From positions 1,024,001 to 1,088,000 of the forward strand of contig CAWDVR010000001.1 in the NCBI GenBank assembly GCA_963805975.1: a stretch of DNA of 64,000 nt, in the 5' to 3' direction. Each line of letters starts with the position of its first letter. Positions within the stretch are counted from its first letter, which is position 1. The notes beneath the pieces were generated by a model. That model saw nothing but the letters and a program-made list of their open reading frames with translations, was not told the DNA's origin and searched no databases. The translations under genes were made by a program, and so were the position numbers. Of this stretch, positions 1 to 64,000 are shown in pieces. Source of the DNA: an uncultured Acidobacteriota bacterium (GTDB taxonomy: Bacteria; Acidobacteriota; Thermoanaerobaculia; Multivoradales; SZUA-115).

Positions 1-1
1 G

Positions 2-17740
<17,739 letters not shown>

Positions 17741-18252
17741 GCCCAAGGGAGTGGCGATGTCCCGGGGAGCCCTGGCGGCCCACAGCGCCGACGCCGCCAG
17801 CGCCTTCCGCCTCGGCCCCGGCGACCGCGTGCTGCAGTTCGCGTCGCTGGCCTTCGACACCTCCACCGAGGAGATCTTTCCCACCCTGGGCCGGGGTGCC
17901 CGCCTGCTGCTGGCCGGCGAGCGCCCGGCCGAGGCCCCCGCGCTCTTCTTCGAGGAGTGCCGCCGCCGGGCGGTCACCGTCCTCGACCTGCCCACCGCCT
18001 ACTGGCACCAGTTGGTCGCCGCCTTGGACGAAGAGAGCACGGGGCTGCCGGCGGACGTGCGGCTGGTGATCCTGGGCGGCGAGGCGGCGCGGCCGGAAGC
18101 CCTGGCCGCCTGGCGGCGGCACGCGCCGCGAGAGCTGACCCTGGTCAACACTTACGGCCCCACCGAGACGACGGTGGTGGCGACCCGCTGGAGCCCGCTC
18201 CCATGGCTCGGGCCGGAAGGGACCGCCGACGCGGAGGAGACGCGAGAGCACG

Positions 18253-21200
18253 GTGGTGCCCGTCGGCCGCCCGCTGGCCTACGTGCGGGCGGTGGTCCTG
18301 GACCGCCGGCTCGCGGCGGTGCCCCGCGGCGTGCCCGGCGAGCTCTGCCTGGGTGGCGCCGGCCTGGGCCGAGGCTACGGCGGCCGGCCCGGAGAGACCG
18401 CGGCGACCTTCCTGCCCGACCCCGGCGCGGGCGGCTCCGGCATCCCTTCCGGCGCGCGCCTGTACCGCACCGGCGACCGCGCCCGGCAGCGGGCCTCGGG
18501 ATCGTTCGAGGTCCTGGGCCGGCTGGACCAACAGGTCAAGCTGCGGGGCTTCCGGGTCGAGCCGGGCGAGGTGGAGAGGGTGCTGGCGGCGAACCCGGCG
18601 GTGCGCCAGGCGGCGGTGGTGGTGCGGGAGGAGCAAGGAGAGCTCCGGCTCGCCGCGTTCGCGGTCCTCGCCACGGCCGGTGGCGGGACCGCGTCGACTG
18701 GCGTCGTGGCCGCCGAGCTGCGGCGCCACCTGGCCGAGCACCTGCCCGGCTACATGGTGCCGTCGGCGGTGGCCCTGCTGCCCGAGATCCCCCTCACCGT
18801 CACCGGCAAGGTCGACCGCCGCGCGCTGCTGGCGCTGCCCTCGGAGTCGGCCTTGCTCGCGGCCGGAGAAGCTCTGCAAGGGCCGGTGGAAGAGGCCCTG
18901 GCCGAGATCTGGCGCGAGGTGCTCGGCCCCGGCACGCTGCCCGGCCGGCACGACGACTTCTTCGAGCTCGGCGGCCACTCGCTGATGGCGACGCGCGTGC
19001 TGGCCCGGGTGCGCCGGGTCTTCCAGGTCGAGCTGCCGCTCCGCCACCTCTTCGAGGCCCCCACCGTGGCCGGCCTGGCGGTGTGCATCGAGGCGGCGCT
19101 GGGGGCGGACGGCGCCGCGCTGGAGCGGCCCCTGGTGCGCTGGCCGCGGCCGGGGCCGACGGCCCTCTCCTTCGCCCAGCAGCGCCTCTGGTTCCTCCAC
19201 CGCCTGGAGCCCGAGAGCGCCGCCTACCACGTGCCCAGCGTCGTCTCTCTCCACGGGGAGCTGTCGGTGGCCGGCCTGGCGGCGGCGCTCGCCGGCGTGG
19301 TGGCGCGCCACGAGGTGCTGCGCACCCGCTTCGTGGAGGAGGAGGGCGAGCCGGTGCAGGTGGTGGGGCCGCCGCCCCGCGTACCGCTGCCGGTGGTGGA
19401 CCTGACGGCCCTCGCCTCGGAGGGACGCCTGCCGGGTGCCCGCGAGCTGGCCGCCGCCGAGTCCCGGCTGCACTTCGACCTGGCGCGGGGCCCGGTCCTG
19501 CGCGGCCTGCTCCTGCGCCTGGCGGAGCGCGAGCACGTCCTGGCCGTGACGCTCCACCACATCGTCACCGACGGCTGGTCCGGGGGGCTCCTGGTGCGCG
19601 AGGTGGCGGCGCTCTACCGCCAGACCCAGGGTAGCCAGGTGGGGGGCAGCCAGGCCCAGGGCATCCAGGATGCGCCGCTCCCCGAGCTCGGCATCCAGTA
19701 CGCCGACTACGCCCTCTGGCAGCGCGCGCTCTTCGCGGACGGCTTGCTCGACGATCAGCTCGCCTACTGGCGCCGCCAGCTCGCCGACCCCCCCGGCGCG
19801 CTCGCCCTGCCCACCGACCGCCCCCGGCCGGCGGTGCAGGGCTTCGCCGGCGCGGCCTTGATGGAGACCCTGCCGGCCGAGCTGGCGGCGGGCGTGGCGG
19901 AGATCGGCCGGCGCCTGGGCGCCACCCCGTTCATGACGCTCCTGGCCGGCTTCTTCGCGCTGCTCGGGCGCTACAGCGGCGACGACGACCTGCTGGTCGG
20001 CACCCCGATCGCCAACCGCCGCCACTGGGAGCTCGAGCCGCTGATCGGCTTCTTCGTCAACACCCTGGTGCTGCGCGGGGATTTGGGCCGCCGCGACGGG
20101 TCCGGCCGGCCGGGCTTCGGCGAGCTGGTGGCGCGGGTGCGGAGCACGGCCCTGGGGGCCTACGCCCACCAGGACCTGCCCTTCGAGCGCTTGGTGGAGG
20201 AGGTGGCGCCGGAGCGGCAGCTCGGCGCCCATCCGCTCTTCCAGGTGCTGTTCGTGGTGCAGAACGCCCCGGCGGTGGCGGTGGAGCTGCCCGGCCTCAG
20301 CCTTTCGAGCCTGGAGGTCCACACCGGCACCTCGAAGTTCGACCTCGCGCTCTTCCTCGCCCCGCGGGGAGGCGACGGGGCCGGCGGCTTCGAAGCGGCG
20401 CTCGAGCTCAGCACCGACCTCTTCGACCTCACCACCGGCCGGCGCCTGCTGGGGCACTACCGCGCCCTCCTCACCGCCGCCCTGGCCGATCCGCTGCGCC
20501 CGCTGGACGAGCTGCCCCTGCTGGCCCCGGCCGAGGCCCAGCAACTGGCCCGCGAGTGGCAGGGGCCGGCCGACCTCCCGCCGAGCGGCCAGCGGCTCGA
20601 AGAGGCGATCGCCGCCCGGGCCGCCCTCCATCCTCACCGGGTGGCCGTGGTGTCCGGTTCCGAGCTCCTGACCTACGGCGATCTGATGCGCCGCGCCGGG
20701 ACCATCGCCTCCCGCCTGGCGGCCGAGAACCTCGGCGCCGAGGCGCGGGTCGGCATCTTCCTGGAGCCCGACCTCGACCTGCTGCCTGCCCTCGTGGGCG
20801 TGCTCGCCGCCGGCTGCGCCTACGTCCCCCTGGACCCGGCCCACCCGGCCGAGCGCCTCGCCCTGCTGCTGGAAGACGCCGGCGTATCTCTCGTCCTCAC
20901 CCGCGACAAGCTCCGCTCTCTTCTTCCCCCCTCCCCAACTCCGGTGCTCCCGCTGGAGGACATCGGGTTGGCGCCGGCAGCAGGAAGCGAGGGCCCCGGC
21001 GGGGTGGCGGAGCGCAACGTGACCGAGTGGAGCGGAGCCACCCCGCCGGGGCTCTCGCTCTCCCCGGTTTCTTCTGCTTCTTCCGGGATCGGGCCGGGTG
21101 GCCTGGCCTACGTCCTCTACACCTCCGGCTCCACCGGCCGGCCCAAGGGCGTCGGCGTCGAGCACCGGAGCCTCCTCAGCTTCCTCGCCTCCATGGCCCG

Positions 21201-23175
21201 CCGGCCCGGCCTCGACGAGGAGACCGTCCTCCTGGCCGTGACCACGCTGACCTTCGACATCGCCGCCCTCGAGCTCTTCGGTCCTCTGCTCGCCGGTGGC
21301 CGCGTCGTGATGGCCGGCAGCCGCGCCGGGGCCGACGGCCGCCGCCTGGGAGAGCTGCTGGAGCGTTACCAGGCCACCGCCCTCCAGGCCACCCCCGCCA
21401 CCTGGCAGCTCCTGCTCGCCGCCGGCTGGCCGGGCCGGCCGGGGCTCGAAGCGCTCTGCGGCGGCGAGGCCCTGCCCGAGCCGCTGGCGGCGGAGCTGTC
21501 GCGCCGCGCCGGCCGCGTCTGGAACCTGTACGGACCCACCGAGACCACTGTCTGGTCGGCCGTGGAGCGGGTGGGCGAACGGGTCACCATCGGCCGCCCG
21601 ATCCACCACACCGACCTCCACGTGCTGGACCGCCGCCTGGCGCCGTCCCCCACGGGAACCGTCGGCGAGCTCGCCATCGGCGGCGTGGGCCTGGCGCGCG
21701 GCTACCTGGCCCAAGGACTGGGGGGCCGGCCAGCCTTGACCGCGGCTGCCTTCGTTCCCCACCCGGCGCCGGAGCGGCCGGGGGAGCGCCTCTACCGCAC
21801 CGGCGACCTGGCCCGCTTCCTCCCCGACGGCCGCCTCGACGTCCTGGGCCGGCGCGACCACCAGATCAAGCTGCGCGGCTTCCGCATCGAGCCGGGCGAG
21901 ATCGAGGCCGCCCTCGGCTCCCATCCGGCGGTGTCCCAGGCCGTAGTGCAGGTCTACGAGGAAGCGGAGGGCCCCGGAGACCGCCGGCTCGCCGCCTACG
22001 TGGTGCCCGACCCGACCTTCCAGGACCGCGCGGATCGAGTCGAGGCCTGGGGCGAGGTCTGGGACCAGACCTACCGCCAGGCCGGGGCAGCGGCCGACGC
22101 CGGCTTCGACCTGGCGGGCTGGAACAGCGCCCTGACCGGCGAGCCCCTGCCCGCGGCCGAGATGGCCGAGTGGGTGGAGGGCACGGTGGAGCGCCTGCTC
22201 TCGGCCGCACCCCGGACCGTGCTGGAGATCGGCTGCGGTACCGGGCTGCTCCTCTTCCGCCTCGCTCCCCAAGTCGAGCAGTACACCGCCCTCGACGTCT
22301 CGGCAGGAGTGGTGGCGGCAGTGCAGGCGGAGGCCACGGCGCGGGGCCTGAGCCAGGTCGAGGTGCGCCAGGCGGCGGCCCACCAGCTCACGGGCTTCGC
22401 GGGCCGGAGCTTCGACCTCATCGTGCTCAACTCGGTGGTGCAGTACTTCCCCGACGCCGGCTACCTGGAGGAGGTCCTGACCGCGGCAGCTTCGTTCCTG
22501 GCCCCGCGGGGCGCTCTCTTCGTCGGCGACGTCCGCAGCCTGCCGCTGCTGCCCGCCCTGCACGCCGAGATCGAGCTCCGGCAGGCGCCCGACGACCTCT
22601 CTCTGCCAGACCTGGCGGCCCGGGTCCGGCGGCTGCGGGCCGAGGAGCGGGAGCTGATCCTGGCCCCGGCCTTCTTCGCCGACCTGGCCGAGCGCCTGCC
22701 GCAACGCACCCGCGCCCTGGCCGAGCTCAAGCGGGGCCGGAGCCACAACGAGCTCACCCGCTTCCGCTACGACGTCTGGCTGACGGCCGAGGAGCGCGAG
22801 GCGGCCAGCCAGACGCCCGGAGCTCGTGAGCTGGAAGGCCGGGTGGGCCTGGCGGAGGTCCGCGCGCACCTGGAAGCCGCCCTCGCCGCGGGCGAGGGGC
22901 TGAGCCTCCGCCGAGCGCCCAACGCCCGCCTGGCGGCCGAGGCCGAGCTGCTGGCCCAGCTTTCCGGTGCAGATGAAGAGGGCGCGCCGAGCGCGGGGAC
23001 CCTGCGCGCGGCCCTGGAGGAGGCGCGCGAGGCCCGGCCCGGACTGGACCCCGAGGTTCTGTGGCAGCTCGCCACAGACCTGGGCTGCGCCGCGACCGTG
23101 GGGCCGTCGGCGGAAGATCCTACCTGCCTGGAGGCCGTCTTCCTGCCCCGGGCCGTCGGCGGAGTCGCCAGCTTC
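18253..23175 (+). CDS. Giant NRPS, segment 3: end of A6, T, C-A(Gly) with an embedded N-methyltransferase
   Basis: GELCLGG, YRTGD, FFELGGHSL, HHIVTDG, FDIAALELF/NLYGPTETTVW, and MT motifs VLEIGCGTG and LNSVVQYFP. Frame changes at about 23175 (the ORF track continues out of frame to 23655). Confidence 0.9.
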
Positions 23176-26100
23176 TCTCGCGCTGGTGTCGAGCGCCCAG
23201 CCGGCTTCCGGCCCGCTGAGCAACCGCCCGCTGGGAGCGCAGAGCGCCGGCCGCCTGCCGGCGCTCCTGGCCCGCCACCTGGCCGAGCGCCTGCCGGCCC
23301 ACATGGTGCCCTCGGCCTTCGTCCTCCTGGAGGCCTTCCCGCTGACCGCCAGCGGCAAGGTGGACCGCAAGGCCCTGCCGCCTCCGGGCCGGGACCGGGC
23401 CGCGGCCCGAGGGGCCTACATGGCCCCGCGAAACCCGGTGGAGGAGGCGGTGGCCGGCATCTGGAGCGAGGTCCTGGGGCTGGAACGGGTGGGCGTGGAG
23501 GACGACTTCTTCGCCCTGGGAGGCCACTCGCTGCTCGCCACGCAGGTGGTCTCGCGGCTGGAGAAGCGCTTCGGGCTGGAGGTGCCGCTGCGGCGGATCT
23601 TCCAGGCCCCCACGGTGGCGGCCCTGGCGGCGACGCTCCCGGCCGAGGCCGGTGAAGCGGAAGGCTCTGCTATCGGCGCGGCCTTGCCGCCGCCCATCCG
23701 GCCGGTCGAGCGCGAGCCGCCGCCGCCGCTCTCCTTCGCCCAGGAGCGCCTGTGGTTCCTGGACCAGCTCGACCCGGCGAGCGCCGCCTACAACATCCCC
23801 AGCGCCTTCGCCCTGACCGGCGACCTGGACGCGGTCCTGCTGCAACGCGCCTTCGCCGAGGTGGTGCGGCGTCACGAGACGCTGCGCACCACCTTCGGCC
23901 GCCGCGGGGAGCGGCCGGTGCAGGTCATCGCGGCCTCCGGCTCTTGGCGTCTGCCGGTGGTGGATCTCTCGGGGTCGCCGGAGCCGCGGTGGGCGCTGGC
24001 CGAGGCCCTCGCCCTCGCCGAGGTGCGGAAGCCCTTCGACCTGGCGGCCGGGCCGCTGCTGCGCGTCACGCTGCTGCGGGCCGACCGCCGCCGCCACTTG
24101 CTGGTGGTGAGCCTCCACCACATCGTTTCCGACGGCTGGTCCGTGGCCCGGCTGGTGGGCGAGGTGACGGCGCTCTACGACGCCTTCTCCCGCGGCGAGG
24201 CCTCGCCGCTTCCCGAGCTGCCGTTCCAGTACGCCGACTTCGCGGTCTGGCAGCGGGCCTGGCTGGCGGGCGGCGAGATGGAGCGCCAGCTCGGCTGGTG
24301 GCAGCAGCAGCTCGCCGGGGTGCAGATCCTGGAGCTTCCCACCGACCGGCCCCGCCCGGCAGTCGAGACCTTCCGCGGCGCCGAGCTGCCCATCACCCTC
24401 GACGCCGGGCTGACGGCGGACCTCGAGGCGCTGGCCCGCGAGCGGGGCGCGACCCTCTTCATGGTGCTGCTGGCCGGCTACGAGGTGCTGCTCTCCCGCT
24501 ACTCGGGGCAGCGGGACGTGGTCGTCGGCTCGCCGATCGCCAACCGCAACCGGCGGGAGATCGAGGAGCTGATCGGTTTCTTCGCCAACACCCTGGTGTT
24601 GCGCACCGATCTCTCGGGCGACCCTCCCTTCCGGGAGGTCCTGGAGCGCGTCCAGGAGACCACGCTGGGCGCCTACGCCCGCCAGGACGTGCCCTTCGAG
24701 CGCCTGGTGGAGCGCTTGCAGCCGGATCGCGACCTGTCCAGGAACCCGCTCTTCCAGGTCGAGCTGGTGTTCCAGAACCAGCCGCGGCCGGCGACCCTTT
24801 TGCCCGGGCTCGAGAGCCGGCAGCTCGCGATGGACGCCGGCATCGCCAAGTTCGACCTCACCTTCTTCCTCTCCCGGGTGGGGGAGCGGCTGGAAGGGCT
24901 GGTGGAGTACAACACCGACCTCTTCGACCGCGTCACGGCCCGGCGCATGGCCCGGCACCTCCAGCAGGTGCTGGCCGGCCTGCGCCGGCACCTGGCGACG
25001 CCGCTCTCCGCCCTGCCCCTGCTGTCCGAGATCGAGCTGCACCAGGTCCTCCGCGAGTGGAACGACCCGGTGGAGGAGGCGCTCTGCGGGCGCCTGGTCC
25101 ACCGCCTGGTGGAGGAGCGGGCCGCCGCCCAGGCCGACGAGCTGGCGGTGCTCGACGGCGAGCGCCGCCTGACCTACGGCGAGCTCAACGCCCGCGCCAA
25201 CCAGCTCGCCTGGCGGCTGATCGAGCTGGGCATCGGGCCCGAGTCCATCGTCGGCATCTGCGTCGAGCGCTCGCTGGAGATGGTGATCGGCCTCTTGGGG
25301 GTGCTCAAGGCCGGCGGCGCGGTCCTCGCCCTGGACCCGGCCTACCCCCTCGACCGGCTGTCCTACATCATCCGGGAGGCGGGCCTCTCGGTGCTGCTGG
25401 TGGACGACCTGCTGCGGGAGGTCCTGCCGGAGCACGACGGGGTGGAGCTGACCCTCGACCGGGACTGGCGGGACTTCGCCGGCCGGCCCGAGGGGAACCC
25501 AGAGGTCCACGTCTGGCCCGAGAACCCGATGTACATCATCTACACCTCGGGGACCACCGGGAAGCCCAAGGGCATCGTCGTCACCCACCTGGCCTTCTCG
25601 AACCTCCTCGAGTGGCAGCTCCGCCAGTCGGGCCTGCCGCGGCCGGACGGTGAGGGCCGCGCGGCCCGCACCGTGCAGTTCGCCACCTTCGGCTTCTGCG
25701 TCAGCTTCCAGGAGATCTTCACCTCCTGGTGCTCCGGCAGCGCGCTGGTGCTGGCCGGGGAGATGGTGCGGCGCGACATCGACGGCCTGGCCGGCTTCCT
25801 GGAGGCGCACGGCGTCGAGCGCCTCCACCTGCCCTTCGCCGCCTTGAAGCACCTGGCCGAGGCCGCGGCCACCCAGGAGCGCCTGCCGAGCCGCCTCACG
25901 GAGGTGATCACCGCCGGCGAGCCGCTGCTGGTCAACCCGGCGGTGCGGCGGCTCTTCACCCGGCTGGGCTGCGTGCTGCGCAACCAGTACGGGGCCTCCG
26001 AGACCCACGTGGTGACCTCGTTCTCCCTCGCCGGGGAGGTCGCTTCCTGGCCGGCCATCCCGCCGGTGGGCCGCAACATCACCGGGGTGGCGATCCACCT

Positions 26101-26895
26101 GCTGGACCGCGCGCTCCGCCCGGTGGCCGTCGGCGTGCCCGGGGCGCTCTTCAGCACCGGCCGCTGCGAGGCCCGGGGCTACCTCGCCGAGCCGGTGATG
26201 ACCGCCGAGAAGTACGTCCCCGACCCCTTCACCGGCACCTTCGGCGGCCGTCTCTACCGCACCGGCGACCTCGCCCGGCGCCTGCCCGGCGGCGAGATCG
26301 AGTTCCTGGGGCGGATCGACGACCAAGTGAAGATCCGCGGCTACCGCCTGGAGCTGGGCGAGGTGGACACGGTGCTGGCGCGGCACCCCAAGCTGCGCGA
26401 CGTGGCCTCGCTCGTGCGGCCCACCGACACCGGCAACCTCCTGGTTTCGTATCTGGTGCTCGAAGAGCCGATGGCCGACGTGACGGCCGAGCTCACCGCC
26501 TACATGAAGGCCCGGGTGCCGGAGCACATGGTGCCTTCGGCGTTCGTGGTGATGGACTGGCTGCCGGTCAACGCCAACGGCAAGCTGGACCGGGAGGCCC
26601 TGCCGGCGCCCGAGGTGGTCACCGGCCGGGCCAAGGCCGCCACCGCCACCCTACGCAACGCCACCGAGGAGCTGCTGGCCGAGCTCTGGCAGGAGGTCCT
26701 GGGCGGCGAGCGGCCCGGCCCCGAGGACGACTTCTTCGATCTCGGCGGGCACTCGATCCTGGCGACCCAGCTCATCTCGCGCGTGCGCCTGGCCTTCGAG
26801 GTCGAGCTGCCGCTGATGGCCCTGTTCGAGAGCCCCACCCTGGGAGGGCTGGCCGCGGTGCTCGAGGAGTCCAGGGAGCGACGAGCGGGCAGGGA
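23176..26895 (+). CDS. Giant NRPS, segment 4: end of A7, T, C-A8 (Pro/Pip-like, Asp235->Cys)-T
   Basis: LPAHMVP...SGKVDR, GGHSLLAT, HHIVSDG, YTSGTTGKPKG, FCVSFQEIF, NQYGASETHVV and GGHSILAT, within ORF 22967..27490. Confidence 0.9.
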
Positions 26896-27152
26896 GCGGT
26901 GCCCCCCCTGGTGGCCGGAGGATGGCCGCCGCCGGCGCCGCTCTCCTTCGCCCAGCAGCGGGTCTGGCTCCACGAGCAGACCCTGCCGGGGAGCTCGGTC
27001 TACAACCTGCCGCTCGCGGTGCGCCTCTCGGGCGAGCTCGCGGCGGTGGCCCTGGCGCGGGCGGCCGGCGAGGTGGTGCGCCGCCACGAGGCCCTGCGCA
27101 CCCGCTTCGAGGTCCACGGCGGCCTGCCGGTGCAGGTGGTGGAGCCGGCCGG
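26896..27152 (+). CDS. Giant NRPS, segment 5: N-terminus of C domain 9
   Basis: PLSFAQQRVWL...YNLP...RHEALRTRF reads in frame +1 between two frameshifts. Confidence 0.8.
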
Positions 27153-30100
27153 GGCCCGTTCCGGCTGCCGGTGGTGGACCTCCAGGGCCTTCCCGCGGCC
27201 GGGCGGGAAGCGAGGGCCCGGCGCCTGGCCGACCGCGCGGCCGCCCGGCCCTTCGATCTCGCCCGGGGGCCGCTCCACGCCTGGTGCCTGCTGCGGCTGG
27301 CACCCGTGGAGCACGCCTTGGTGATCAACCTCCACCACACCGTCTCCGACGGCTGGTCCACCGGCGTGCTGGCCGGCGAGATGGAGGCGCTCTACGCCGC
27401 CTTCCGGGCGGGCCAACCCTCCACGCTGCCGGCTCTCGCGGTCCAGTACGGCGACTACGCCGTCTGGCAGCGGCGCTGGCTCTCGGGTGAGGTGCTGGAG
27501 GGGCAGCTCGAGGCCTGGCGCGGGCTGCTGGCCGGCGCCCCGGCGGCCCTGCCCCTGCCCACCGACCGGCCGCGGCCCGCGCTGCGCTCCCAGCGGGGGA
27601 CCACGCGGCGGGCGGCCCTGCCGGCGGCCCTGGTGGAGGATCTCCGCGGCCTCGCGCGGAGCCAGGGAACGACCCTGTTCATGGCCCTGCTGGCCGGCTT
27701 CGACGCCTTGCTGGCCGCCTGGTCCGGGGCCCGGGACGTGGTGGTGGCCACCACCTACGCCAACCGGCGGGACCGGGCGCTGGAGCCGCTGATCGGCTTC
27801 TTCGTCAACCCCGTGCTGCTGCGCACCGATCTCTCCGGGCGCCCCAGCTTCGGCGAGCTCCTGGCGCGGGTGAGGCGCACCGTGCTCGCCGCCTCGGCGA
27901 ACCAGGACGTGCCCTACGAGAAGGTCACCGAGAGGCTGCGCGCCGCGGACCCCGAGTGGTGGTCGCCGCTGCCGCAGGTGATCTTCACGCTCCAGAACAC
28001 CCCCCTGCCGCGCCTGGCCCTGCCGGGATTGGAACTCTCGCCCCTGGGGGCCGACGACGGAACCACCAAGGCCGAGCTGGAGCTGGCCTTCTTCGACGGC
28101 GGTGACGGCGGCCTCGCCGGCAGCCTGACCTACGACCGGGAGCTCTTCGACGCCGCCACCATGGCCCGGTTCCTGGCCCACCTGGAGGTCCTGCTGGGGG
28201 CCGCGGCAGCCGCTCCCGAGACGGCGCTGGAGGCCCTGCCGCTGCTCCGTCCGGCCGAAGAGGCGCAGCTACGAATGGAGCACAACGACTCGGCCCGGAT
28301 CTGGCCGCGGGAGACCCCCGCCACCCTCCACGGCCTGGTGCTGTGGCGCGCCGAGGTGGCCCCCGAAGCGGTGGCGGTGGTCTACGAGGACGAGGTTCTG
28401 TCCTATGGTGAGCTCGCGCGCCGCGCACGGGCCCTGGCCGCGATCCTGGCCTGCCACGGTGCCGGTCCCGAGCGGCTGGTGGCGGTGGCCATGGAGCGCT
28501 CCCTGGAGCTGCCCGTGGCGCTGTTGGCCGTGCTCGTCGCGGGCGGCGCCTACGTCCCCCTGGACCCCTCGTACCCCGAGGAGCGGCTGCGCTTCATGCT
28601 GGCGGACAGCGGAGCGCCGGTCGTGCTGACCCAGGCCCGGCTCCTGCCCGCGCTGGAGTCCCTGGCGGCCGGCTCTGCCGCTCGCTGGCTGGCCGTGGAC
28701 GACCTGCCGGCCGGGGAACCCGCGGAGATCACGACGCCGCAGGAAGGCCCGACAGTGGAGCACCAGGACGGCCTGGCCTACGTCATCTACACCTCCGGCT
28801 CGACGGGCAGGCCCAAGGGTGCGATGAACCATCACCGCGGCATCGTCAACCGGCTGCAGTGGATGCAGGAGGCCTATGGTCTTGTGGCTTCGGACCGGGT
28901 GCTGCACAAGACCCCGGTGAGCTTCGACGTCTCGGTCTGGGAGCTGTTCTGGCCGCTCGTCGCCGGCGCCTGCATGGTGGTGGCCCGCCCCGGCGGTCAC
29001 CGCGAGCCCGCCTACCTGGCGGCGCTCCTGGCCGAGGAGCGGATCACCACGCTGCACTTCGTGCCGTCGATGCTCCAGGCCTTCCTGGGGGAGGAGGCGC
29101 CCGCGGCGACAGCGGTGCGCCGGGTGATCGCCAGCGGCGAGGCCCTGTCCTGGGAGCTGAAGGAGAGCTTCTACCGGCGCTTCGGCCCCTCCGCTGAACT
29201 GCCCGGGGCCGAGCTGCACAACCTCTACGGCCCCACCGAGGCCGCCATCGACGTCACGGCCTGGGCTTGCGCCCCCGGAGGCAGCCTCCGGCCGGTGCCC
29301 ATCGGCCGGCCGGTGGCCAACACCCGGGTCCACCTGCTCGGGCCTGGCGGCCGGCTGGCGCCGCTGGGCGTGCCCGGCGAGGCGGTCCTGGCCGGCCCGC
29401 AGCTCGCCCGCGGCTACTGGCGCCGGCCCGCCCTCACCGCCAGCACTTTCGTTCCGGACCCGCTGGCGAGCCGGCCGGGCGAGCGCCTCTACCGCACCGG
29501 CGACCTGGCCCGGCGCCTGCCCGGCGGCGAGGTCGAGTTCCTGGGCCGCCTCGACCACCAGGTCAAGGTGCGCGGCTTCCGCATCGAGCTGGGCGAGGTG
29601 GAGGGTGCGCTCGAGGCCCATCCCGGTGTGCGCCAGGCGGTGGCGGTGGTGTGGGAGGAGGCAGGTGAGATGGGGCGGCTGGTGGCCTACCTGGTGCCGG
29701 CCGCGGCCGGCGGCCCCGCGCCGGGGGCCGAGGAGCTGATCCCCTTCCTGGCGGAGCGCCTGCCGGAGCAGATGGTCCCCTCGGCCTTCGTCTCGCTGCC
29801 GGAGCTGCCCCTCTCGCCCTCCGGCAAGGTGGACCGGCGGCGGCTGCCGGCCCCGTCGGCCGAGGGCCTGCGGGGCGCCGGAGCCTTCGCGCCCCCGCGC
29901 TCGCCCCTCGAACGCGCCCTGGCCGCCGTCTGGCAGGAGGTGCTGGGCTTGGCCTCCTCGGAAGCTTCGTCCCTGGGCCTGGACGACAACTTCTTCGCCT
30001 TCGGCGGCGACTCCATCCGCATGCTCCAGGTGCGCCAGAAGGCGGCGGAGCGGGGCATCGGGCTCTCGGCCCAGGATCTCTTCTCCGCCCCCACGCTGCG

Positions 30101-33100
30101 CCAGCTCGCCCGCCTCGCCGATGCCGGCGGAGCGCTGGAGGACGACGACCTCGGCGGCCGTCCCTTCTCGCTCCTCGCCGCCGGGGACAAGCAGCGGCTG
30201 CCGCCGGGCATCGAGGACGCCTACCCGGTGACGGCGCTGCAAGCGGGGATGCTCTTCCATGGCGAGTGGAGCCGGGGCACGGCCACCTACCACGACGTGG
30301 AGACCCTGCGGTTGCGGGGCCGCCTGGTGCCCAGGCACCTCGCCGATGCCCTGGCGCAAGTCATCACGCGCCACCCGGTGCTGCGCACCTCCTTCGACCT
30401 CTCCTCCTTCGGCGAGCCTTTGCAGCTCGTCCACCGCGAAGTCGGCGTGCGCCTTCCCGTCCGCGACCTGGCCGGCCTGGACGAGAGCGCTGCCGAGGCC
30501 GCCGTGGCCGCCTGGATGGCGGGAGAGCGGCGGTCTCCCTTCGACTGGCGCCGGCCGCCCCTGCTGCGCGCCGTGCTGTTCGTCCGCGGCGAGGGTGACT
30601 GGGAGGTGGGCGTGGCCTTCCACCACGCCATCCTCGACGGCTGGTCCAACGCCACCCTGCTCTCCGAGTGGCTCCGGATCTACCTCTCCCTGCTGGAGGG
30701 GAGCGACGCGGAGCTGCCCCCGGTGCCGGAGGGGACGCAGCGGCGGTTCGTGGCCCTGGAGCGCCAGTCCGCTGCCGAGGGCGAAGACGAGGCCTTCTGG
30801 CAAAAGGAGCTGGCAGGGGCCCGCCCCACCCGTTTGGGCCGCTGGCCGGAGGAAGCGGGAGTGGAGCGCGGCGAGGGCGTGCGGGTGGTGCCGGTGCCCC
30901 TGGCCGCGGAGCTGGCCGAGGGCCTGGTGGAGCTCGGCCGGCGGGCCCAGGTGCCGCTCAAGACCGTGCTCCTGGCCGCCCACCTGCGGGCGCTGGCCCT
31001 CGCCAGCGGCAGCGCCGAGGTGGTCACCGGCGTGGTCTTCAACGGCCGACCCGAGACCCAGGGCGCGGACCGGGCGCTCGGGCTGTATCTCGCGACCCTG
31101 CCACTCCGCGTGCCGGTAGGCCGCGACAACGGCCTCGACCTCCTGGCGCGGACCTTCGACGCCGAGCGCCAGGCGCTGGCCCACGCGCGCTACCCGGTGG
31201 CGCGCCTCCCGGCCCTCCAGGGGAGCGAGCCGCTGGCGGAGGTGCTGTTCAACTTCAACCACTTCCACGTGCTCGAAGGGGTCCGCGACCTGCCCGGCGT
31301 GGAGCTGCTGGGCTGGCAGAGCTACCAGGAGACCAACTTCGCACTGACCGCGAGCTTCAACCAGGACGCCTTTGCCGGCCGGCTGACCCTCGACCTCCAC
31401 GCCGACGCCCGGCGGCTGGCCCCGGCCCAGCTCCGGCTGCTGGTGGGCTACTACGCCCAGGCGCTCGAGTCCCTGGTCCGGGACCCCGAGGCCGGCTGGC
31501 AGCCGATCTTCCTGCTCACGCCGGGCGAGCGGCATCGGTTGCTGGTAGAGGTAACAGGAGAAGGAAAGGCGCCGGCACCCGAGGAGACGGTGGTGGAGGC
31601 GCTGGCCCGGGTGGCCGAACGGCAGCCGGAGGCCCTGGCCCTCACCGTCGCCGGCCGTCCGGCCCTGACCTTCGCACAGCTCACCAGCAGAGTGCGGCGC
31701 CTCGCCCGTCGCCTGCGCGGGCTGGGGGTGGGGCCGGAGGTGCGCGTCGCCCTCTGTGCCGAGCCGTCGCCGGAGCTGGTGGTGGGCCTGCTGGCGGTGC
31801 TCGAGGCGGGCGGCGCCTACGTGCCCCTGGACCCCGGCGACCCCGCCGAGCGCCTGGCCTACGTGCTGGCCGACTCCGGCGCCCGCCTCCTCCTCACCCA
31901 GGAGCGCTGGCTGTCGCGGCTGGGCGCCGCGGCTGTCGAGGCGGTCCTCCTGGACGGCGTTGCCGAGGTCGAAAGCGGGCCGGAGGCGGACGACGGGCGT
32001 GAATCTCCGCTCGCGGCTCCGGCCCCCGGCCACCTGGCCTACGTCCTCTACACCTCCGGGTCGACGGGCCGGCCCAAGGGGGTGATGGTCGAGCACCGGA
32101 GCCTGATGGGGTACCTGCGCTGGGCGGGCGAGAGCCTGCTGGCCGGGGTGGATCACCTGCCGTGGACCACCCGCATCACCTTCGACGCCTCGCTCAAGCA
32201 GCTCTTTGGCCCGCTGCTGGCGGGGCGGGCGGTGCGCATCCCGGCCCCCGGCGCCCTCTCCGACCCGGCGGCCCTGGCCGCCGCCCTGGAGGTGCCGCCG
32301 GAGCTCGCCGGGCAAGGGGCCTTCAACGCCGTCCCCACCCTGTGGGGGGCTCTGCTGGACGCCATCGAGGCCGGGCAGGTGGCACCGCCTCGGGGGCTGG
32401 GGCTCCTGCTGCTGGGCGGCGAGGCCCTGCCCGGCCGCCTGGTGGAGCGCACCCGGAAGGCCCTGCCCGGCCTCGAGATCGTCAACCTCTACGGCCCCAC
32501 CGAGCTCACCTCCAACGCCAGCTTCGACCGCGTGGACAGCTCCGGCACCGTCACCCTGGGGCGCTCGGCCGCGGGGGCGCGGCTCCACGTCCTGGGCCCG
32601 GGTCTCGAGCCCCTGCCCGACGGCGTGGCCGGCGGTCTCTACGGAGCCGGCACCGGGGTGGCGCGCGGCTACCTGGGGCGCCCGGCGTGGACCGCGGAGC
32701 GTTTCCTCCCCGACCCCTTCTCCGGGGAGCCGGGGATTCGCCTCTACGCCACCGGCGACCGGGTGCGCCGCCGGCCCGACGGCCGCCTGGAGTTCCTGGG
32801 CCGGCTGGACGAGCAGGTGAAGATCCGCGGTCACCGCGTGGAGCTGGCCGAGGTGGAGTCGGCGCTGGCGGCGTTGCCGGACCTGGCCGAGGTGGCGGTG
32901 GCGGCCCGGCGCCTCGGCGGCGATGGAGATGGCCCGCTCTCTTTGGTGGCCTACTGCGTACCCCGTTCCGGGCGACTGCCCGCCGCCGGCGAGCTGCGCT
33001 CGGCCCTCGCGGCAGTCTTGCCCGAGGCCATGGTGCCGGCCCGCTTCGTGGAGCTGCCGGCCCTGCCGCGGCTCCCCAGCGGCAAGGTGGACCGCCGTGC

Positions 33101-34808
33101 CCTGCCCGCTCCAGGCGCCGGCGACGGCCTCGACGAGAGCGCCGGCGAGCCACCGCGGACGCCGCTCGAGCGCCTGCTGGCCGACCTCTGGGCCGCGGTG
33201 CTGCGCCGGCCGGTGGGGATCCACGACAACTTCTTCGACCTGGGGGGCGACTCGATCGTCAGCCTCCAGATCATCGTGCGCGCCCGCCAGGCGGGCCTGG
33301 CGCTCGAGCCGCGGCAGATCTTCGAGCAGCCCACGGTGGCGCGGCTCGCGGCCGTGGTGGGCGAGGCGCCGCCGGTGGCGGCCGAGCAGGGGCCGGTCTC
33401 CGGTCCGCTTTCTCTCACTCCCATCCAGCGGCGCTTCTTCGAGCTGGGCTTCGAGGAGGAGCACCACTGGAACCAATCCCTGCTGCTGGCGCTGCGCCGG
33501 CGGCTGGAGCCGGCCCGCCTGGGAGCCGCCCTCGAAGCGGTGGTGGAGCACCACGACGCGCTGCGCACGACCTTCCAGCGCCGCTCGGACGGTCGAGTGG
33601 AGGCCAGGATCGCCGAGCTTCCGGCACGGCTGCCGCTCTCGGTCTGCGACCTCACGGGCCTCCGTGCCGAGGGGGCTCGCGTTGCCCTGCCGGCGGTGGC
33701 GGCCCGGGTCCAGGCCAGTCTGGACCTCGCCCGTGGGCCTCTGACCCGGGCCTGCCTCTTCCGGCTGGCCGAGGGCGATCAGCTCCTGTGGGTGGCCCAC
33801 CACCTGGTGGTGGACGCGGTCTCCTGGCGCTTCCTGGTCGAGGACCTGGAGGCGGCGGTGAAGGCGCTCGAAGCTGGCGAGGCGGCCTCGCTGCCGCCCA
33901 AGACCACCTCGTTCCAATCCTGGAGCGATGCCCTGGAAAAGCACTCCCGCTCCGCGGCAGTGGTCGCCGAAGGAGATTTCTGGCGCCGGCAGGCCGGGCA
34001 TCCGGACGCGGACCTGCCCCTGGATCTGCCCGGCGACGCCGGCACGGTGGGGCAGGCCGCGAGCTTCACGGTGAGCCTGGGAGGGGACGCGAGCCGGGCC
34101 CTGCTGGACCGCCACGCCGGCGGCGAGAGGGGAGCCCCGGCCGGGTCCAGGGTGGAGGAGGCCCTGCTGGCGGCCTTGATGTCGGCGGCCTCCGGCTGGT
34201 GGGGGTCGACCGCCCTGCGGGTGGAGCTCGAAGGGCATGGCCGCGAGCCCATCTCGGGGGAGGTGGACGTCGCCCGCACCGCCGGCTGGTTCACCACCGT
34301 CTTCCCGCTGCTCCTGGAGGGTTCGCCGGGAGAGTCGGTGGCCGAGACGCTGGCGGCCGTGCGCCGCCGGCTGCGCGCGCTGCCGGGGCGGGGGCTGGGC
34401 TACGGGTTGCTGCGCTACCTGGCCGGCGGCGACGACCTGGCCGCCGCTCCCGGCGTGAGCTTCAACTACCTCGGCCGGGTGGACCTGGCGCTGCCCGAGG
34501 GCGAGATTTTCGCGCTGCTGGGGACGGGCACGGGCGGCGACCGCAGCCCGCGGGGGAAGCGCCATCACCCGCTCGAAGTGGTGGCCCTGGTGGCCGGCGG
34601 GCGCCTCCAGGCGACCTGGACCTACAGCCCCGAGCTCCACCTGGCCTCGACCGTGGAGGGCTTGGCGGAGAGCTTCCTGGCGGCGCTGGGCGAGCTGGCG
34701 GCGGTGCCGGCGCGGGAGGACGGGCCGGGCGGCGAGGCACTGAGCGGCGACGCTCTGGGCGAGCTGCTGGCCGAGCTCAACGACGGCTCCCGGCGAGGAG
34801 GGCGCTAA
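27153..34808 (+). CDS. Giant NRPS, segment 6: C-A(Ser)-T, CmodAA-A(Glu-like)-T-E
   Basis: HHTVSDG; FDVSVWELFW/HFVPS/NLYGPTEAAID; GGDSI; EDAYP...LRTSFDL...EPLQLVH...HHAILDG; E-domain motifs HHLVVDAVSW, EGHGRE, RTAGWFTT, PGRGLGYG and FNYLG; TAA at 34806-34808. Confidence 0.93.
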   Translation, partial: GPFRLPVVDLQGLPAAGREARARRLADRAAARPFDLARGPLHAWCLLRLAPVEHALVINLHHTVSDGWSTGVLAGEMEALYAAFRAGQPSTLPALAVQYGDYAVWQRRWLSGEVLEGQLEAWRGLLAGAPAALPLPTDRPRPALRSQRGTTRRAALPAALVEDLRGLARSQGTTLFMALLAGFDALLAAWSGARDVVVATTYANRRDRALEPLIGFFVNPVLLRTDLSGRPSFGELLARVRRTVLAASANQDVPYEKVTERLRAADPEWWSPLPQVIFTLQNTPLPRLALPGLELSPLGADDGTTKAELELAFFDGGDGGLAGSLTYDRELFDAATMARFLAHLEVLLGAAAAAPETALEALPLLRPAEEAQLRMEHNDSARIWPRETPATLHGLVLWRAEVAPEAVAVVYEDEVLSYGELARRARALAAILACHGAGPERLVAVAMERSLELPVALLAVLVAGGAYVPLDPSYPEERLRFMLADSGAPVVLTQARLLPALESLAAGSAARWLAVDDLPAGEPAEITTPQEGPTVEHQDGLAYVIYTSGSTGRPKGAMNHHRGIVNRLQWMQEAYGLVASDRVLHKTPVSFDVSVWELFWPLVAGACMVVARPGGHREPAYLAALLAEERITTLHFVPSMLQAFLGEEAPAATAVRRVIASGEALSWELKESFYRRFGPSAELPGAELHNLYGPTEAAIDVTAWACAPGGSLRPVPIGRPVANTRVHLLGPGGRLAPLGVPGEAVLAGPQLARGYWRRPALTASTFVPDPLASRPGERLYRTGDLARRLPGGEVEFLGRLDHQVKVRGFRIELGEVEGALEAHPGVRQAVAVVWEEAGEMGRLVAYLVPAAAGGPAPGAEELIPFLAERLPEQMVPSAFVSLPELPLSPSGKVDRRRLPAPSAEGLRGAGAFAPPRSPLERALAAVWQEVLGLASSEASSLGLDDNFFAFGGDSIRMLQVRQKAAERGIGLSAQDLFSAPTLRQLARLADAGGALEDDDLGGRPFSLLAAGDKQRLPPGIEDAYPVTALQAGMLFHGEWSRGTATYHDVETLRLRGRLVPRHLADALAQVITRHPVLRTSFDLSSFGEPLQLVHREVGVRLPVRDLAGLDESAAEAAVAAWMAGERRSPFDWRRPPLLRAVLFVRGEGDWEVGVAFHHAILDGWSNATLLSEWLRIYLSLLEGSDAELPPVPEGTQRRFVALERQSAAEGEDEAFWQKELAGARPTRLGRWPEEAGVERGEGVRVVPVPLAAELAEGLVELGRRAQVPLKTVLLAAHLRALALASGSAEVVTGVVFNGRPETQGADRALGLYLATLPLRVPVGRDNGLDLLARTFDAERQALAHARYPVARLPALQGSEPLAEVLFNFNHFHVLEGVRDLPGVELLGWQSYQETNFALTASFNQDAFAGRLTLDLHADARRLAPAQLRLLVGYYAQALESLVRDPEAGWQPIFLLTPGERHRLLVEVTGEGKAPAPEETVVEALARVAERQPEALALTVAGRPALTFAQLTSRVRRLARRLRGLGVGPEVRVALCAEPSPELVVGLLAVLEAGGAYVPLDPGDPAERLAYVLADSGARLLLTQERWLSRLGAAAVEAVLLDGVAEVESGPEADDGRESPLAAPAPGHLAYVLYTSGSTGRPKGVMVEHRSLMGYLRWAGESLLAGVDHLPWTTRITFDASLKQLFGPLLAGRAVRIPAPGALSDPAALAAALEVPPELAGQGAFNAVPTLWGALLDAIEAGQVAPPRGLGLLLLGGEALPGRLVERTRKALPGLEIVNLYGPTELTSNASFDRVDSSGTVTLGRSAAGARLHVLGPGLEPLPDGVAGGLYGAGTGVARGYLGRPAWTAERFLPDPFSGEPGIRLYATGDRVRRRPDGRLEFLGRLDEQVKIRGHRVELAEVESALAALPDLAEVAVAARRLGGDGDGPLSLVAYCVPRSGRLPAAGELRSALAAVLPEAMVPARFVELPALPRLPSGKVDRRALPAPGAGDGLDESAGEPPRTPLERLLADLWAAVLRRPVGIHDNFFDLGGDSIVSLQIIVRARQAGLALEPRQIFEQPTVARLAAVVGEAPPVAAEQGPVSGPLSLTPIQRRFFELGFEEEHHWNQSLLLALRRRLEPARLGAALEAVVEHHDALRTTFQRRSDGRVEARIAELPARLPLSVCDLTGLRAEGARVALPAVAARVQASLDLARGPLTRACLFRLAEGDQLLWVAHHLVVDAVSWRFLVEDLEAAVKALEAGEAASLPPKTTSFQSWSDALEKHSRSAAVVAEGDFWRRQAGHPDADLPLDLPGDAGTVGQAASFTVSLGGDASRALLDRHAGGERGAPAGSRVEEALLAALMSAASGWWGSTALRVELEGHGREPISGEVDVARTAGWFTTVFPLLLEGSPGESVAETLAAVRRRLRALPGRGLGYGLLRYLAGGDDLAAAPGVSFNYLGRVDLALPEGEIFALLGTGTGGDRSPRGKRHHPLEVVALVAGGRLQATWTYSPELHLASTVEGLAESFLAALGELAAVPAREDGPGGEALSGDALGELLAELNDGSRRGGR

Positions 34809-34810
34809 CC

Positions 34811-37800
34811 GTGCTGCAAGAGAGCGACGTCGAGGCCCTGCACCCCCTGTCCCCCCAGCAGCAGGGGATGCTCTTCGAGTGGCTGCGGGCGCCGGAGTCC
34901 GGGGTCCACGTCGAGCAGTCCCTGTTCACGCTGGACGATGGAAGCGGCCAGGGAGGTCTGGACCTCGCCGCTTTCCAGGAGGCCTGGGGGCGGCTGGCCG
35001 AGCGTCACGCCATCCTGCGCACCGCGTTCGTCTGGGAGAACCGCCGGGAGCCGCTGCAGGTGGTGCTCCGCCGGGCGGAGATCCCCATCGCGGTCGAGGA
35101 CTGGCGGGAACGGCCGGTGGAGGCAGCGCTCGCAGCTTTTCTCGAGGCCGATGCCCGCCAGGGCCTGCCGCTGCACCGGGCGCCGCTCATGCGCCTGGCC
35201 CTGTTCCGCTGTGGCAGCGGCCGGAGCCTCCTGGTGTGGACCTCCCACCACATCCTCCTCGACGGCTGGAGCCGCAGCCGGATCTTCGGCGAGCTGCTGC
35301 CGCTCTACGGTGCCCTGGCCCGGGGAGAGGCGCCGCCGGTGCTGCCTCCGGTGCGCCCCTACGGCGACTACGTCTCGTGGCTGGGAGAGCAGGACACGGC
35401 CGCGGCGGCCGGCTTCTGGCGCCGCCAGCTCGCCGGCCTCGCCGGCCCCAGCGGACTGCCACTGGAGGAGGGCCGCGCGGCTTCGGTCGCGGGAGAGCGG
35501 TACGGGTCCCTGAAGCTGGGTCTCGGTGCCGAGGCGACACGGGGCCTGGAGGAGCTCGCCCGGCGGCGGCGGGTGACGCTGAGCACGGTGGTCCAGGGGG
35601 CCCTGGGCCTGCTCCTCGCCCGCTACGGCGGCCGTGAGGACGTCCTCCTCGGCATCACGGTCTCCGGCCGCCCCGGCGGCCTGCAAGGCGTGGAGGAGAT
35701 GGTGGGGCCCTTCCTCAACACCTTGCCGCTGCGGCTGGCGGTGCCCGAGGGTGGTGCCTTCGACGCCTGGCTCGGTCGAGTCCAGGCCGCCGCCCTGGCG
35801 CTGGCCTCGTACCAGCACTGCTCCGAGGGCCAGGTCCACGCCTGGAGCGGCCTGCCGCCGTCGGCGCCTTTGTACGAGGCGGTGCTGGTGTTCGAGAACT
35901 ACCCCCTGCTGGAGGACGGCTCGGCAGTAGGGGAGCTGGGCTTCCGCATCTCCGGCCTGGAGCAGCGGGGGGCCCGCACCAAGTACCTGCTCACTTTCCT
36001 GGTGTTCGCGGAGCAGGAGCTCTCCTTCGAGCTGGTCTACGACGGCCGGCGCCTGGGGCCCGAAGGCGCCCGGCGGGTCGCCGATCAGCTCGCCGGCCTC
36101 CTGCGCACCGTGGCCCAGGGGCCCGGCACCGATCTCGGGGCGCTGCGCGCGGCGATCGCCGACGAGGAGCTGCCGCGCTGCCGGCCGGCGACGGCCGGTG
36201 AGGTGGACTCGACGCCGCCCCGCACCGCCGTCGAGCGGCTGCTGGCGCCGGTCTGGGCTCGGGTCCTGGGTGTCGAGGGGCTGGGAGTCCACGCCAGCTT
36301 CCTCGAGCTCGGCGGGCACTCGCTCCTGGCGCTGGAGCTGGCGGGCGAGAGCCGCCGCGCCCTGGGCTGCGAGGTGCCTCTGCGCCTGCTCTTCACCGAT
36401 CCCAGCGTCGCCGGCGTGGCGGCGGCCGTGCTGGAGGCCGAGGCAGGCCAGGCCCCGGAGACGGTGGCGCGGATCATGGGGCCGGGAGAGCCGACAGCTC
36501 CACTGACCGGGCTGGCCCCCGAGACCCAGGACCGGCTGTGGGAGGCGCTGGTCGCCGCCCGCTCCGGGCAGGCCGAGCCGCCGCCGGCCCCGCCGCACAT
36601 CGAGCCCCGCCCGGGCGAGCGCCACGAGCCCTTCCCCCTGACCGGCATCCAGACGCTCTACTGGCAGGCCCGGGGCGGGCTGGCGCCGACCGACACCCAC
36701 GGCAACAACCTGGTGGTGGAGTTCGAGATCCCGGGTGCCGGCGAGGGGTTGGTGGCGGCGCTGGAAGCGGCGCTGGGGCACCTGGTCGAGCGCCACGCCA
36801 TGCTGCGCGCGGTCTTCTCTCCCGACGGCACGCAGCGGGTGCTGCCGGAGGTGCCCCGACCCTCGATTCGGCGCCTCGATCTGCGGTCGCTTGCCGCGGG
36901 GGAAGCGGAGGCCCGGGTGGCGGCCCTGCGCTTCGAGCTGCGCCACCGCCGGGCCGCTCCCGACCGCTGGCCCCTCTTCGAGGTGATCGCCCACCTGCTG
37001 CCCGGGGAGCGCCTGCGCCTCCAGTTGCGCATGGAGGCCCTGCTGCTGGACGGCGACAGCCGGGAGCGCCTGTTCCAGGAGCTCCTGGCCCTGGTCCGCC
37101 GTCCCGACCTCGCCCTGCCTCCCCTGGGGGTGACCTTCCGGGACTATGCCGTGGGCTGGCGCCGGCTCGCCGCCCAGCACGGAGACTTCCGCCGCTCCCG
37201 CCAATACTGGCTCGGCCGGCTGCCGCACCTTCCGGCCCCCGCGACGCTGCCCACCCGCGGCGGCGGCCCGCCTTGGCCCCGGCGCTTCGCCCTGGAGAAG
37301 GAGACCGCCCGCTTGCTTCCGGCCGGGGAGTGGGCGGCGGTCAAGACACGAGCGGGGGAGCGGGGCCTGACACCCTCGGCGGTGGTGGCCGGCGCCTTCG
37401 CCGCGGTTTTGGGCCATGCGATCTGGGGCCACGCGGCGCGAGACGAACCTGGCGGCGGGCGCAGCTTCACGCTGCCGGTGGTGGGCAACTTCCGCCCTCC
37501 CTTCCACCCCGACCTCGAAGGCGTGGTGGGCAACTTCGACACCCTCTACCCGGTGGCGGTCCGCGACGCCGCGGCACCGCTGGTGGAGATCGCCCGGCAG
37601 CTCCAGGAGGAGCTGATGGCGGCCTTGGAGCACCCTTACTTCTTCGGCCCCGAGGCCCTGCTCCAGCTCGCCCGGCGCCACCCCGGCACCGGGGCCACTC
37701 CGGCGGTGGTCTTCAACAGCCTGGTGGAGTTCAACCACCCCCAGCACCGGCAGCGGCTGCTGGCGGCCAAGGGCGAAGCTCCGTTGGGCGAGCAGATCGA

Positions 37801-38020
37801 CCTCAGCATCAACATCCCGCAGGTGATCTTCAACGGCACGATCGCCGAGACCCTGGACGGCGACCTCATCGCCCTTTGGCAGTGGATGGACGAGGCCCTC
37901 GCCCCTGGAGTGGCGGCGGAGGTGCGGGACGGGTACCGCCGGCTCCTCGTCTGCCTGGCGCGGGCGCCCGAGCCGTGGGACCTGCCGTTCGAGGAGGCAG
38001 TCCTCCCCTCATCGCCCTGA
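34811..38020 (+). CDS. Terminal NRPS protein: C (DCL-like)-T-degenerate heterocyclization (Cy) domain, no A and no TE
   Basis: GTG at 34811 after GAGGAG. PLSPQQQGMLF, HHILLDGWS, FLELGGHSL, and Cy-like FPLTxxQ, RHAMLRAVFxxDGTQ, WPLF, TFRDY and PQV motifs. Confidence 0.88.
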   Translation: MLQESDVEALHPLSPQQQGMLFEWLRAPESGVHVEQSLFTLDDGSGQGGLDLAAFQEAWGRLAERHAILRTAFVWENRREPLQVVLRRAEIPIAVEDWRERPVEAALAAFLEADARQGLPLHRAPLMRLALFRCGSGRSLLVWTSHHILLDGWSRSRIFGELLPLYGALARGEAPPVLPPVRPYGDYVSWLGEQDTAAAAGFWRRQLAGLAGPSGLPLEEGRAASVAGERYGSLKLGLGAEATRGLEELARRRRVTLSTVVQGALGLLLARYGGREDVLLGITVSGRPGGLQGVEEMVGPFLNTLPLRLAVPEGGAFDAWLGRVQAAALALASYQHCSEGQVHAWSGLPPSAPLYEAVLVFENYPLLEDGSAVGELGFRISGLEQRGARTKYLLTFLVFAEQELSFELVYDGRRLGPEGARRVADQLAGLLRTVAQGPGTDLGALRAAIADEELPRCRPATAGEVDSTPPRTAVERLLAPVWARVLGVEGLGVHASFLELGGHSLLALELAGESRRALGCEVPLRLLFTDPSVAGVAAAVLEAEAGQAPETVARIMGPGEPTAPLTGLAPETQDRLWEALVAARSGQAEPPPAPPHIEPRPGERHEPFPLTGIQTLYWQARGGLAPTDTHGNNLVVEFEIPGAGEGLVAALEAALGHLVERHAMLRAVFSPDGTQRVLPEVPRPSIRRLDLRSLAAGEAEARVAALRFELRHRRAAPDRWPLFEVIAHLLPGERLRLQLRMEALLLDGDSRERLFQELLALVRRPDLALPPLGVTFRDYAVGWRRLAAQHGDFRRSRQYWLGRLPHLPAPATLPTRGGGPPWPRRFALEKETARLLPAGEWAAVKTRAGERGLTPSAVVAGAFAAVLGHAIWGHAARDEPGGGRSFTLPVVGNFRPPFHPDLEGVVGNFDTLYPVAVRDAAAPLVEIARQLQEELMAALEHPYFFGPEALLQLARRHPGTGATPAVVFNSLVEFNHPQHRQRLLAAKGEAPLGEQIDLSINIPQVIFNGTIAETLDGDLIALWQWMDEALAPGVAAEVRDGYRRLLVCLARAPEPWDLPFEEAVLPSSP

Positions 38021-38037
38021 CCGCGAAGGAGCTTGCC

Positions 38038-39741
38038 ATCGCCCCCCTCCTCCACCTCTTGCGCTTCCTGCTCCGCTTCACGCGCCACGTGCACTTCTCC
38101 CGGCTGGGAGTGGGGCTGGTGCTGGCCGCCGGCCTGGTGGCCGGCGCCGCCAACATCCTGCTGCTGGCGATCATCAACTCCGCCCTGGGCTCCCTGGGCT
38201 CGCCCAGCCGCTTCCTGGTCACGGCCTTCGCCGCGTTGTGCGTGCTGATGCCGGTCACCTGGTTCGCCTCCCAGTACCTGATCTTCGCCCTCAACCAGCA
38301 GGTGCTCTCGGACCTGCGCATGCACCTCGCGAAACGCATCCTGGCCACCCCGCTGCGCCGGCTGGAGGAGGTGGGGCCGGGGCGGCTGCTGGCCACTCTC
38401 ACCGAGGACGTGGGGGCGATCTCCCAGGCCCTCCTGGACATTCCGCTGCTGTGCCTGAACGGCGCCATCGTGCTGGGTTGCCTGGCCTACTTCGCCTACC
38501 TCTCCTGGCCGGTGCTGCTGGGCTTCGTGGTGGTGATGGCCCTGGGGCTCGCCAGCTACCAGCTTCCGCTCGCCCGGGCCACCAGGCACTTCTCCGAGGG
38601 CCGTCGCCACTTCGACCAGATGGTGGGGCACCTGCGGTCGCTGACCGATGGCACCAAGGAGCTCAAGGTCCACCGGCCCCGGCGGCAGGCCTTCGTCTCA
38701 GAGCACCTGGAGGCCAGCGTCCAGGGCTACCGCCGCGCCAGCGTGCGGGGCGGCAAGATCTTCGCCGCCGCCACCGGCTGGGGGAGGGGAGTCTTCTTCG
38801 TGGTGATCGGCCTGGTGCTCTTCGTCCTGCCCCAGCAGACCACTCTCGACCGCACGGCGATCACCGGCTACGTCCTGGGGCTCCTCTACCTGATGAACCC
38901 CATCGACATCGTGCTGCGGGTGATGCCGGAGCTCAGCCGGGCCGCGGTCGCCATCCGGCAAGTGGAAAACCTGGGGCTCTCCTTGGCCGAGGAGGAGCCG
39001 GCGGGACCCGAGCCGGCGCCGGAGCGGCCGGGTGCGGCCTCAGTCGGCGAGTGGCGCCGCCTGGAGCTGGACGGAGTGCACTACTCCTACCCCGGGGAGG
39101 AAGGTCACACCTTCGCGCTGGGGCCCCTGGACCTCGTGCTCACCCCCGGGGAGCTGGTCTTCGTGGCCGGCGGCAATGGCAGCGGCAAGACCACTCTGGC
39201 CAAGCTCTTGACCGGCCTCTATGAGCCGGATGCGGGAGAGGTCCGCCTCGACGGAACCGCCGTCACCGCCGCCAACCGGGAGGCCTTCCGGCAGCATTTC
39301 TCGGTGGTCTTCTCCGACTTCCACCTCTTCCCGAGCCTGCCGGGGCTCTGGGCGCCGGACCTGGAAAAGGCGGCGGGGGAGTACCTGGCCACGCTGCAGC
39401 TCGCTCACAAGGTCCAGGTCAAGGACGGCGCGCTGACCACGGTGGATCTCTCTCAAGGGCAGCGCAAGCGGCTGGCACTGCTCACCGCCTACCTAGAAGA
39501 TCGGCCCATCTACCTGTTCGACGAGTGGGCCGCCGACCAGGACCCCTACTTCAAGGAGGTCTTCTACCGGCAGCTCCTGCCGGGTCTCAAGAAGCGGGGC
39601 AAGACGGTGGTGGTGATCAGCCACGACGACCGCTACTACGACCAGGCCGACCGCCTGGTCAAGCTGGAGAACGGGCGCTTCGTGGAGCCCCAGGCGCCGG
39701 CGGCATCCGCCAGCGCCTCGACCTCCCGCACCAGCGCGTAG
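38038..39741 (+). CDS. Cyclic peptide export ABC transporter (SyrD/PvdE/YojI family)
   Basis: About six TM segments, DGTKELK, Walker A GGNGSGKT, VFSDFHLF, LSQGQRKRL and FDEWAADQDP. Start uncertain: ATC at 38038 after AAGGAG, or TTG at 38059. Confidence 0.92.
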   Translation: MAPLLHLLRFLLRFTRHVHFSRLGVGLVLAAGLVAGAANILLLAIINSALGSLGSPSRFLVTAFAALCVLMPVTWFASQYLIFALNQQVLSDLRMHLAKRILATPLRRLEEVGPGRLLATLTEDVGAISQALLDIPLLCLNGAIVLGCLAYFAYLSWPVLLGFVVVMALGLASYQLPLARATRHFSEGRRHFDQMVGHLRSLTDGTKELKVHRPRRQAFVSEHLEASVQGYRRASVRGGKIFAAATGWGRGVFFVVIGLVLFVLPQQTTLDRTAITGYVLGLLYLMNPIDIVLRVMPELSRAAVAIRQVENLGLSLAEEEPAGPEPAPERPGAASVGEWRRLELDGVHYSYPGEEGHTFALGPLDLVLTPGELVFVAGGNGSGKTTLAKLLTGLYEPDAGEVRLDGTAVTAANREAFRQHFSVVFSDFHLFPSLPGLWAPDLEKAAGEYLATLQLAHKVQVKDGALTTVDLSQGQRKRLALLTAYLEDRPIYLFDEWAADQDPYFKEVFYRQLLPGLKKRGKTVVVISHDDRYYDQADRLVKLENGRFVEPQAPAASASASTSRTSA

Positions 39742-40754
39742 GGGTCCCAGGCGTCGTGAGAGACGCTCTCGAGCGGCAGCTCGGTGCCCAGGCCGAGGTG
39801 GTGGGCGTGCGCGAGGAGCACCTCCATCGCCACCTGGTCCTCGAGGGCGAAGCCGGTGGAGTCGAAGATCGTGGTCTCGCCGCGCAGATGGGCGAAGCGC
39901 TCCGGCGTCTTGACCAGCTCGTCCAGGCTCGCCCCCACCTCCTCGGGCGCCAACTGCTGGCACTCCCCCTCGCGCAGGGCCTGCTCGCGGAAGTCAGCGC
40001 ACACCCAGGCCCGGCGGACCAGCCCGGCCGGCAGCTCGGTCTTGCCGGGGAAGTCGGAGCCCACGGCGTTGATATGCACCCAGGGGCGGAGCGCGTCGCC
40101 GTCGAGGACCGCCCCCTCGCCCGGGGCCACCGAGGTGGCGGTGCACAGCAGGTCGGCGGCGGCCTCCACCTCGCGGCGGGGAGCGGGCCGCACCGGCACG
40201 CCGAACGCGGCGGTGCGCTGGGCGAAGGAGCGCTCCACCCGCGGATCGGCGTCGTGGATCAGCACCTCTCGCAGGTCGAAGCAGCGGCTCAGGGCGTGGA
40301 GCTGGGTCACCGCCTGCATACCGCAGCCCACCAGGCCCAGGACGCGGCTGTCGGGGCGAGCCAGCAGGCGGCTCGCCACCGCCGACGCGGCGCCGGTGCG
40401 CACCGCCGTGGCCAGGCCCCCGTCGGCCACCGCCAGCAGGTGGCCGTTGGCCACGTCGTAGAGGGAGAGGGTCGCCAGCACCGTGGGGATCCCCTGGCCG
40501 GGGTTGTGGGGGTGGTAGGCCACGGTCTTGATGAGCACGTTACGCCCCACGGTGAGGAGCGGCATCCACTCCACCAGGCCGGGCCGGGGAGAGTCGTAGT
40601 CGAAGCCGTCCCGCACCGGGATGCGAGTCGTGGCCGGATCGAAGGCGCGCAGGCTGGCCTCGAGCCCGGCGATCACCTCGTCCATCAGCGAGTCGAGGCC
40701 CACCGTGGCGGCCAGGCGGGCGACGTCGTCGCGGCCGAGGAAGAGGGTCTTCAA
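39636..40754 (-). CDS. Lysine/ornithine cyclodeaminase (RapL/PipA/TubZ-like; pipecolate or proline forming)
   Basis: TTG start overlaps the upstream TGA, with a GGAGG RBS. VEWMP, KTVAYHPHNP, RTGAASAVA, GCGMQA, HINAVGSD and FDSTGFALED motifs. Confidence 0.9.
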   Translation of the reverse strand: MKTLFLGRDDVARLAATVGLDSLMDEVIAGLEASLRAFDPATTRIPVRDGFDYDSPRPGLVEWMPLLTVGRNVLIKTVAYHPHNPGQGIPTVLATLSLYDVANGHLLAVADGGLATAVRTGAASAVASRLLARPDSRVLGLVGCGMQAVTQLHALSRCFDLREVLIHDADPRVERSFAQRTAAFGVPVRPAPRREVEAAADLLCTATSVAPGEGAVLDGDALRPWVHINAVGSDFPGKTELPAGLVRRAWVCADFREQALREGECQQLAPEEVGASLDELVKTPERFAHLRGETTIFDSTGFALEDQVAMEVLLAHAHHLGLGTELPLESVSHDAWDPYALVREVEALADAAGAWGSTKRPFSSLTRRSAWS

Positions 40755-41626
40755 ACCGCCACCTCCTCGGACCTCCGGGTGGGGAACTCGAAGCGCTCGC
40801 CCAGCGCACGCTCCTCGATGCAGAAGCGCTTGAAGGCGACCGCCTTCTCCGCGAGCCGGGGGTCCTCCGCACGGCGGGCCAGCTCCACCAGCCAGTCGAA
40901 GACGTCGGCCGCGTGCGCCTGGCGGTAGAAATGGATCTTGCCCAGGAGGCCGACCAGGTCGCGGAAATTCTCCTGGGTCAGGAGCTTGCCCAGGGCGAAG
41001 AGGATCTGCCGGTCCTCCTGGGTCAGGGGCTCGCGCTCGACGAGGTGCGGCGAGAGCTCCCCGGAGTTCCGGTACGGGGGCCGGACCCACTCTTCGAGCG
41101 GGCGCCCGTCGTCCGAGAAATCGAGGCACAGGGAGATACGCCGGAAGTCGAAGAGGCTGCACGCCGAGTGGACCGTCCGGGCGTCGAGGAACCAGACCTC
41201 CCCCTCCCGCATGTGGAAGACCAGATCCTCCTCGGAGTGCAGGCAGCTCGGGTCCGTGGCCAGAGGCACGTTGAGGCGCACGAACGGCTCCTCGAACTCG
41301 ACGAAGTCCCGGTGCGAGATCAGCAGGCCGTTGTGGACCAGGAAGATGCGCTCCCATTTCAGGCGATCGGTATCGAAGGTCTCTGCGATGGCCTGGCCCA
41401 GGTAGGGCAGCTCGCGCCCGAGGGCAGTTTTCTGCGGCCGTCCCTCGTAGCCCCGGAACGAGGTGTCTGCCGCGTCGCCGCCGGCGTTGGCCAGCACGTA
41501 GGAGCGCCAGGTTCCGAAGGTGTATTCGGAGTACTGATCTTTGACCTGGAAATCGAGGATCCTGGCCAGCTCGGGGGCGAGCCGAGACGAGTCGAGCCGG
41601 AGCCTGCCGAGAATTTGTGACTTCAT
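40751..41626 (-). CDS. Fe(II)/2-oxoglutarate L-proline/L-pipecolate hydroxylase (proline 3-hydroxylase/GetF-like)
   Basis: MKSQILGRLRLDSSRLAPEL, HRDFVE (HxD), FHMREGEVWFLDARTVHSA, RISLCLDF and a helical C-terminal domain resemble Streptomyces proline 3-hydroxylase. Confidence 0.87.
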   Translation of the reverse strand: MKSQILGRLRLDSSRLAPELARILDFQVKDQYSEYTFGTWRSYVLANAGGDAADTSFRGYEGRPQKTALGRELPYLGQAIAETFDTDRLKWERIFLVHNGLLISHRDFVEFEEPFVRLNVPLATDPSCLHSEEDLVFHMREGEVWFLDARTVHSACSLFDFRRISLCLDFSDDGRPLEEWVRPPYRNSGELSPHLVEREPLTQEDRQILFALGKLLTQENFRDLVGLLGKIHFYRQAHAADVFDWLVELARRAEDPRLAEKAVAFKRFCIEERALGERFEFPTRRSEEVAV

Positions 41627-41814
41627 GGCTGCGACTTCATGGCATTGCAGGGAAAACCAGTGGAAGATGCCGGTTGAGAGGGGCCAGCATGGAGGGACTC
41701 TACCGACCTCCCGGTGACCTGTCAACGCGCGGACGAGACAGGCGGCAGCCTGTTTCGGGCTCGAGATCTACGGCCCGCAAACGTTAGTTTTCGTCCCGCC
41801 TCCCGCCCAGTTGC

Positions 41815-42069
41815 GTGGCGGCAACCGCCGGCCGGCAGCTCGGCCGCAAGCGAGCCCTTCGCGAGCTCGACCAGGCGGCCATCGATCGCTCCTTCGAGGA
41901 GCGGGATATCCTCTTCGACTCGCGCCAGTATCCGCGCGACGAGGCGCCCGCCGCCTACAAGGACTTCGACGAGGTGCTGCGCTCGGTGAAATCGGCCGGG
42001 CTGGCCTCCGAGGTGGCCCGGCTCCAGGCGCGCTTCGTGATCAAGGACGCCTCGGGCGCGGACGACTGA
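41815..42069 (+). pseudogene. rtcB: C-terminal remnant of RNA ligase RtcB
   Basis: AGRQLGRK...DEAPAAYKDFDEV...VARLQARFVIKD resembles the RtcB C-terminus. Only about 80 codons, directly upstream of rtcA. Confidence 0.75.
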
Positions 42070-42071
42070 CC

Positions 42072-43100
42072 ATGCTCCTCCTCGACGGTTCAGCCGGTGA
42101 AGGCGGCGGGCAGATCCTGCGCTCGGCGCTCACGCTGTCGCTCGTCACCGGCCAGCCCTTCCGCATCGAGCGGATTCGCCAGCGCCGGAGCCGGCCCGGC
42201 CTCATGCGCCAGCACCTGACGGCGGTGAAGGCGGCGCAGGCGGTCTCTGGCGCCGAGGCTCCGGGGGCCGAGGTCGGCTCCACGGAGCTGACCTTCCGGC
42301 CGGGCCGGGTGCGCGGTGGCGAGCACGCCTTCGCCGTGGGCACGGCCGGCAGCACCACGCTGGTGCTCCAGACGGTGCTCCCGGCGCTGATGCTCGTGGC
42401 CGAGCCCTCGCGCCTGACGCTCGAAGGCGGCACCCACAACCCGTGCGCGCCGCCGTGGGACTTTCTCGTCGAGGCCTACCCTCCCTTGCTCCAGGCAATG
42501 GGGCCGCGTTTCTCGCCCCTGCTCGAGCGGCCGGGCTTCTTCCCGGCCGGCGGCGGCCGGCTGACGCTCGGCATCGAGCCCACGGCCAAGCTCGGTCCGC
42601 TGGAGCTGCTCGCCGTGGAAGAGCCGCGCGAGCTCTCCGCCACGGTCCTCCTCGCCAGCCTCCCGACGCACATCGGAGCTCGGGAGGCCGAGCGCCTCCA
42701 GACGCTCACCGGACTTCCTCCCGAGCGCATCGAGGTCAGGGACCTCGAAGGCGTGGCCGGCCTGGGCAACGTGGTGATGGTCAAGCTGCGGAGCCGCCGA
42801 TTCACCGAGGTCTTCACCGCCTTCGGCGAACGGGGTGTGCGCGCCGAGGCCGTGGCGGAGCAAGCGGTGCGCGCCTATCGCCATTTTCTCGCCGCCGGCG
42901 TGCCGGTGGGGGAGCACCTGGCGGACCAGTTGATCCTGCCGCTGGCCGTCGCCGGCCGGGGGAGCTTTCGCACGCTGCCCCTGAGCCGCCACGCCACGAC
43001 CCAGATCGCGCTGGTGGGCCGGTTCCTGGACGTGGAGATCGCGGTGAGAGACGAGGGCGGTGCGACCGTCGTCGAGGTGGGCGGCCCGCGGCAGCGATAG
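42072..43100 (+). CDS. rtcA: RNA 3'-terminal phosphate cyclase
   Basis: LDGSAGEGGGQILRSAL, PGLMRQHLTAV, GTAGSTTLVLQ, GGTHNP, GFFPAGGG and HLADQL motifs. Confidence 0.95.
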   Translation: MLLLDGSAGEGGGQILRSALTLSLVTGQPFRIERIRQRRSRPGLMRQHLTAVKAAQAVSGAEAPGAEVGSTELTFRPGRVRGGEHAFAVGTAGSTTLVLQTVLPALMLVAEPSRLTLEGGTHNPCAPPWDFLVEAYPPLLQAMGPRFSPLLERPGFFPAGGGRLTLGIEPTAKLGPLELLAVEEPRELSATVLLASLPTHIGAREAERLQTLTGLPPERIEVRDLEGVAGLGNVVMVKLRSRRFTEVFTAFGERGVRAEAVAEQAVRAYRHFLAAGVPVGEHLADQLILPLAVAGRGSFRTLPLSRHATTQIALVGRFLDVEIAVRDEGGATVVEVGGPRQR

Positions 43101-43131
43101 ACTCTTCCGATCCTGCGGAGGTGATTCCCCG

Positions 43132-43404
43132 ATGTGCCGGAACATCAAGACCCTCTTCAACTTCGAGCCGCCGGTGACGGAGGGCGAGCTGCGCTCTGCC
43201 GCGTTGCAGTTCGTGCGCAAGGTCACCGGCTTCAACCAGCCGTCCAAGGCCAATGCAGCCGCGTTCTTCGCCGCGGTCGACGAGATCACCGGGATCTCGG
43301 GCAGGCTTCTCGGTGCGCTCGAGACCAGCGCACCCCCACGCAACCGGGAGGAGCAGGCGGTTCGAGCGAAGGCCCGCGCCGCCCGCCGCTTCCCGGCAAC
43401 CTGA
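43132..43404 (+). CDS. DUF2277 family small protein
   Basis: MCRNIKTLFNFEPP...AALQFVRKVTGFNQPSKAN, with a GGAGG RBS. Confidence 0.85.
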   Translation: MCRNIKTLFNFEPPVTEGELRSAALQFVRKVTGFNQPSKANAAAFFAAVDEITGISGRLLGALETSAPPRNREEQAVRAKARAARRFPAT

Positions 43405-43485
43405 TCGAGCCGGCCTCTCGAAACTGCGACCCCGCTCCAGCCGTAGAAGCGGGAGAACGCACCAGCATCTCTTGGAGACTCCCCG

Positions 43486-45987
43486 ATGCCCAACCTTCGG
43501 CATGCGCTGCGCACCCTGCTCGGAACCCCGCTCGTCACCGCCGTCGCCTGCCTCTCGCTGGCCCTGGGCATCGGCGCGAACTCCGCCATCTTCTCGCTCT
43601 TCGACCAGATGGTCCTGCGGGCCCTGCCCGTGGCGCAGCCGCAGCGGCTGGTGAACCTCTCCGCCCCGGGCCCGAAGCCCGGCTCGCAGTCCTGCAGCAA
43701 CGCGGGCGACTGCGACGAGGTGTTCAGCTATCCCATGTTCCGCGACCTCGAGAGCGCCGAGATCGAGCTCTCGAGCCTCGGCGCGCACCGCGAGTTCGGC
43801 GCCAACCTGGCCTATCGCGGGCAGACCGCGAGCGAGAGCGGCCTCCTGGTCTCGGGCGGCTATTTCCCCACGCTCGGCCTGCAGCCGGTGCTCGGCCGGC
43901 TCTTCGGCCCGGAGGACAACCGCACGCCGGGAGGCCACCCGGTGACGGTTCTCGCCCACGAGTACTGGCGGAGCCGCTTCGGCGCCAGCCCGGCGGTGGT
44001 GGGCGACTCGCTCACCGTCAACGGCCAGACGCTGACCATCGTCGGCGTGGCGCCGGCCGGCTTCACGGGCACCACGCTCGGCTCCCGGCCGCAGGTCTTC
44101 GTGCCCATGGTGATGCGCGAGACGCTGGTGCCGGGCTTCAAAGGCCTCGAGGATCGCCGCAGCTACTGGGTCTACGTCTTCGGCCGCCTGAAGCCGGGCG
44201 CCTCCCTCGCCCAAGCCCAGGTGGCGGTCAACGTGCCGTACCACGCCATCGTCAACGAGGTGGAAGCGCCGCTGCAGGAGGGCATGAGCGAGCAGACCCT
44301 GGCGCAGTTCCGGGCCAAGACCGTCCAGCTCGCGCCGGGCGCGCGGGGCCAGAGCTCGGTCCGCGGAGAAGCTCGCGCTCCCTTGCTGTTGCTCCTGGGC
44401 GCCACCGCCTTCGTGCTGTTGATCGCCTGCGCCAACGTCGCCAACCTGCTCCTCGCCCGAGCGGCCAGTCGGGCGGACGAGATCGCCGTGCGACTGGCGG
44501 TGGGCGCCGCCCGGCGCCAGCTCGTCTTCCAGCTCCTCACCGAGTCCTGCCTCCTGGCAGTGCTCGCCGGGCTCCTCGGCCTCGTGGTTGCCTCCTGGAC
44601 CCTGAGGCTGGTCGGCTCCCTGCTGCCGCCCTACGCCGCGGCGACCCTGTCCTTCGAGATCGACCCCTCGATCCTGGCTTTCACCGCCTTCCTGGCGCTC
44701 GCCACCGGCCTCGTCTTCGGGCTCTTCCCGGCCCTGCACAGCACCCGGCCGGAGCTCGCCTCCTCCCTCAAGGGGCAGGCGACCAAGACCACCGGCACCC
44801 GCGCCGCCGCACGCTTCCGTGCCGGGCTGGTCACCGGGCAGATCGCGCTCGCCATGGCGCTCCTGGTCTCGGCCGGCCTCTTCACCAAGAGCCTCGCCAA
44901 CGTGAGCCGGGTGGACCTCGGCCTGAAGACCGATCACCTCGTCACTTTCGGCATCTCGCCCGACCTCAACGGCTACACGCCGGTGCGGTCGCTGGCCCTT
45001 TTCGAGCGCATGCAGGAAGAGCTCTCGGCGCTGCCCGGCGTGACCGGGGTGGTGGGTTCGATGGTGCCGCTGATCTCGGGCAGCAACTGGGGCAGCAGCG
45101 TCTCGGTCGAGGGCTTCGCGGCGGACTCGGACACCGACACCCATTCGGTGTTCAACGAGATCGGCACCGGCTACTTCCGCACCCTGGAGATCCCGCTCCT
45201 CGCCGGACGGGACTTCGCGACCGCCGACGCGCTCGGGGCCCCCAAGGTGGCGATCGTCAACGAGGCCTTCACCCGCAAGTTCAACCTCGGCCGCGAGGCC
45301 GTGGGCAAGCACATGGCGACCAGCACCGGCGCGGGCACGCCGCTCGACATCGAGATCGTCGGCCTGGTGGCGGACGCCAAGTACAGCGACGTCAAGCGCC
45401 CCGTGCCGCCGCAGTTCTTCCTGCCGTACCGCCAGAACGAGGGGTTGGGCGCGCTCAATTTCTACGTCCGCACGGCCCTCGCGCCCGAGAACGCGATGGT
45501 GTCGATCGGCGAGGTGGTCCGTCGCCTCGACCCCGACCTGCCCCTCGAGAACCTCCAGACCATGGAGGCCCAGGTGCGCCAGAACGTGTTCATCGACCGG
45601 CTGATCGGCACGCTCTCGACAGCCTTCGCAGTGCTCGCCACGCTGCTCGCCGCGGTGGGCCTCTACGGTGTGCTGGCCTACACGGTGGCGCAGCGCACGC
45701 GGGAGATCGGCCTGCGGATGGCGCTCGGCGCCAACGTCGCCCAGGTGCGGGGCATGGTGCTCCGCCAAGTGGGGCTGATGACACTGATCGGCGGAGCAGC
45801 CGGCATCCTCGCCGCCTTGGCCCTGTCCCGCCTCGGGCGATCGCTGCTCTACGAGCTCCAGGGCCACGACCCCGCCGTGCTCGGCGGGGCGGCGGTGCTG
45901 CTGGCCCTGGTGGCGCTGTCGGCAGGCTTCATCCCCGCCTCCCGCGCCTCCCGCATCGAACCCATGCGGGCGCTGCGGCACGACTGA
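43486..45987 (+). CDS. ABC transporter permease, ADOP/MacB-like (duplicated MacB_PCD + FtsX)
   Basis: LALGIGANSAIFS, LLIACANVANLLLARA, EIAVRLAVGA and QRTREIGLRMALGA motifs; 833 aa. Confidence 0.92.
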   Translation: MPNLRHALRTLLGTPLVTAVACLSLALGIGANSAIFSLFDQMVLRALPVAQPQRLVNLSAPGPKPGSQSCSNAGDCDEVFSYPMFRDLESAEIELSSLGAHREFGANLAYRGQTASESGLLVSGGYFPTLGLQPVLGRLFGPEDNRTPGGHPVTVLAHEYWRSRFGASPAVVGDSLTVNGQTLTIVGVAPAGFTGTTLGSRPQVFVPMVMRETLVPGFKGLEDRRSYWVYVFGRLKPGASLAQAQVAVNVPYHAIVNEVEAPLQEGMSEQTLAQFRAKTVQLAPGARGQSSVRGEARAPLLLLLGATAFVLLIACANVANLLLARAASRADEIAVRLAVGAARRQLVFQLLTESCLLAVLAGLLGLVVASWTLRLVGSLLPPYAAATLSFEIDPSILAFTAFLALATGLVFGLFPALHSTRPELASSLKGQATKTTGTRAAARFRAGLVTGQIALAMALLVSAGLFTKSLANVSRVDLGLKTDHLVTFGISPDLNGYTPVRSLALFERMQEELSALPGVTGVVGSMVPLISGSNWGSSVSVEGFAADSDTDTHSVFNEIGTGYFRTLEIPLLAGRDFATADALGAPKVAIVNEAFTRKFNLGREAVGKHMATSTGAGTPLDIEIVGLVADAKYSDVKRPVPPQFFLPYRQNEGLGALNFYVRTALAPENAMVSIGEVVRRLDPDLPLENLQTMEAQVRQNVFIDRLIGTLSTAFAVLATLLAAVGLYGVLAYTVAQRTREIGLRMALGANVAQVRGMVLRQVGLMTLIGGAAGILAALALSRLGRSLLYELQGHDPAVLGGAAVLLALVALSAGFIPASRASRIEPMRALRHD

Positions 45988-46001
45988 CACGGGGGAGCGG
46001 C

Positions 46002-46439
46002 ATGAAGGTCTTCACCATCGGGTTCACGAAGAAGCCTGCACGCCGCTTTTTCGAGCTGCTGCGGCAGTCGGGGGCCCGGCGTGTCGTCGACGTTCGATTG
46101 AACAACGTGTCGCAGCTCGCCGGCTTCGCCAAGAAGGACGACCTCGCCTTCTTCCTGCAGGAAGTCTGCGGGATGGAGTACGTCCATCTCCCCGAGCTGG
46201 CACCGACGCAGGAGCTCCTCGACGGTTTCAAGAAGGAGCGCGGCGACTGGAAGGCGTACGAGCCTCGGTTCCTCGAGCTGATGAGGCAGCGGCGCATCGA
46301 GGAGACGGTGCCCCGCGAGCTGATCGCCGAGGGCTGCCTGCTGTGCAGCGAGGACCAGCCGCACCACTGCCACCGCCGGCTGGTCGCCGAGTACCTGCAG
46401 CGGCACTGGGGCGACCTGGACATCGTCCATCTGAAATAG
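46002..46439 (+). CDS. DUF488 family protein
   Basis: MKVFTIGFT...VVDVRLNNVSQLAGFAK...CLLCSEDQPHHCHRRLVAEYL. Confidence 0.88.
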   Translation: MKVFTIGFTKKPARRFFELLRQSGARRVVDVRLNNVSQLAGFAKKDDLAFFLQEVCGMEYVHLPELAPTQELLDGFKKERGDWKAYEPRFLELMRQRRIEETVPRELIAEGCLLCSEDQPHHCHRRLVAEYLQRHWGDLDIVHLK

Positions 46440-46575
46440 AAGGCCGAAGACTTCGCGGCAGCCCGGTGACCGATTTCGAACCGGGCGGCTACCGACATTG
46501 GAACCCTCGGCCTCCCGCCAGACAGAGCACGGCCCACGGCCCGCGCGGGTGGATGCCGTGTCGAGGGAGACCGCC

Positions 46576-47159
46576 ATGGGAGAGCATCACGTCCGTCGCG
46601 AGCGGCGGCTGCTCGACGGCCTGATCGAGGCCGTGAGCACCGTCTACCACGCTCACGCGGGGTCGAGGTCCGCGCCCACGCCATCGCTCAGGCTCTGGCG
46701 CCGTTTCTCGGCGACCCCAGGCTGCTGAGCGCCGCCGAGCAAGAGCCCGACCCGGAGCGCTACCGCCCGCACGTGCTCTACGTGACGCCGCGGGGCGCCT
46801 TCTCGATCGTCTCCCTGGTCTGCCTGCCCGGCCAGGCCACTTCGATCCACGACCACGTCTCCTGGTGTGTGATCGGGGTGCATCAGGGCTCCGAGCGCGA
46901 GTTCGCGTACCGGCTCGAGCAGAGACCGGAAGGGAGCGTCCTGGTACCGGTGGGCGAGTGTACGAACCATCCCGGCGAAGTCTCCGCGCTGGCGCCGCCG
47001 GGAGACATCCACCGGGTCGAGAACCCGGGGCCGGGCACGGCCATCTCGATTCACGTCTATGGAGCCGACATCCGCCGGCTCGGCTCCAGCATAAGGCGGC
47101 GCTACGACCTGCCGGTGGTCGCGGCCGACGCCGGCCCGCTCGTCCGTCCCGCCGCCTGA
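46576..47159 (+). CDS. Cysteine dioxygenase-like cupin (apparent frameshift near 46660-46680)
   Basis: ATG at 46576 after GAGGGAG. The C-terminal frame has PGQATSIHDH, DIHRVEN and AISIHVYG, and is in a different frame from the N-terminus. Confidence 0.75.
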
Positions 47160-47203
47160 GCGCGACCCAGGCGGCGGGATGGGAGGCCGCTGGGCTCGCG
47201 CCG

Positions 47204-49672
47204 CTACTCGCCGCGCAGCACGTCGGCCGGCTCGATGCGCAGGATGCGCCGGGCCGGCAGGTAGCTCGCGGCCAGCGCGATCAGCCCGAGGAGCACCAGC
47301 ACCCCGGCGAAGGTCAGCGGGTCGGTGGGGCGGACGCCGTAGAGCAGGTTGCCCAGGAAGCGGGTGAGGCCGGCGGCGAGCGCCACGCCGGCCACGAGCC
47401 CCGCCCCCACGACCGCGAGGAAGCGGCCGACCACGAAGCGGAGCACCTGGTCGCGCCGGCCGCCCAGGGCGACGCGCAGGCTGAGCTCTCGCCGCCGGCG
47501 GGTCACGGCATAGGTCACCACGCCGGTGATCCCGATGGCGGTCAGGAGCAGGGCGAGCACCGCGAAGCCGCCCAGGAGCTGTAGTGCGAAGCGCTGCTCC
47601 GCGACCGAGCGGGCGAGGTGCTCGCCGAGCGTCCCGATGCGGGCCGGCACCTCGGCGTCCGCCCGGCGGCAGGCCTCGCCCAGTGCGCCGAGCAAGCCGG
47701 GGAGCTCGCCCGCGGTCGCCACCGCGATCGTCGCCTGGGTCACGCTCTGCGGGCGCTGCAAGGCCGGGAAGTAGGCGGTCGGCTGGATCGCCGCCGTCAG
47801 GCTGCCGTGGCGCACGTCGCCGACCACGCCGACCACGCTGGCCCACACGTCCTGCTGCCAGTACTGGTCCATGCCGGCGGCGTTGACCCGCTGGCCGAGC
47901 GGGTCCTTGCCCGGCCAGGCGCGGTCGGCGAAAGCCTGGCTCACCACCACCACGAACTCGCTCCCCGCGCGGTCTCGCTCGTCGAGCGCGCGCCCCAGGA
48001 GGACAGGGATGCCGAGGGCGTCGAAGTAGCCGCCGCCCACCGCGCGATAGCCGGCGTCCAGGTTGGGCAGCGGGCCGCCCTCGGTCAGCATCTGGCCGCT
48101 GGGGTCGTCGCCGGCAAACGGCAGCGCGCTGCTGAAGCCCACCTGGCGCACCCCGGGAAGGGCCGTGAGCTCGGCGATCACGCTCCGGTAGTAGCCCTCG
48201 ATGGCCTGCGGCTCGGCGTAGCGTGAGGAGGGCAGGCTGACCGACACGGTGGCGACGCGCTCGGCAGTGAAGCCCGGCTCGATGCGGAGGATCTCGCCCA
48301 GGGTGCGAACCAGCAGGCCGGCGCTCACCAGGAGGACCAGGGCCAGGGCGACCTCGCCCGCGATCAGCGCATTCCAGACGCGGAGCGGTTGGCGCCCCGC
48401 GGTGGCCCGCTGGCCGCTCACCGGCCCGAGGCCGCCGCTCCGCCGCGCCAGGCGCAGGCTCGGCAGCACGCCGAAGAGAAGGGCGGTGAGCACGGCCAAG
48501 CCGACGGCGAAGGCGAGCACCGGCAGGTTGATCGCGACCTGGTCGAGGCGGGGGAGCCCGGGCGGCGCCAGGGCCAGGAGGTACTCGCGCAGCGCTGCCG
48601 CGAGCACCAGGCCGGCCGCGGCGCCGGCAGCGGAGAGGAGGAGGCTCTCGGCGACCAGCGGGCCCAGCAGCCGGGCGGTGCCGGCGCCGAGCCAGGAGCG
48701 GACGGCGATCTCCTGCCGCCGTTCGAGGCCGCGGGCGAGGAAAGCGCTCGCCAGGTTGGAGCCGGCGACCAGCATCACCAGGGCCGTCGCGCCGAGCAGC
48801 ACCCACAGGGGTTGACGTGCGCGGCCGGTGATCTCCGCTTTGAGCGGGCGCACCAGGGCGCCGGCAGGAAGGTAATCGGACGGCTCGTCGGAAACGATCG
48901 CCTTGGTGATCGTGTCGAGCTCGAGCCCGGCCTGCTCGAGGCTCACGCCGGCAGCGAGGCGACCCACCACCCGGTAGTTGTGGGCGGTGCGCACGGGGCC
49001 GGGGGACTGCAGCTCGAGCGGCGCCCAGATCTCGACCCCGGCCGGGAAGGCGAGGGCGTCCGGCAGCACGCCGACCACCTGGAAGCCCATGCCCCAGAGG
49101 TCCAGGCGGCGGTGCACCAGGCCCTCGGGGTCGCCACCCAGGTACCGGTGAAGGAAGCTCTCGCTGACCACCGCGGCCGGCAGAGCACCGGCCCGGTGAT
49201 CCTCCGGCAGGAACAGCCGGCCGGCCGCCGGCTGGGCGCCCAACACACGGAAGAAACCCTCGCTGACCAGGGCGGCGCGGGCGATCACGGCCGCGTCGCC
49301 CCCCAGCACGGTGGGGGAGCCCGTGGAGTAGGCGGAGAGCGCTGCGAAGCTCCGGGCCTCGCGCCAGTCGAGGAAGTTGCCCCAGGCGCTCCTCATCTCG
49401 GAGCCGTGCCGGCCCAGCTCCCAGGCCGCGACCAGGCGCCGGGGCTCGGACCACGGGAGATCGGACAGCAGAACACCCTGGATGACGCTGAAGATGGCGG
49501 TGTTGGCGCCGAGGCCGAGCGCGAGAGTCGCCACCGCGGCGGCCGTGAAACTCGGCCGGCGGCGGAGGTTGCGGGCTGCGAGCCGCAGGTCCTGAAGGTT
49601 TCTGTCGATCCACGAGCCGAAACGCGAGCCGCCGAAACGCGAGCCTGCATCCTGCCGATCCATCCTCGCCAT
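47204..49672 (-). CDS. ABC transporter permease, ADOP/MacB-like
   Basis: QDLRLAARNLRRRPSF...LALGLGANTAIFS, RRRELSLRVALG and ASYLPARR motifs; 822 aa. Confidence 0.9.
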   Translation of the reverse strand: MARMDRQDAGSRFGGSRFGSWIDRNLQDLRLAARNLRRRPSFTAAAVATLALGLGANTAIFSVIQGVLLSDLPWSEPRRLVAAWELGRHGSEMRSAWGNFLDWREARSFAALSAYSTGSPTVLGGDAAVIARAALVSEGFFRVLGAQPAAGRLFLPEDHRAGALPAAVVSESFLHRYLGGDPEGLVHRRLDLWGMGFQVVGVLPDALAFPAGVEIWAPLELQSPGPVRTAHNYRVVGRLAAGVSLEQAGLELDTITKAIVSDEPSDYLPAGALVRPLKAEITGRARQPLWVLLGATALVMLVAGSNLASAFLARGLERRQEIAVRSWLGAGTARLLGPLVAESLLLSAAGAAAGLVLAAALREYLLALAPPGLPRLDQVAINLPVLAFAVGLAVLTALLFGVLPSLRLARRSGGLGPVSGQRATAGRQPLRVWNALIAGEVALALVLLVSAGLLVRTLGEILRIEPGFTAERVATVSVSLPSSRYAEPQAIEGYYRSVIAELTALPGVRQVGFSSALPFAGDDPSGQMLTEGGPLPNLDAGYRAVGGGYFDALGIPVLLGRALDERDRAGSEFVVVVSQAFADRAWPGKDPLGQRVNAAGMDQYWQQDVWASVVGVVGDVRHGSLTAAIQPTAYFPALQRPQSVTQATIAVATAGELPGLLGALGEACRRADAEVPARIGTLGEHLARSVAEQRFALQLLGGFAVLALLLTAIGITGVVTYAVTRRRRELSLRVALGGRRDQVLRFVVGRFLAVVGAGLVAGVALAAGLTRFLGNLLYGVRPTDPLTFAGVLVLLGLIALAASYLPARRILRIEPADVLRGE

Positions 49673-49832
49673 CGAGATCTCCCCCTGCCGAGCCAGAACG
49701 GCCGGATCGACGCCGAGGTTTCAAGGGGCGCTTCCGGCCACATCTCATAAGTCGTTGACTAATCGCGCGGATAGAAAGCGCATCCATGGTGGAGAGAGCC
49801 TAGAAACCGCTAGCCAAAAAGAGAGGTTGTCC

Positions 49833-52652
49833 GTGAGACGAGAGATTTCTCGGGGTTCGGGATGGGTCTGGGGTCGAACAGTGGCTGCGCTGTTGGCAGT
49901 GCTGGTCGGGCTGGCACCGGCGCCCGCCCGTGCACAAGGCGCGGAAACGGCAACCCAGTGGGTGCGCTGGGAGATCACCCAGCCTCTCACCAGTACCGCA
50001 CCGTCGACCAACCAGGACTTCTACCGCAACGTGAAGCTGCGCGTCGCCTTCGAGCGCAAGGTGGGCGGCGTGGTCCAGGAGAAGTTCGACAGCCTGGCGT
50101 TCTGGGTGGGCAACAAGGACCTCAAGTTCCGCGCCGCCTTTCCGACCGCCGGGACCTGGACCTGGACCTCGGCCTGCGAGGTGGGCTGCACCAACACCGC
50201 GGAGGCCGGCGGCCTGGTCAAGACCGGGACCGTGCAGGTGAACGCCTACACCGGCTCGACCGCCCTCTACAAGAACGGTTTCCTCAAGATCAAGGCGGGC
50301 ACTGCGGCGGACCGCGGTTTCCTCACGTTTCACAACGGGACTGCGTTCCCCTGGATCGGAGACACGGCCTGGGCGGGGCCGATCAACGCCACGTCGGCGG
50401 ACTGGACGAGCTATCTCAAGACCCACGCCAAGAGCCGCCAGAAGATGAAGTACACCGTCATCCAGGTCGCCTACCCGATCGACTGGATGCAGACCGACGG
50501 CGTCCAGCCCAACTTCCCCGGATCTCCCAACCAGAAGCCGTTCAAGGTCGCGAACTGCGACAACAGCGGAGCGATCCCGCGCTCCACCTGCCAGCCGGAC
50601 CCCGCGTTCTGGCAGGAGTACGACCGCCGGATCCAGGAGGCCAACGACGCCGGCTTCGTGGTCTGCCTGATCGGCCTCATGGAGAGGATCCTGGAGGACA
50701 AGCCCTGGCCGCCCAGCGCGGAGTCGCAGCACCTGGCGCGCTACGTGGCCTCCCGTCTGGCCGGCAACTTCGTGGTCTACTCGCCGAGCTTCGACCGCCC
50801 CAAGGCGGACCAGAGCACGCGCATCAACGCCGTGGGCGCCGAGGCCGCTGCCGTCAGCCGCAGCTATGCCACGCCGACCGCGACGCCGGGCAAGGCGCGG
50901 CAGCTCATCGGTCTCCATCTCGCCGCCTCAGACGCATCCAGCGACTACCTCTTTTTCAAGAGCCAGCCCTGGCTGAGCTTCTACCTGATGCAGAGCGGCC
51001 AGGCGCTCAACCTGGCCTACAGCGCGATCTGTGGCAACCAGACCGCCTGCCAGTGCAACACGGCATCGGGCCTCAACGAGAAGAAGGTGCGCGACGAACA
51101 GCTCCGCCTGGTGGCGACGCGAGCAATAGACATGGTGACGGCGATCCGGGCCGGCGATCCCGCCAAGCCGGTGGTCAACGCGGAGGCGATCTACGAGACC
51201 AACGACCTCGGACCGGCGTGCAAGCTGTGCATCTCCCGCCCCTGCGCGAAGAACCCCTCCTGCCCGGCCTGTGCCACGCAGTCCGGGGCCTGCGACAACC
51301 GCTGCCCGGCGCAGCCCTATGCCGAGCACTACAGCCCGCTCCGCGTGCGGCAGACGGGCTACTACTCGCTGTTCTCCGGGGCGGCGGGCTACACCGCCGG
51401 CGCCGGGGGGGTCGTCGACTGGACGGGCTACGTGTCCGGTCTGAACCGCGAGGCGACCACCACCATGAAGCAACTCGCCGGGCTGATGAGCAACGTGCCG
51501 TGGTCGATCCTGCGGCCGGCGCAGGACCGGCTGACGGGCAACAGCCTCAGCGGCGCCGTGTGGACCCGCAGAGTGGCCATGGCGAACGCCGAGAACCTGC
51601 TGGTGTACTCACCCAACAACAGCAAGTTCGAGGTCAAGACCGGCAACCTCGCCGGCTGGCCGAACCAGTGGAGCAAGCAGTGGTTCAACCCGCGCGCCAC
51701 CACCGGCACCGGGTTCACGGACGTGGCGGCCCAGGAGCGTAACTGCGCGAGCCCGACCTGCAGCTTCCAGCCGCAGGCCGCCGGAGACTGGGTGCTGGTG
51801 CTCAAGAAGGTGGGCTCCTCGCAGAGCCAGGCCCTGGGGAGCCTCCGCGCCTGGGCGACCACCGCCGGCGAGGACGAGGTGCCCGTGGTCGTCACCCAGT
51901 TCGTGGACGAAGAGGGCGTTCCAGTCGGGGACCCCGTGCAGGTGAGCGATGCGCTGGACCTAGCGGAGAAGGCGGAGCCGCGCGTGGTCCGCGATGCCAA
52001 CGACAACTACCTCGTGGTGTGGGAATCTGCTGGGGGCGAGGAGGCTGCGCGCCTCTCGGCCCGGCGGCTCGACGGCCACGGCAACCCGCTCGAAAGCGCG
52101 TTCACCCTGGGCAGCAGCGAGTCGGCGTCGCTCGGGGAGGCCTCGGTCGTTCCGCTCGATCCCGGCGGCTTCGCCGTGGCCTGGGTGAGCCGCGGCGAGG
52201 CATCCCAGGTCTTCCTGCGCACGATCGACGGTCTCGGCAACTTGCAGTCGCCGGTCACCGTGGCCACGGCCGGCCCCGGTAACGCGCTGGCGAACCCCGA
52301 GCTCGCGAGCGACGAGAAAGGTGCCTACGTGGTCGTCTGGCAGGAGATGGCGCCGCCGTCCGATTCCGAGGCGGACTTCATAGAGCTCGCCTCCTCGGTG
52401 AAGCTCCAGCGCTTCGACGCGACGGGCTCGGCCGTGGGGTCGGAGGCTCTGGTGACCCTCTTCCCGACCGAGGCCCCGTTCGAGGTGGGATCGGTCTCGC
52501 TCGGCAACGCCGGGGAGGTGATGGTGGCCTGGGATAGCTGGGACAACGCAGGTGGCTTCGACGGCGTCTTCGCGCGGCCCATCGACAGCCAGGGAGGCGT
52601 AGGAGAAGTGCTCACGGTCTGGGTGCCGGAGGAGGAATCCAGCTCCTTCTAG
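49833..52652 (+). CDS. Secreted DUF5060/DUF4038 (apiosidase/glycoside hydrolase-like) protein with Cys-rich inserts and a C-terminal beta-rich repeat domain
   Basis: GTG after GAGAGG and a signal peptide. FRAAFPTAGTW, FPWIGDTAW, FWQEYDRRI, YVASRL, MQSGQ, KPVVNAEAIYE, WFNPR and DWVLVL motifs. Confidence 0.72.
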   Translation: MRREISRGSGWVWGRTVAALLAVLVGLAPAPARAQGAETATQWVRWEITQPLTSTAPSTNQDFYRNVKLRVAFERKVGGVVQEKFDSLAFWVGNKDLKFRAAFPTAGTWTWTSACEVGCTNTAEAGGLVKTGTVQVNAYTGSTALYKNGFLKIKAGTAADRGFLTFHNGTAFPWIGDTAWAGPINATSADWTSYLKTHAKSRQKMKYTVIQVAYPIDWMQTDGVQPNFPGSPNQKPFKVANCDNSGAIPRSTCQPDPAFWQEYDRRIQEANDAGFVVCLIGLMERILEDKPWPPSAESQHLARYVASRLAGNFVVYSPSFDRPKADQSTRINAVGAEAAAVSRSYATPTATPGKARQLIGLHLAASDASSDYLFFKSQPWLSFYLMQSGQALNLAYSAICGNQTACQCNTASGLNEKKVRDEQLRLVATRAIDMVTAIRAGDPAKPVVNAEAIYETNDLGPACKLCISRPCAKNPSCPACATQSGACDNRCPAQPYAEHYSPLRVRQTGYYSLFSGAAGYTAGAGGVVDWTGYVSGLNREATTTMKQLAGLMSNVPWSILRPAQDRLTGNSLSGAVWTRRVAMANAENLLVYSPNNSKFEVKTGNLAGWPNQWSKQWFNPRATTGTGFTDVAAQERNCASPTCSFQPQAAGDWVLVLKKVGSSQSQALGSLRAWATTAGEDEVPVVVTQFVDEEGVPVGDPVQVSDALDLAEKAEPRVVRDANDNYLVVWESAGGEEAARLSARRLDGHGNPLESAFTLGSSESASLGEASVVPLDPGGFAVAWVSRGEASQVFLRTIDGLGNLQSPVTVATAGPGNALANPELASDEKGAYVVVWQEMAPPSDSEADFIELASSVKLQRFDATGSAVGSEALVTLFPTEAPFEVGSVSLGNAGEVMVAWDSWDNAGGFDGVFARPIDSQGGVGEVLTVWVPEEESSSF

Positions 52653-52717
52653 CGCTGCACCGGAAGCGTGGGGCGAGGGGAGGCGCGGCGACGCTGTGTT
52701 ACATTGCGCAGCCGCCC

Positions 52718-53953
52718 ATGCGAGACGGTTTTCCGCCCCCCACGCCCTCCGATCTCGAGGACCGCGCGGTGCCCCTCCTCGGGCGACACCTCGCGGGCAA
52801 GCGGATCGCGTTGCTGGTCACCGGCGGCATCGCCGCCTTCAAGGCGCCGCTGGTGGCCCGCGCGCTGCGGAAACAGGGCGCGGAGGTAGTGGCCTTCGCT
52901 TCGCAGGAGGCGCTCCGCTACGTGACCGCGGAGACGCTCGAGTGGTCGACGGTGAACCCGGTCGTCACCCGTCTGACGGCCGCGGCCGAGCACCTCTCCG
53001 ACGCCGCGCCCTTCGACGCCTACCTCGTGGCTCCGGCCACGTACAACACGATCAACAAGCTGCGCCACGGCATCGCGGACTCGGTGGTCTCCGCGGCGCT
53101 GGCCTCGGCGCTGGGGCGCCTGTCGCAAGGACGGACGAAGGTCCTCCTCGCGCCCACGATGCACGGCACGCTCCATACGCCGATCCTCACCGAGTCCCTA
53201 GCCTTCCTCGCCGAGCTGGGTGTGGAGGTGCTGCCGCCGCGCGACGACTACGGCAAGCACAACCTGCCGTCCGAGGACGAGATCGTGGCCGCGGTCTGCC
53301 GCGCCGTCTCGACATCGAAGCTGCGCGGCCGGCGCATCCTGGTCACCGGCGGCCCCACGCCGGTGCCGATCGACAGCGTGCGCCGCATCACCAACGTGTT
53401 CACCGGCGCTTTGGGCGCTGCGATCGCCGAGGAGCTCCACCTGCGCGGCGCCGAGGTGGACTGGATCCACGGCCAGTCCGCTTTCCCGCCGCCGGCTCAC
53501 CTGCCCCACACCGTGATCCGCACCTACGACGAGTACCGGGCGCGCGTCTACGAGCTGCTGGCCGCGGGCTCCCACCAGGCGGCGATCTTCTCGGCCGGGG
53601 TCGCCGACTACCGGCCGGCCGAGGTGCGGAAAGGCAAGACGCCGAGCGGCGGAGCGCTCTCGAAGCTCGAGATGGTGGAGCTGCCGAAAGTGATCGACGA
53701 GGTGCGGAAAGCCTTCCCGGGACTCTACATGGTGACCTTCAAGTACCAGGAAGGCATCTCGCACGAGGAGCTGATGGCCATCGCCCGCGGGCGGCTCTCC
53801 CGCTTTCCGGCCGTGGTGGCCAACCGTGGCGAGGAGCGCGGGCCACAGGGCGAGCAGGTGGCCTACCTGGTGACGGAAGGCGCCGAGCCGTGGCGCATGG
53901 TGGGCAAGCCCGAGATCGCGCGGGCTCTCGCCGACCACCTCGAAGCGCTCTAG
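52718..53953 (+). CDS. coaBC: Bifunctional phosphopantothenoylcysteine decarboxylase/synthase-like (CoaBC/Dfp), atypical
   Basis: Flavoprotein domain GKRIALLVTGGIAAFK and APATYNTINKLRHGIAD; CoaB domain ILVTGGPT...IDSVRRITN..TG and AGVADYRP. Confidence 0.8.
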   Translation: MRDGFPPPTPSDLEDRAVPLLGRHLAGKRIALLVTGGIAAFKAPLVARALRKQGAEVVAFASQEALRYVTAETLEWSTVNPVVTRLTAAAEHLSDAAPFDAYLVAPATYNTINKLRHGIADSVVSAALASALGRLSQGRTKVLLAPTMHGTLHTPILTESLAFLAELGVEVLPPRDDYGKHNLPSEDEIVAAVCRAVSTSKLRGRRILVTGGPTPVPIDSVRRITNVFTGALGAAIAEELHLRGAEVDWIHGQSAFPPPAHLPHTVIRTYDEYRARVYELLAAGSHQAAIFSAGVADYRPAEVRKGKTPSGGALSKLEMVELPKVIDEVRKAFPGLYMVTFKYQEGISHEELMAIARGRLSRFPAVVANRGEERGPQGEQVAYLVTEGAEPWRMVGKPEIARALADHLEAL

Positions 53954-56292
53954 CCGGGCGACCGGCGCAGGGTGAGGAGGGCTCCGAGCCCGCCGAGCGT
54001 GAGGAGCCAGCTCGCCACCAGCGCCACGGCGACCAGCAGGCCCAGGCGCGCGTTGGAGGGGACCTGCGACAGGCCGAGCAGCCCGAAGCCGAGGGCGATG
54101 GCGACGGTGTCCGCGGTGATGGCCGGCCCCGCCTCGCGCAGTGAAACCGCCACGCGCTCCACCGGGTCCCCGCCTTTCTGCCGCTCCCAGCGCTCCATGA
54201 AGTGGATCGCGTAGTCGACGCCGACCCCCAGGGAGATGGCGCAGAACATGGAGGTCGCAACACCCAGTGGAATCTCCAGCCAACCCATGAGCCCGAACAT
54301 CCAGAGCCCCGAGAGCGAGGCCGGCAAGAGGGTGAGAAGGCCGATCCGCAGCGAGCGGTAGAGGAGGCAGACGGCGGCCAGGGAACCCGTGAGAGCGAGG
54401 GCCAGGGAGGTGACCTGGCTGTGCACGATGGCCGGGATCATCGCTTGGCTCACCGCGACGTCGCCGGCGAAGCCGAGGCGAGCGCCCACAGGCGTCAGCT
54501 CGCGCCGCTCGTAGTCGCGCAGGCTGCGGATCAACCGGTCGGTGTCGCGGTAGTTGGCCTCCTTGAGGAAGAGGGTCACCACCGTCTGGCGCAGGTCGTC
54601 GTGGATCACCTCGCGCCGCCGCACCTCGCTACGGACCCGGTCATAGAAGAGCAGCAGGCGGTCGATGACCTCCGGCCGGTCGGGGATCGCGCGGCCTTCC
54701 TCGCGCCGGCCGTGCCAGAGGTAGGAGACGTCGCTCAACTGGCCGGCGGCCCCGAGCACGCCGCCTACCCCCGGCTGGGAACGGGCAAACCGCTCGAAGC
54801 CGGCGACCGCGTCGAGGGCCGGCTTGCCGAGGAGCGGCCCCTGGCGCCGGCGCACCCGCGGCATGCTCTCCTCGGGGCCGTCGAATTCCAGATGGGCGAG
54901 CAGGAGGTGGGTGCCGTTCATCCGCGCGTTCACCGCGTCGGTGTCGCGGCGGAACTGGCTCTGCGGCGAGAAGCCGTCGATCCAGCCGTCCTGGACGACC
55001 AGCTTCGTCGCCCCCAGGCCCATGAAGGCCGTCACCAGAGCCAGCACCGCCACCGTCGTCCGCCCGTGCACGATGAGCGGGCGCAGGAAGCGCAGGGCCT
55101 CGCCGCCCGCCGCCGCATCCAGGTGCGGATGCCGCAGCTTCTCGGGGGAGAGCAGGGTCAGGGCAGCCGGCAGAGCCGTCACCGAGAAGACGATGCAGTA
55201 CAGGATGCCGAGGCCGGCGAACCAGCCGAAGGCGCGCACCGGTCCGATCGTGGAGGAGTTGAAGGAGAGGAAGCCCAGCAGTGTGGTCAGCGAGGTGAGG
55301 GCGATCGGCCGCACCATCTGCCGCATCGTCTGCCGCACGGCGTCGGGGTGAGGGCCGGGCGGCGTGCCGCCGGCGAGGATCCGTTGATACCGCCAGAGGA
55401 GATGAATGTCGTCCGCCACTCCCACGGTGGTGAGGATGACCGGTAGGAGGCTGGTCGTGAGATAGACCGGGACGCCGGCCCAGCCCATCAGGCCGAAGGT
55501 CCAGAGGCAGCACCCCGCAACCTCGGCGAACCCCAGCCAGACCCCCCAGGGCCGGCGGCAGCCCAGCCAGATGACCGCTCCGATGAGCAGCACGGAGGCC
55601 GGCAGGAGCAGCAGGAGGTCGCGCTGGATGTGGGTCCCCAGGAGCGCCTCGGCCACGGGGGCGCCGACGACGCGGATGCGGTCCCCGCCGCCGGCGAACG
55701 GAGCCGCCGCGGCGAGCACCTGGCGGCACAGGAGCGCCCGGTCGTAGCCGAGGAAACCGGGATCGCGCTCCGAGGGCGCCCCGACCAGGATCGCCAGCGC
55801 CCCGCGGTCGGCCGACACCAGGGTCCCGGTCAACACCGAGAGGGCGTCGACATCCGATTTCAGGACGGAAAGCAGCTCCGGCGTGGCGGGGAAGGGGTCC
55901 AGGAAGGGCCGGAAGATCAAGGTGTTCGGGTAGAGCCGGTCACGGTGCTCCGTGGCCAGGCTGACGACTTGGTCCGGACCGATGCCATCGAGCCGTGCCA
56001 GGACGGCGGTGAGATCCTGGAGCCGGCGCAGGGTCTCCGGGTTGTAGATCCCGTCCGAGTGGGAGGTCTCGAGGAGGACAACGATCGGATCGCGCAGGTG
56101 GAACTCGCGGCGGACCTCGGCATCGAAACGCACGGCAGGGTCGTCGGCCGGGACCAGGGCATGGCCGTCGGTGCGCCATTCGAGAAAGGCCAGCCCAGGC
56201 GCGGCCGCGAGGGTCAGGAGGGCAATTCCGGCGAGCGCCAGCCGAGGATGGTCGATCGCCCAGCCGGACCAGGCGAGCAGGAGCCGTCTCAC
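53950..56292 (-). CDS. MMPL/RND family transporter
   Basis: Two TM bundles separated by periplasmic loops, with GVADDIH and GVGVDYAIHF motifs; 780 aa. Confidence 0.88.
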   Translation of the reverse strand: MRRLLLAWSGWAIDHPRLALAGIALLTLAAAPGLAFLEWRTDGHALVPADDPAVRFDAEVRREFHLRDPIVVLLETSHSDGIYNPETLRRLQDLTAVLARLDGIGPDQVVSLATEHRDRLYPNTLIFRPFLDPFPATPELLSVLKSDVDALSVLTGTLVSADRGALAILVGAPSERDPGFLGYDRALLCRQVLAAAAPFAGGGDRIRVVGAPVAEALLGTHIQRDLLLLLPASVLLIGAVIWLGCRRPWGVWLGFAEVAGCCLWTFGLMGWAGVPVYLTTSLLPVILTTVGVADDIHLLWRYQRILAGGTPPGPHPDAVRQTMRQMVRPIALTSLTTLLGFLSFNSSTIGPVRAFGWFAGLGILYCIVFSVTALPAALTLLSPEKLRHPHLDAAAGGEALRFLRPLIVHGRTTVAVLALVTAFMGLGATKLVVQDGWIDGFSPQSQFRRDTDAVNARMNGTHLLLAHLEFDGPEESMPRVRRRQGPLLGKPALDAVAGFERFARSQPGVGGVLGAAGQLSDVSYLWHGRREEGRAIPDRPEVIDRLLLFYDRVRSEVRRREVIHDDLRQTVVTLFLKEANYRDTDRLIRSLRDYERRELTPVGARLGFAGDVAVSQAMIPAIVHSQVTSLALALTGSLAAVCLLYRSLRIGLLTLLPASLSGLWMFGLMGWLEIPLGVATSMFCAISLGVGVDYAIHFMERWERQKGGDPVERVAVSLREAGPAITADTVAIALGFGLLGLSQVPSNARLGLLVAVALVASWLLTLGGLGALLTLRRSPG

Positions 56293-56351
56293 GGCATCAT
56301 GGTAATTGCGTCATGGTAATCTCGCGAAGGTTTTCTCTCAAGGATGGCGCC

Positions 56352-57881
56352 ATGGACAAGAGTCCGATCCGCGTTCTGATCCTCGCGCTCCTGGCGTGCT
56401 GTCTGACCGGTGCTGCCAACCGTCCGGTGAAAAAGGCCGGGGATCTCTCGTGGCAGCCATATCTGCTGGAGACCGCCGGTGGGGAGAAGGTCGAGGCGGA
56501 GCTCGGCACGTTGGTGGTGCCCGAGAGCCGCAAGCGGCCGGACGGCCGCCTGATCGAGCTCTCGTTCGTGCGGCTCAAGAGCCTGGCGCCGAACCCCGGT
56601 CCGCCGATCGTCTACCTGGCGGGCGGCCCCGGGGGCTCCGGCATCGATGCCGCACGCGGCGCCCGCCATCCGCTGTTCACGGCCTTGCGCCAGGTCGCGG
56701 ACGTGATCGCCCTCGACCAGCGCGGCGTGGGCTTGTCGGCTCACGTCCTGATGCTCTGCCGCGAGTCCTGGCTCCTTCCCATCGACCGGCCGGGGGAGCG
56801 GAGCACGATGATCGACGCCGCCCGGCGCCACTCCCGGTCCTGCGCCGAGTTTCTCGCCCGGAATCAGTTCGATCTCTCCGCCTACGACACCGACCAGAGC
56901 GCGGACGACCTGGAGGATCTGCGCCGGGCATTGGGCGCTCCTCGGCTCAGCCTGTGGGGCGTCAGCTACGGCACCACGCTGGCGCTCACCGCCCTGCGCC
57001 GCCATCCGGAGAGCTTCCACCGCGCCGTCCTGGCCGGCGTCGAAGGTCCGGGCCAGGGCCTCCGGCTGCCGAGTGAGGTCCAGAGTTTCCTCGAGCAGGC
57101 CGGCCGGATGGCCCGTACCGACCCGGGGACCCGCGACGCGGTCCCCGACCTGCTCGCGCTCATGCGCTCGGTGCTCGACCGTCTCGGCGAGCGGCCGGTC
57201 ACGGTCGAAGTGTTCGACGAGTTGGCGCGCCGCAAGGTCCCGGTCACCGTCGGCCGGTTCGACCTCCAGTTGATGACCGTGCAGGCCCTGGCCGACAGCG
57301 ACGGGCTCCGCCGGCTGCCGGCCGAGTACTTCGAGATGTCGCGGGGCGACTTCTCCCGGCTGGCGGATTTCGTCTACCAGCGGCGCAAGGGGTGGCTCGG
57401 GCAGGCGATGCCCTATCTGGTCGACTGCTCGCAGGGAACGCCGCCGGAGCGCTGGGCACGCGTCCTCGCGGAGGAAAAGGAGACGCTGCTGGGCCGCGTC
57501 GCGGACTTCCCGTACCCCGAGATCTGCGAGGGGTGGGGGCTCGCCGCCCCCGGTCCTGCCACCTGGGAGCCCGTGCGGTCCGAGGTTCCCGTCCTCCTCG
57601 TCAGCGGCACCCTGGACGGCCGCACGCCGCCGCAGAATGCCGTCGAGGCCGCCGAGGGGCTCCCTCATTCCATCCAGCTCGTGATCGAGGATGCGGGGCA
57701 TGGCGACGACCTGCTGATCGCCTCGCCGGCGATCCGTGAGGCGATCGTCGCCTTCCTCCAGGGCGGCAAACTGGCTACCGGGAGGATCGCTCTCCCTCCC
57801 TTCCGCTTCCAGCCGGCCGGGAGCCCTGTGCCGCCGGCCCCCCCTGCTCAGCGGAACTCGAGCAGCTCGAACGTGCCGTAG
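56352..57881 (+). CDS. Secreted alpha/beta hydrolase (TAP-like, peptidase S33 family)
   Basis: Signal peptide, then GGPGGSG, DQRGVG, nucleophile GVSYG, GTLDGRTP and AGHG. Confidence 0.88.
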   Translation: MDKSPIRVLILALLACCLTGAANRPVKKAGDLSWQPYLLETAGGEKVEAELGTLVVPESRKRPDGRLIELSFVRLKSLAPNPGPPIVYLAGGPGGSGIDAARGARHPLFTALRQVADVIALDQRGVGLSAHVLMLCRESWLLPIDRPGERSTMIDAARRHSRSCAEFLARNQFDLSAYDTDQSADDLEDLRRALGAPRLSLWGVSYGTTLALTALRRHPESFHRAVLAGVEGPGQGLRLPSEVQSFLEQAGRMARTDPGTRDAVPDLLALMRSVLDRLGERPVTVEVFDELARRKVPVTVGRFDLQLMTVQALADSDGLRRLPAEYFEMSRGDFSRLADFVYQRRKGWLGQAMPYLVDCSQGTPPERWARVLAEEKETLLGRVADFPYPEICEGWGLAAPGPATWEPVRSEVPVLLVSGTLDGRTPPQNAVEAAEGLPHSIQLVIEDAGHGDDLLIASPAIREAIVAFLQGGKLATGRIALPPFRFQPAGSPVPPAPPAQRNSSSSNVP

Positions 57882-58354
57882 CGGAGAATGCGCCAGGCGC
57901 CGCCGATCAGCGTCATCGAGTAGGTGTCGATGCCGTCGTTGGTGAACGACGCCCCCTCCCCCATCTTGCCGGCGGAGCGGAAGCGCACCGAGACGATGGC
58001 GCCCTGGTCGAAGCTCAGCACCGACGTGTCGAGCAGAGTGAGCGCGATCTCGGTGACCGGAGCGAGCTCGGTCTCGGCCCGCGTCATCCATTGCGCCGCC
58101 GTCAAGTAGTCCACGGCCGGCGCGCCCTCCCGCGCCAGGTTCACGGTGGAGACCACGGCGCTGGGCGCGAAGAGCATGCGCAGGGTGGCCCAGTCCTTCT
58201 TCTCGAAGGCGCGCAGGAACTGGTGGGCCACCGCGGCGGGGCCCTGCTCGGCCTGCATCTCCGCGGCGAGCGCCGCGCCGGGCGCCCACCCGGCAGCCAG
58301 CGCCGCCACCAGGCCGATGTGCCGTGCCGCCTTCAGAGCAGTGCTCTTTCTCAT
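57848..58354 (-). CDS. Secreted NTF2/SnoaL-like (DUF4440-like) protein
   Basis: Signal peptide, FLRAFEKKDWATLRMLFAPSA and GIDTYSMTLIGGAWRI. Confidence 0.72.
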   Translation of the reverse strand: MRKSTALKAARHIGLVAALAAGWAPGAALAAEMQAEQGPAAVAHQFLRAFEKKDWATLRMLFAPSAVVSTVNLAREGAPAVDYLTAAQWMTRAETELAPVTEIALTLLDTSVLSFDQGAIVSVRFRSAGKMGEGASFTNDGIDTYSMTLIGGAWRILRYGTFELLEFR

Positions 58355-58389
58355 GACAGCCTCTCCTCCAAGTTGTCCGGCCGTGTGGG

Positions 58390-58899
58390 TCAGAAGATCT
58401 CGATCCGCTCCAGATAGCCGTACTGCAGGACCCGCCAGGAACCGGCCATCCGGATCAGCGAGTAGGTGTCGATGCCTTCGCTGACGAACGAGCGTGGGCC
58501 GGCACGGCCGGTGAAGCGGTACCGCAGGTTGACGACGGCGCCCTGCTCCAACGTCGCGGTGCTGCTGTCCAGGAGCTCCAGGCGCAGGTCCTTGAGGTAG
58601 GCATGGTTCTCTTCCGCGGAGGCTGCCCAGTCCGCGGCGCTGAAGCGGTAGAAACGGGGCTCGCCGGAGCGGAAGACCTCCACCCGGGAGACCGTCGCAT
58701 CGGGAGTGAAAAGAGCACGCACCGTGGCGAAGTCCTGCTGCTCGAACGCGCGGGCGAAACGGGTGGCGACCGCCAGGGGCGTCTCCCCGGAGCTCGCCGC
58801 GCCGGCCGGCTCGCCGGCAGCGGCGGGGACGGCGAAGAGCAGAGCTACCAGGACGAGGACCGCTCTTATGCTCGGAACCTGCGCGTCGAGCTCAGGCAT
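58390..58899 (-). CDS. Secreted NTF2/SnoaL-like protein (paralogue of the adjacent gene)
   Basis: Signal peptide, FARAFEQQDFATVRALFTPDA and GIDTYSLIRMAGSWRV. Confidence 0.72.
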   Translation of the reverse strand: MPELDAQVPSIRAVLVLVALLFAVPAAAGEPAGAASSGETPLAVATRFARAFEQQDFATVRALFTPDATVSRVEVFRSGEPRFYRFSAADWAASAEENHAYLKDLRLELLDSSTATLEQGAVVNLRYRFTGRAGPRSFVSEGIDTYSLIRMAGSWRVLQYGYLERIEIF

Positions 58900-58953
58900 G
58901 ATCGCTCCTCTGCGAGACGAGAACGGGTCAAGGCTGCGATAGAAGGTGCGGGG

Positions 58954-58982
58954 TTGTCAAGGTTCTCATTTTTCACTATTCT
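58954..58982 (+). promoter_or_regulatory. Putative sigma70 promoter for the permease at 59007
   Basis: TTGTCA (58954-58959), 17-nt spacer, TATTCT (58977-58982), in an AT-rich divergent intergenic region. Confidence 0.5.
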
Positions 58983-59006
58983 TTCCGAGATCGAACCGGA
59001 TCAAAG

Positions 59007-61437
59007 ATGGCGAGTTTCTGGCAGACACTGCGCTTCAGTGCGCGGGCCCTGGCGCGGCGCCCGTTGTTCAGCTTGGTCGTGATCGCCACTCTGGCGCTGG
59101 GAGTGGGCGCCAACGCCACGGCCACCAGCCTCATCCATTCGATCCTTCTGCGCCCCCTGCCCTTTCCCGATCCCGGCCGCCTGATCAGCCTCTCCGAGGT
59201 GGCCTTGAAGCAGCCTGGCACGCCGAGGGCGGTCTCGGTACCCAACTTCTTCGACTGGCGCCAGAACCGGTCGTTCGCGGGGGTGGCGGCCAGCTACCGC
59301 TGGAAGTCCAGCCTGACGGGCGGCACGCCGGAGCGGTTGTGGATTGGGCTGGTCTCCGCCAATCTGTTCGAGGTGTTGGGCGTCCGCCCGGCGCTGGGCC
59401 GGACGTTCACCGCCACCGAGGATTCCCCGGGCGGGGAGCCGGCGGTGATCCTCGGCCATGGCTTCTGGCAGCGCCGTTTCGGCGGCGCGGCCGATGCCGT
59501 CGGCCGTTCGTTGGTGCTCGACGGCAAGATCCACAACGTCGTCGGCGTGATGCCTGCGAGCTTCGACTTCCCCAGAGATGTCGACCTGTGGGTCCCCCTC
59601 GCCTACGGCCCGGATTCGGAGCCGCGCGACTTCGCTTTCCTCACCGTCGTCGGACGCCTGCGCCCCGGGGTACCGCTGCCGGAGGCGCAGGCCGAGATGA
59701 GCGCTCTGGGGGCGCGCCTGGCCCTGGAGCATGCGGCGACCAACGAGGGGCGGGGCATCCTGGTCCAGACGCTGCACGAGCGCTTGGTGGGGGACACGCG
59801 GCCGGCTCTCCTGATCCTCCTCGGTGTCGCCACGCTGGTGCTCGTGGTCGCCTGCGCGAACCTGGTCAACCTGCTCCTCGCGCGGCGCTCCGCCTGTGCG
59901 CCGGAAGAAACGATCCGCGCCGCCCTCGGCGCGAGCCGCAGCCAGATCATGCAGCAGCCGCTGGCCGAGGGCCTGATCCTGGGTCTCGCCGGCGGGAGCC
60001 GCCGGGACTCTCCTCGGCGCCGGGGCCGTCCGCCTGGTGGCGCTCTACGGTCCCAAGCGCGTCCCGCTCCTGGCGGAGGCCGCGCTCGGCGGGCAGGTGA
60101 TGGTGGTCACCCTGGCGGTCGCGCTGCTCGCCGGTCTGCTCGCGGCACTGGTGCCGGCGGTGCGGGCCAGGCGCCTCGATCTGGCCCGGCGTCTGAACGC
60201 CGCCGGCCGGGGTCTTCGGGGCGGCGCCGCGGAATCCAACCTGCGGCGCACGCTGGTGGCGGCGGAGATCGCGGTCTCGGTGCTGCTGTTGATCGGAGCC
60301 GGCCTGCTGCTCAAGAGCTTCGCCGGCTTGCTGCGAATGGATCCGGGATTCGATCCCACGGACGTCCTGACCCTGCAGATCGAGCTGCCGGAGACGCGGT
60401 ATCCCGAAGCGCACCAGCCGCCGGCCTTCTACGCCGAGCTCTACAGCCGTCTCGCCGCACTGCCCGGGGTCGAGGCGGTGGGCGGCATCTTCCTTCTCCC
60501 GCTCTCCGGGATGCACGCTTCGGCGTCCTTCGTGGCCGAGGGGCAGGCGAAGCCGGGGGACGGCGAGGCCCGGTGGGTGGCCTCGCTGCGGCCGGTGGGA
60601 CCCGACTACTTCCGGGCCATGGACATGCGGCTCGTCAGCGGGCGCCGCTTCACGGCCGGTGACACGGGGCAGACGCTCCCGGTCGTGATCATCAACGAAA
60701 CGATGGCGCGGACCTTCTGGCCGGGCGAAGACCCCCTCGGCCGCAAGGTGACCTTCGGCGTGGACTTCGGGACGACCGGGGCGGTGCCGGAGGTGTCGCG
60801 GGAGATCGTGGGCATCGTCGGCGACGACCGGCACTCCGGCCTCGAGAAGGCCCCGGCGCCCGCCCTGTACGTCTCTCAACTGCAGACCTCGTGGCGGGAC
60901 ATGACCCTGGTGATCCGGTCCGCTCTGCCGCCCGACACGCTGGCGCTTCAAGCGCGCCGCGAGATCGGCAGCCTCGATCCCGATCTGCCGGTCTCCGAGA
61001 TCAAGACCATGGAACAGTGCCTCGTGGATTCGCTGGCGCAGCCCCGCTTCTACGCCGCGTCGGTCGCGGCCCTGGCCGCCCTCGCCCTTGCCCTCGCCAT
61101 GGTGGGGCTCTATGGGTTGATCGCCTTCTCGGTGGGGGAACGCACGCGCGAGCTCGGAATCCGCATGGCGCTGGGGGCCGGCAAGTCTCAGATCCTCCGC
61201 TTGGTTCTCCGGGAGGCGCTGCTGCTGGCCGTCGTTGGGGTGGCCGTGGGCCTCGGGGCCGCCGCTTTTCTCTCGCGGTCGCTCGGCAGCCTGCTCCACG
61301 GCATCACTCCCACGGATCGGGCCGTCTTCCTGGGCGTTCCTGTGCTCCTGGCCGCCGTGGCCCTGGCGGCCAGCTACCTGCCTGCCCGCCGGGCGACCCG
61401 GATCGAGCCCCGGGAAGCCCTGGAGCTGGTCCCTTGA
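59007..61437 (+). CDS. ABC transporter permease, ADOP/MacB-like (apparent frameshift near 60000)
   Basis: The N-terminal half (LALGVGANAT, ACANLVNLLLAR) is in ORF 59007. The C-terminal half (LVAAEIAVS, ERTRELGIRMALGA, ASYLPARRA) is in ORF 60037..61437. Confidence 0.85.
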
Positions 61438-61569
61438 GCGGCGGGGGGTGTCACGATTTCGTCAGATGCAGCACCGCCTTTGAATAGAGGACTCTACCTT
61501 TCTGATCTTTCTGCGTCCTTTTTCCAGGACGCTAGAAAATGCCTCCCGCTGAGGAGGCAAGGAGGTCAA

Positions 61570-62217
61570 ATGACCAACCGTACCAAGGTAGTCGGCATCT
61601 GCCTCGCACTGCTGGCTTGCGTGGCTCTGGCCGCGCCTGCGACAGCCAACGACAACGCCTTCCCGCCGGCGGATCAGTACGTCCTCCGCTCCAATCCCCA
61701 ATTCGAGATCACGGTGGGGGAGAACAAGGAGCTGGTCGCCTGCAAGGCGGCGCTCGTCCTGACCACCGGCACCCCGTATGTGTCGGCGGACGGCAAGCGG
61801 CGCGTCGACCTCCAGATTCTCGATTGGAATGCCACCGGCACCTCCAAGTTGCTGGGTGGCGAGATCACCTTCCGGATGCGCAAGGACGCGACGACCACGG
61901 ACAAGAGCTTCGTCGAGAGCTACGAGCTCGTACAGTCCGGCTCGCACGACTTCCCGGCGCAGGCCCAGTTCGCGATGCCCTACGAGGTGGATACCCCGTT
62001 CGGCACCGTCTCCAATCTGTATGGCGTCACCACCGGAACCATCGAGTCCTTCCCTCCCCAGCCGGGAGCCCAGTTCAAGATGTACAAGGGCGACGTCGCC
62101 CATCTGATGGCGGAATTGATGCCAGCGCCGCTGTCGGCGTTGTCGGCGGCGGGTGAGGTCACCACCGTCAGGGCCGCGATCGCTCCCGTTGCGTGCATCG
62201 AGAGCGATCCGGAGTAG
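61570..62217 (+). CDS. Secreted hypothetical protein (beta-rich, possibly DUF6073/DUF6004-like)
   Basis: AAGGAGG RBS, ATG at 61570, signal peptide, DFPA...F...YEVDTP and IESFPP motifs, and GC-rich third codon positions. Confidence 0.75.
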   Translation: MTNRTKVVGICLALLACVALAAPATANDNAFPPADQYVLRSNPQFEITVGENKELVACKAALVLTTGTPYVSADGKRRVDLQILDWNATGTSKLLGGEITFRMRKDATTTDKSFVESYELVQSGSHDFPAQAQFAMPYEVDTPFGTVSNLYGVTTGTIESFPPQPGAQFKMYKGDVAHLMAELMPAPLSALSAAGEVTTVRAAIAPVACIESDPE

Positions 62218-62287
62218 GAAGAAGAGCCTCTCGGCCGGTCCGGGTCGCGGTCTCCCGGTCCGGCCTGTCGTTTTGCCGAGGCTGGCG

Positions 62288-62419
62288 ATGGTATCCCTTG
62301 AGGAGCCGCCGTTGAACCAGATCGCGGAGACTCTCCGTGATCTGGCGCTCCTTCGAACTCAGTTGGAAGAAGCGTTGGCATATCCCCCAGACCCAGAGCA
62401 AGGCCAGAATTCTGGTTAA
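62288..62419 (+). CDS. Possible small helical ORF (43 aa)
   Basis: ATG after GAGG; the translation looks amphipathic (LNQIAETLRDLALLRTQLEEAL); no recognised family. Confidence 0.25.
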   Translation: MVSLEEPPLNQIAETLRDLALLRTQLEEALAYPPDPEQGQNSG

Positions 62420-62817
62420 GCTCAGGAACCAGCCCCGCTTACCTTTCCCGCCCTCCTAGCCTGGCCGCGGCGCCGGTGTCAGGTTGCCTCGGCGGGGCAG
62501 CCCTTCCCCTGCGAGCCAACTCCTCTCGGCCGCTCGGCAGCTGGCAGCGGGCCCGGCTTCGTCATGAGCCCAGTGACTACGGGATTCGTGCGAGCTCGGC
62601 AACCAGCCAGAGGCGGAAATGTCGCTGGGGACCATGGTTTTCCAGGCTGCTGGGAAGGAGAGTGGCTAGCCTGTTTGGGCTGCTATGGAGGAGTACCAGT
62701 TCATCCAGTGAGGGACTATCCTCCTCGAGACTCGTTCTCTACGAAAACAGCATGGGAAGGCTTCGATCACGGCTTGGTCCTGGGGAGGATCGTCCCATGC
62801 CCAACAGAGGAGAGACC

Positions 62818-64000
62818 ATGCCTCGGAACGCTCTTTGCCTTCTATCGCGTCTATCTCTGCACGTCCTCGCGGCGGCTTTGGTATTGCTGGCCGTGCCCGC
62901 CGTCTCCTGGGCCGCGGACGGCTCGAAGTTCATCGCGCAGACCGGTTCCACCGCCCTCCAACCGGGGCAATCAGGCACGGTCTCGGTCACGATGAGAAAC
63001 ACCGGCACCACGACCTGGACCGCCGCCGCCGGCTACAAGCTCGGCAGCGAGAACCCGCAGGACAACGTCACCTGGGGGAAAAACCGAATCCATCTCGCCC
63101 CCGGAGACACCATCAAGCCCGGCGAAGAGAAGACCTTCACCTTTTCCGTCACCGCGCCGTCCGCGGCGGGCTGGTACAACCTCCAGTGGCGCATGCTGAG
63201 GGAAGGAGTCGCATGGTTCGGGGACCTCTCCGCCAACCGGATAGTGCAGGTGCTGGGCGCCTGGGACATCTCGGCGTTCGTTGCGCAGACTGGTTCCACC
63301 GCCCTTCAACCGGGGCAATCAGGCACGGTCTCGGTCACGATGAGGAACACTGGCACCACGACCTGGACGGCTGCCGCCGGCTACAAGCTCGGCAGCGAAA
63401 ACCCCCGGGACAACGTCACCTGGGGAACCAACCGCATCCAGCTCGCCCCCGGCGACGCCATCAAGCCCGGCGAGCAGAAGACCTTCACCTTCACCGTCAG
63501 GGCGCCGTCCGCCGCCGGCTCCTACAACCTCCAGTGGCGCATGCTGAGGGAGGGGGTCGCCTGGTTCGGGGCCCTCTCCGCCAACCGGACGGTCCAAGTG
63601 CTCGCCAGCGCGGGGGGAGGCTACCGTACGGACTACGAGTACGCGTGCTCCTGGAAGAGGGGCGCTACGACGGGCTCCGCGAGCCTTCGTCTCGATACCA
63701 GCGGCCCATCGGGGCTGCAAGGCACCCTGACCACCGCCCAAACCAATGGCGCCGTCGAGAAAAAACCCTTCGTCCTGAGCAACCCCTCCCACCCCCAGGC
63801 GGGGGCGACCACCTGGCTCTACCACCAGACCGAGGACAACGTGCGGTGTGAGCTGCACCTCCTCGACTCGGGCACGGAGCTGGTATGGAAGAACTGCTCG
63901 AACGGCCTCTACCAGCAGTGCGTCGCCATGACCCAGGACGTGCGGAGCGCCATGGCGACCGCGGCGTGCTCCTGCGGCTCTCTCTCCGGCATGGCGTTGA
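62818..64000 (+). CDS. Secreted protein with two tandem NBR1-Ig-like domains (3'-partial)
   Basis: GAGGAG RBS, ATG at 62818 and a signal peptide, then VTMRNTGTTTW...FTF.V.AP..AG.YNLQWRM twice. Frame +1 stays open to the window end, so it is absent from the ORF track. Confidence 0.85.
   Translation, partial: MPRNALCLLSRLSLHVLAAALVLLAVPAVSWAADGSKFIAQTGSTALQPGQSGTVSVTMRNTGTTTWTAAAGYKLGSENPQDNVTWGKNRIHLAPGDTIKPGEEKTFTFSVTAPSAAGWYNLQWRMLREGVAWFGDLSANRIVQVLGAWDISAFVAQTGSTALQPGQSGTVSVTMRNTGTTTWTAAAGYKLGSENPRDNVTWGTNRIQLAPGDAIKPGEQKTFTFTVRAPSAAGSYNLQWRMLREGVAWFGALSANRTVQVLASAGGGYRTDYEYACSWKRGATTGSASLRLDTSGPSGLQGTLTTAQTNGAVEKKPFVLSNPSHPQAGATTWLYHQTEDNVRCELHLLDSGTELVWKNCSNGLYQQCVAMTQDVRSAMATAACSCGSLSGMAL
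62929..63603 (+). repeat. Intragenic direct repeat, period 348 bp, two copies
   Basis: ttc..cgcagac.ggttccaccgccct.caaccggggcaatcaggcacggtctcggtcacgatgag begins at both 62929 and 63277. Confidence 0.92.

Follow-up and report, generated by a model that had tools for sequence, protein, structure and literature searches.

The aspartate at position 235 of nonribosomal peptide synthetase (NRPS) adenylation (A) domains is treated as near-invariant for the loading of alpha-amino acids, and the presence of a cysteine at this position in a domain of the proline clade raises the question of what such a domain loads. The domain lies in a stretch of 64,000 nucleotides from an uncultured Acidobacteriota bacterium (herein referred to as the window), where it belongs to module 9 of an 11-module NRPS whose cluster begins ~3.5 kb before the window (table 1). 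We hypothesize that it loads a small alpha-hydroxy acid directly, making module 9 a candidate ester-forming module, a reading to which we assign a probability of roughly 40% from the sequence comparisons set out below; the Cys235 module itself is conserved and likely to be active. Module 9 has no ketoreductase (KR), its A domain being followed directly by the carrier (T) domain and then, beyond a break in the frame near 26.9 kb, by an ordinary condensation (C) domain. The NRPS reading frame is broken at several points, which are likely to be assembly errors. The interrupted A domain of module 8 is presumably Gly/Ala-like, a substrate label that we take from its code, and a C-T-heterocyclisation-like protein and a cyclic-peptide ABC exporter are encoded downstream of the NRPS.

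Table 1. Features of the window that bear on module 9 and its cluster
Feature	Positions	Strand	Basis
Module 6: canonical Asp235 Pro/Pip-type A domain, code DVQFMAHVIK	14048..15544	+	
Module 8: A domain interrupted by methyltransferase, upstream of module 9	20584..22827	+	
Module 9 condensation domain, HHIVSDG intact	23720..25036	+	
Module 9 adenylation domain, proline clade (P0001), code CVQHIAQVVK	25070..26617	+	translation, code extraction, structure model, tree
A3 P-loop YTSGTTGKPKG, intact	25541..25573	+	sequence, translation
A4 FGFCVSFQE; Cys235 codon at 25697-25699	25688..25714	+	sequence, translation, clade alignment
His278 (code position) through clade-specific Lys	25826..25849	+	clade alignment
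A5 NQYGASETHVV; Ala (gcc) at 25994-25996 replaces the usual Pro and aligns with LgrA Pro483	25982..26014	+	
A6 GALFSTGRCEARGY, relaxed in the Cys235 clade	26141..26182	+	clade alignment
A10 catalytic Lys517, intact	26582..26584	+	translation, selection test, clade alignment
Module 9 carrier (T) domain, GGHS serine intact	26654..26863	+	
Lysine cyclodeaminase-like gene (start approximate)	39636..40750	-	PF02423; 5yu0, E 1e-86
Proline 3-hydroxylase-like 2OG-Fe(II) gene	40751..41626	-	PF05373; 1e5r, E 3e-62; TIGR04531 below cut-off

A preliminary description of this DNA had reported Cys in place of Asp235 within FGFCVSFQE, an A5 motif NQYGASETH and intact A3, A7, A8 and A10 motifs, all of which are borne out by the sequence and its translation (code positions were assigned from motifs, with GrsA numbering as in PMC11253843). 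The altered A6 that it also listed is present as claimed and is special only in part, as the Cys found there occurs in 60 of 75 members of the clade described below and also in 20 of 71 Asp235 relatives. The Cys235 codon (tgc) is in frame with the open reading frame at 22967..27490 and lies two base changes from the Asp codon gac, and the assertion that it is no miscall stands: the same A4 and A5 motifs occur in 16 further proteins at 52–63% identity (among the 120 matches listed), so that close homologues carry Cys rather than Asp, and contigs from three public short-read runs cover position 25697 without a difference there among the rows listed. Together with genome-wide motif matches and dN/dS (below), these observations rule out a sequencing miscall or decay. 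The predicted structure of the domain has a normal fold (pLDDT 88.7), and a fold search with this model returned ordinary A domains only (TM up to 0.89, LgrA). The sequence and fold hallmarks of a competent NRPS A domain are all present (A3, the A5 Glu, A7, A8, the A10 Lys and the ANL fold), as are placement in the Pro clade and a Pro-type side-chain pocket; departures from a canonical Pro domain fall at Asp235 and at the Tyr-Gly-Pro of A5.

These departures are shared by a whole group of domains. Searching with a back-translated motif pattern recovered 42 stretches, all of them A domains, from 30 other GTDB genomes that are mostly Thermoanaerobaculia; 25 of these carriers are titled Acidobacteriota, with two Cloacimonadota, a Lentzea (sp. 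NPDC034063), a Longimicrobium and one further bacterium. Judged by how the closest homologues are named, the window's host is probably a member of the Thermoanaerobaculia as well. Within the window's order the motif is present in 14 of 251 genomes, 12 of which belong to a single family of 50, and none of the seven other genomes of the window's own family carries it. A metagenome scan yielded 26 pattern matches, of which 21 are Cys235 modules (some duplicating genome loci); the remaining five are not A domains and were discarded, as were apparent further Cys235 codes on a second contig (C2) of the window's genome and in another genome (G276), which proved to be alignment artefacts. In a FastTree phylogeny of 155 domains (motif columns kept in, Asp domains subsampled), the 75 Cys235 domains all fall on a single branch within the Pro clade (support 0.81). 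After the Cys235 proteins, the next relatives among the 120 matches listed are Pro domains with Asp235, for example NosD. Every one of the 75 has lost the A5 proline as well (Ala in 64, Ser in 7, Thr in 4), in strict coupling with Cys235, whereas Asp and Pro are kept together in 71/71 Asp235 Pro-clade relatives and in all 97 Asp235 Pro-clade domains of a second set. Position 278 is His in 59, Tyr in 13 and Phe in 3 of the 75, and a clade-specific Lys is found in 72/75 as against 3/71 Asp235 relatives. A3, Glu327, A7 and Lys517 (74/75) are conserved, A6 and the residues preceding the A10 Lys are relaxed across the clade, and the median dN/dS (Nei-Gojobori) is 0.26 over 86 pairs of 39 genes, pairs that share genes and are hence non-independent, with 0.25 in the A4–A5 core. 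The tree shows a single origin within the Pro clade, and the substitution pattern shows purifying selection.

The preliminary description proposed that the pocket may be remodelled, and the double swap conserved in 75/75 clade members supports this. Most informative is a point absent from it: the A5 Pro-to-Ala replacement that is strictly coupled to Cys235 falls at the position of the LgrA P483A mutation. In the available extracts of PMC11253843, hydroxy- and keto-acid A domains are described as replacing Asp235, StsA has Met in place of the A5 Pro, and P483A or P483M in LgrA slightly raises keto-acid activity (the Pro483 numbering being confirmed in the accessible part of PMC10212144). With Asp235 gone, an ammonium group would find no counter-charge in the pocket, and replacement of the A5 Pro may free a backbone NH; because of both, an uncharged alpha-heteroatom would be favoured, with the Cys thiol a possible hydrogen-bond partner. 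A substrate that lacks the usual charged alpha-amine, as had been suggested, is the more likely reading. We propose that the A domain of module 9 activates a small alpha-hydroxy acid as its adenylate, with backbone groups and possibly the Cys thiol holding it in place, that the acid would then be loaded on the T domain, and that the C domain would join the upstream chain to it as an ester. Such an acid (malate, glycerate, lactate or similar) would be supplied by primary metabolism.

Labelled A domains offer a further comparison. The DeepAden training table (PMC13335487 supplement) holds 4,545 such domains, and among the rows retrieved from it by search, both changes occur in seven of the eight direct hydroxy-acid loaders with readable motifs, three more labelled rows having been set aside (one keto-type, two degenerate); two phenyllactate rows are presumably FrsE. 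The six domains with YGASE at A5 are all labelled for substrates of a non-amino, beta-amino or iso-linked kind: 3-aminoisobutyrate, lysergic acid (two), iso-linked Asp (two) and benzoate. Taken by itself, absence of the A5 Pro is nonspecific, which counts against hydroxy-acid loading: YGATE is present in retrieved Ser, Hpg and Dab domains of the same table, and in our own set of 1,220 domains, about 1,130 of which bear the Asp, 24 Asp-bearing ones have Ala, Ser or Thr there. The Cys235 A4 motif occurs in none of the 4,545 DeepAden domains and in none of the 12 supplement files of PMC10212144 (out of 20) that were searched, and an open-access literature search found no paper on a Cys235 code, motif or clade.

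Module architecture narrows the choice of substrate. All Cys235 copies whose start lies on the locus are C-A-T modules with an intact HHxxxD(G) motif and no KR, and the KR matches in carrier loci belong to polyketide synthase (PKS) modules. Because these are KR-free elongation modules behind a C domain, a keto acid or other acid without a nucleophile could not be extended, and keto acids, pyroglutamate and other nucleophile-free acids were ruled out on this ground. Their neighbours vary, with up to three copies in one NRPS; in one locus (L005) the Cys235 module stands directly before a canonical Pro module, and in another protein (P0299) an FAD oxidoreductase is fused after its T domain. The C domains paired with Cys235 modules also form a recognizable group, the nearest match of a paired C domain being another paired C domain in 55/67 cases (a set that includes the mis-coded P0103 and P0111, both removed from the later set of 65). 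Relative to other C domains of the same loci they are distinguished by Glu216 (28/30 vs 3/94), Phe23 (29/30 vs 2/94) and Ala/Ser289 (27/30 vs 4/94); a possible link of position 289 to an acceptor-site residue of CDA-C1 had no paper behind it in a literature search and plays no part in the argument. The C domain of module 9 carries part of this typical residue set: Glu216, Ala289, Asn342, Gln354 and Phe383 are present, and Phe23, Gly203, Met339 and Trp384 are lacking (counted from the domain start). The set may reflect co-adaptation of the C domain to an unusual nucleophile; shared ancestry alone can also explain it, and the clustering of Pro-module C domains with one another (113/173, other classes at most 6/26) tells against a special meaning for hydroxy-acid loading.

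No gene for making a special monomer is shared among the clusters. Homologues of lactate/malate dehydrogenase (LDH/MDH) and D-2-hydroxyacid dehydrogenase (two queries from the window's genome) were absent from 115 loci (2.14 Mb; L050–L053, L095 and L096 are left out of this set as wrong or unverified contigs), and a Pfam scan of flanking genes found no 2-hydroxyacid dehydrogenase. The window's genome encodes one homologue of each enzyme, both on another contig, and genome-wide searches for LDH/MDH and 2-hydroxyacid dehydrogenase were non-discriminating, with matches in almost every control genome. Neither an all-against-all clustering of 338 flank ORFs nor Pfam scans revealed a shared tailoring gene: a short-chain dehydrogenase/reductase adjoins one cluster only (L073), and the MacB/FtsX permeases, PKS modules and TauD that occur repeatedly are nonspecific. 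Nor do the flanks of Cys235 modules hold a shared stand-alone partner enzyme. Since no supply gene is common to the clusters, the substrate is likely a primary metabolite.

For hydroxy-acid loading, then, speak the strict coupling of the double substitution, the KR-free modules, the distinct C-domain residues and the likeness to seven of eight retrieved loaders, as well as the coexistence of canonical Asp235 Pro motifs in 17/31 carrier genomes and of a canonical Pro module in the window's own cluster. Against it stand the lack of a dehydrogenase near any copy, the Pro-like character of the other pocket positions, and the Gly or Ala, rather than Cys, that known loaders have at position 235. Ordinary L-proline, or perhaps pipecolate, is a possible substrate that comes close behind: Cys235, possibly as thiolate, and a re-tuned A4/A5 backbone would replace the Asp, the change having been fixed by compensation. 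Seven side-chain positions that are Pro-like and show the variation seen among Pro domains (His/Tyr/Phe278, Gln/His322), the nesting of the clade among Pro domains, the many different neighbours and multiple copies per NRPS, and the dispensability of a supply gene, none having been found, are all consistent with proline. Indeed, the accessible part of PMC9299796 reports that FrsE-A3, a hydroxy-acid domain, activates L-Phe at 48% and L-phenyllactate at 52%, so a domain that has lost the Asp may still accept amino acids. It is harder to see on this account why both residues are kept by all 71 and 97 Asp235 Pro-clade domains, why the motif is found in no labelled Pro domain of DeepAden and why so many carriers maintain canonical Pro domains alongside, and Pro-module C domains supply the nearest match for only a minority of the paired C domains (19/65, vs about 25% expected).

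A Pro-shaped ring with an uncharged nitrogen, drawn from primary metabolism (for example pyrroline-5-carboxylate, P5C, giving dehydro- or 5-hydroxy-proline after acylation), would account for a pocket that has kept its Pro shape and lost its acid, and would call for no cluster-encoded supply. Piperazate domains, three of them Pro-clade-like, lose the A5 Pro too, although they keep the Asp, both in 20/20 rows listed in PMC13335487; the two labelled P5C domains retrieved from that table, both fungal, retain Asp and Pro, and no precedent was found for a normal C domain acylating an imine, so that we consider such a substrate unlikely. Piperazate itself was rejected as a general substrate, as an ornithine N-hydroxylase is encoded by 10/31 carriers and is absent from the window's genome, and KtzT-like or other piperazate genes occur, among the 115 loci, on the Lentzea contig only. 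More improbable still is dedication to hydroxypipecolate, which the preliminary description put forward with a call to check whether the motif co-occurs with cyclodeaminase and hydroxylase genes. Both genes are real, lying 13–15 kb downstream and matching lysine cyclodeaminase and proline 3-hydroxylase structures, yet the proposal fails as a general explanation: within the 115 loci the pair is confined to the window's cluster, neither gene flanks any other copy, a PF05373 hydroxylase was not found in any of the 30 other carriers (many of whose assemblies are incomplete), and the only other hydroxylase match in the order sample is in a genome without the Cys235 motif. Cyclodeaminase-family matches in 23/30 other carriers are only 29–40% identical, like a second copy in the window's genome. 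The two genes most likely serve the canonical module 6 of the same cluster. The least probable account, to which we give hardly any weight, is the suggestion that the domain is catalytically dead and skipped or loaded in trans; the relaxed A6 and residues before the A10 Lys, and the frame breaks nearby in the assembly, would fit it, but the conserved A3, Glu327, A7 and Lys517, the low dN/dS, the normal predicted fold and the lack of a shared partner enzyme all oppose it.

If module 9 does load a hydroxy acid, it would be a natural KR-free ester-forming module, and the structures predicted for clusters of at least 31 genomes, including predictions used for synthesis from sequence, would have to be corrected; if proline is loaded, Cys can replace Asp, a natural exception to the code rule. 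More tentatively, we suggest that the Cys235 modules may constitute an undescribed, widespread ester-forming C-A family derived from Pro modules, which would use a primary-metabolic hydroxy acid with no KR or supply gene and with a co-adapted C domain. Were this so, uncultured Acidobacteriota would make many giant depsipeptides for which prediction tools give prolines, and such a module could serve as a natural part for the insertion of backbone esters.

Among known systems, Pro A domains (FDVSFQE; NosD P0083/P0085, TycB1 9bfd_B, GrsB1 8p5o) share with the Cys235 clade their position in the tree, fold, C-A-T architecture and pocket positions 236, 239, 299, 301, 322, 330 and 331, at about 40–49% identity. 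The clade differs from them in its Cys235, in having Ala, Ser or Thr where A5 normally has Pro, in a Phe-Gly that precedes A4, in a residue 278 that is mostly His, in its own Lys and in paired C domains with residues of their own. Piperazate A domains (MatJ, ACY06285 A3) resemble it in the loss of the A5 Pro and in being, in some cases, Pro-clade-like, whereas they keep Asp235 and their biosynthetic genes are missing from the window's genome and most carriers. Alpha-keto-acid A-KR domains (StsA/cereulide, valinomycin) and the LgrA P483A/M mutants likewise have Asp235 and the A5 Pro replaced, the window's domain carrying the exact P483A change; unlike the A-KR domains, it has no embedded KR and descends from the Pro clade rather than from a separate keto-acid type. 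Direct alpha-hydroxy-acid loaders (FR900359 FrsE-A3, enniatin EnSyn-A1, TycA engineered for phenyllactate, 7YWK) are similar in lacking Asp235 and a KR, and the natural ones, among the rows listed in the DeepAden table, also lack the A5 Pro. Position 235 is Gly or Ala in these loaders, which belong to other clades, and FrsE, according to the accessible part of PMC9299796, has a dedicated dehydrogenase (FrsC) in its cluster, in contrast to the Cys235 clusters, in which none was found. According to PMC11253843, which covers work to July 2023, no native A-domain structure with bound hydroxy acid had been described. By its signature the Cys235 domain would be placed with loaders of non-amino acids, its relation to the FrsE/EnSyn type being one of likeness.

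The lysine cyclodeaminase and proline 3-hydroxylase encoded in the window (table below) are likely to furnish 3-hydroxypipecolate, and proline 3-hydroxylase is rare in the window's order (2 of 251 genomes). One of the 11 A domains detected in a second NRPS cluster on the same contig carries an unusual Pro-like code, DVYVITQVVK.

Features of the window, its contig (G000:C1) and locus L044
Feature	Position	Strand	Remark
Lysine cyclodeaminase and proline 3-hydroxylase gene pair	window 39636-41626	-	
C-T-heterocyclisation-like protein	window 34811-38020	+	last protein of the NRPS assembly line
Second large NRPS cluster, 11 A-domain hits	G000:C1:1092600-1129600	-	
Fatty-acid desaturase, cyclopropane synthase-like methyltransferase, CarF-like desaturase	L044:3463-7555		

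Among homologous proteins, P0135 reproduces the order of modules 7-9 of the window NRPS, methyltransferase included, with 68% identity across the Cys235 module (module 9). P0299 is a single case in which an FAD-dependent oxidoreductase (residues ~1160-1550) is fused behind the T domain of its Cys235 module. The desaturase and methyltransferase genes of L044 precede the start of the cluster by 8-13 kb and could possibly tailor a lipid tail; a similar desaturase also flanks the small cluster in L020 and L084.

Other carrier loci hold further unusual architectures. C domains stand in tandem behind Thr-type modules in L004 (3302-5965) and L017 (6396-9370), the first of each being of the HHAIGDG type; these may be dehydrating domains. 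Fusions of a cytochrome P450 with an AMP-binding enzyme (L063:14586-17690, L089:15035-18253, L093:15183-18458) adjoin three related giant NRPS-PKS clusters. An A-domain type with A4 HDPLQRD and A5 YGSTE recurs (L003, L006, L010, L021, L022, L024 and others), frequently directly upstream of a KS, and a string search of the DeepAden table returned no exact match to it. In Lentzea, the sole named isolate of the 30 genomes, the Cys235 module sits inside a hybrid NRPS-PKS (L045-L048), near which lie genes for a B12 radical SAM methyltransferase, TauD, YcaO-TfuA, and piperazate and Hpg-like functions.

The terminal protein of the window's assembly line, in which an A or TE domain is absent, may effect product release or cyclisation; the DxxxxD motif of its heterocyclisation-like part appears altered, and this part matches the Cy domain of EpoB (E 8e-51).

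Follow-up and report, generated by a model that had tools for sequence, protein, structure and literature searches.

An NRPS line in the 64,000-nucleotide stretch of DNA analysed here (the window) ends in a domain derived from heterocyclization (Cy) domains, which we call Cy*. Cy* has lost the catalytic dyad of Cy domains and has gained residues of its own, including an invariant Arg. Relying on sequence comparisons, we tentatively propose that it terminates lines lacking a thioesterase (TE) and sets the chain free by closing a ring through a dehydro residue located one residue earlier. That Cy* catalyses chain release of any kind is probable; that release proceeds through the dehydro residue is plausible but somewhat short of probable. 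Termination by Cy*, shared by many related lines, probably represents a mode of peptide release not yet described; we found no account of a Cy* terminator in the open literature.

Terminal gene and surrounding locus

The features of the locus, in window coordinates, are:

2..28343, + strand, upstream NRPS modules, including one that contains an N-methyltransferase
28344..30116, + strand, A-T of module 10, code DVWHISLIDK
30213..34808, + strand, module 11: C (modAA-type, 30213-31544), A, T and E (33408-34712)
34811-38020, + strand, last gene, DCL-T-Cy without an A domain (Pfam and motif reading)
34811..36160, + strand, DCL-type C, A-less adaptor subtype (best match McyB, 2e-91)
36242..36430, + strand, T domain, serine of LGGHS intact (36308-36322), C-T junction without A
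36512..36550, + strand, linker LAPETQDRLWEAL, similar to the leader at the N-terminus of stand-alone Cy* proteins
36593..38020, + strand, Cy* domain, Cy-derived and C-terminal (sequence matches, tree, fold, selection)
37034, 37049, 37061 and 37532, + strand, Cy* residues E148, D153, clade-invariant R157 and N314
37715 and 37832, + strand, Cy* dyad positions N375 (Thr position) and N414 (Asp position)
38038..39741, + strand, ABC transporter for cyclic-peptide export (TIGR01194, 493 bits, above the cut-off)
39636..40754, - strand, ornithine/lysine cyclodeaminase-family gene
40751..41626, - strand, proline/pipecolate hydroxylase-like gene (PF05373; TIGR04531 below cut-off)

The line begins with a FAAL-T about 5.7 kb outside the window, upstream, and has 11 elongating C domains in total, module 11 being its last A-containing module. 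We take the code of the module 10 A domain to be Ser-type and those of modules 1 and 7 to be Lys/Orn-like; the last A domain is not Pro-type. The cyclodeaminase-family gene likely supplies pipecolate or proline.

The last gene starts with GTG at 34811, preceded by GAGGAGG, and Pfam recognizes only C and T in it. An earlier note on this DNA had overlooked that the T before Cy* is part of an A-less DCL-T module encoded by this separate gene, and that the C domain of the module before it is of the modAA type. The DCL domain has an intact HHILLDG (35246) and the signature HCSEGQVH (35816). The A-less DCL-T constitutes a general adaptor that links E to Cy domains, with a predicted relay role; this matters for the way in which D-configured chains get into Cy modules. 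Passages on the argyrin line did not bear out the presence of an A-less C-T module there. The linker LAPETQDRLWEAL is possibly the scar of a fusion between DCL-T and Cy* genes, given its resemblance by eye to the leader of stand-alone Cy* proteins; genome G407 carries DCL-T and Cy* on two genes.

All motifs that the earlier note had quoted from the terminal domain were found in the plus frame: RHEPFPLT (36620), RHAMLRAVF (36791), DGTQ (36824), WPLF (36968), EALLLDGDS (37034), TFRDY (37133), AVVFNS (37703) and QVIFN (37820). The order that it had described was likewise recovered, namely a Cy fold, a stop codon (TGA, 38018-38020) and the exporter gene, which likely starts at ATC and has AAGGAG at 38026, after the Cy* stop. 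No TE or reductase lies in the cluster among the genome's 7 TE and 15 reductase-family matches, nor is there a TE-bearing continuation of the line in it. A type II TE is encoded on another contig. No stand-alone A or A-T gene was found in or near the cluster, and no FAD monooxygenase among the ORFs examined in the window or upstream. A TE-bearing NRPS that lies 27 kb downstream was rejected as recipient of the chain: it is a separate convergent frame of 14,226 codons that starts from a first C domain of its own and finishes with KS-AT-T-TE.

Because the assembly contains several frameshifts in the upstream NRPS modules, the stop codon of Cy* was checked. A contig from a related strain spans it with TGA unchanged, and two independent homologues (P0004 and that of genome G409) end at the same place, so that a frameshift artefact was rejected as its origin. 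Comparison of the last 192 codons with the related strain yielded 19 synonymous and 7 non-synonymous changes, that is, a pN/pS of about 0.13 over codons 284-475 (binomial p 7e-7, one related strain), indicating purifying selection.

Identity of the Cy-derived domain

From position 36593 onward, all sequence matches in the PDB (8/8) are Cy domains (EpoB 1.5e-50, BmdB 1.8e-35). A fold search with the AlphaFold model (pLDDT 77.7) returned Cy structures alone in the listed rows to rank 18, with TM 0.73-0.78. In a quick IQ-TREE tree, Cy* forms a clade nested within Cy (SH-aLRT 100, 39 non-redundant members), whose sister group includes the Cy-A-T-TE proteins P0047 and P0231. The three lines of evidence agree, and the assignment to Cy domains made in the earlier note stands. 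Terminal CT domains, with which Cy* shares the last place of a TE-less line, match it far less well: TqaA is absent from the Cy* match lists, HtmB2-CT reaches 1e-14 against 1e-100 for EpoB, and Cy* reads EALLLD in place of the CT histidine motif (HHxxxD/SHxxxD).

The Thr and Asp replaced here are indeed the dyad that passages of PMC9547227 and PMC8807600 implicate in cyclodehydration. Dyad and helper Gln positions are occupied by N375, N414 and T416, whereas canonical Cy domains carry T in 113/121, D in 115/121 and Q in 105/121. The proposed signature of two Asn residues stood in its first half only: Thr to Asn is conserved (33/39), while the dyad-Asp position is variable, mostly Leu and Asn in 1/39. 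Cy* thus has the Asn but not the Asp of the TlnC-type N-D dyad. The DxxxxD position reads ExxxxD; the second Asp (D153) is kept in 39/39 Cy* and the first in 29/39, and Glu at the first, which had also drawn attention, is a minor variant (8/39 Cy*, 2/121 canonical). Conserved specifically in the clade are R157, present in 39/39 Cy* and in 3/121 canonical Cy, N39 (33/39), N375 (33/39), N314 (32/39) and Q430 (31/39). In the AlphaFold model R157 lies in the first helix turn after DxxxxD, placed at the reaction centre by a passage of PMC9547227; as an Arg after DGxS also occurs in the DCL domain of the same gene, it may be structural. No replacement general base is evident.

These substitutions are clade signatures and the domain is under selection, so "degenerate" is not a fitting description. 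Neither do the homologues display random decay, since they share conserved residues. The reading of Cy* as what remains of a terminal Cy-A(Cys)-T-TE module in decay is thereby largely refuted and extremely improbable: the domain is full-length in 39 members with a median identity of 41% and shared invariant residues, and it persists where the A domain behind it decays or vanishes. What speaks for a relic is the visible decay of that A domain in relatives, the Cy-A-T-TE proteins in the sister group and the frameshifts upstream.

Sampling was uneven. The search of 1.84 billion proteins was crowded by multi-Cy proteins and gave about 12 new Cy* proteins from the best 150. In the class sample a Cy match was found in 24/401 genomes, with 2 Cy* among 30 loci read, and the phylum sample, of 401, gave only the genome of the window itself; with 4-5 candidates scored per genome in both, and the G409 Cy* missed by the locus search, blanks in these samples are not absences. 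A DNA pattern scan of genome contigs (at least 119 loci, 36/64 parts) was uninformative, none matching the Cy query at E 1e-15. The ESM Atlas yielded only generic condensation clusters, the plasmid search top matches of 36-38% identity, and no RNA holder was listed.

Position of Cy* and the module before it

The termination role is argued by position. At all 15 other genome-level Cy* places found by locus search, the domain either follows the final T of its line or lies at a contig edge, and in no case does a further working module come behind it. No TE or R domain was found on the same strand in the 18 mapped Cy* lines, which reach at least 16 C domains. The search for other C-T-Cy-stop proteins, suggested in the earlier note, recovered two more that read DCL-T-Cy*-stop (P0004 and G409).

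In most relatives Cy* is followed by a tail, whose A domain resembles the Cys type and lacks the P-loop in 26/26 cases, while its T keeps the Ser in 23/26 proteins and 20/20 locus rows. This retained Ser, together with the retention of D153, would fit a condensing or transferring enzyme that moves the chain to an A-less T, where it would be joined either to bare pantetheine or to a trans-loaded amino acid (TlnC- or WS9326A-like), with release later. Passages of PMC10510592 describe trans-loaded A-less modules, and in passages of 10.1101/2024.12.18.629141 the downstream T on which the TlnC Cy (Asn in place of Thr) works carries Cys. We consider transfer distinctly unlikely, as this protein, P0004 and that of G409 end at Cy* without a downstream T, no stand-alone A-T gene is in or near this cluster, and the line would still be left without a release step.

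The exporter is fused to Cy* or at most two genes off in 20/21 loci, and many relatives carry Cy* fused to MFS. NRPS-MFS fusion proteins thus occur among Cy* relatives. A non-catalytic dock or gate near the exporter, with release spontaneous (Dha-Xaa self-cyclising) or in trans, for example by a type II TE or an M28 peptidase, would account for this proximity and for the lost dyad; the X domain provides a precedent for an inactive C-fold that recruits (PMC10510592, in part). Candidates for release in trans exist: an M28 peptidase (single-copy in genome G000) flanks this cluster and that of G409 (48% identity), the type II TE lies on another contig, and locus L055 has an A-TE nearby on the opposite strand. 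Nevertheless, docking is unlikely. The conserved new residues cluster in active-site motifs, Cy* is unfused here and its exporter belongs to another family (ABC, not MFS), M28 adjoins 2 loci only among all those fetched, and G309 has a Cy* without an adjoining exporter.

The C domain of module 11 is closest to the modAA type (McyA 1e-101, AmbE 2e-71, next match 2e-40) and follows a Ser-type module, so dehydration is predicted. Among Cy* lines, which are kin, the last elongating C is of this dehydrating type in 17/18, against 6/90 at other positions, and it is preceded by a Ser- or Thr-type A domain in 15/16 visible cases. Given this kinship, the Fisher p for the contrast is overstated. The exceptions are P0359, whose last module is LCL with a Gly-type A, and G409, the closest architectural twin, whose A domain before modAA is not Ser/Thr-type. 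In contrast, the last A varies across lines (Ser-, Thr-, Pro-like and others) and adds an N-methyl or Pro-type residue in 4/17, which implies that neither the last side chain nor the amide N-H is the shared nucleophile. On these grounds neither an MIO/GFP-type imidazolinone nor an oxazoline formed from the last residue was retained as a family-wide mechanism. A benzoxazole from hydroxyanthranilate was set aside too, as a VioC/KMO-like FAD monooxygenase gene lies near 4 other Cy* loci only and is absent from this cluster.

Cy*-linked modAA domains cluster on their tree (3 changes against 9.4 shuffled), and the pairing may hence be one inherited cassette and not a chemical need. Such co-inheritance would suit a terminal-C-like Cy*, with the modAA link hitch-hiking and release by macrolactam or macrolactone closure, hydrolysis or free-amine capture. 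Its positional evidence is the same as for dehydro-release, the exporter here is of a cyclic-peptide ABC family, modules 1 and 7 presumably have Lys/Orn-like codes, and macrocyclising terminal C domains are known (PMC10510592, in part). We hold it to be unlikely: modAA is last in 17/18 despite varying upstream modules, length and last-A specificity, no amine-supplying gene common to the loci was seen among 59 neighbouring ORFs of 14 loci (13 Cy*), and the HHxxxD/SHxxxD histidine is missing. The modAA link upstream thus favours release driven by the dehydro residue over the macrocyclisation or amine capture suggested in the earlier note.

In the proposed dehydro-release, the FAAL-T would start an acyl chain that 11 modules extend; module 10 would load Ser, the modAA domain of module 11 would dehydrate it to Dha, and residue 11 would be added and then epimerised. 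The A-less DCL-T would pass on the D-configured chain, probably via its own pantetheine, and Dha would stay at -2; trans loading of DCL-T would shift this register. Cy* would bind T, and the Dha enamide carbon (less likely the amide N) would attack the terminal thioester, yielding a six-membered C-terminal ring and free product for the adjacent exporter to remove. The T found after Cy* in relatives is not needed by this model, which counts against it, as does the lack of a pyrrolizidine-type FAD monooxygenase in this cluster. In its widest form, which is doubtful as a whole, the proposal would make Cy* an azoline-forming domain converted to a release cyclase that forms C-C bonds and gives very large peptides and hybrids a pyridinone-type cap from Dha/Dhb-Xaa. 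On this view Cy* is exporter-fused in many lineages, with release and export coupled in one membrane-anchored protein, and an A-less DCL-T relay would have been inserted wherever the chain ends in a D residue.

Significance and comparison with known systems

In an under-studied lineage rich in NRPSs, lines that end in Cy*, some mapped over more than 60 kb of DNA, would pass for incomplete or be wrongly predicted to make thiazolines. The combination of DGxSR, GNF[N/D/T], VxFNS and no latch Asp is a mining handle that predicts a shared C-terminal chemotype, and the T-Cy* part of this protein is a small, soluble test protein, free of a dead A or membrane part.

Cy* resembles canonical Cy domains (EpoB, BmdB-Cy2, HMWP2-Cy1/2, PchE, FmoA3) in fold, sequence (25-35% identity), the second Asp of DxxxxD, the latch PQ and its nested tree position. 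It differs in the lost dyad, helper Gln and conserved Arg and Asp, in GDFT changed to GNF(N/D), in the gained Arg157, and in being terminal, here with a stop codon where a working Cys/Ser/Thr A domain and T would follow. BlmIV-type proteins (P0008, so labelled by its source) also end in Cy, but keep FTS and the dyad Asp. Their terminal Cy passes the chain to an A-T protein encoded separately; none is present here. Terminal CT domains (the fungal TqaA; HtmB2-CT) also replace the TE by a C-fold, but differ in clade and His motif and give weaker matches than Cy.

Precedents for the chemistry come from three systems. Compared by dyad residues, the Cy of TlnC (thiolactomycin) is likewise repurposed, has the same Thr to Asn change and off-loads the chain; according to passages of 10.1101/2024.12.18.629141, it retains and depends on D394, the dyad Asp, and works with TlnD loaded with Cys, whereas Cy* has neither that Asp nor a working Cys partner. 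In CaeA2/ColA2 (caerulomycin, collismycin) a Cy is proposed to let a dehydro C-beta attack the thioester and form a C-C bond (10.1101/2020.12.07.415471, in part), yet that step serves elongation between molecules, not release, and involves a flavoprotein partner and an active Cys A. Finally, pyrrolizidine/azabicyclene NRPSs (AzeB) have a modAA C in the last module after a Ser/Thr module and close through the dhAA enamide by TE-catalysed C-C bond formation (passages of PMC10880069 and 10.64898/2026.07.17.738954), a proposed analogy for closure through the dehydro residue. They are bimodular, with a type I TE, Pro/AZC last and a Baeyer-Villiger monooxygenase, whereas Cy* lines are long and TE-less with a variable last residue, the present one having 11 modules and a last A that is not Pro-type.

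The terminal gene and its stop codon

The assembly line ends in a gene for a 1069-aa protein:

34811-38020, + strand, DCL-T-Cy* gene, GTG start 2 bases after the stop of the preceding gene

Here DCL-T is an A-less C-T module and Cy* is the C-terminal domain (36593..38020, + strand), together with the Cy-derived clade to which it belongs, which is without the cyclodehydration Thr/Asp dyad. Pfam places a C domain at residues 13-445, a T domain at 480-542 and then a weak second C-family stretch, and finds no A, TE or reductase domain in the protein. The first C domain is DCL-like (top PDB match McyB, 2e-91) with HHILLDG intact, and the T domain keeps LGGHS. The motifs quoted in the earlier note, from RHEPFPLT to QVIFN, were all located in place, and its Cy-fold C-terminus was confirmed: PDB sequence matches to the last 475 residues are exclusively Cy domains (8/8), and an AlphaFold model (mean pLDDT 77.7, built on 8 sequences) matches Cy structures only, among the matches listed to rank 18.

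Because the assembly carries frameshifts upstream in the NRPS, the stop codon of the Cy* gene was put to the test. A single contig of X1, a sequencing run holding a related strain (about 94% identical), covers window 35888-38695 and keeps the TGA stop, with a 21-base in-frame insertion immediately before it. The frameshifts lie within NRPS domains (window about 17650, 18250, 23600 and 27490, and about 1019200 of the window's contig, G000:C1) and were probably introduced by the assembly; what now reads as several ORFs upstream may code for one or two very large proteins. About 18 bases past the stop begins the exporter (TIGR01194, 493 bits), apparently with ATC, 6 bases after AAGGAG (window 38026-38040), and since the related strain keeps the ATC, this rare start codon is likely.

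Cy* as a clade and its relatives

A quick IQ-TREE tree with 80 rows joins the 18 Cy* rows in a single branch (SH-aLRT 100) nested inside Cy domains, the grouping that the earlier note had assumed; beside it sits a three-row group, two members of which are Cy-A-T-TE proteins. Sequences entered a wider Cy* set if they scored 445 bits or more against the profile and their latch or Thr motif departed from the canonical one; one canonical row was removed by hand. At 85% identity 39 of its 47 sequences remain, with a median identity of 41% between pairs, and these were compared with 121 canonical Cy domains, every fourth of 482.

Residues at named positions (Cy* numbering). Thr/Asp counts in Cy* are partly circular, as the motif was used in picking; the other counts are independent except via the score.
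Position; Cy* (n=39); canonical Cy (n=121)
D153; 39; 121
Dyad Thr (N375 in the window); Asn 33, Asp 4, Thr 2; Thr 113
Dyad Asp (N414 in the window); Leu 19, Met 6, Asp 1, Asn 1; Asp 115
Helper Gln; 0; 105
R157; 39; 3
N39; 33; 1
N314; 32; 5
Q430; 31; 1

The dyad's role in Cy domains is treated in passages of PMC9547227 and PMC8807600. The double Asn substitution singled out earlier stands in part: Thr-to-Asn is general in the clade (33/39) and Asp-to-Asn is not (1/39, mostly Leu). The window protein carries every named clade-specific residue (R157, N39, N314, N375, Q430). Between the window and X1 (37442-38017), 19 codons differ synonymously and 7 non-synonymously (pN/pS about 0.13, binomial p 7e-7), in a comparison of one strain pair over the last 40% of the domain only. 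This ratio, the single branch and residues such as R157 common to the clade speak against the word degenerate: by its sequence the terminal domain is a member of the Cy* clade and not a product of decay, and that it is a relic is very improbable. A survey of 300 genomes of the same order found 16 places in 11 genomes scoring at least 530 bits, the next-best scoring 485; those relatives that carry names are assigned by their sources to Thermoanaerobaculia or Acidobacteriota, where the organism of the window likely belongs as well.

Domain maps of the relatives, which are local and use profiles built from the sequences of this analysis, reveal three arrangements: (a) a stand-alone unit, Cy*-[dead A]-T, which frequently has an MFS exporter fused to it and directly follows an NRPS without TE; (b) this unit joined to the C-terminal end of an NRPS; and (c) DCL-T-Cy*-stop, the form seen in the window. 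The search for further C-T-Cy-stop proteins proposed earlier returned two, P0004 (49% identity to the window in the Cy part) and one in genome G409 (43% overall), the latter preceded by modAA-A-T-E and followed by the same ABC exporter (58%).

After Cy*, the A domain is without its P-loop in 26/26 tails and often wholly or partly deleted; where it can still be recognised, it is Cys-type. The T behind it has its Ser in 23/26 (of the rest, two stop at Cy* and one is cut). Transfer of the chain by Cy* to this A-less T seems to us distinctly unlikely; the Ser-bearing T of most relatives is, for its part, unexplained by the ring-closure model proposed below. Of 21 loci with downstream DNA, 20 have an exporter of the MFS or cyclic-peptide ABC kind that is either fused or at most two genes away (the exception is genome G309). 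That Cy* is a non-catalytic dock coupled to export is an unlikely reading.

Cy*-dead A-T and a Mef(A)-like MFS exporter form one polypeptide at loci L040, L046, L055, L038, L266, L270, L277 and L280 and in proteins P0006 and P0346. Four Cy* loci have a VioC/KMO-like FAD monooxygenase behind the MFS (L046:13686, L040:14508, L274:11634, L282:4373).

Absence of a TE or reductase and the modules before Cy*

The genome (G000) is 96% complete, and the line starts with FAAL-T at C1:1018388, continues with 11 elongating C domains and an E domain and ends in the DCL-T-Cy* gene. That no TE or reductase follows was borne out: none of the 7 TE and 15 reductase-family matches genome-wide lies within the cluster. 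Stand-alone A or A-T genes were not found near it. The nearest TE, 27 kb off, was rejected for this line, being the terminus of a separate convergent NRPS-PKS frame of 14,226 codons. In 18 mapped Cy* lines, most not visible to their start, the strand of the line carries neither TE nor R; locus L055 has an A-TE on the opposite strand.

The 14,226-codon open frame (G000:C1:1088363-1131040, - strand), just past the window, has three modAA (dehydrating-type C) domains and a KS-AT-T-TE terminus, and is adjoined, by eye, by patatin-like, ArsA-like and radical-SAM-like ORFs. G000 holds 76 condensation-family matches in 5.36 Mb and five NRPS regions; of the other regions, three terminate in TE and one in reductase. 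An M28 peptidase (G000:C1:1016345-1017184, L001:12345-13184, - strand), of which G000 has one copy and whose start region seems to be frameshifted, flanks the window's cluster, as one with 48% identity flanks the other DCL-T-Cy*-ABC cluster (L303:1462-2499). Upstream of the window's cluster (L001 about 3400-8000) there is, by eye, a desaturase-like, cyclopropane-synthase-like, PaaI-like gene run. The Pro/Pip-like A domain of module 9 (window about 26150-26200) reads GFCVSFQE, with Cys replacing the usual Asp of FDxS, and YGASE for YGPTE; cyclodeaminase and Pro/Pip hydroxylase genes lie past the exporter.

The C domain of module 11, the last A-containing module, is nearest McyA-C2 (1e-101) and then AmbE-CmodAA (2e-71), the next match being at 2e-40, and is preceded by a Ser-type A. 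The last elongating C is modAA in 17/18 lines where visible (protein P0359 has LCL), against 6/90 at non-last positions. As for the A before the last modAA, 11 lines have a Ser-type and 4 a Thr-type one; in G409 it is neither, and in one further line it is not visible; these substrate types are presumed from A-domain codes. Specificity of the last A varies widely; an insert of the N-methyltransferase type occurs in three last modules, and a fourth is Pro-type. Inserts within A domains in or adjoining the last module are methyltransferases which we take to be FkbM-like at L267 and L303, and inserts of similar size occur at L280 and L277. On a FastTree tree the Cy*-linked modAA domains group together, with 3 changes where shuffling gives 9.4; modAA and Cy* were therefore probably handed down as a pair, and the lines do not count as independent.

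The DCL-T profile matched 19 places in 17/300 genomes, and 14 of these places were mapped. Since E precedes in 14/14 and a canonical Cy follows in 10 (7 with a visible A behind; LCL follows in 1, Cy* in 3), the A-less DCL-T is, on its surroundings, a general post-E adaptor not peculiar to Cy*, seemingly for D-configured chains:

E / DCL-T / canonical Cy loci (L305-L320): G397:C94, G601:C3:453660, G333:C44, G542:C28, G527:C200, G483, G205, G585, G550, G494

The three Cy* cases are the window, G409 and G407 (DCL-T and Cy* on separate genes), and C-T-TE forms also occur (P0388, P0392). A-less modules loaded in trans are known (PMC10510592, in section 5.4.2); because the predicted dehydro residue is conserved at -2 in relatives, inference favours the window's DCL-T acting as a chain relay and not being trans-loaded.

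A proposed release step and known systems

In Cy* lines, the sole chemical trait common to nearly all substrates is a Dha/Dhb predicted to lie one residue away from the thioester. We tentatively propose that Cy* may promote ring closure via this dehydro residue and so release the chain, each chemical step being putative. This was adopted because the line needs a release step and Cy* is the sole conserved catalytic-type fold at its end, because Dha/Dhb is shared and because there are precedents. In pyrrolizidine NRPSs, according to portions of PMC10880069 and 10.64898/2026.07.17.738954, TE-catalysed enamide C-C closure releases dehydro intermediates, and the dehydro residue stands at the same distance from the thioester as predicted for Cy* lines. 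The CaeA2 Cy is proposed, in part of 10.1101/2020.12.07.415471, to link the C-beta of a dehydro residue to the thioester. TlnC Cy, which like Cy* has Asn at the dyad Thr position, off-loads the chain (a passage of 10.1101/2024.12.18.629141). CT-like macrocyclisation, hydrolysis or amine capture by Cy*, nearer to the earlier note's repurposing idea, would also supply release and appears rather unlikely.

Within the open literature, subscription journals with their large share of NRPS enzymology lying outside that scope, neither the Cy* clade nor Cy-dead A-T-MFS fusions nor an adaptor of the E-DCL-T-Cy kind was found described. In the proposed ring closure Cy* works similarly to a terminal release (CT) domain but falls outside that class by its defining tests; it descends from Cy but falls outside canonical Cy by the tests that define it. 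As far as sequence can indicate, Cy* likely functions like a terminal release domain, of Cy descent.
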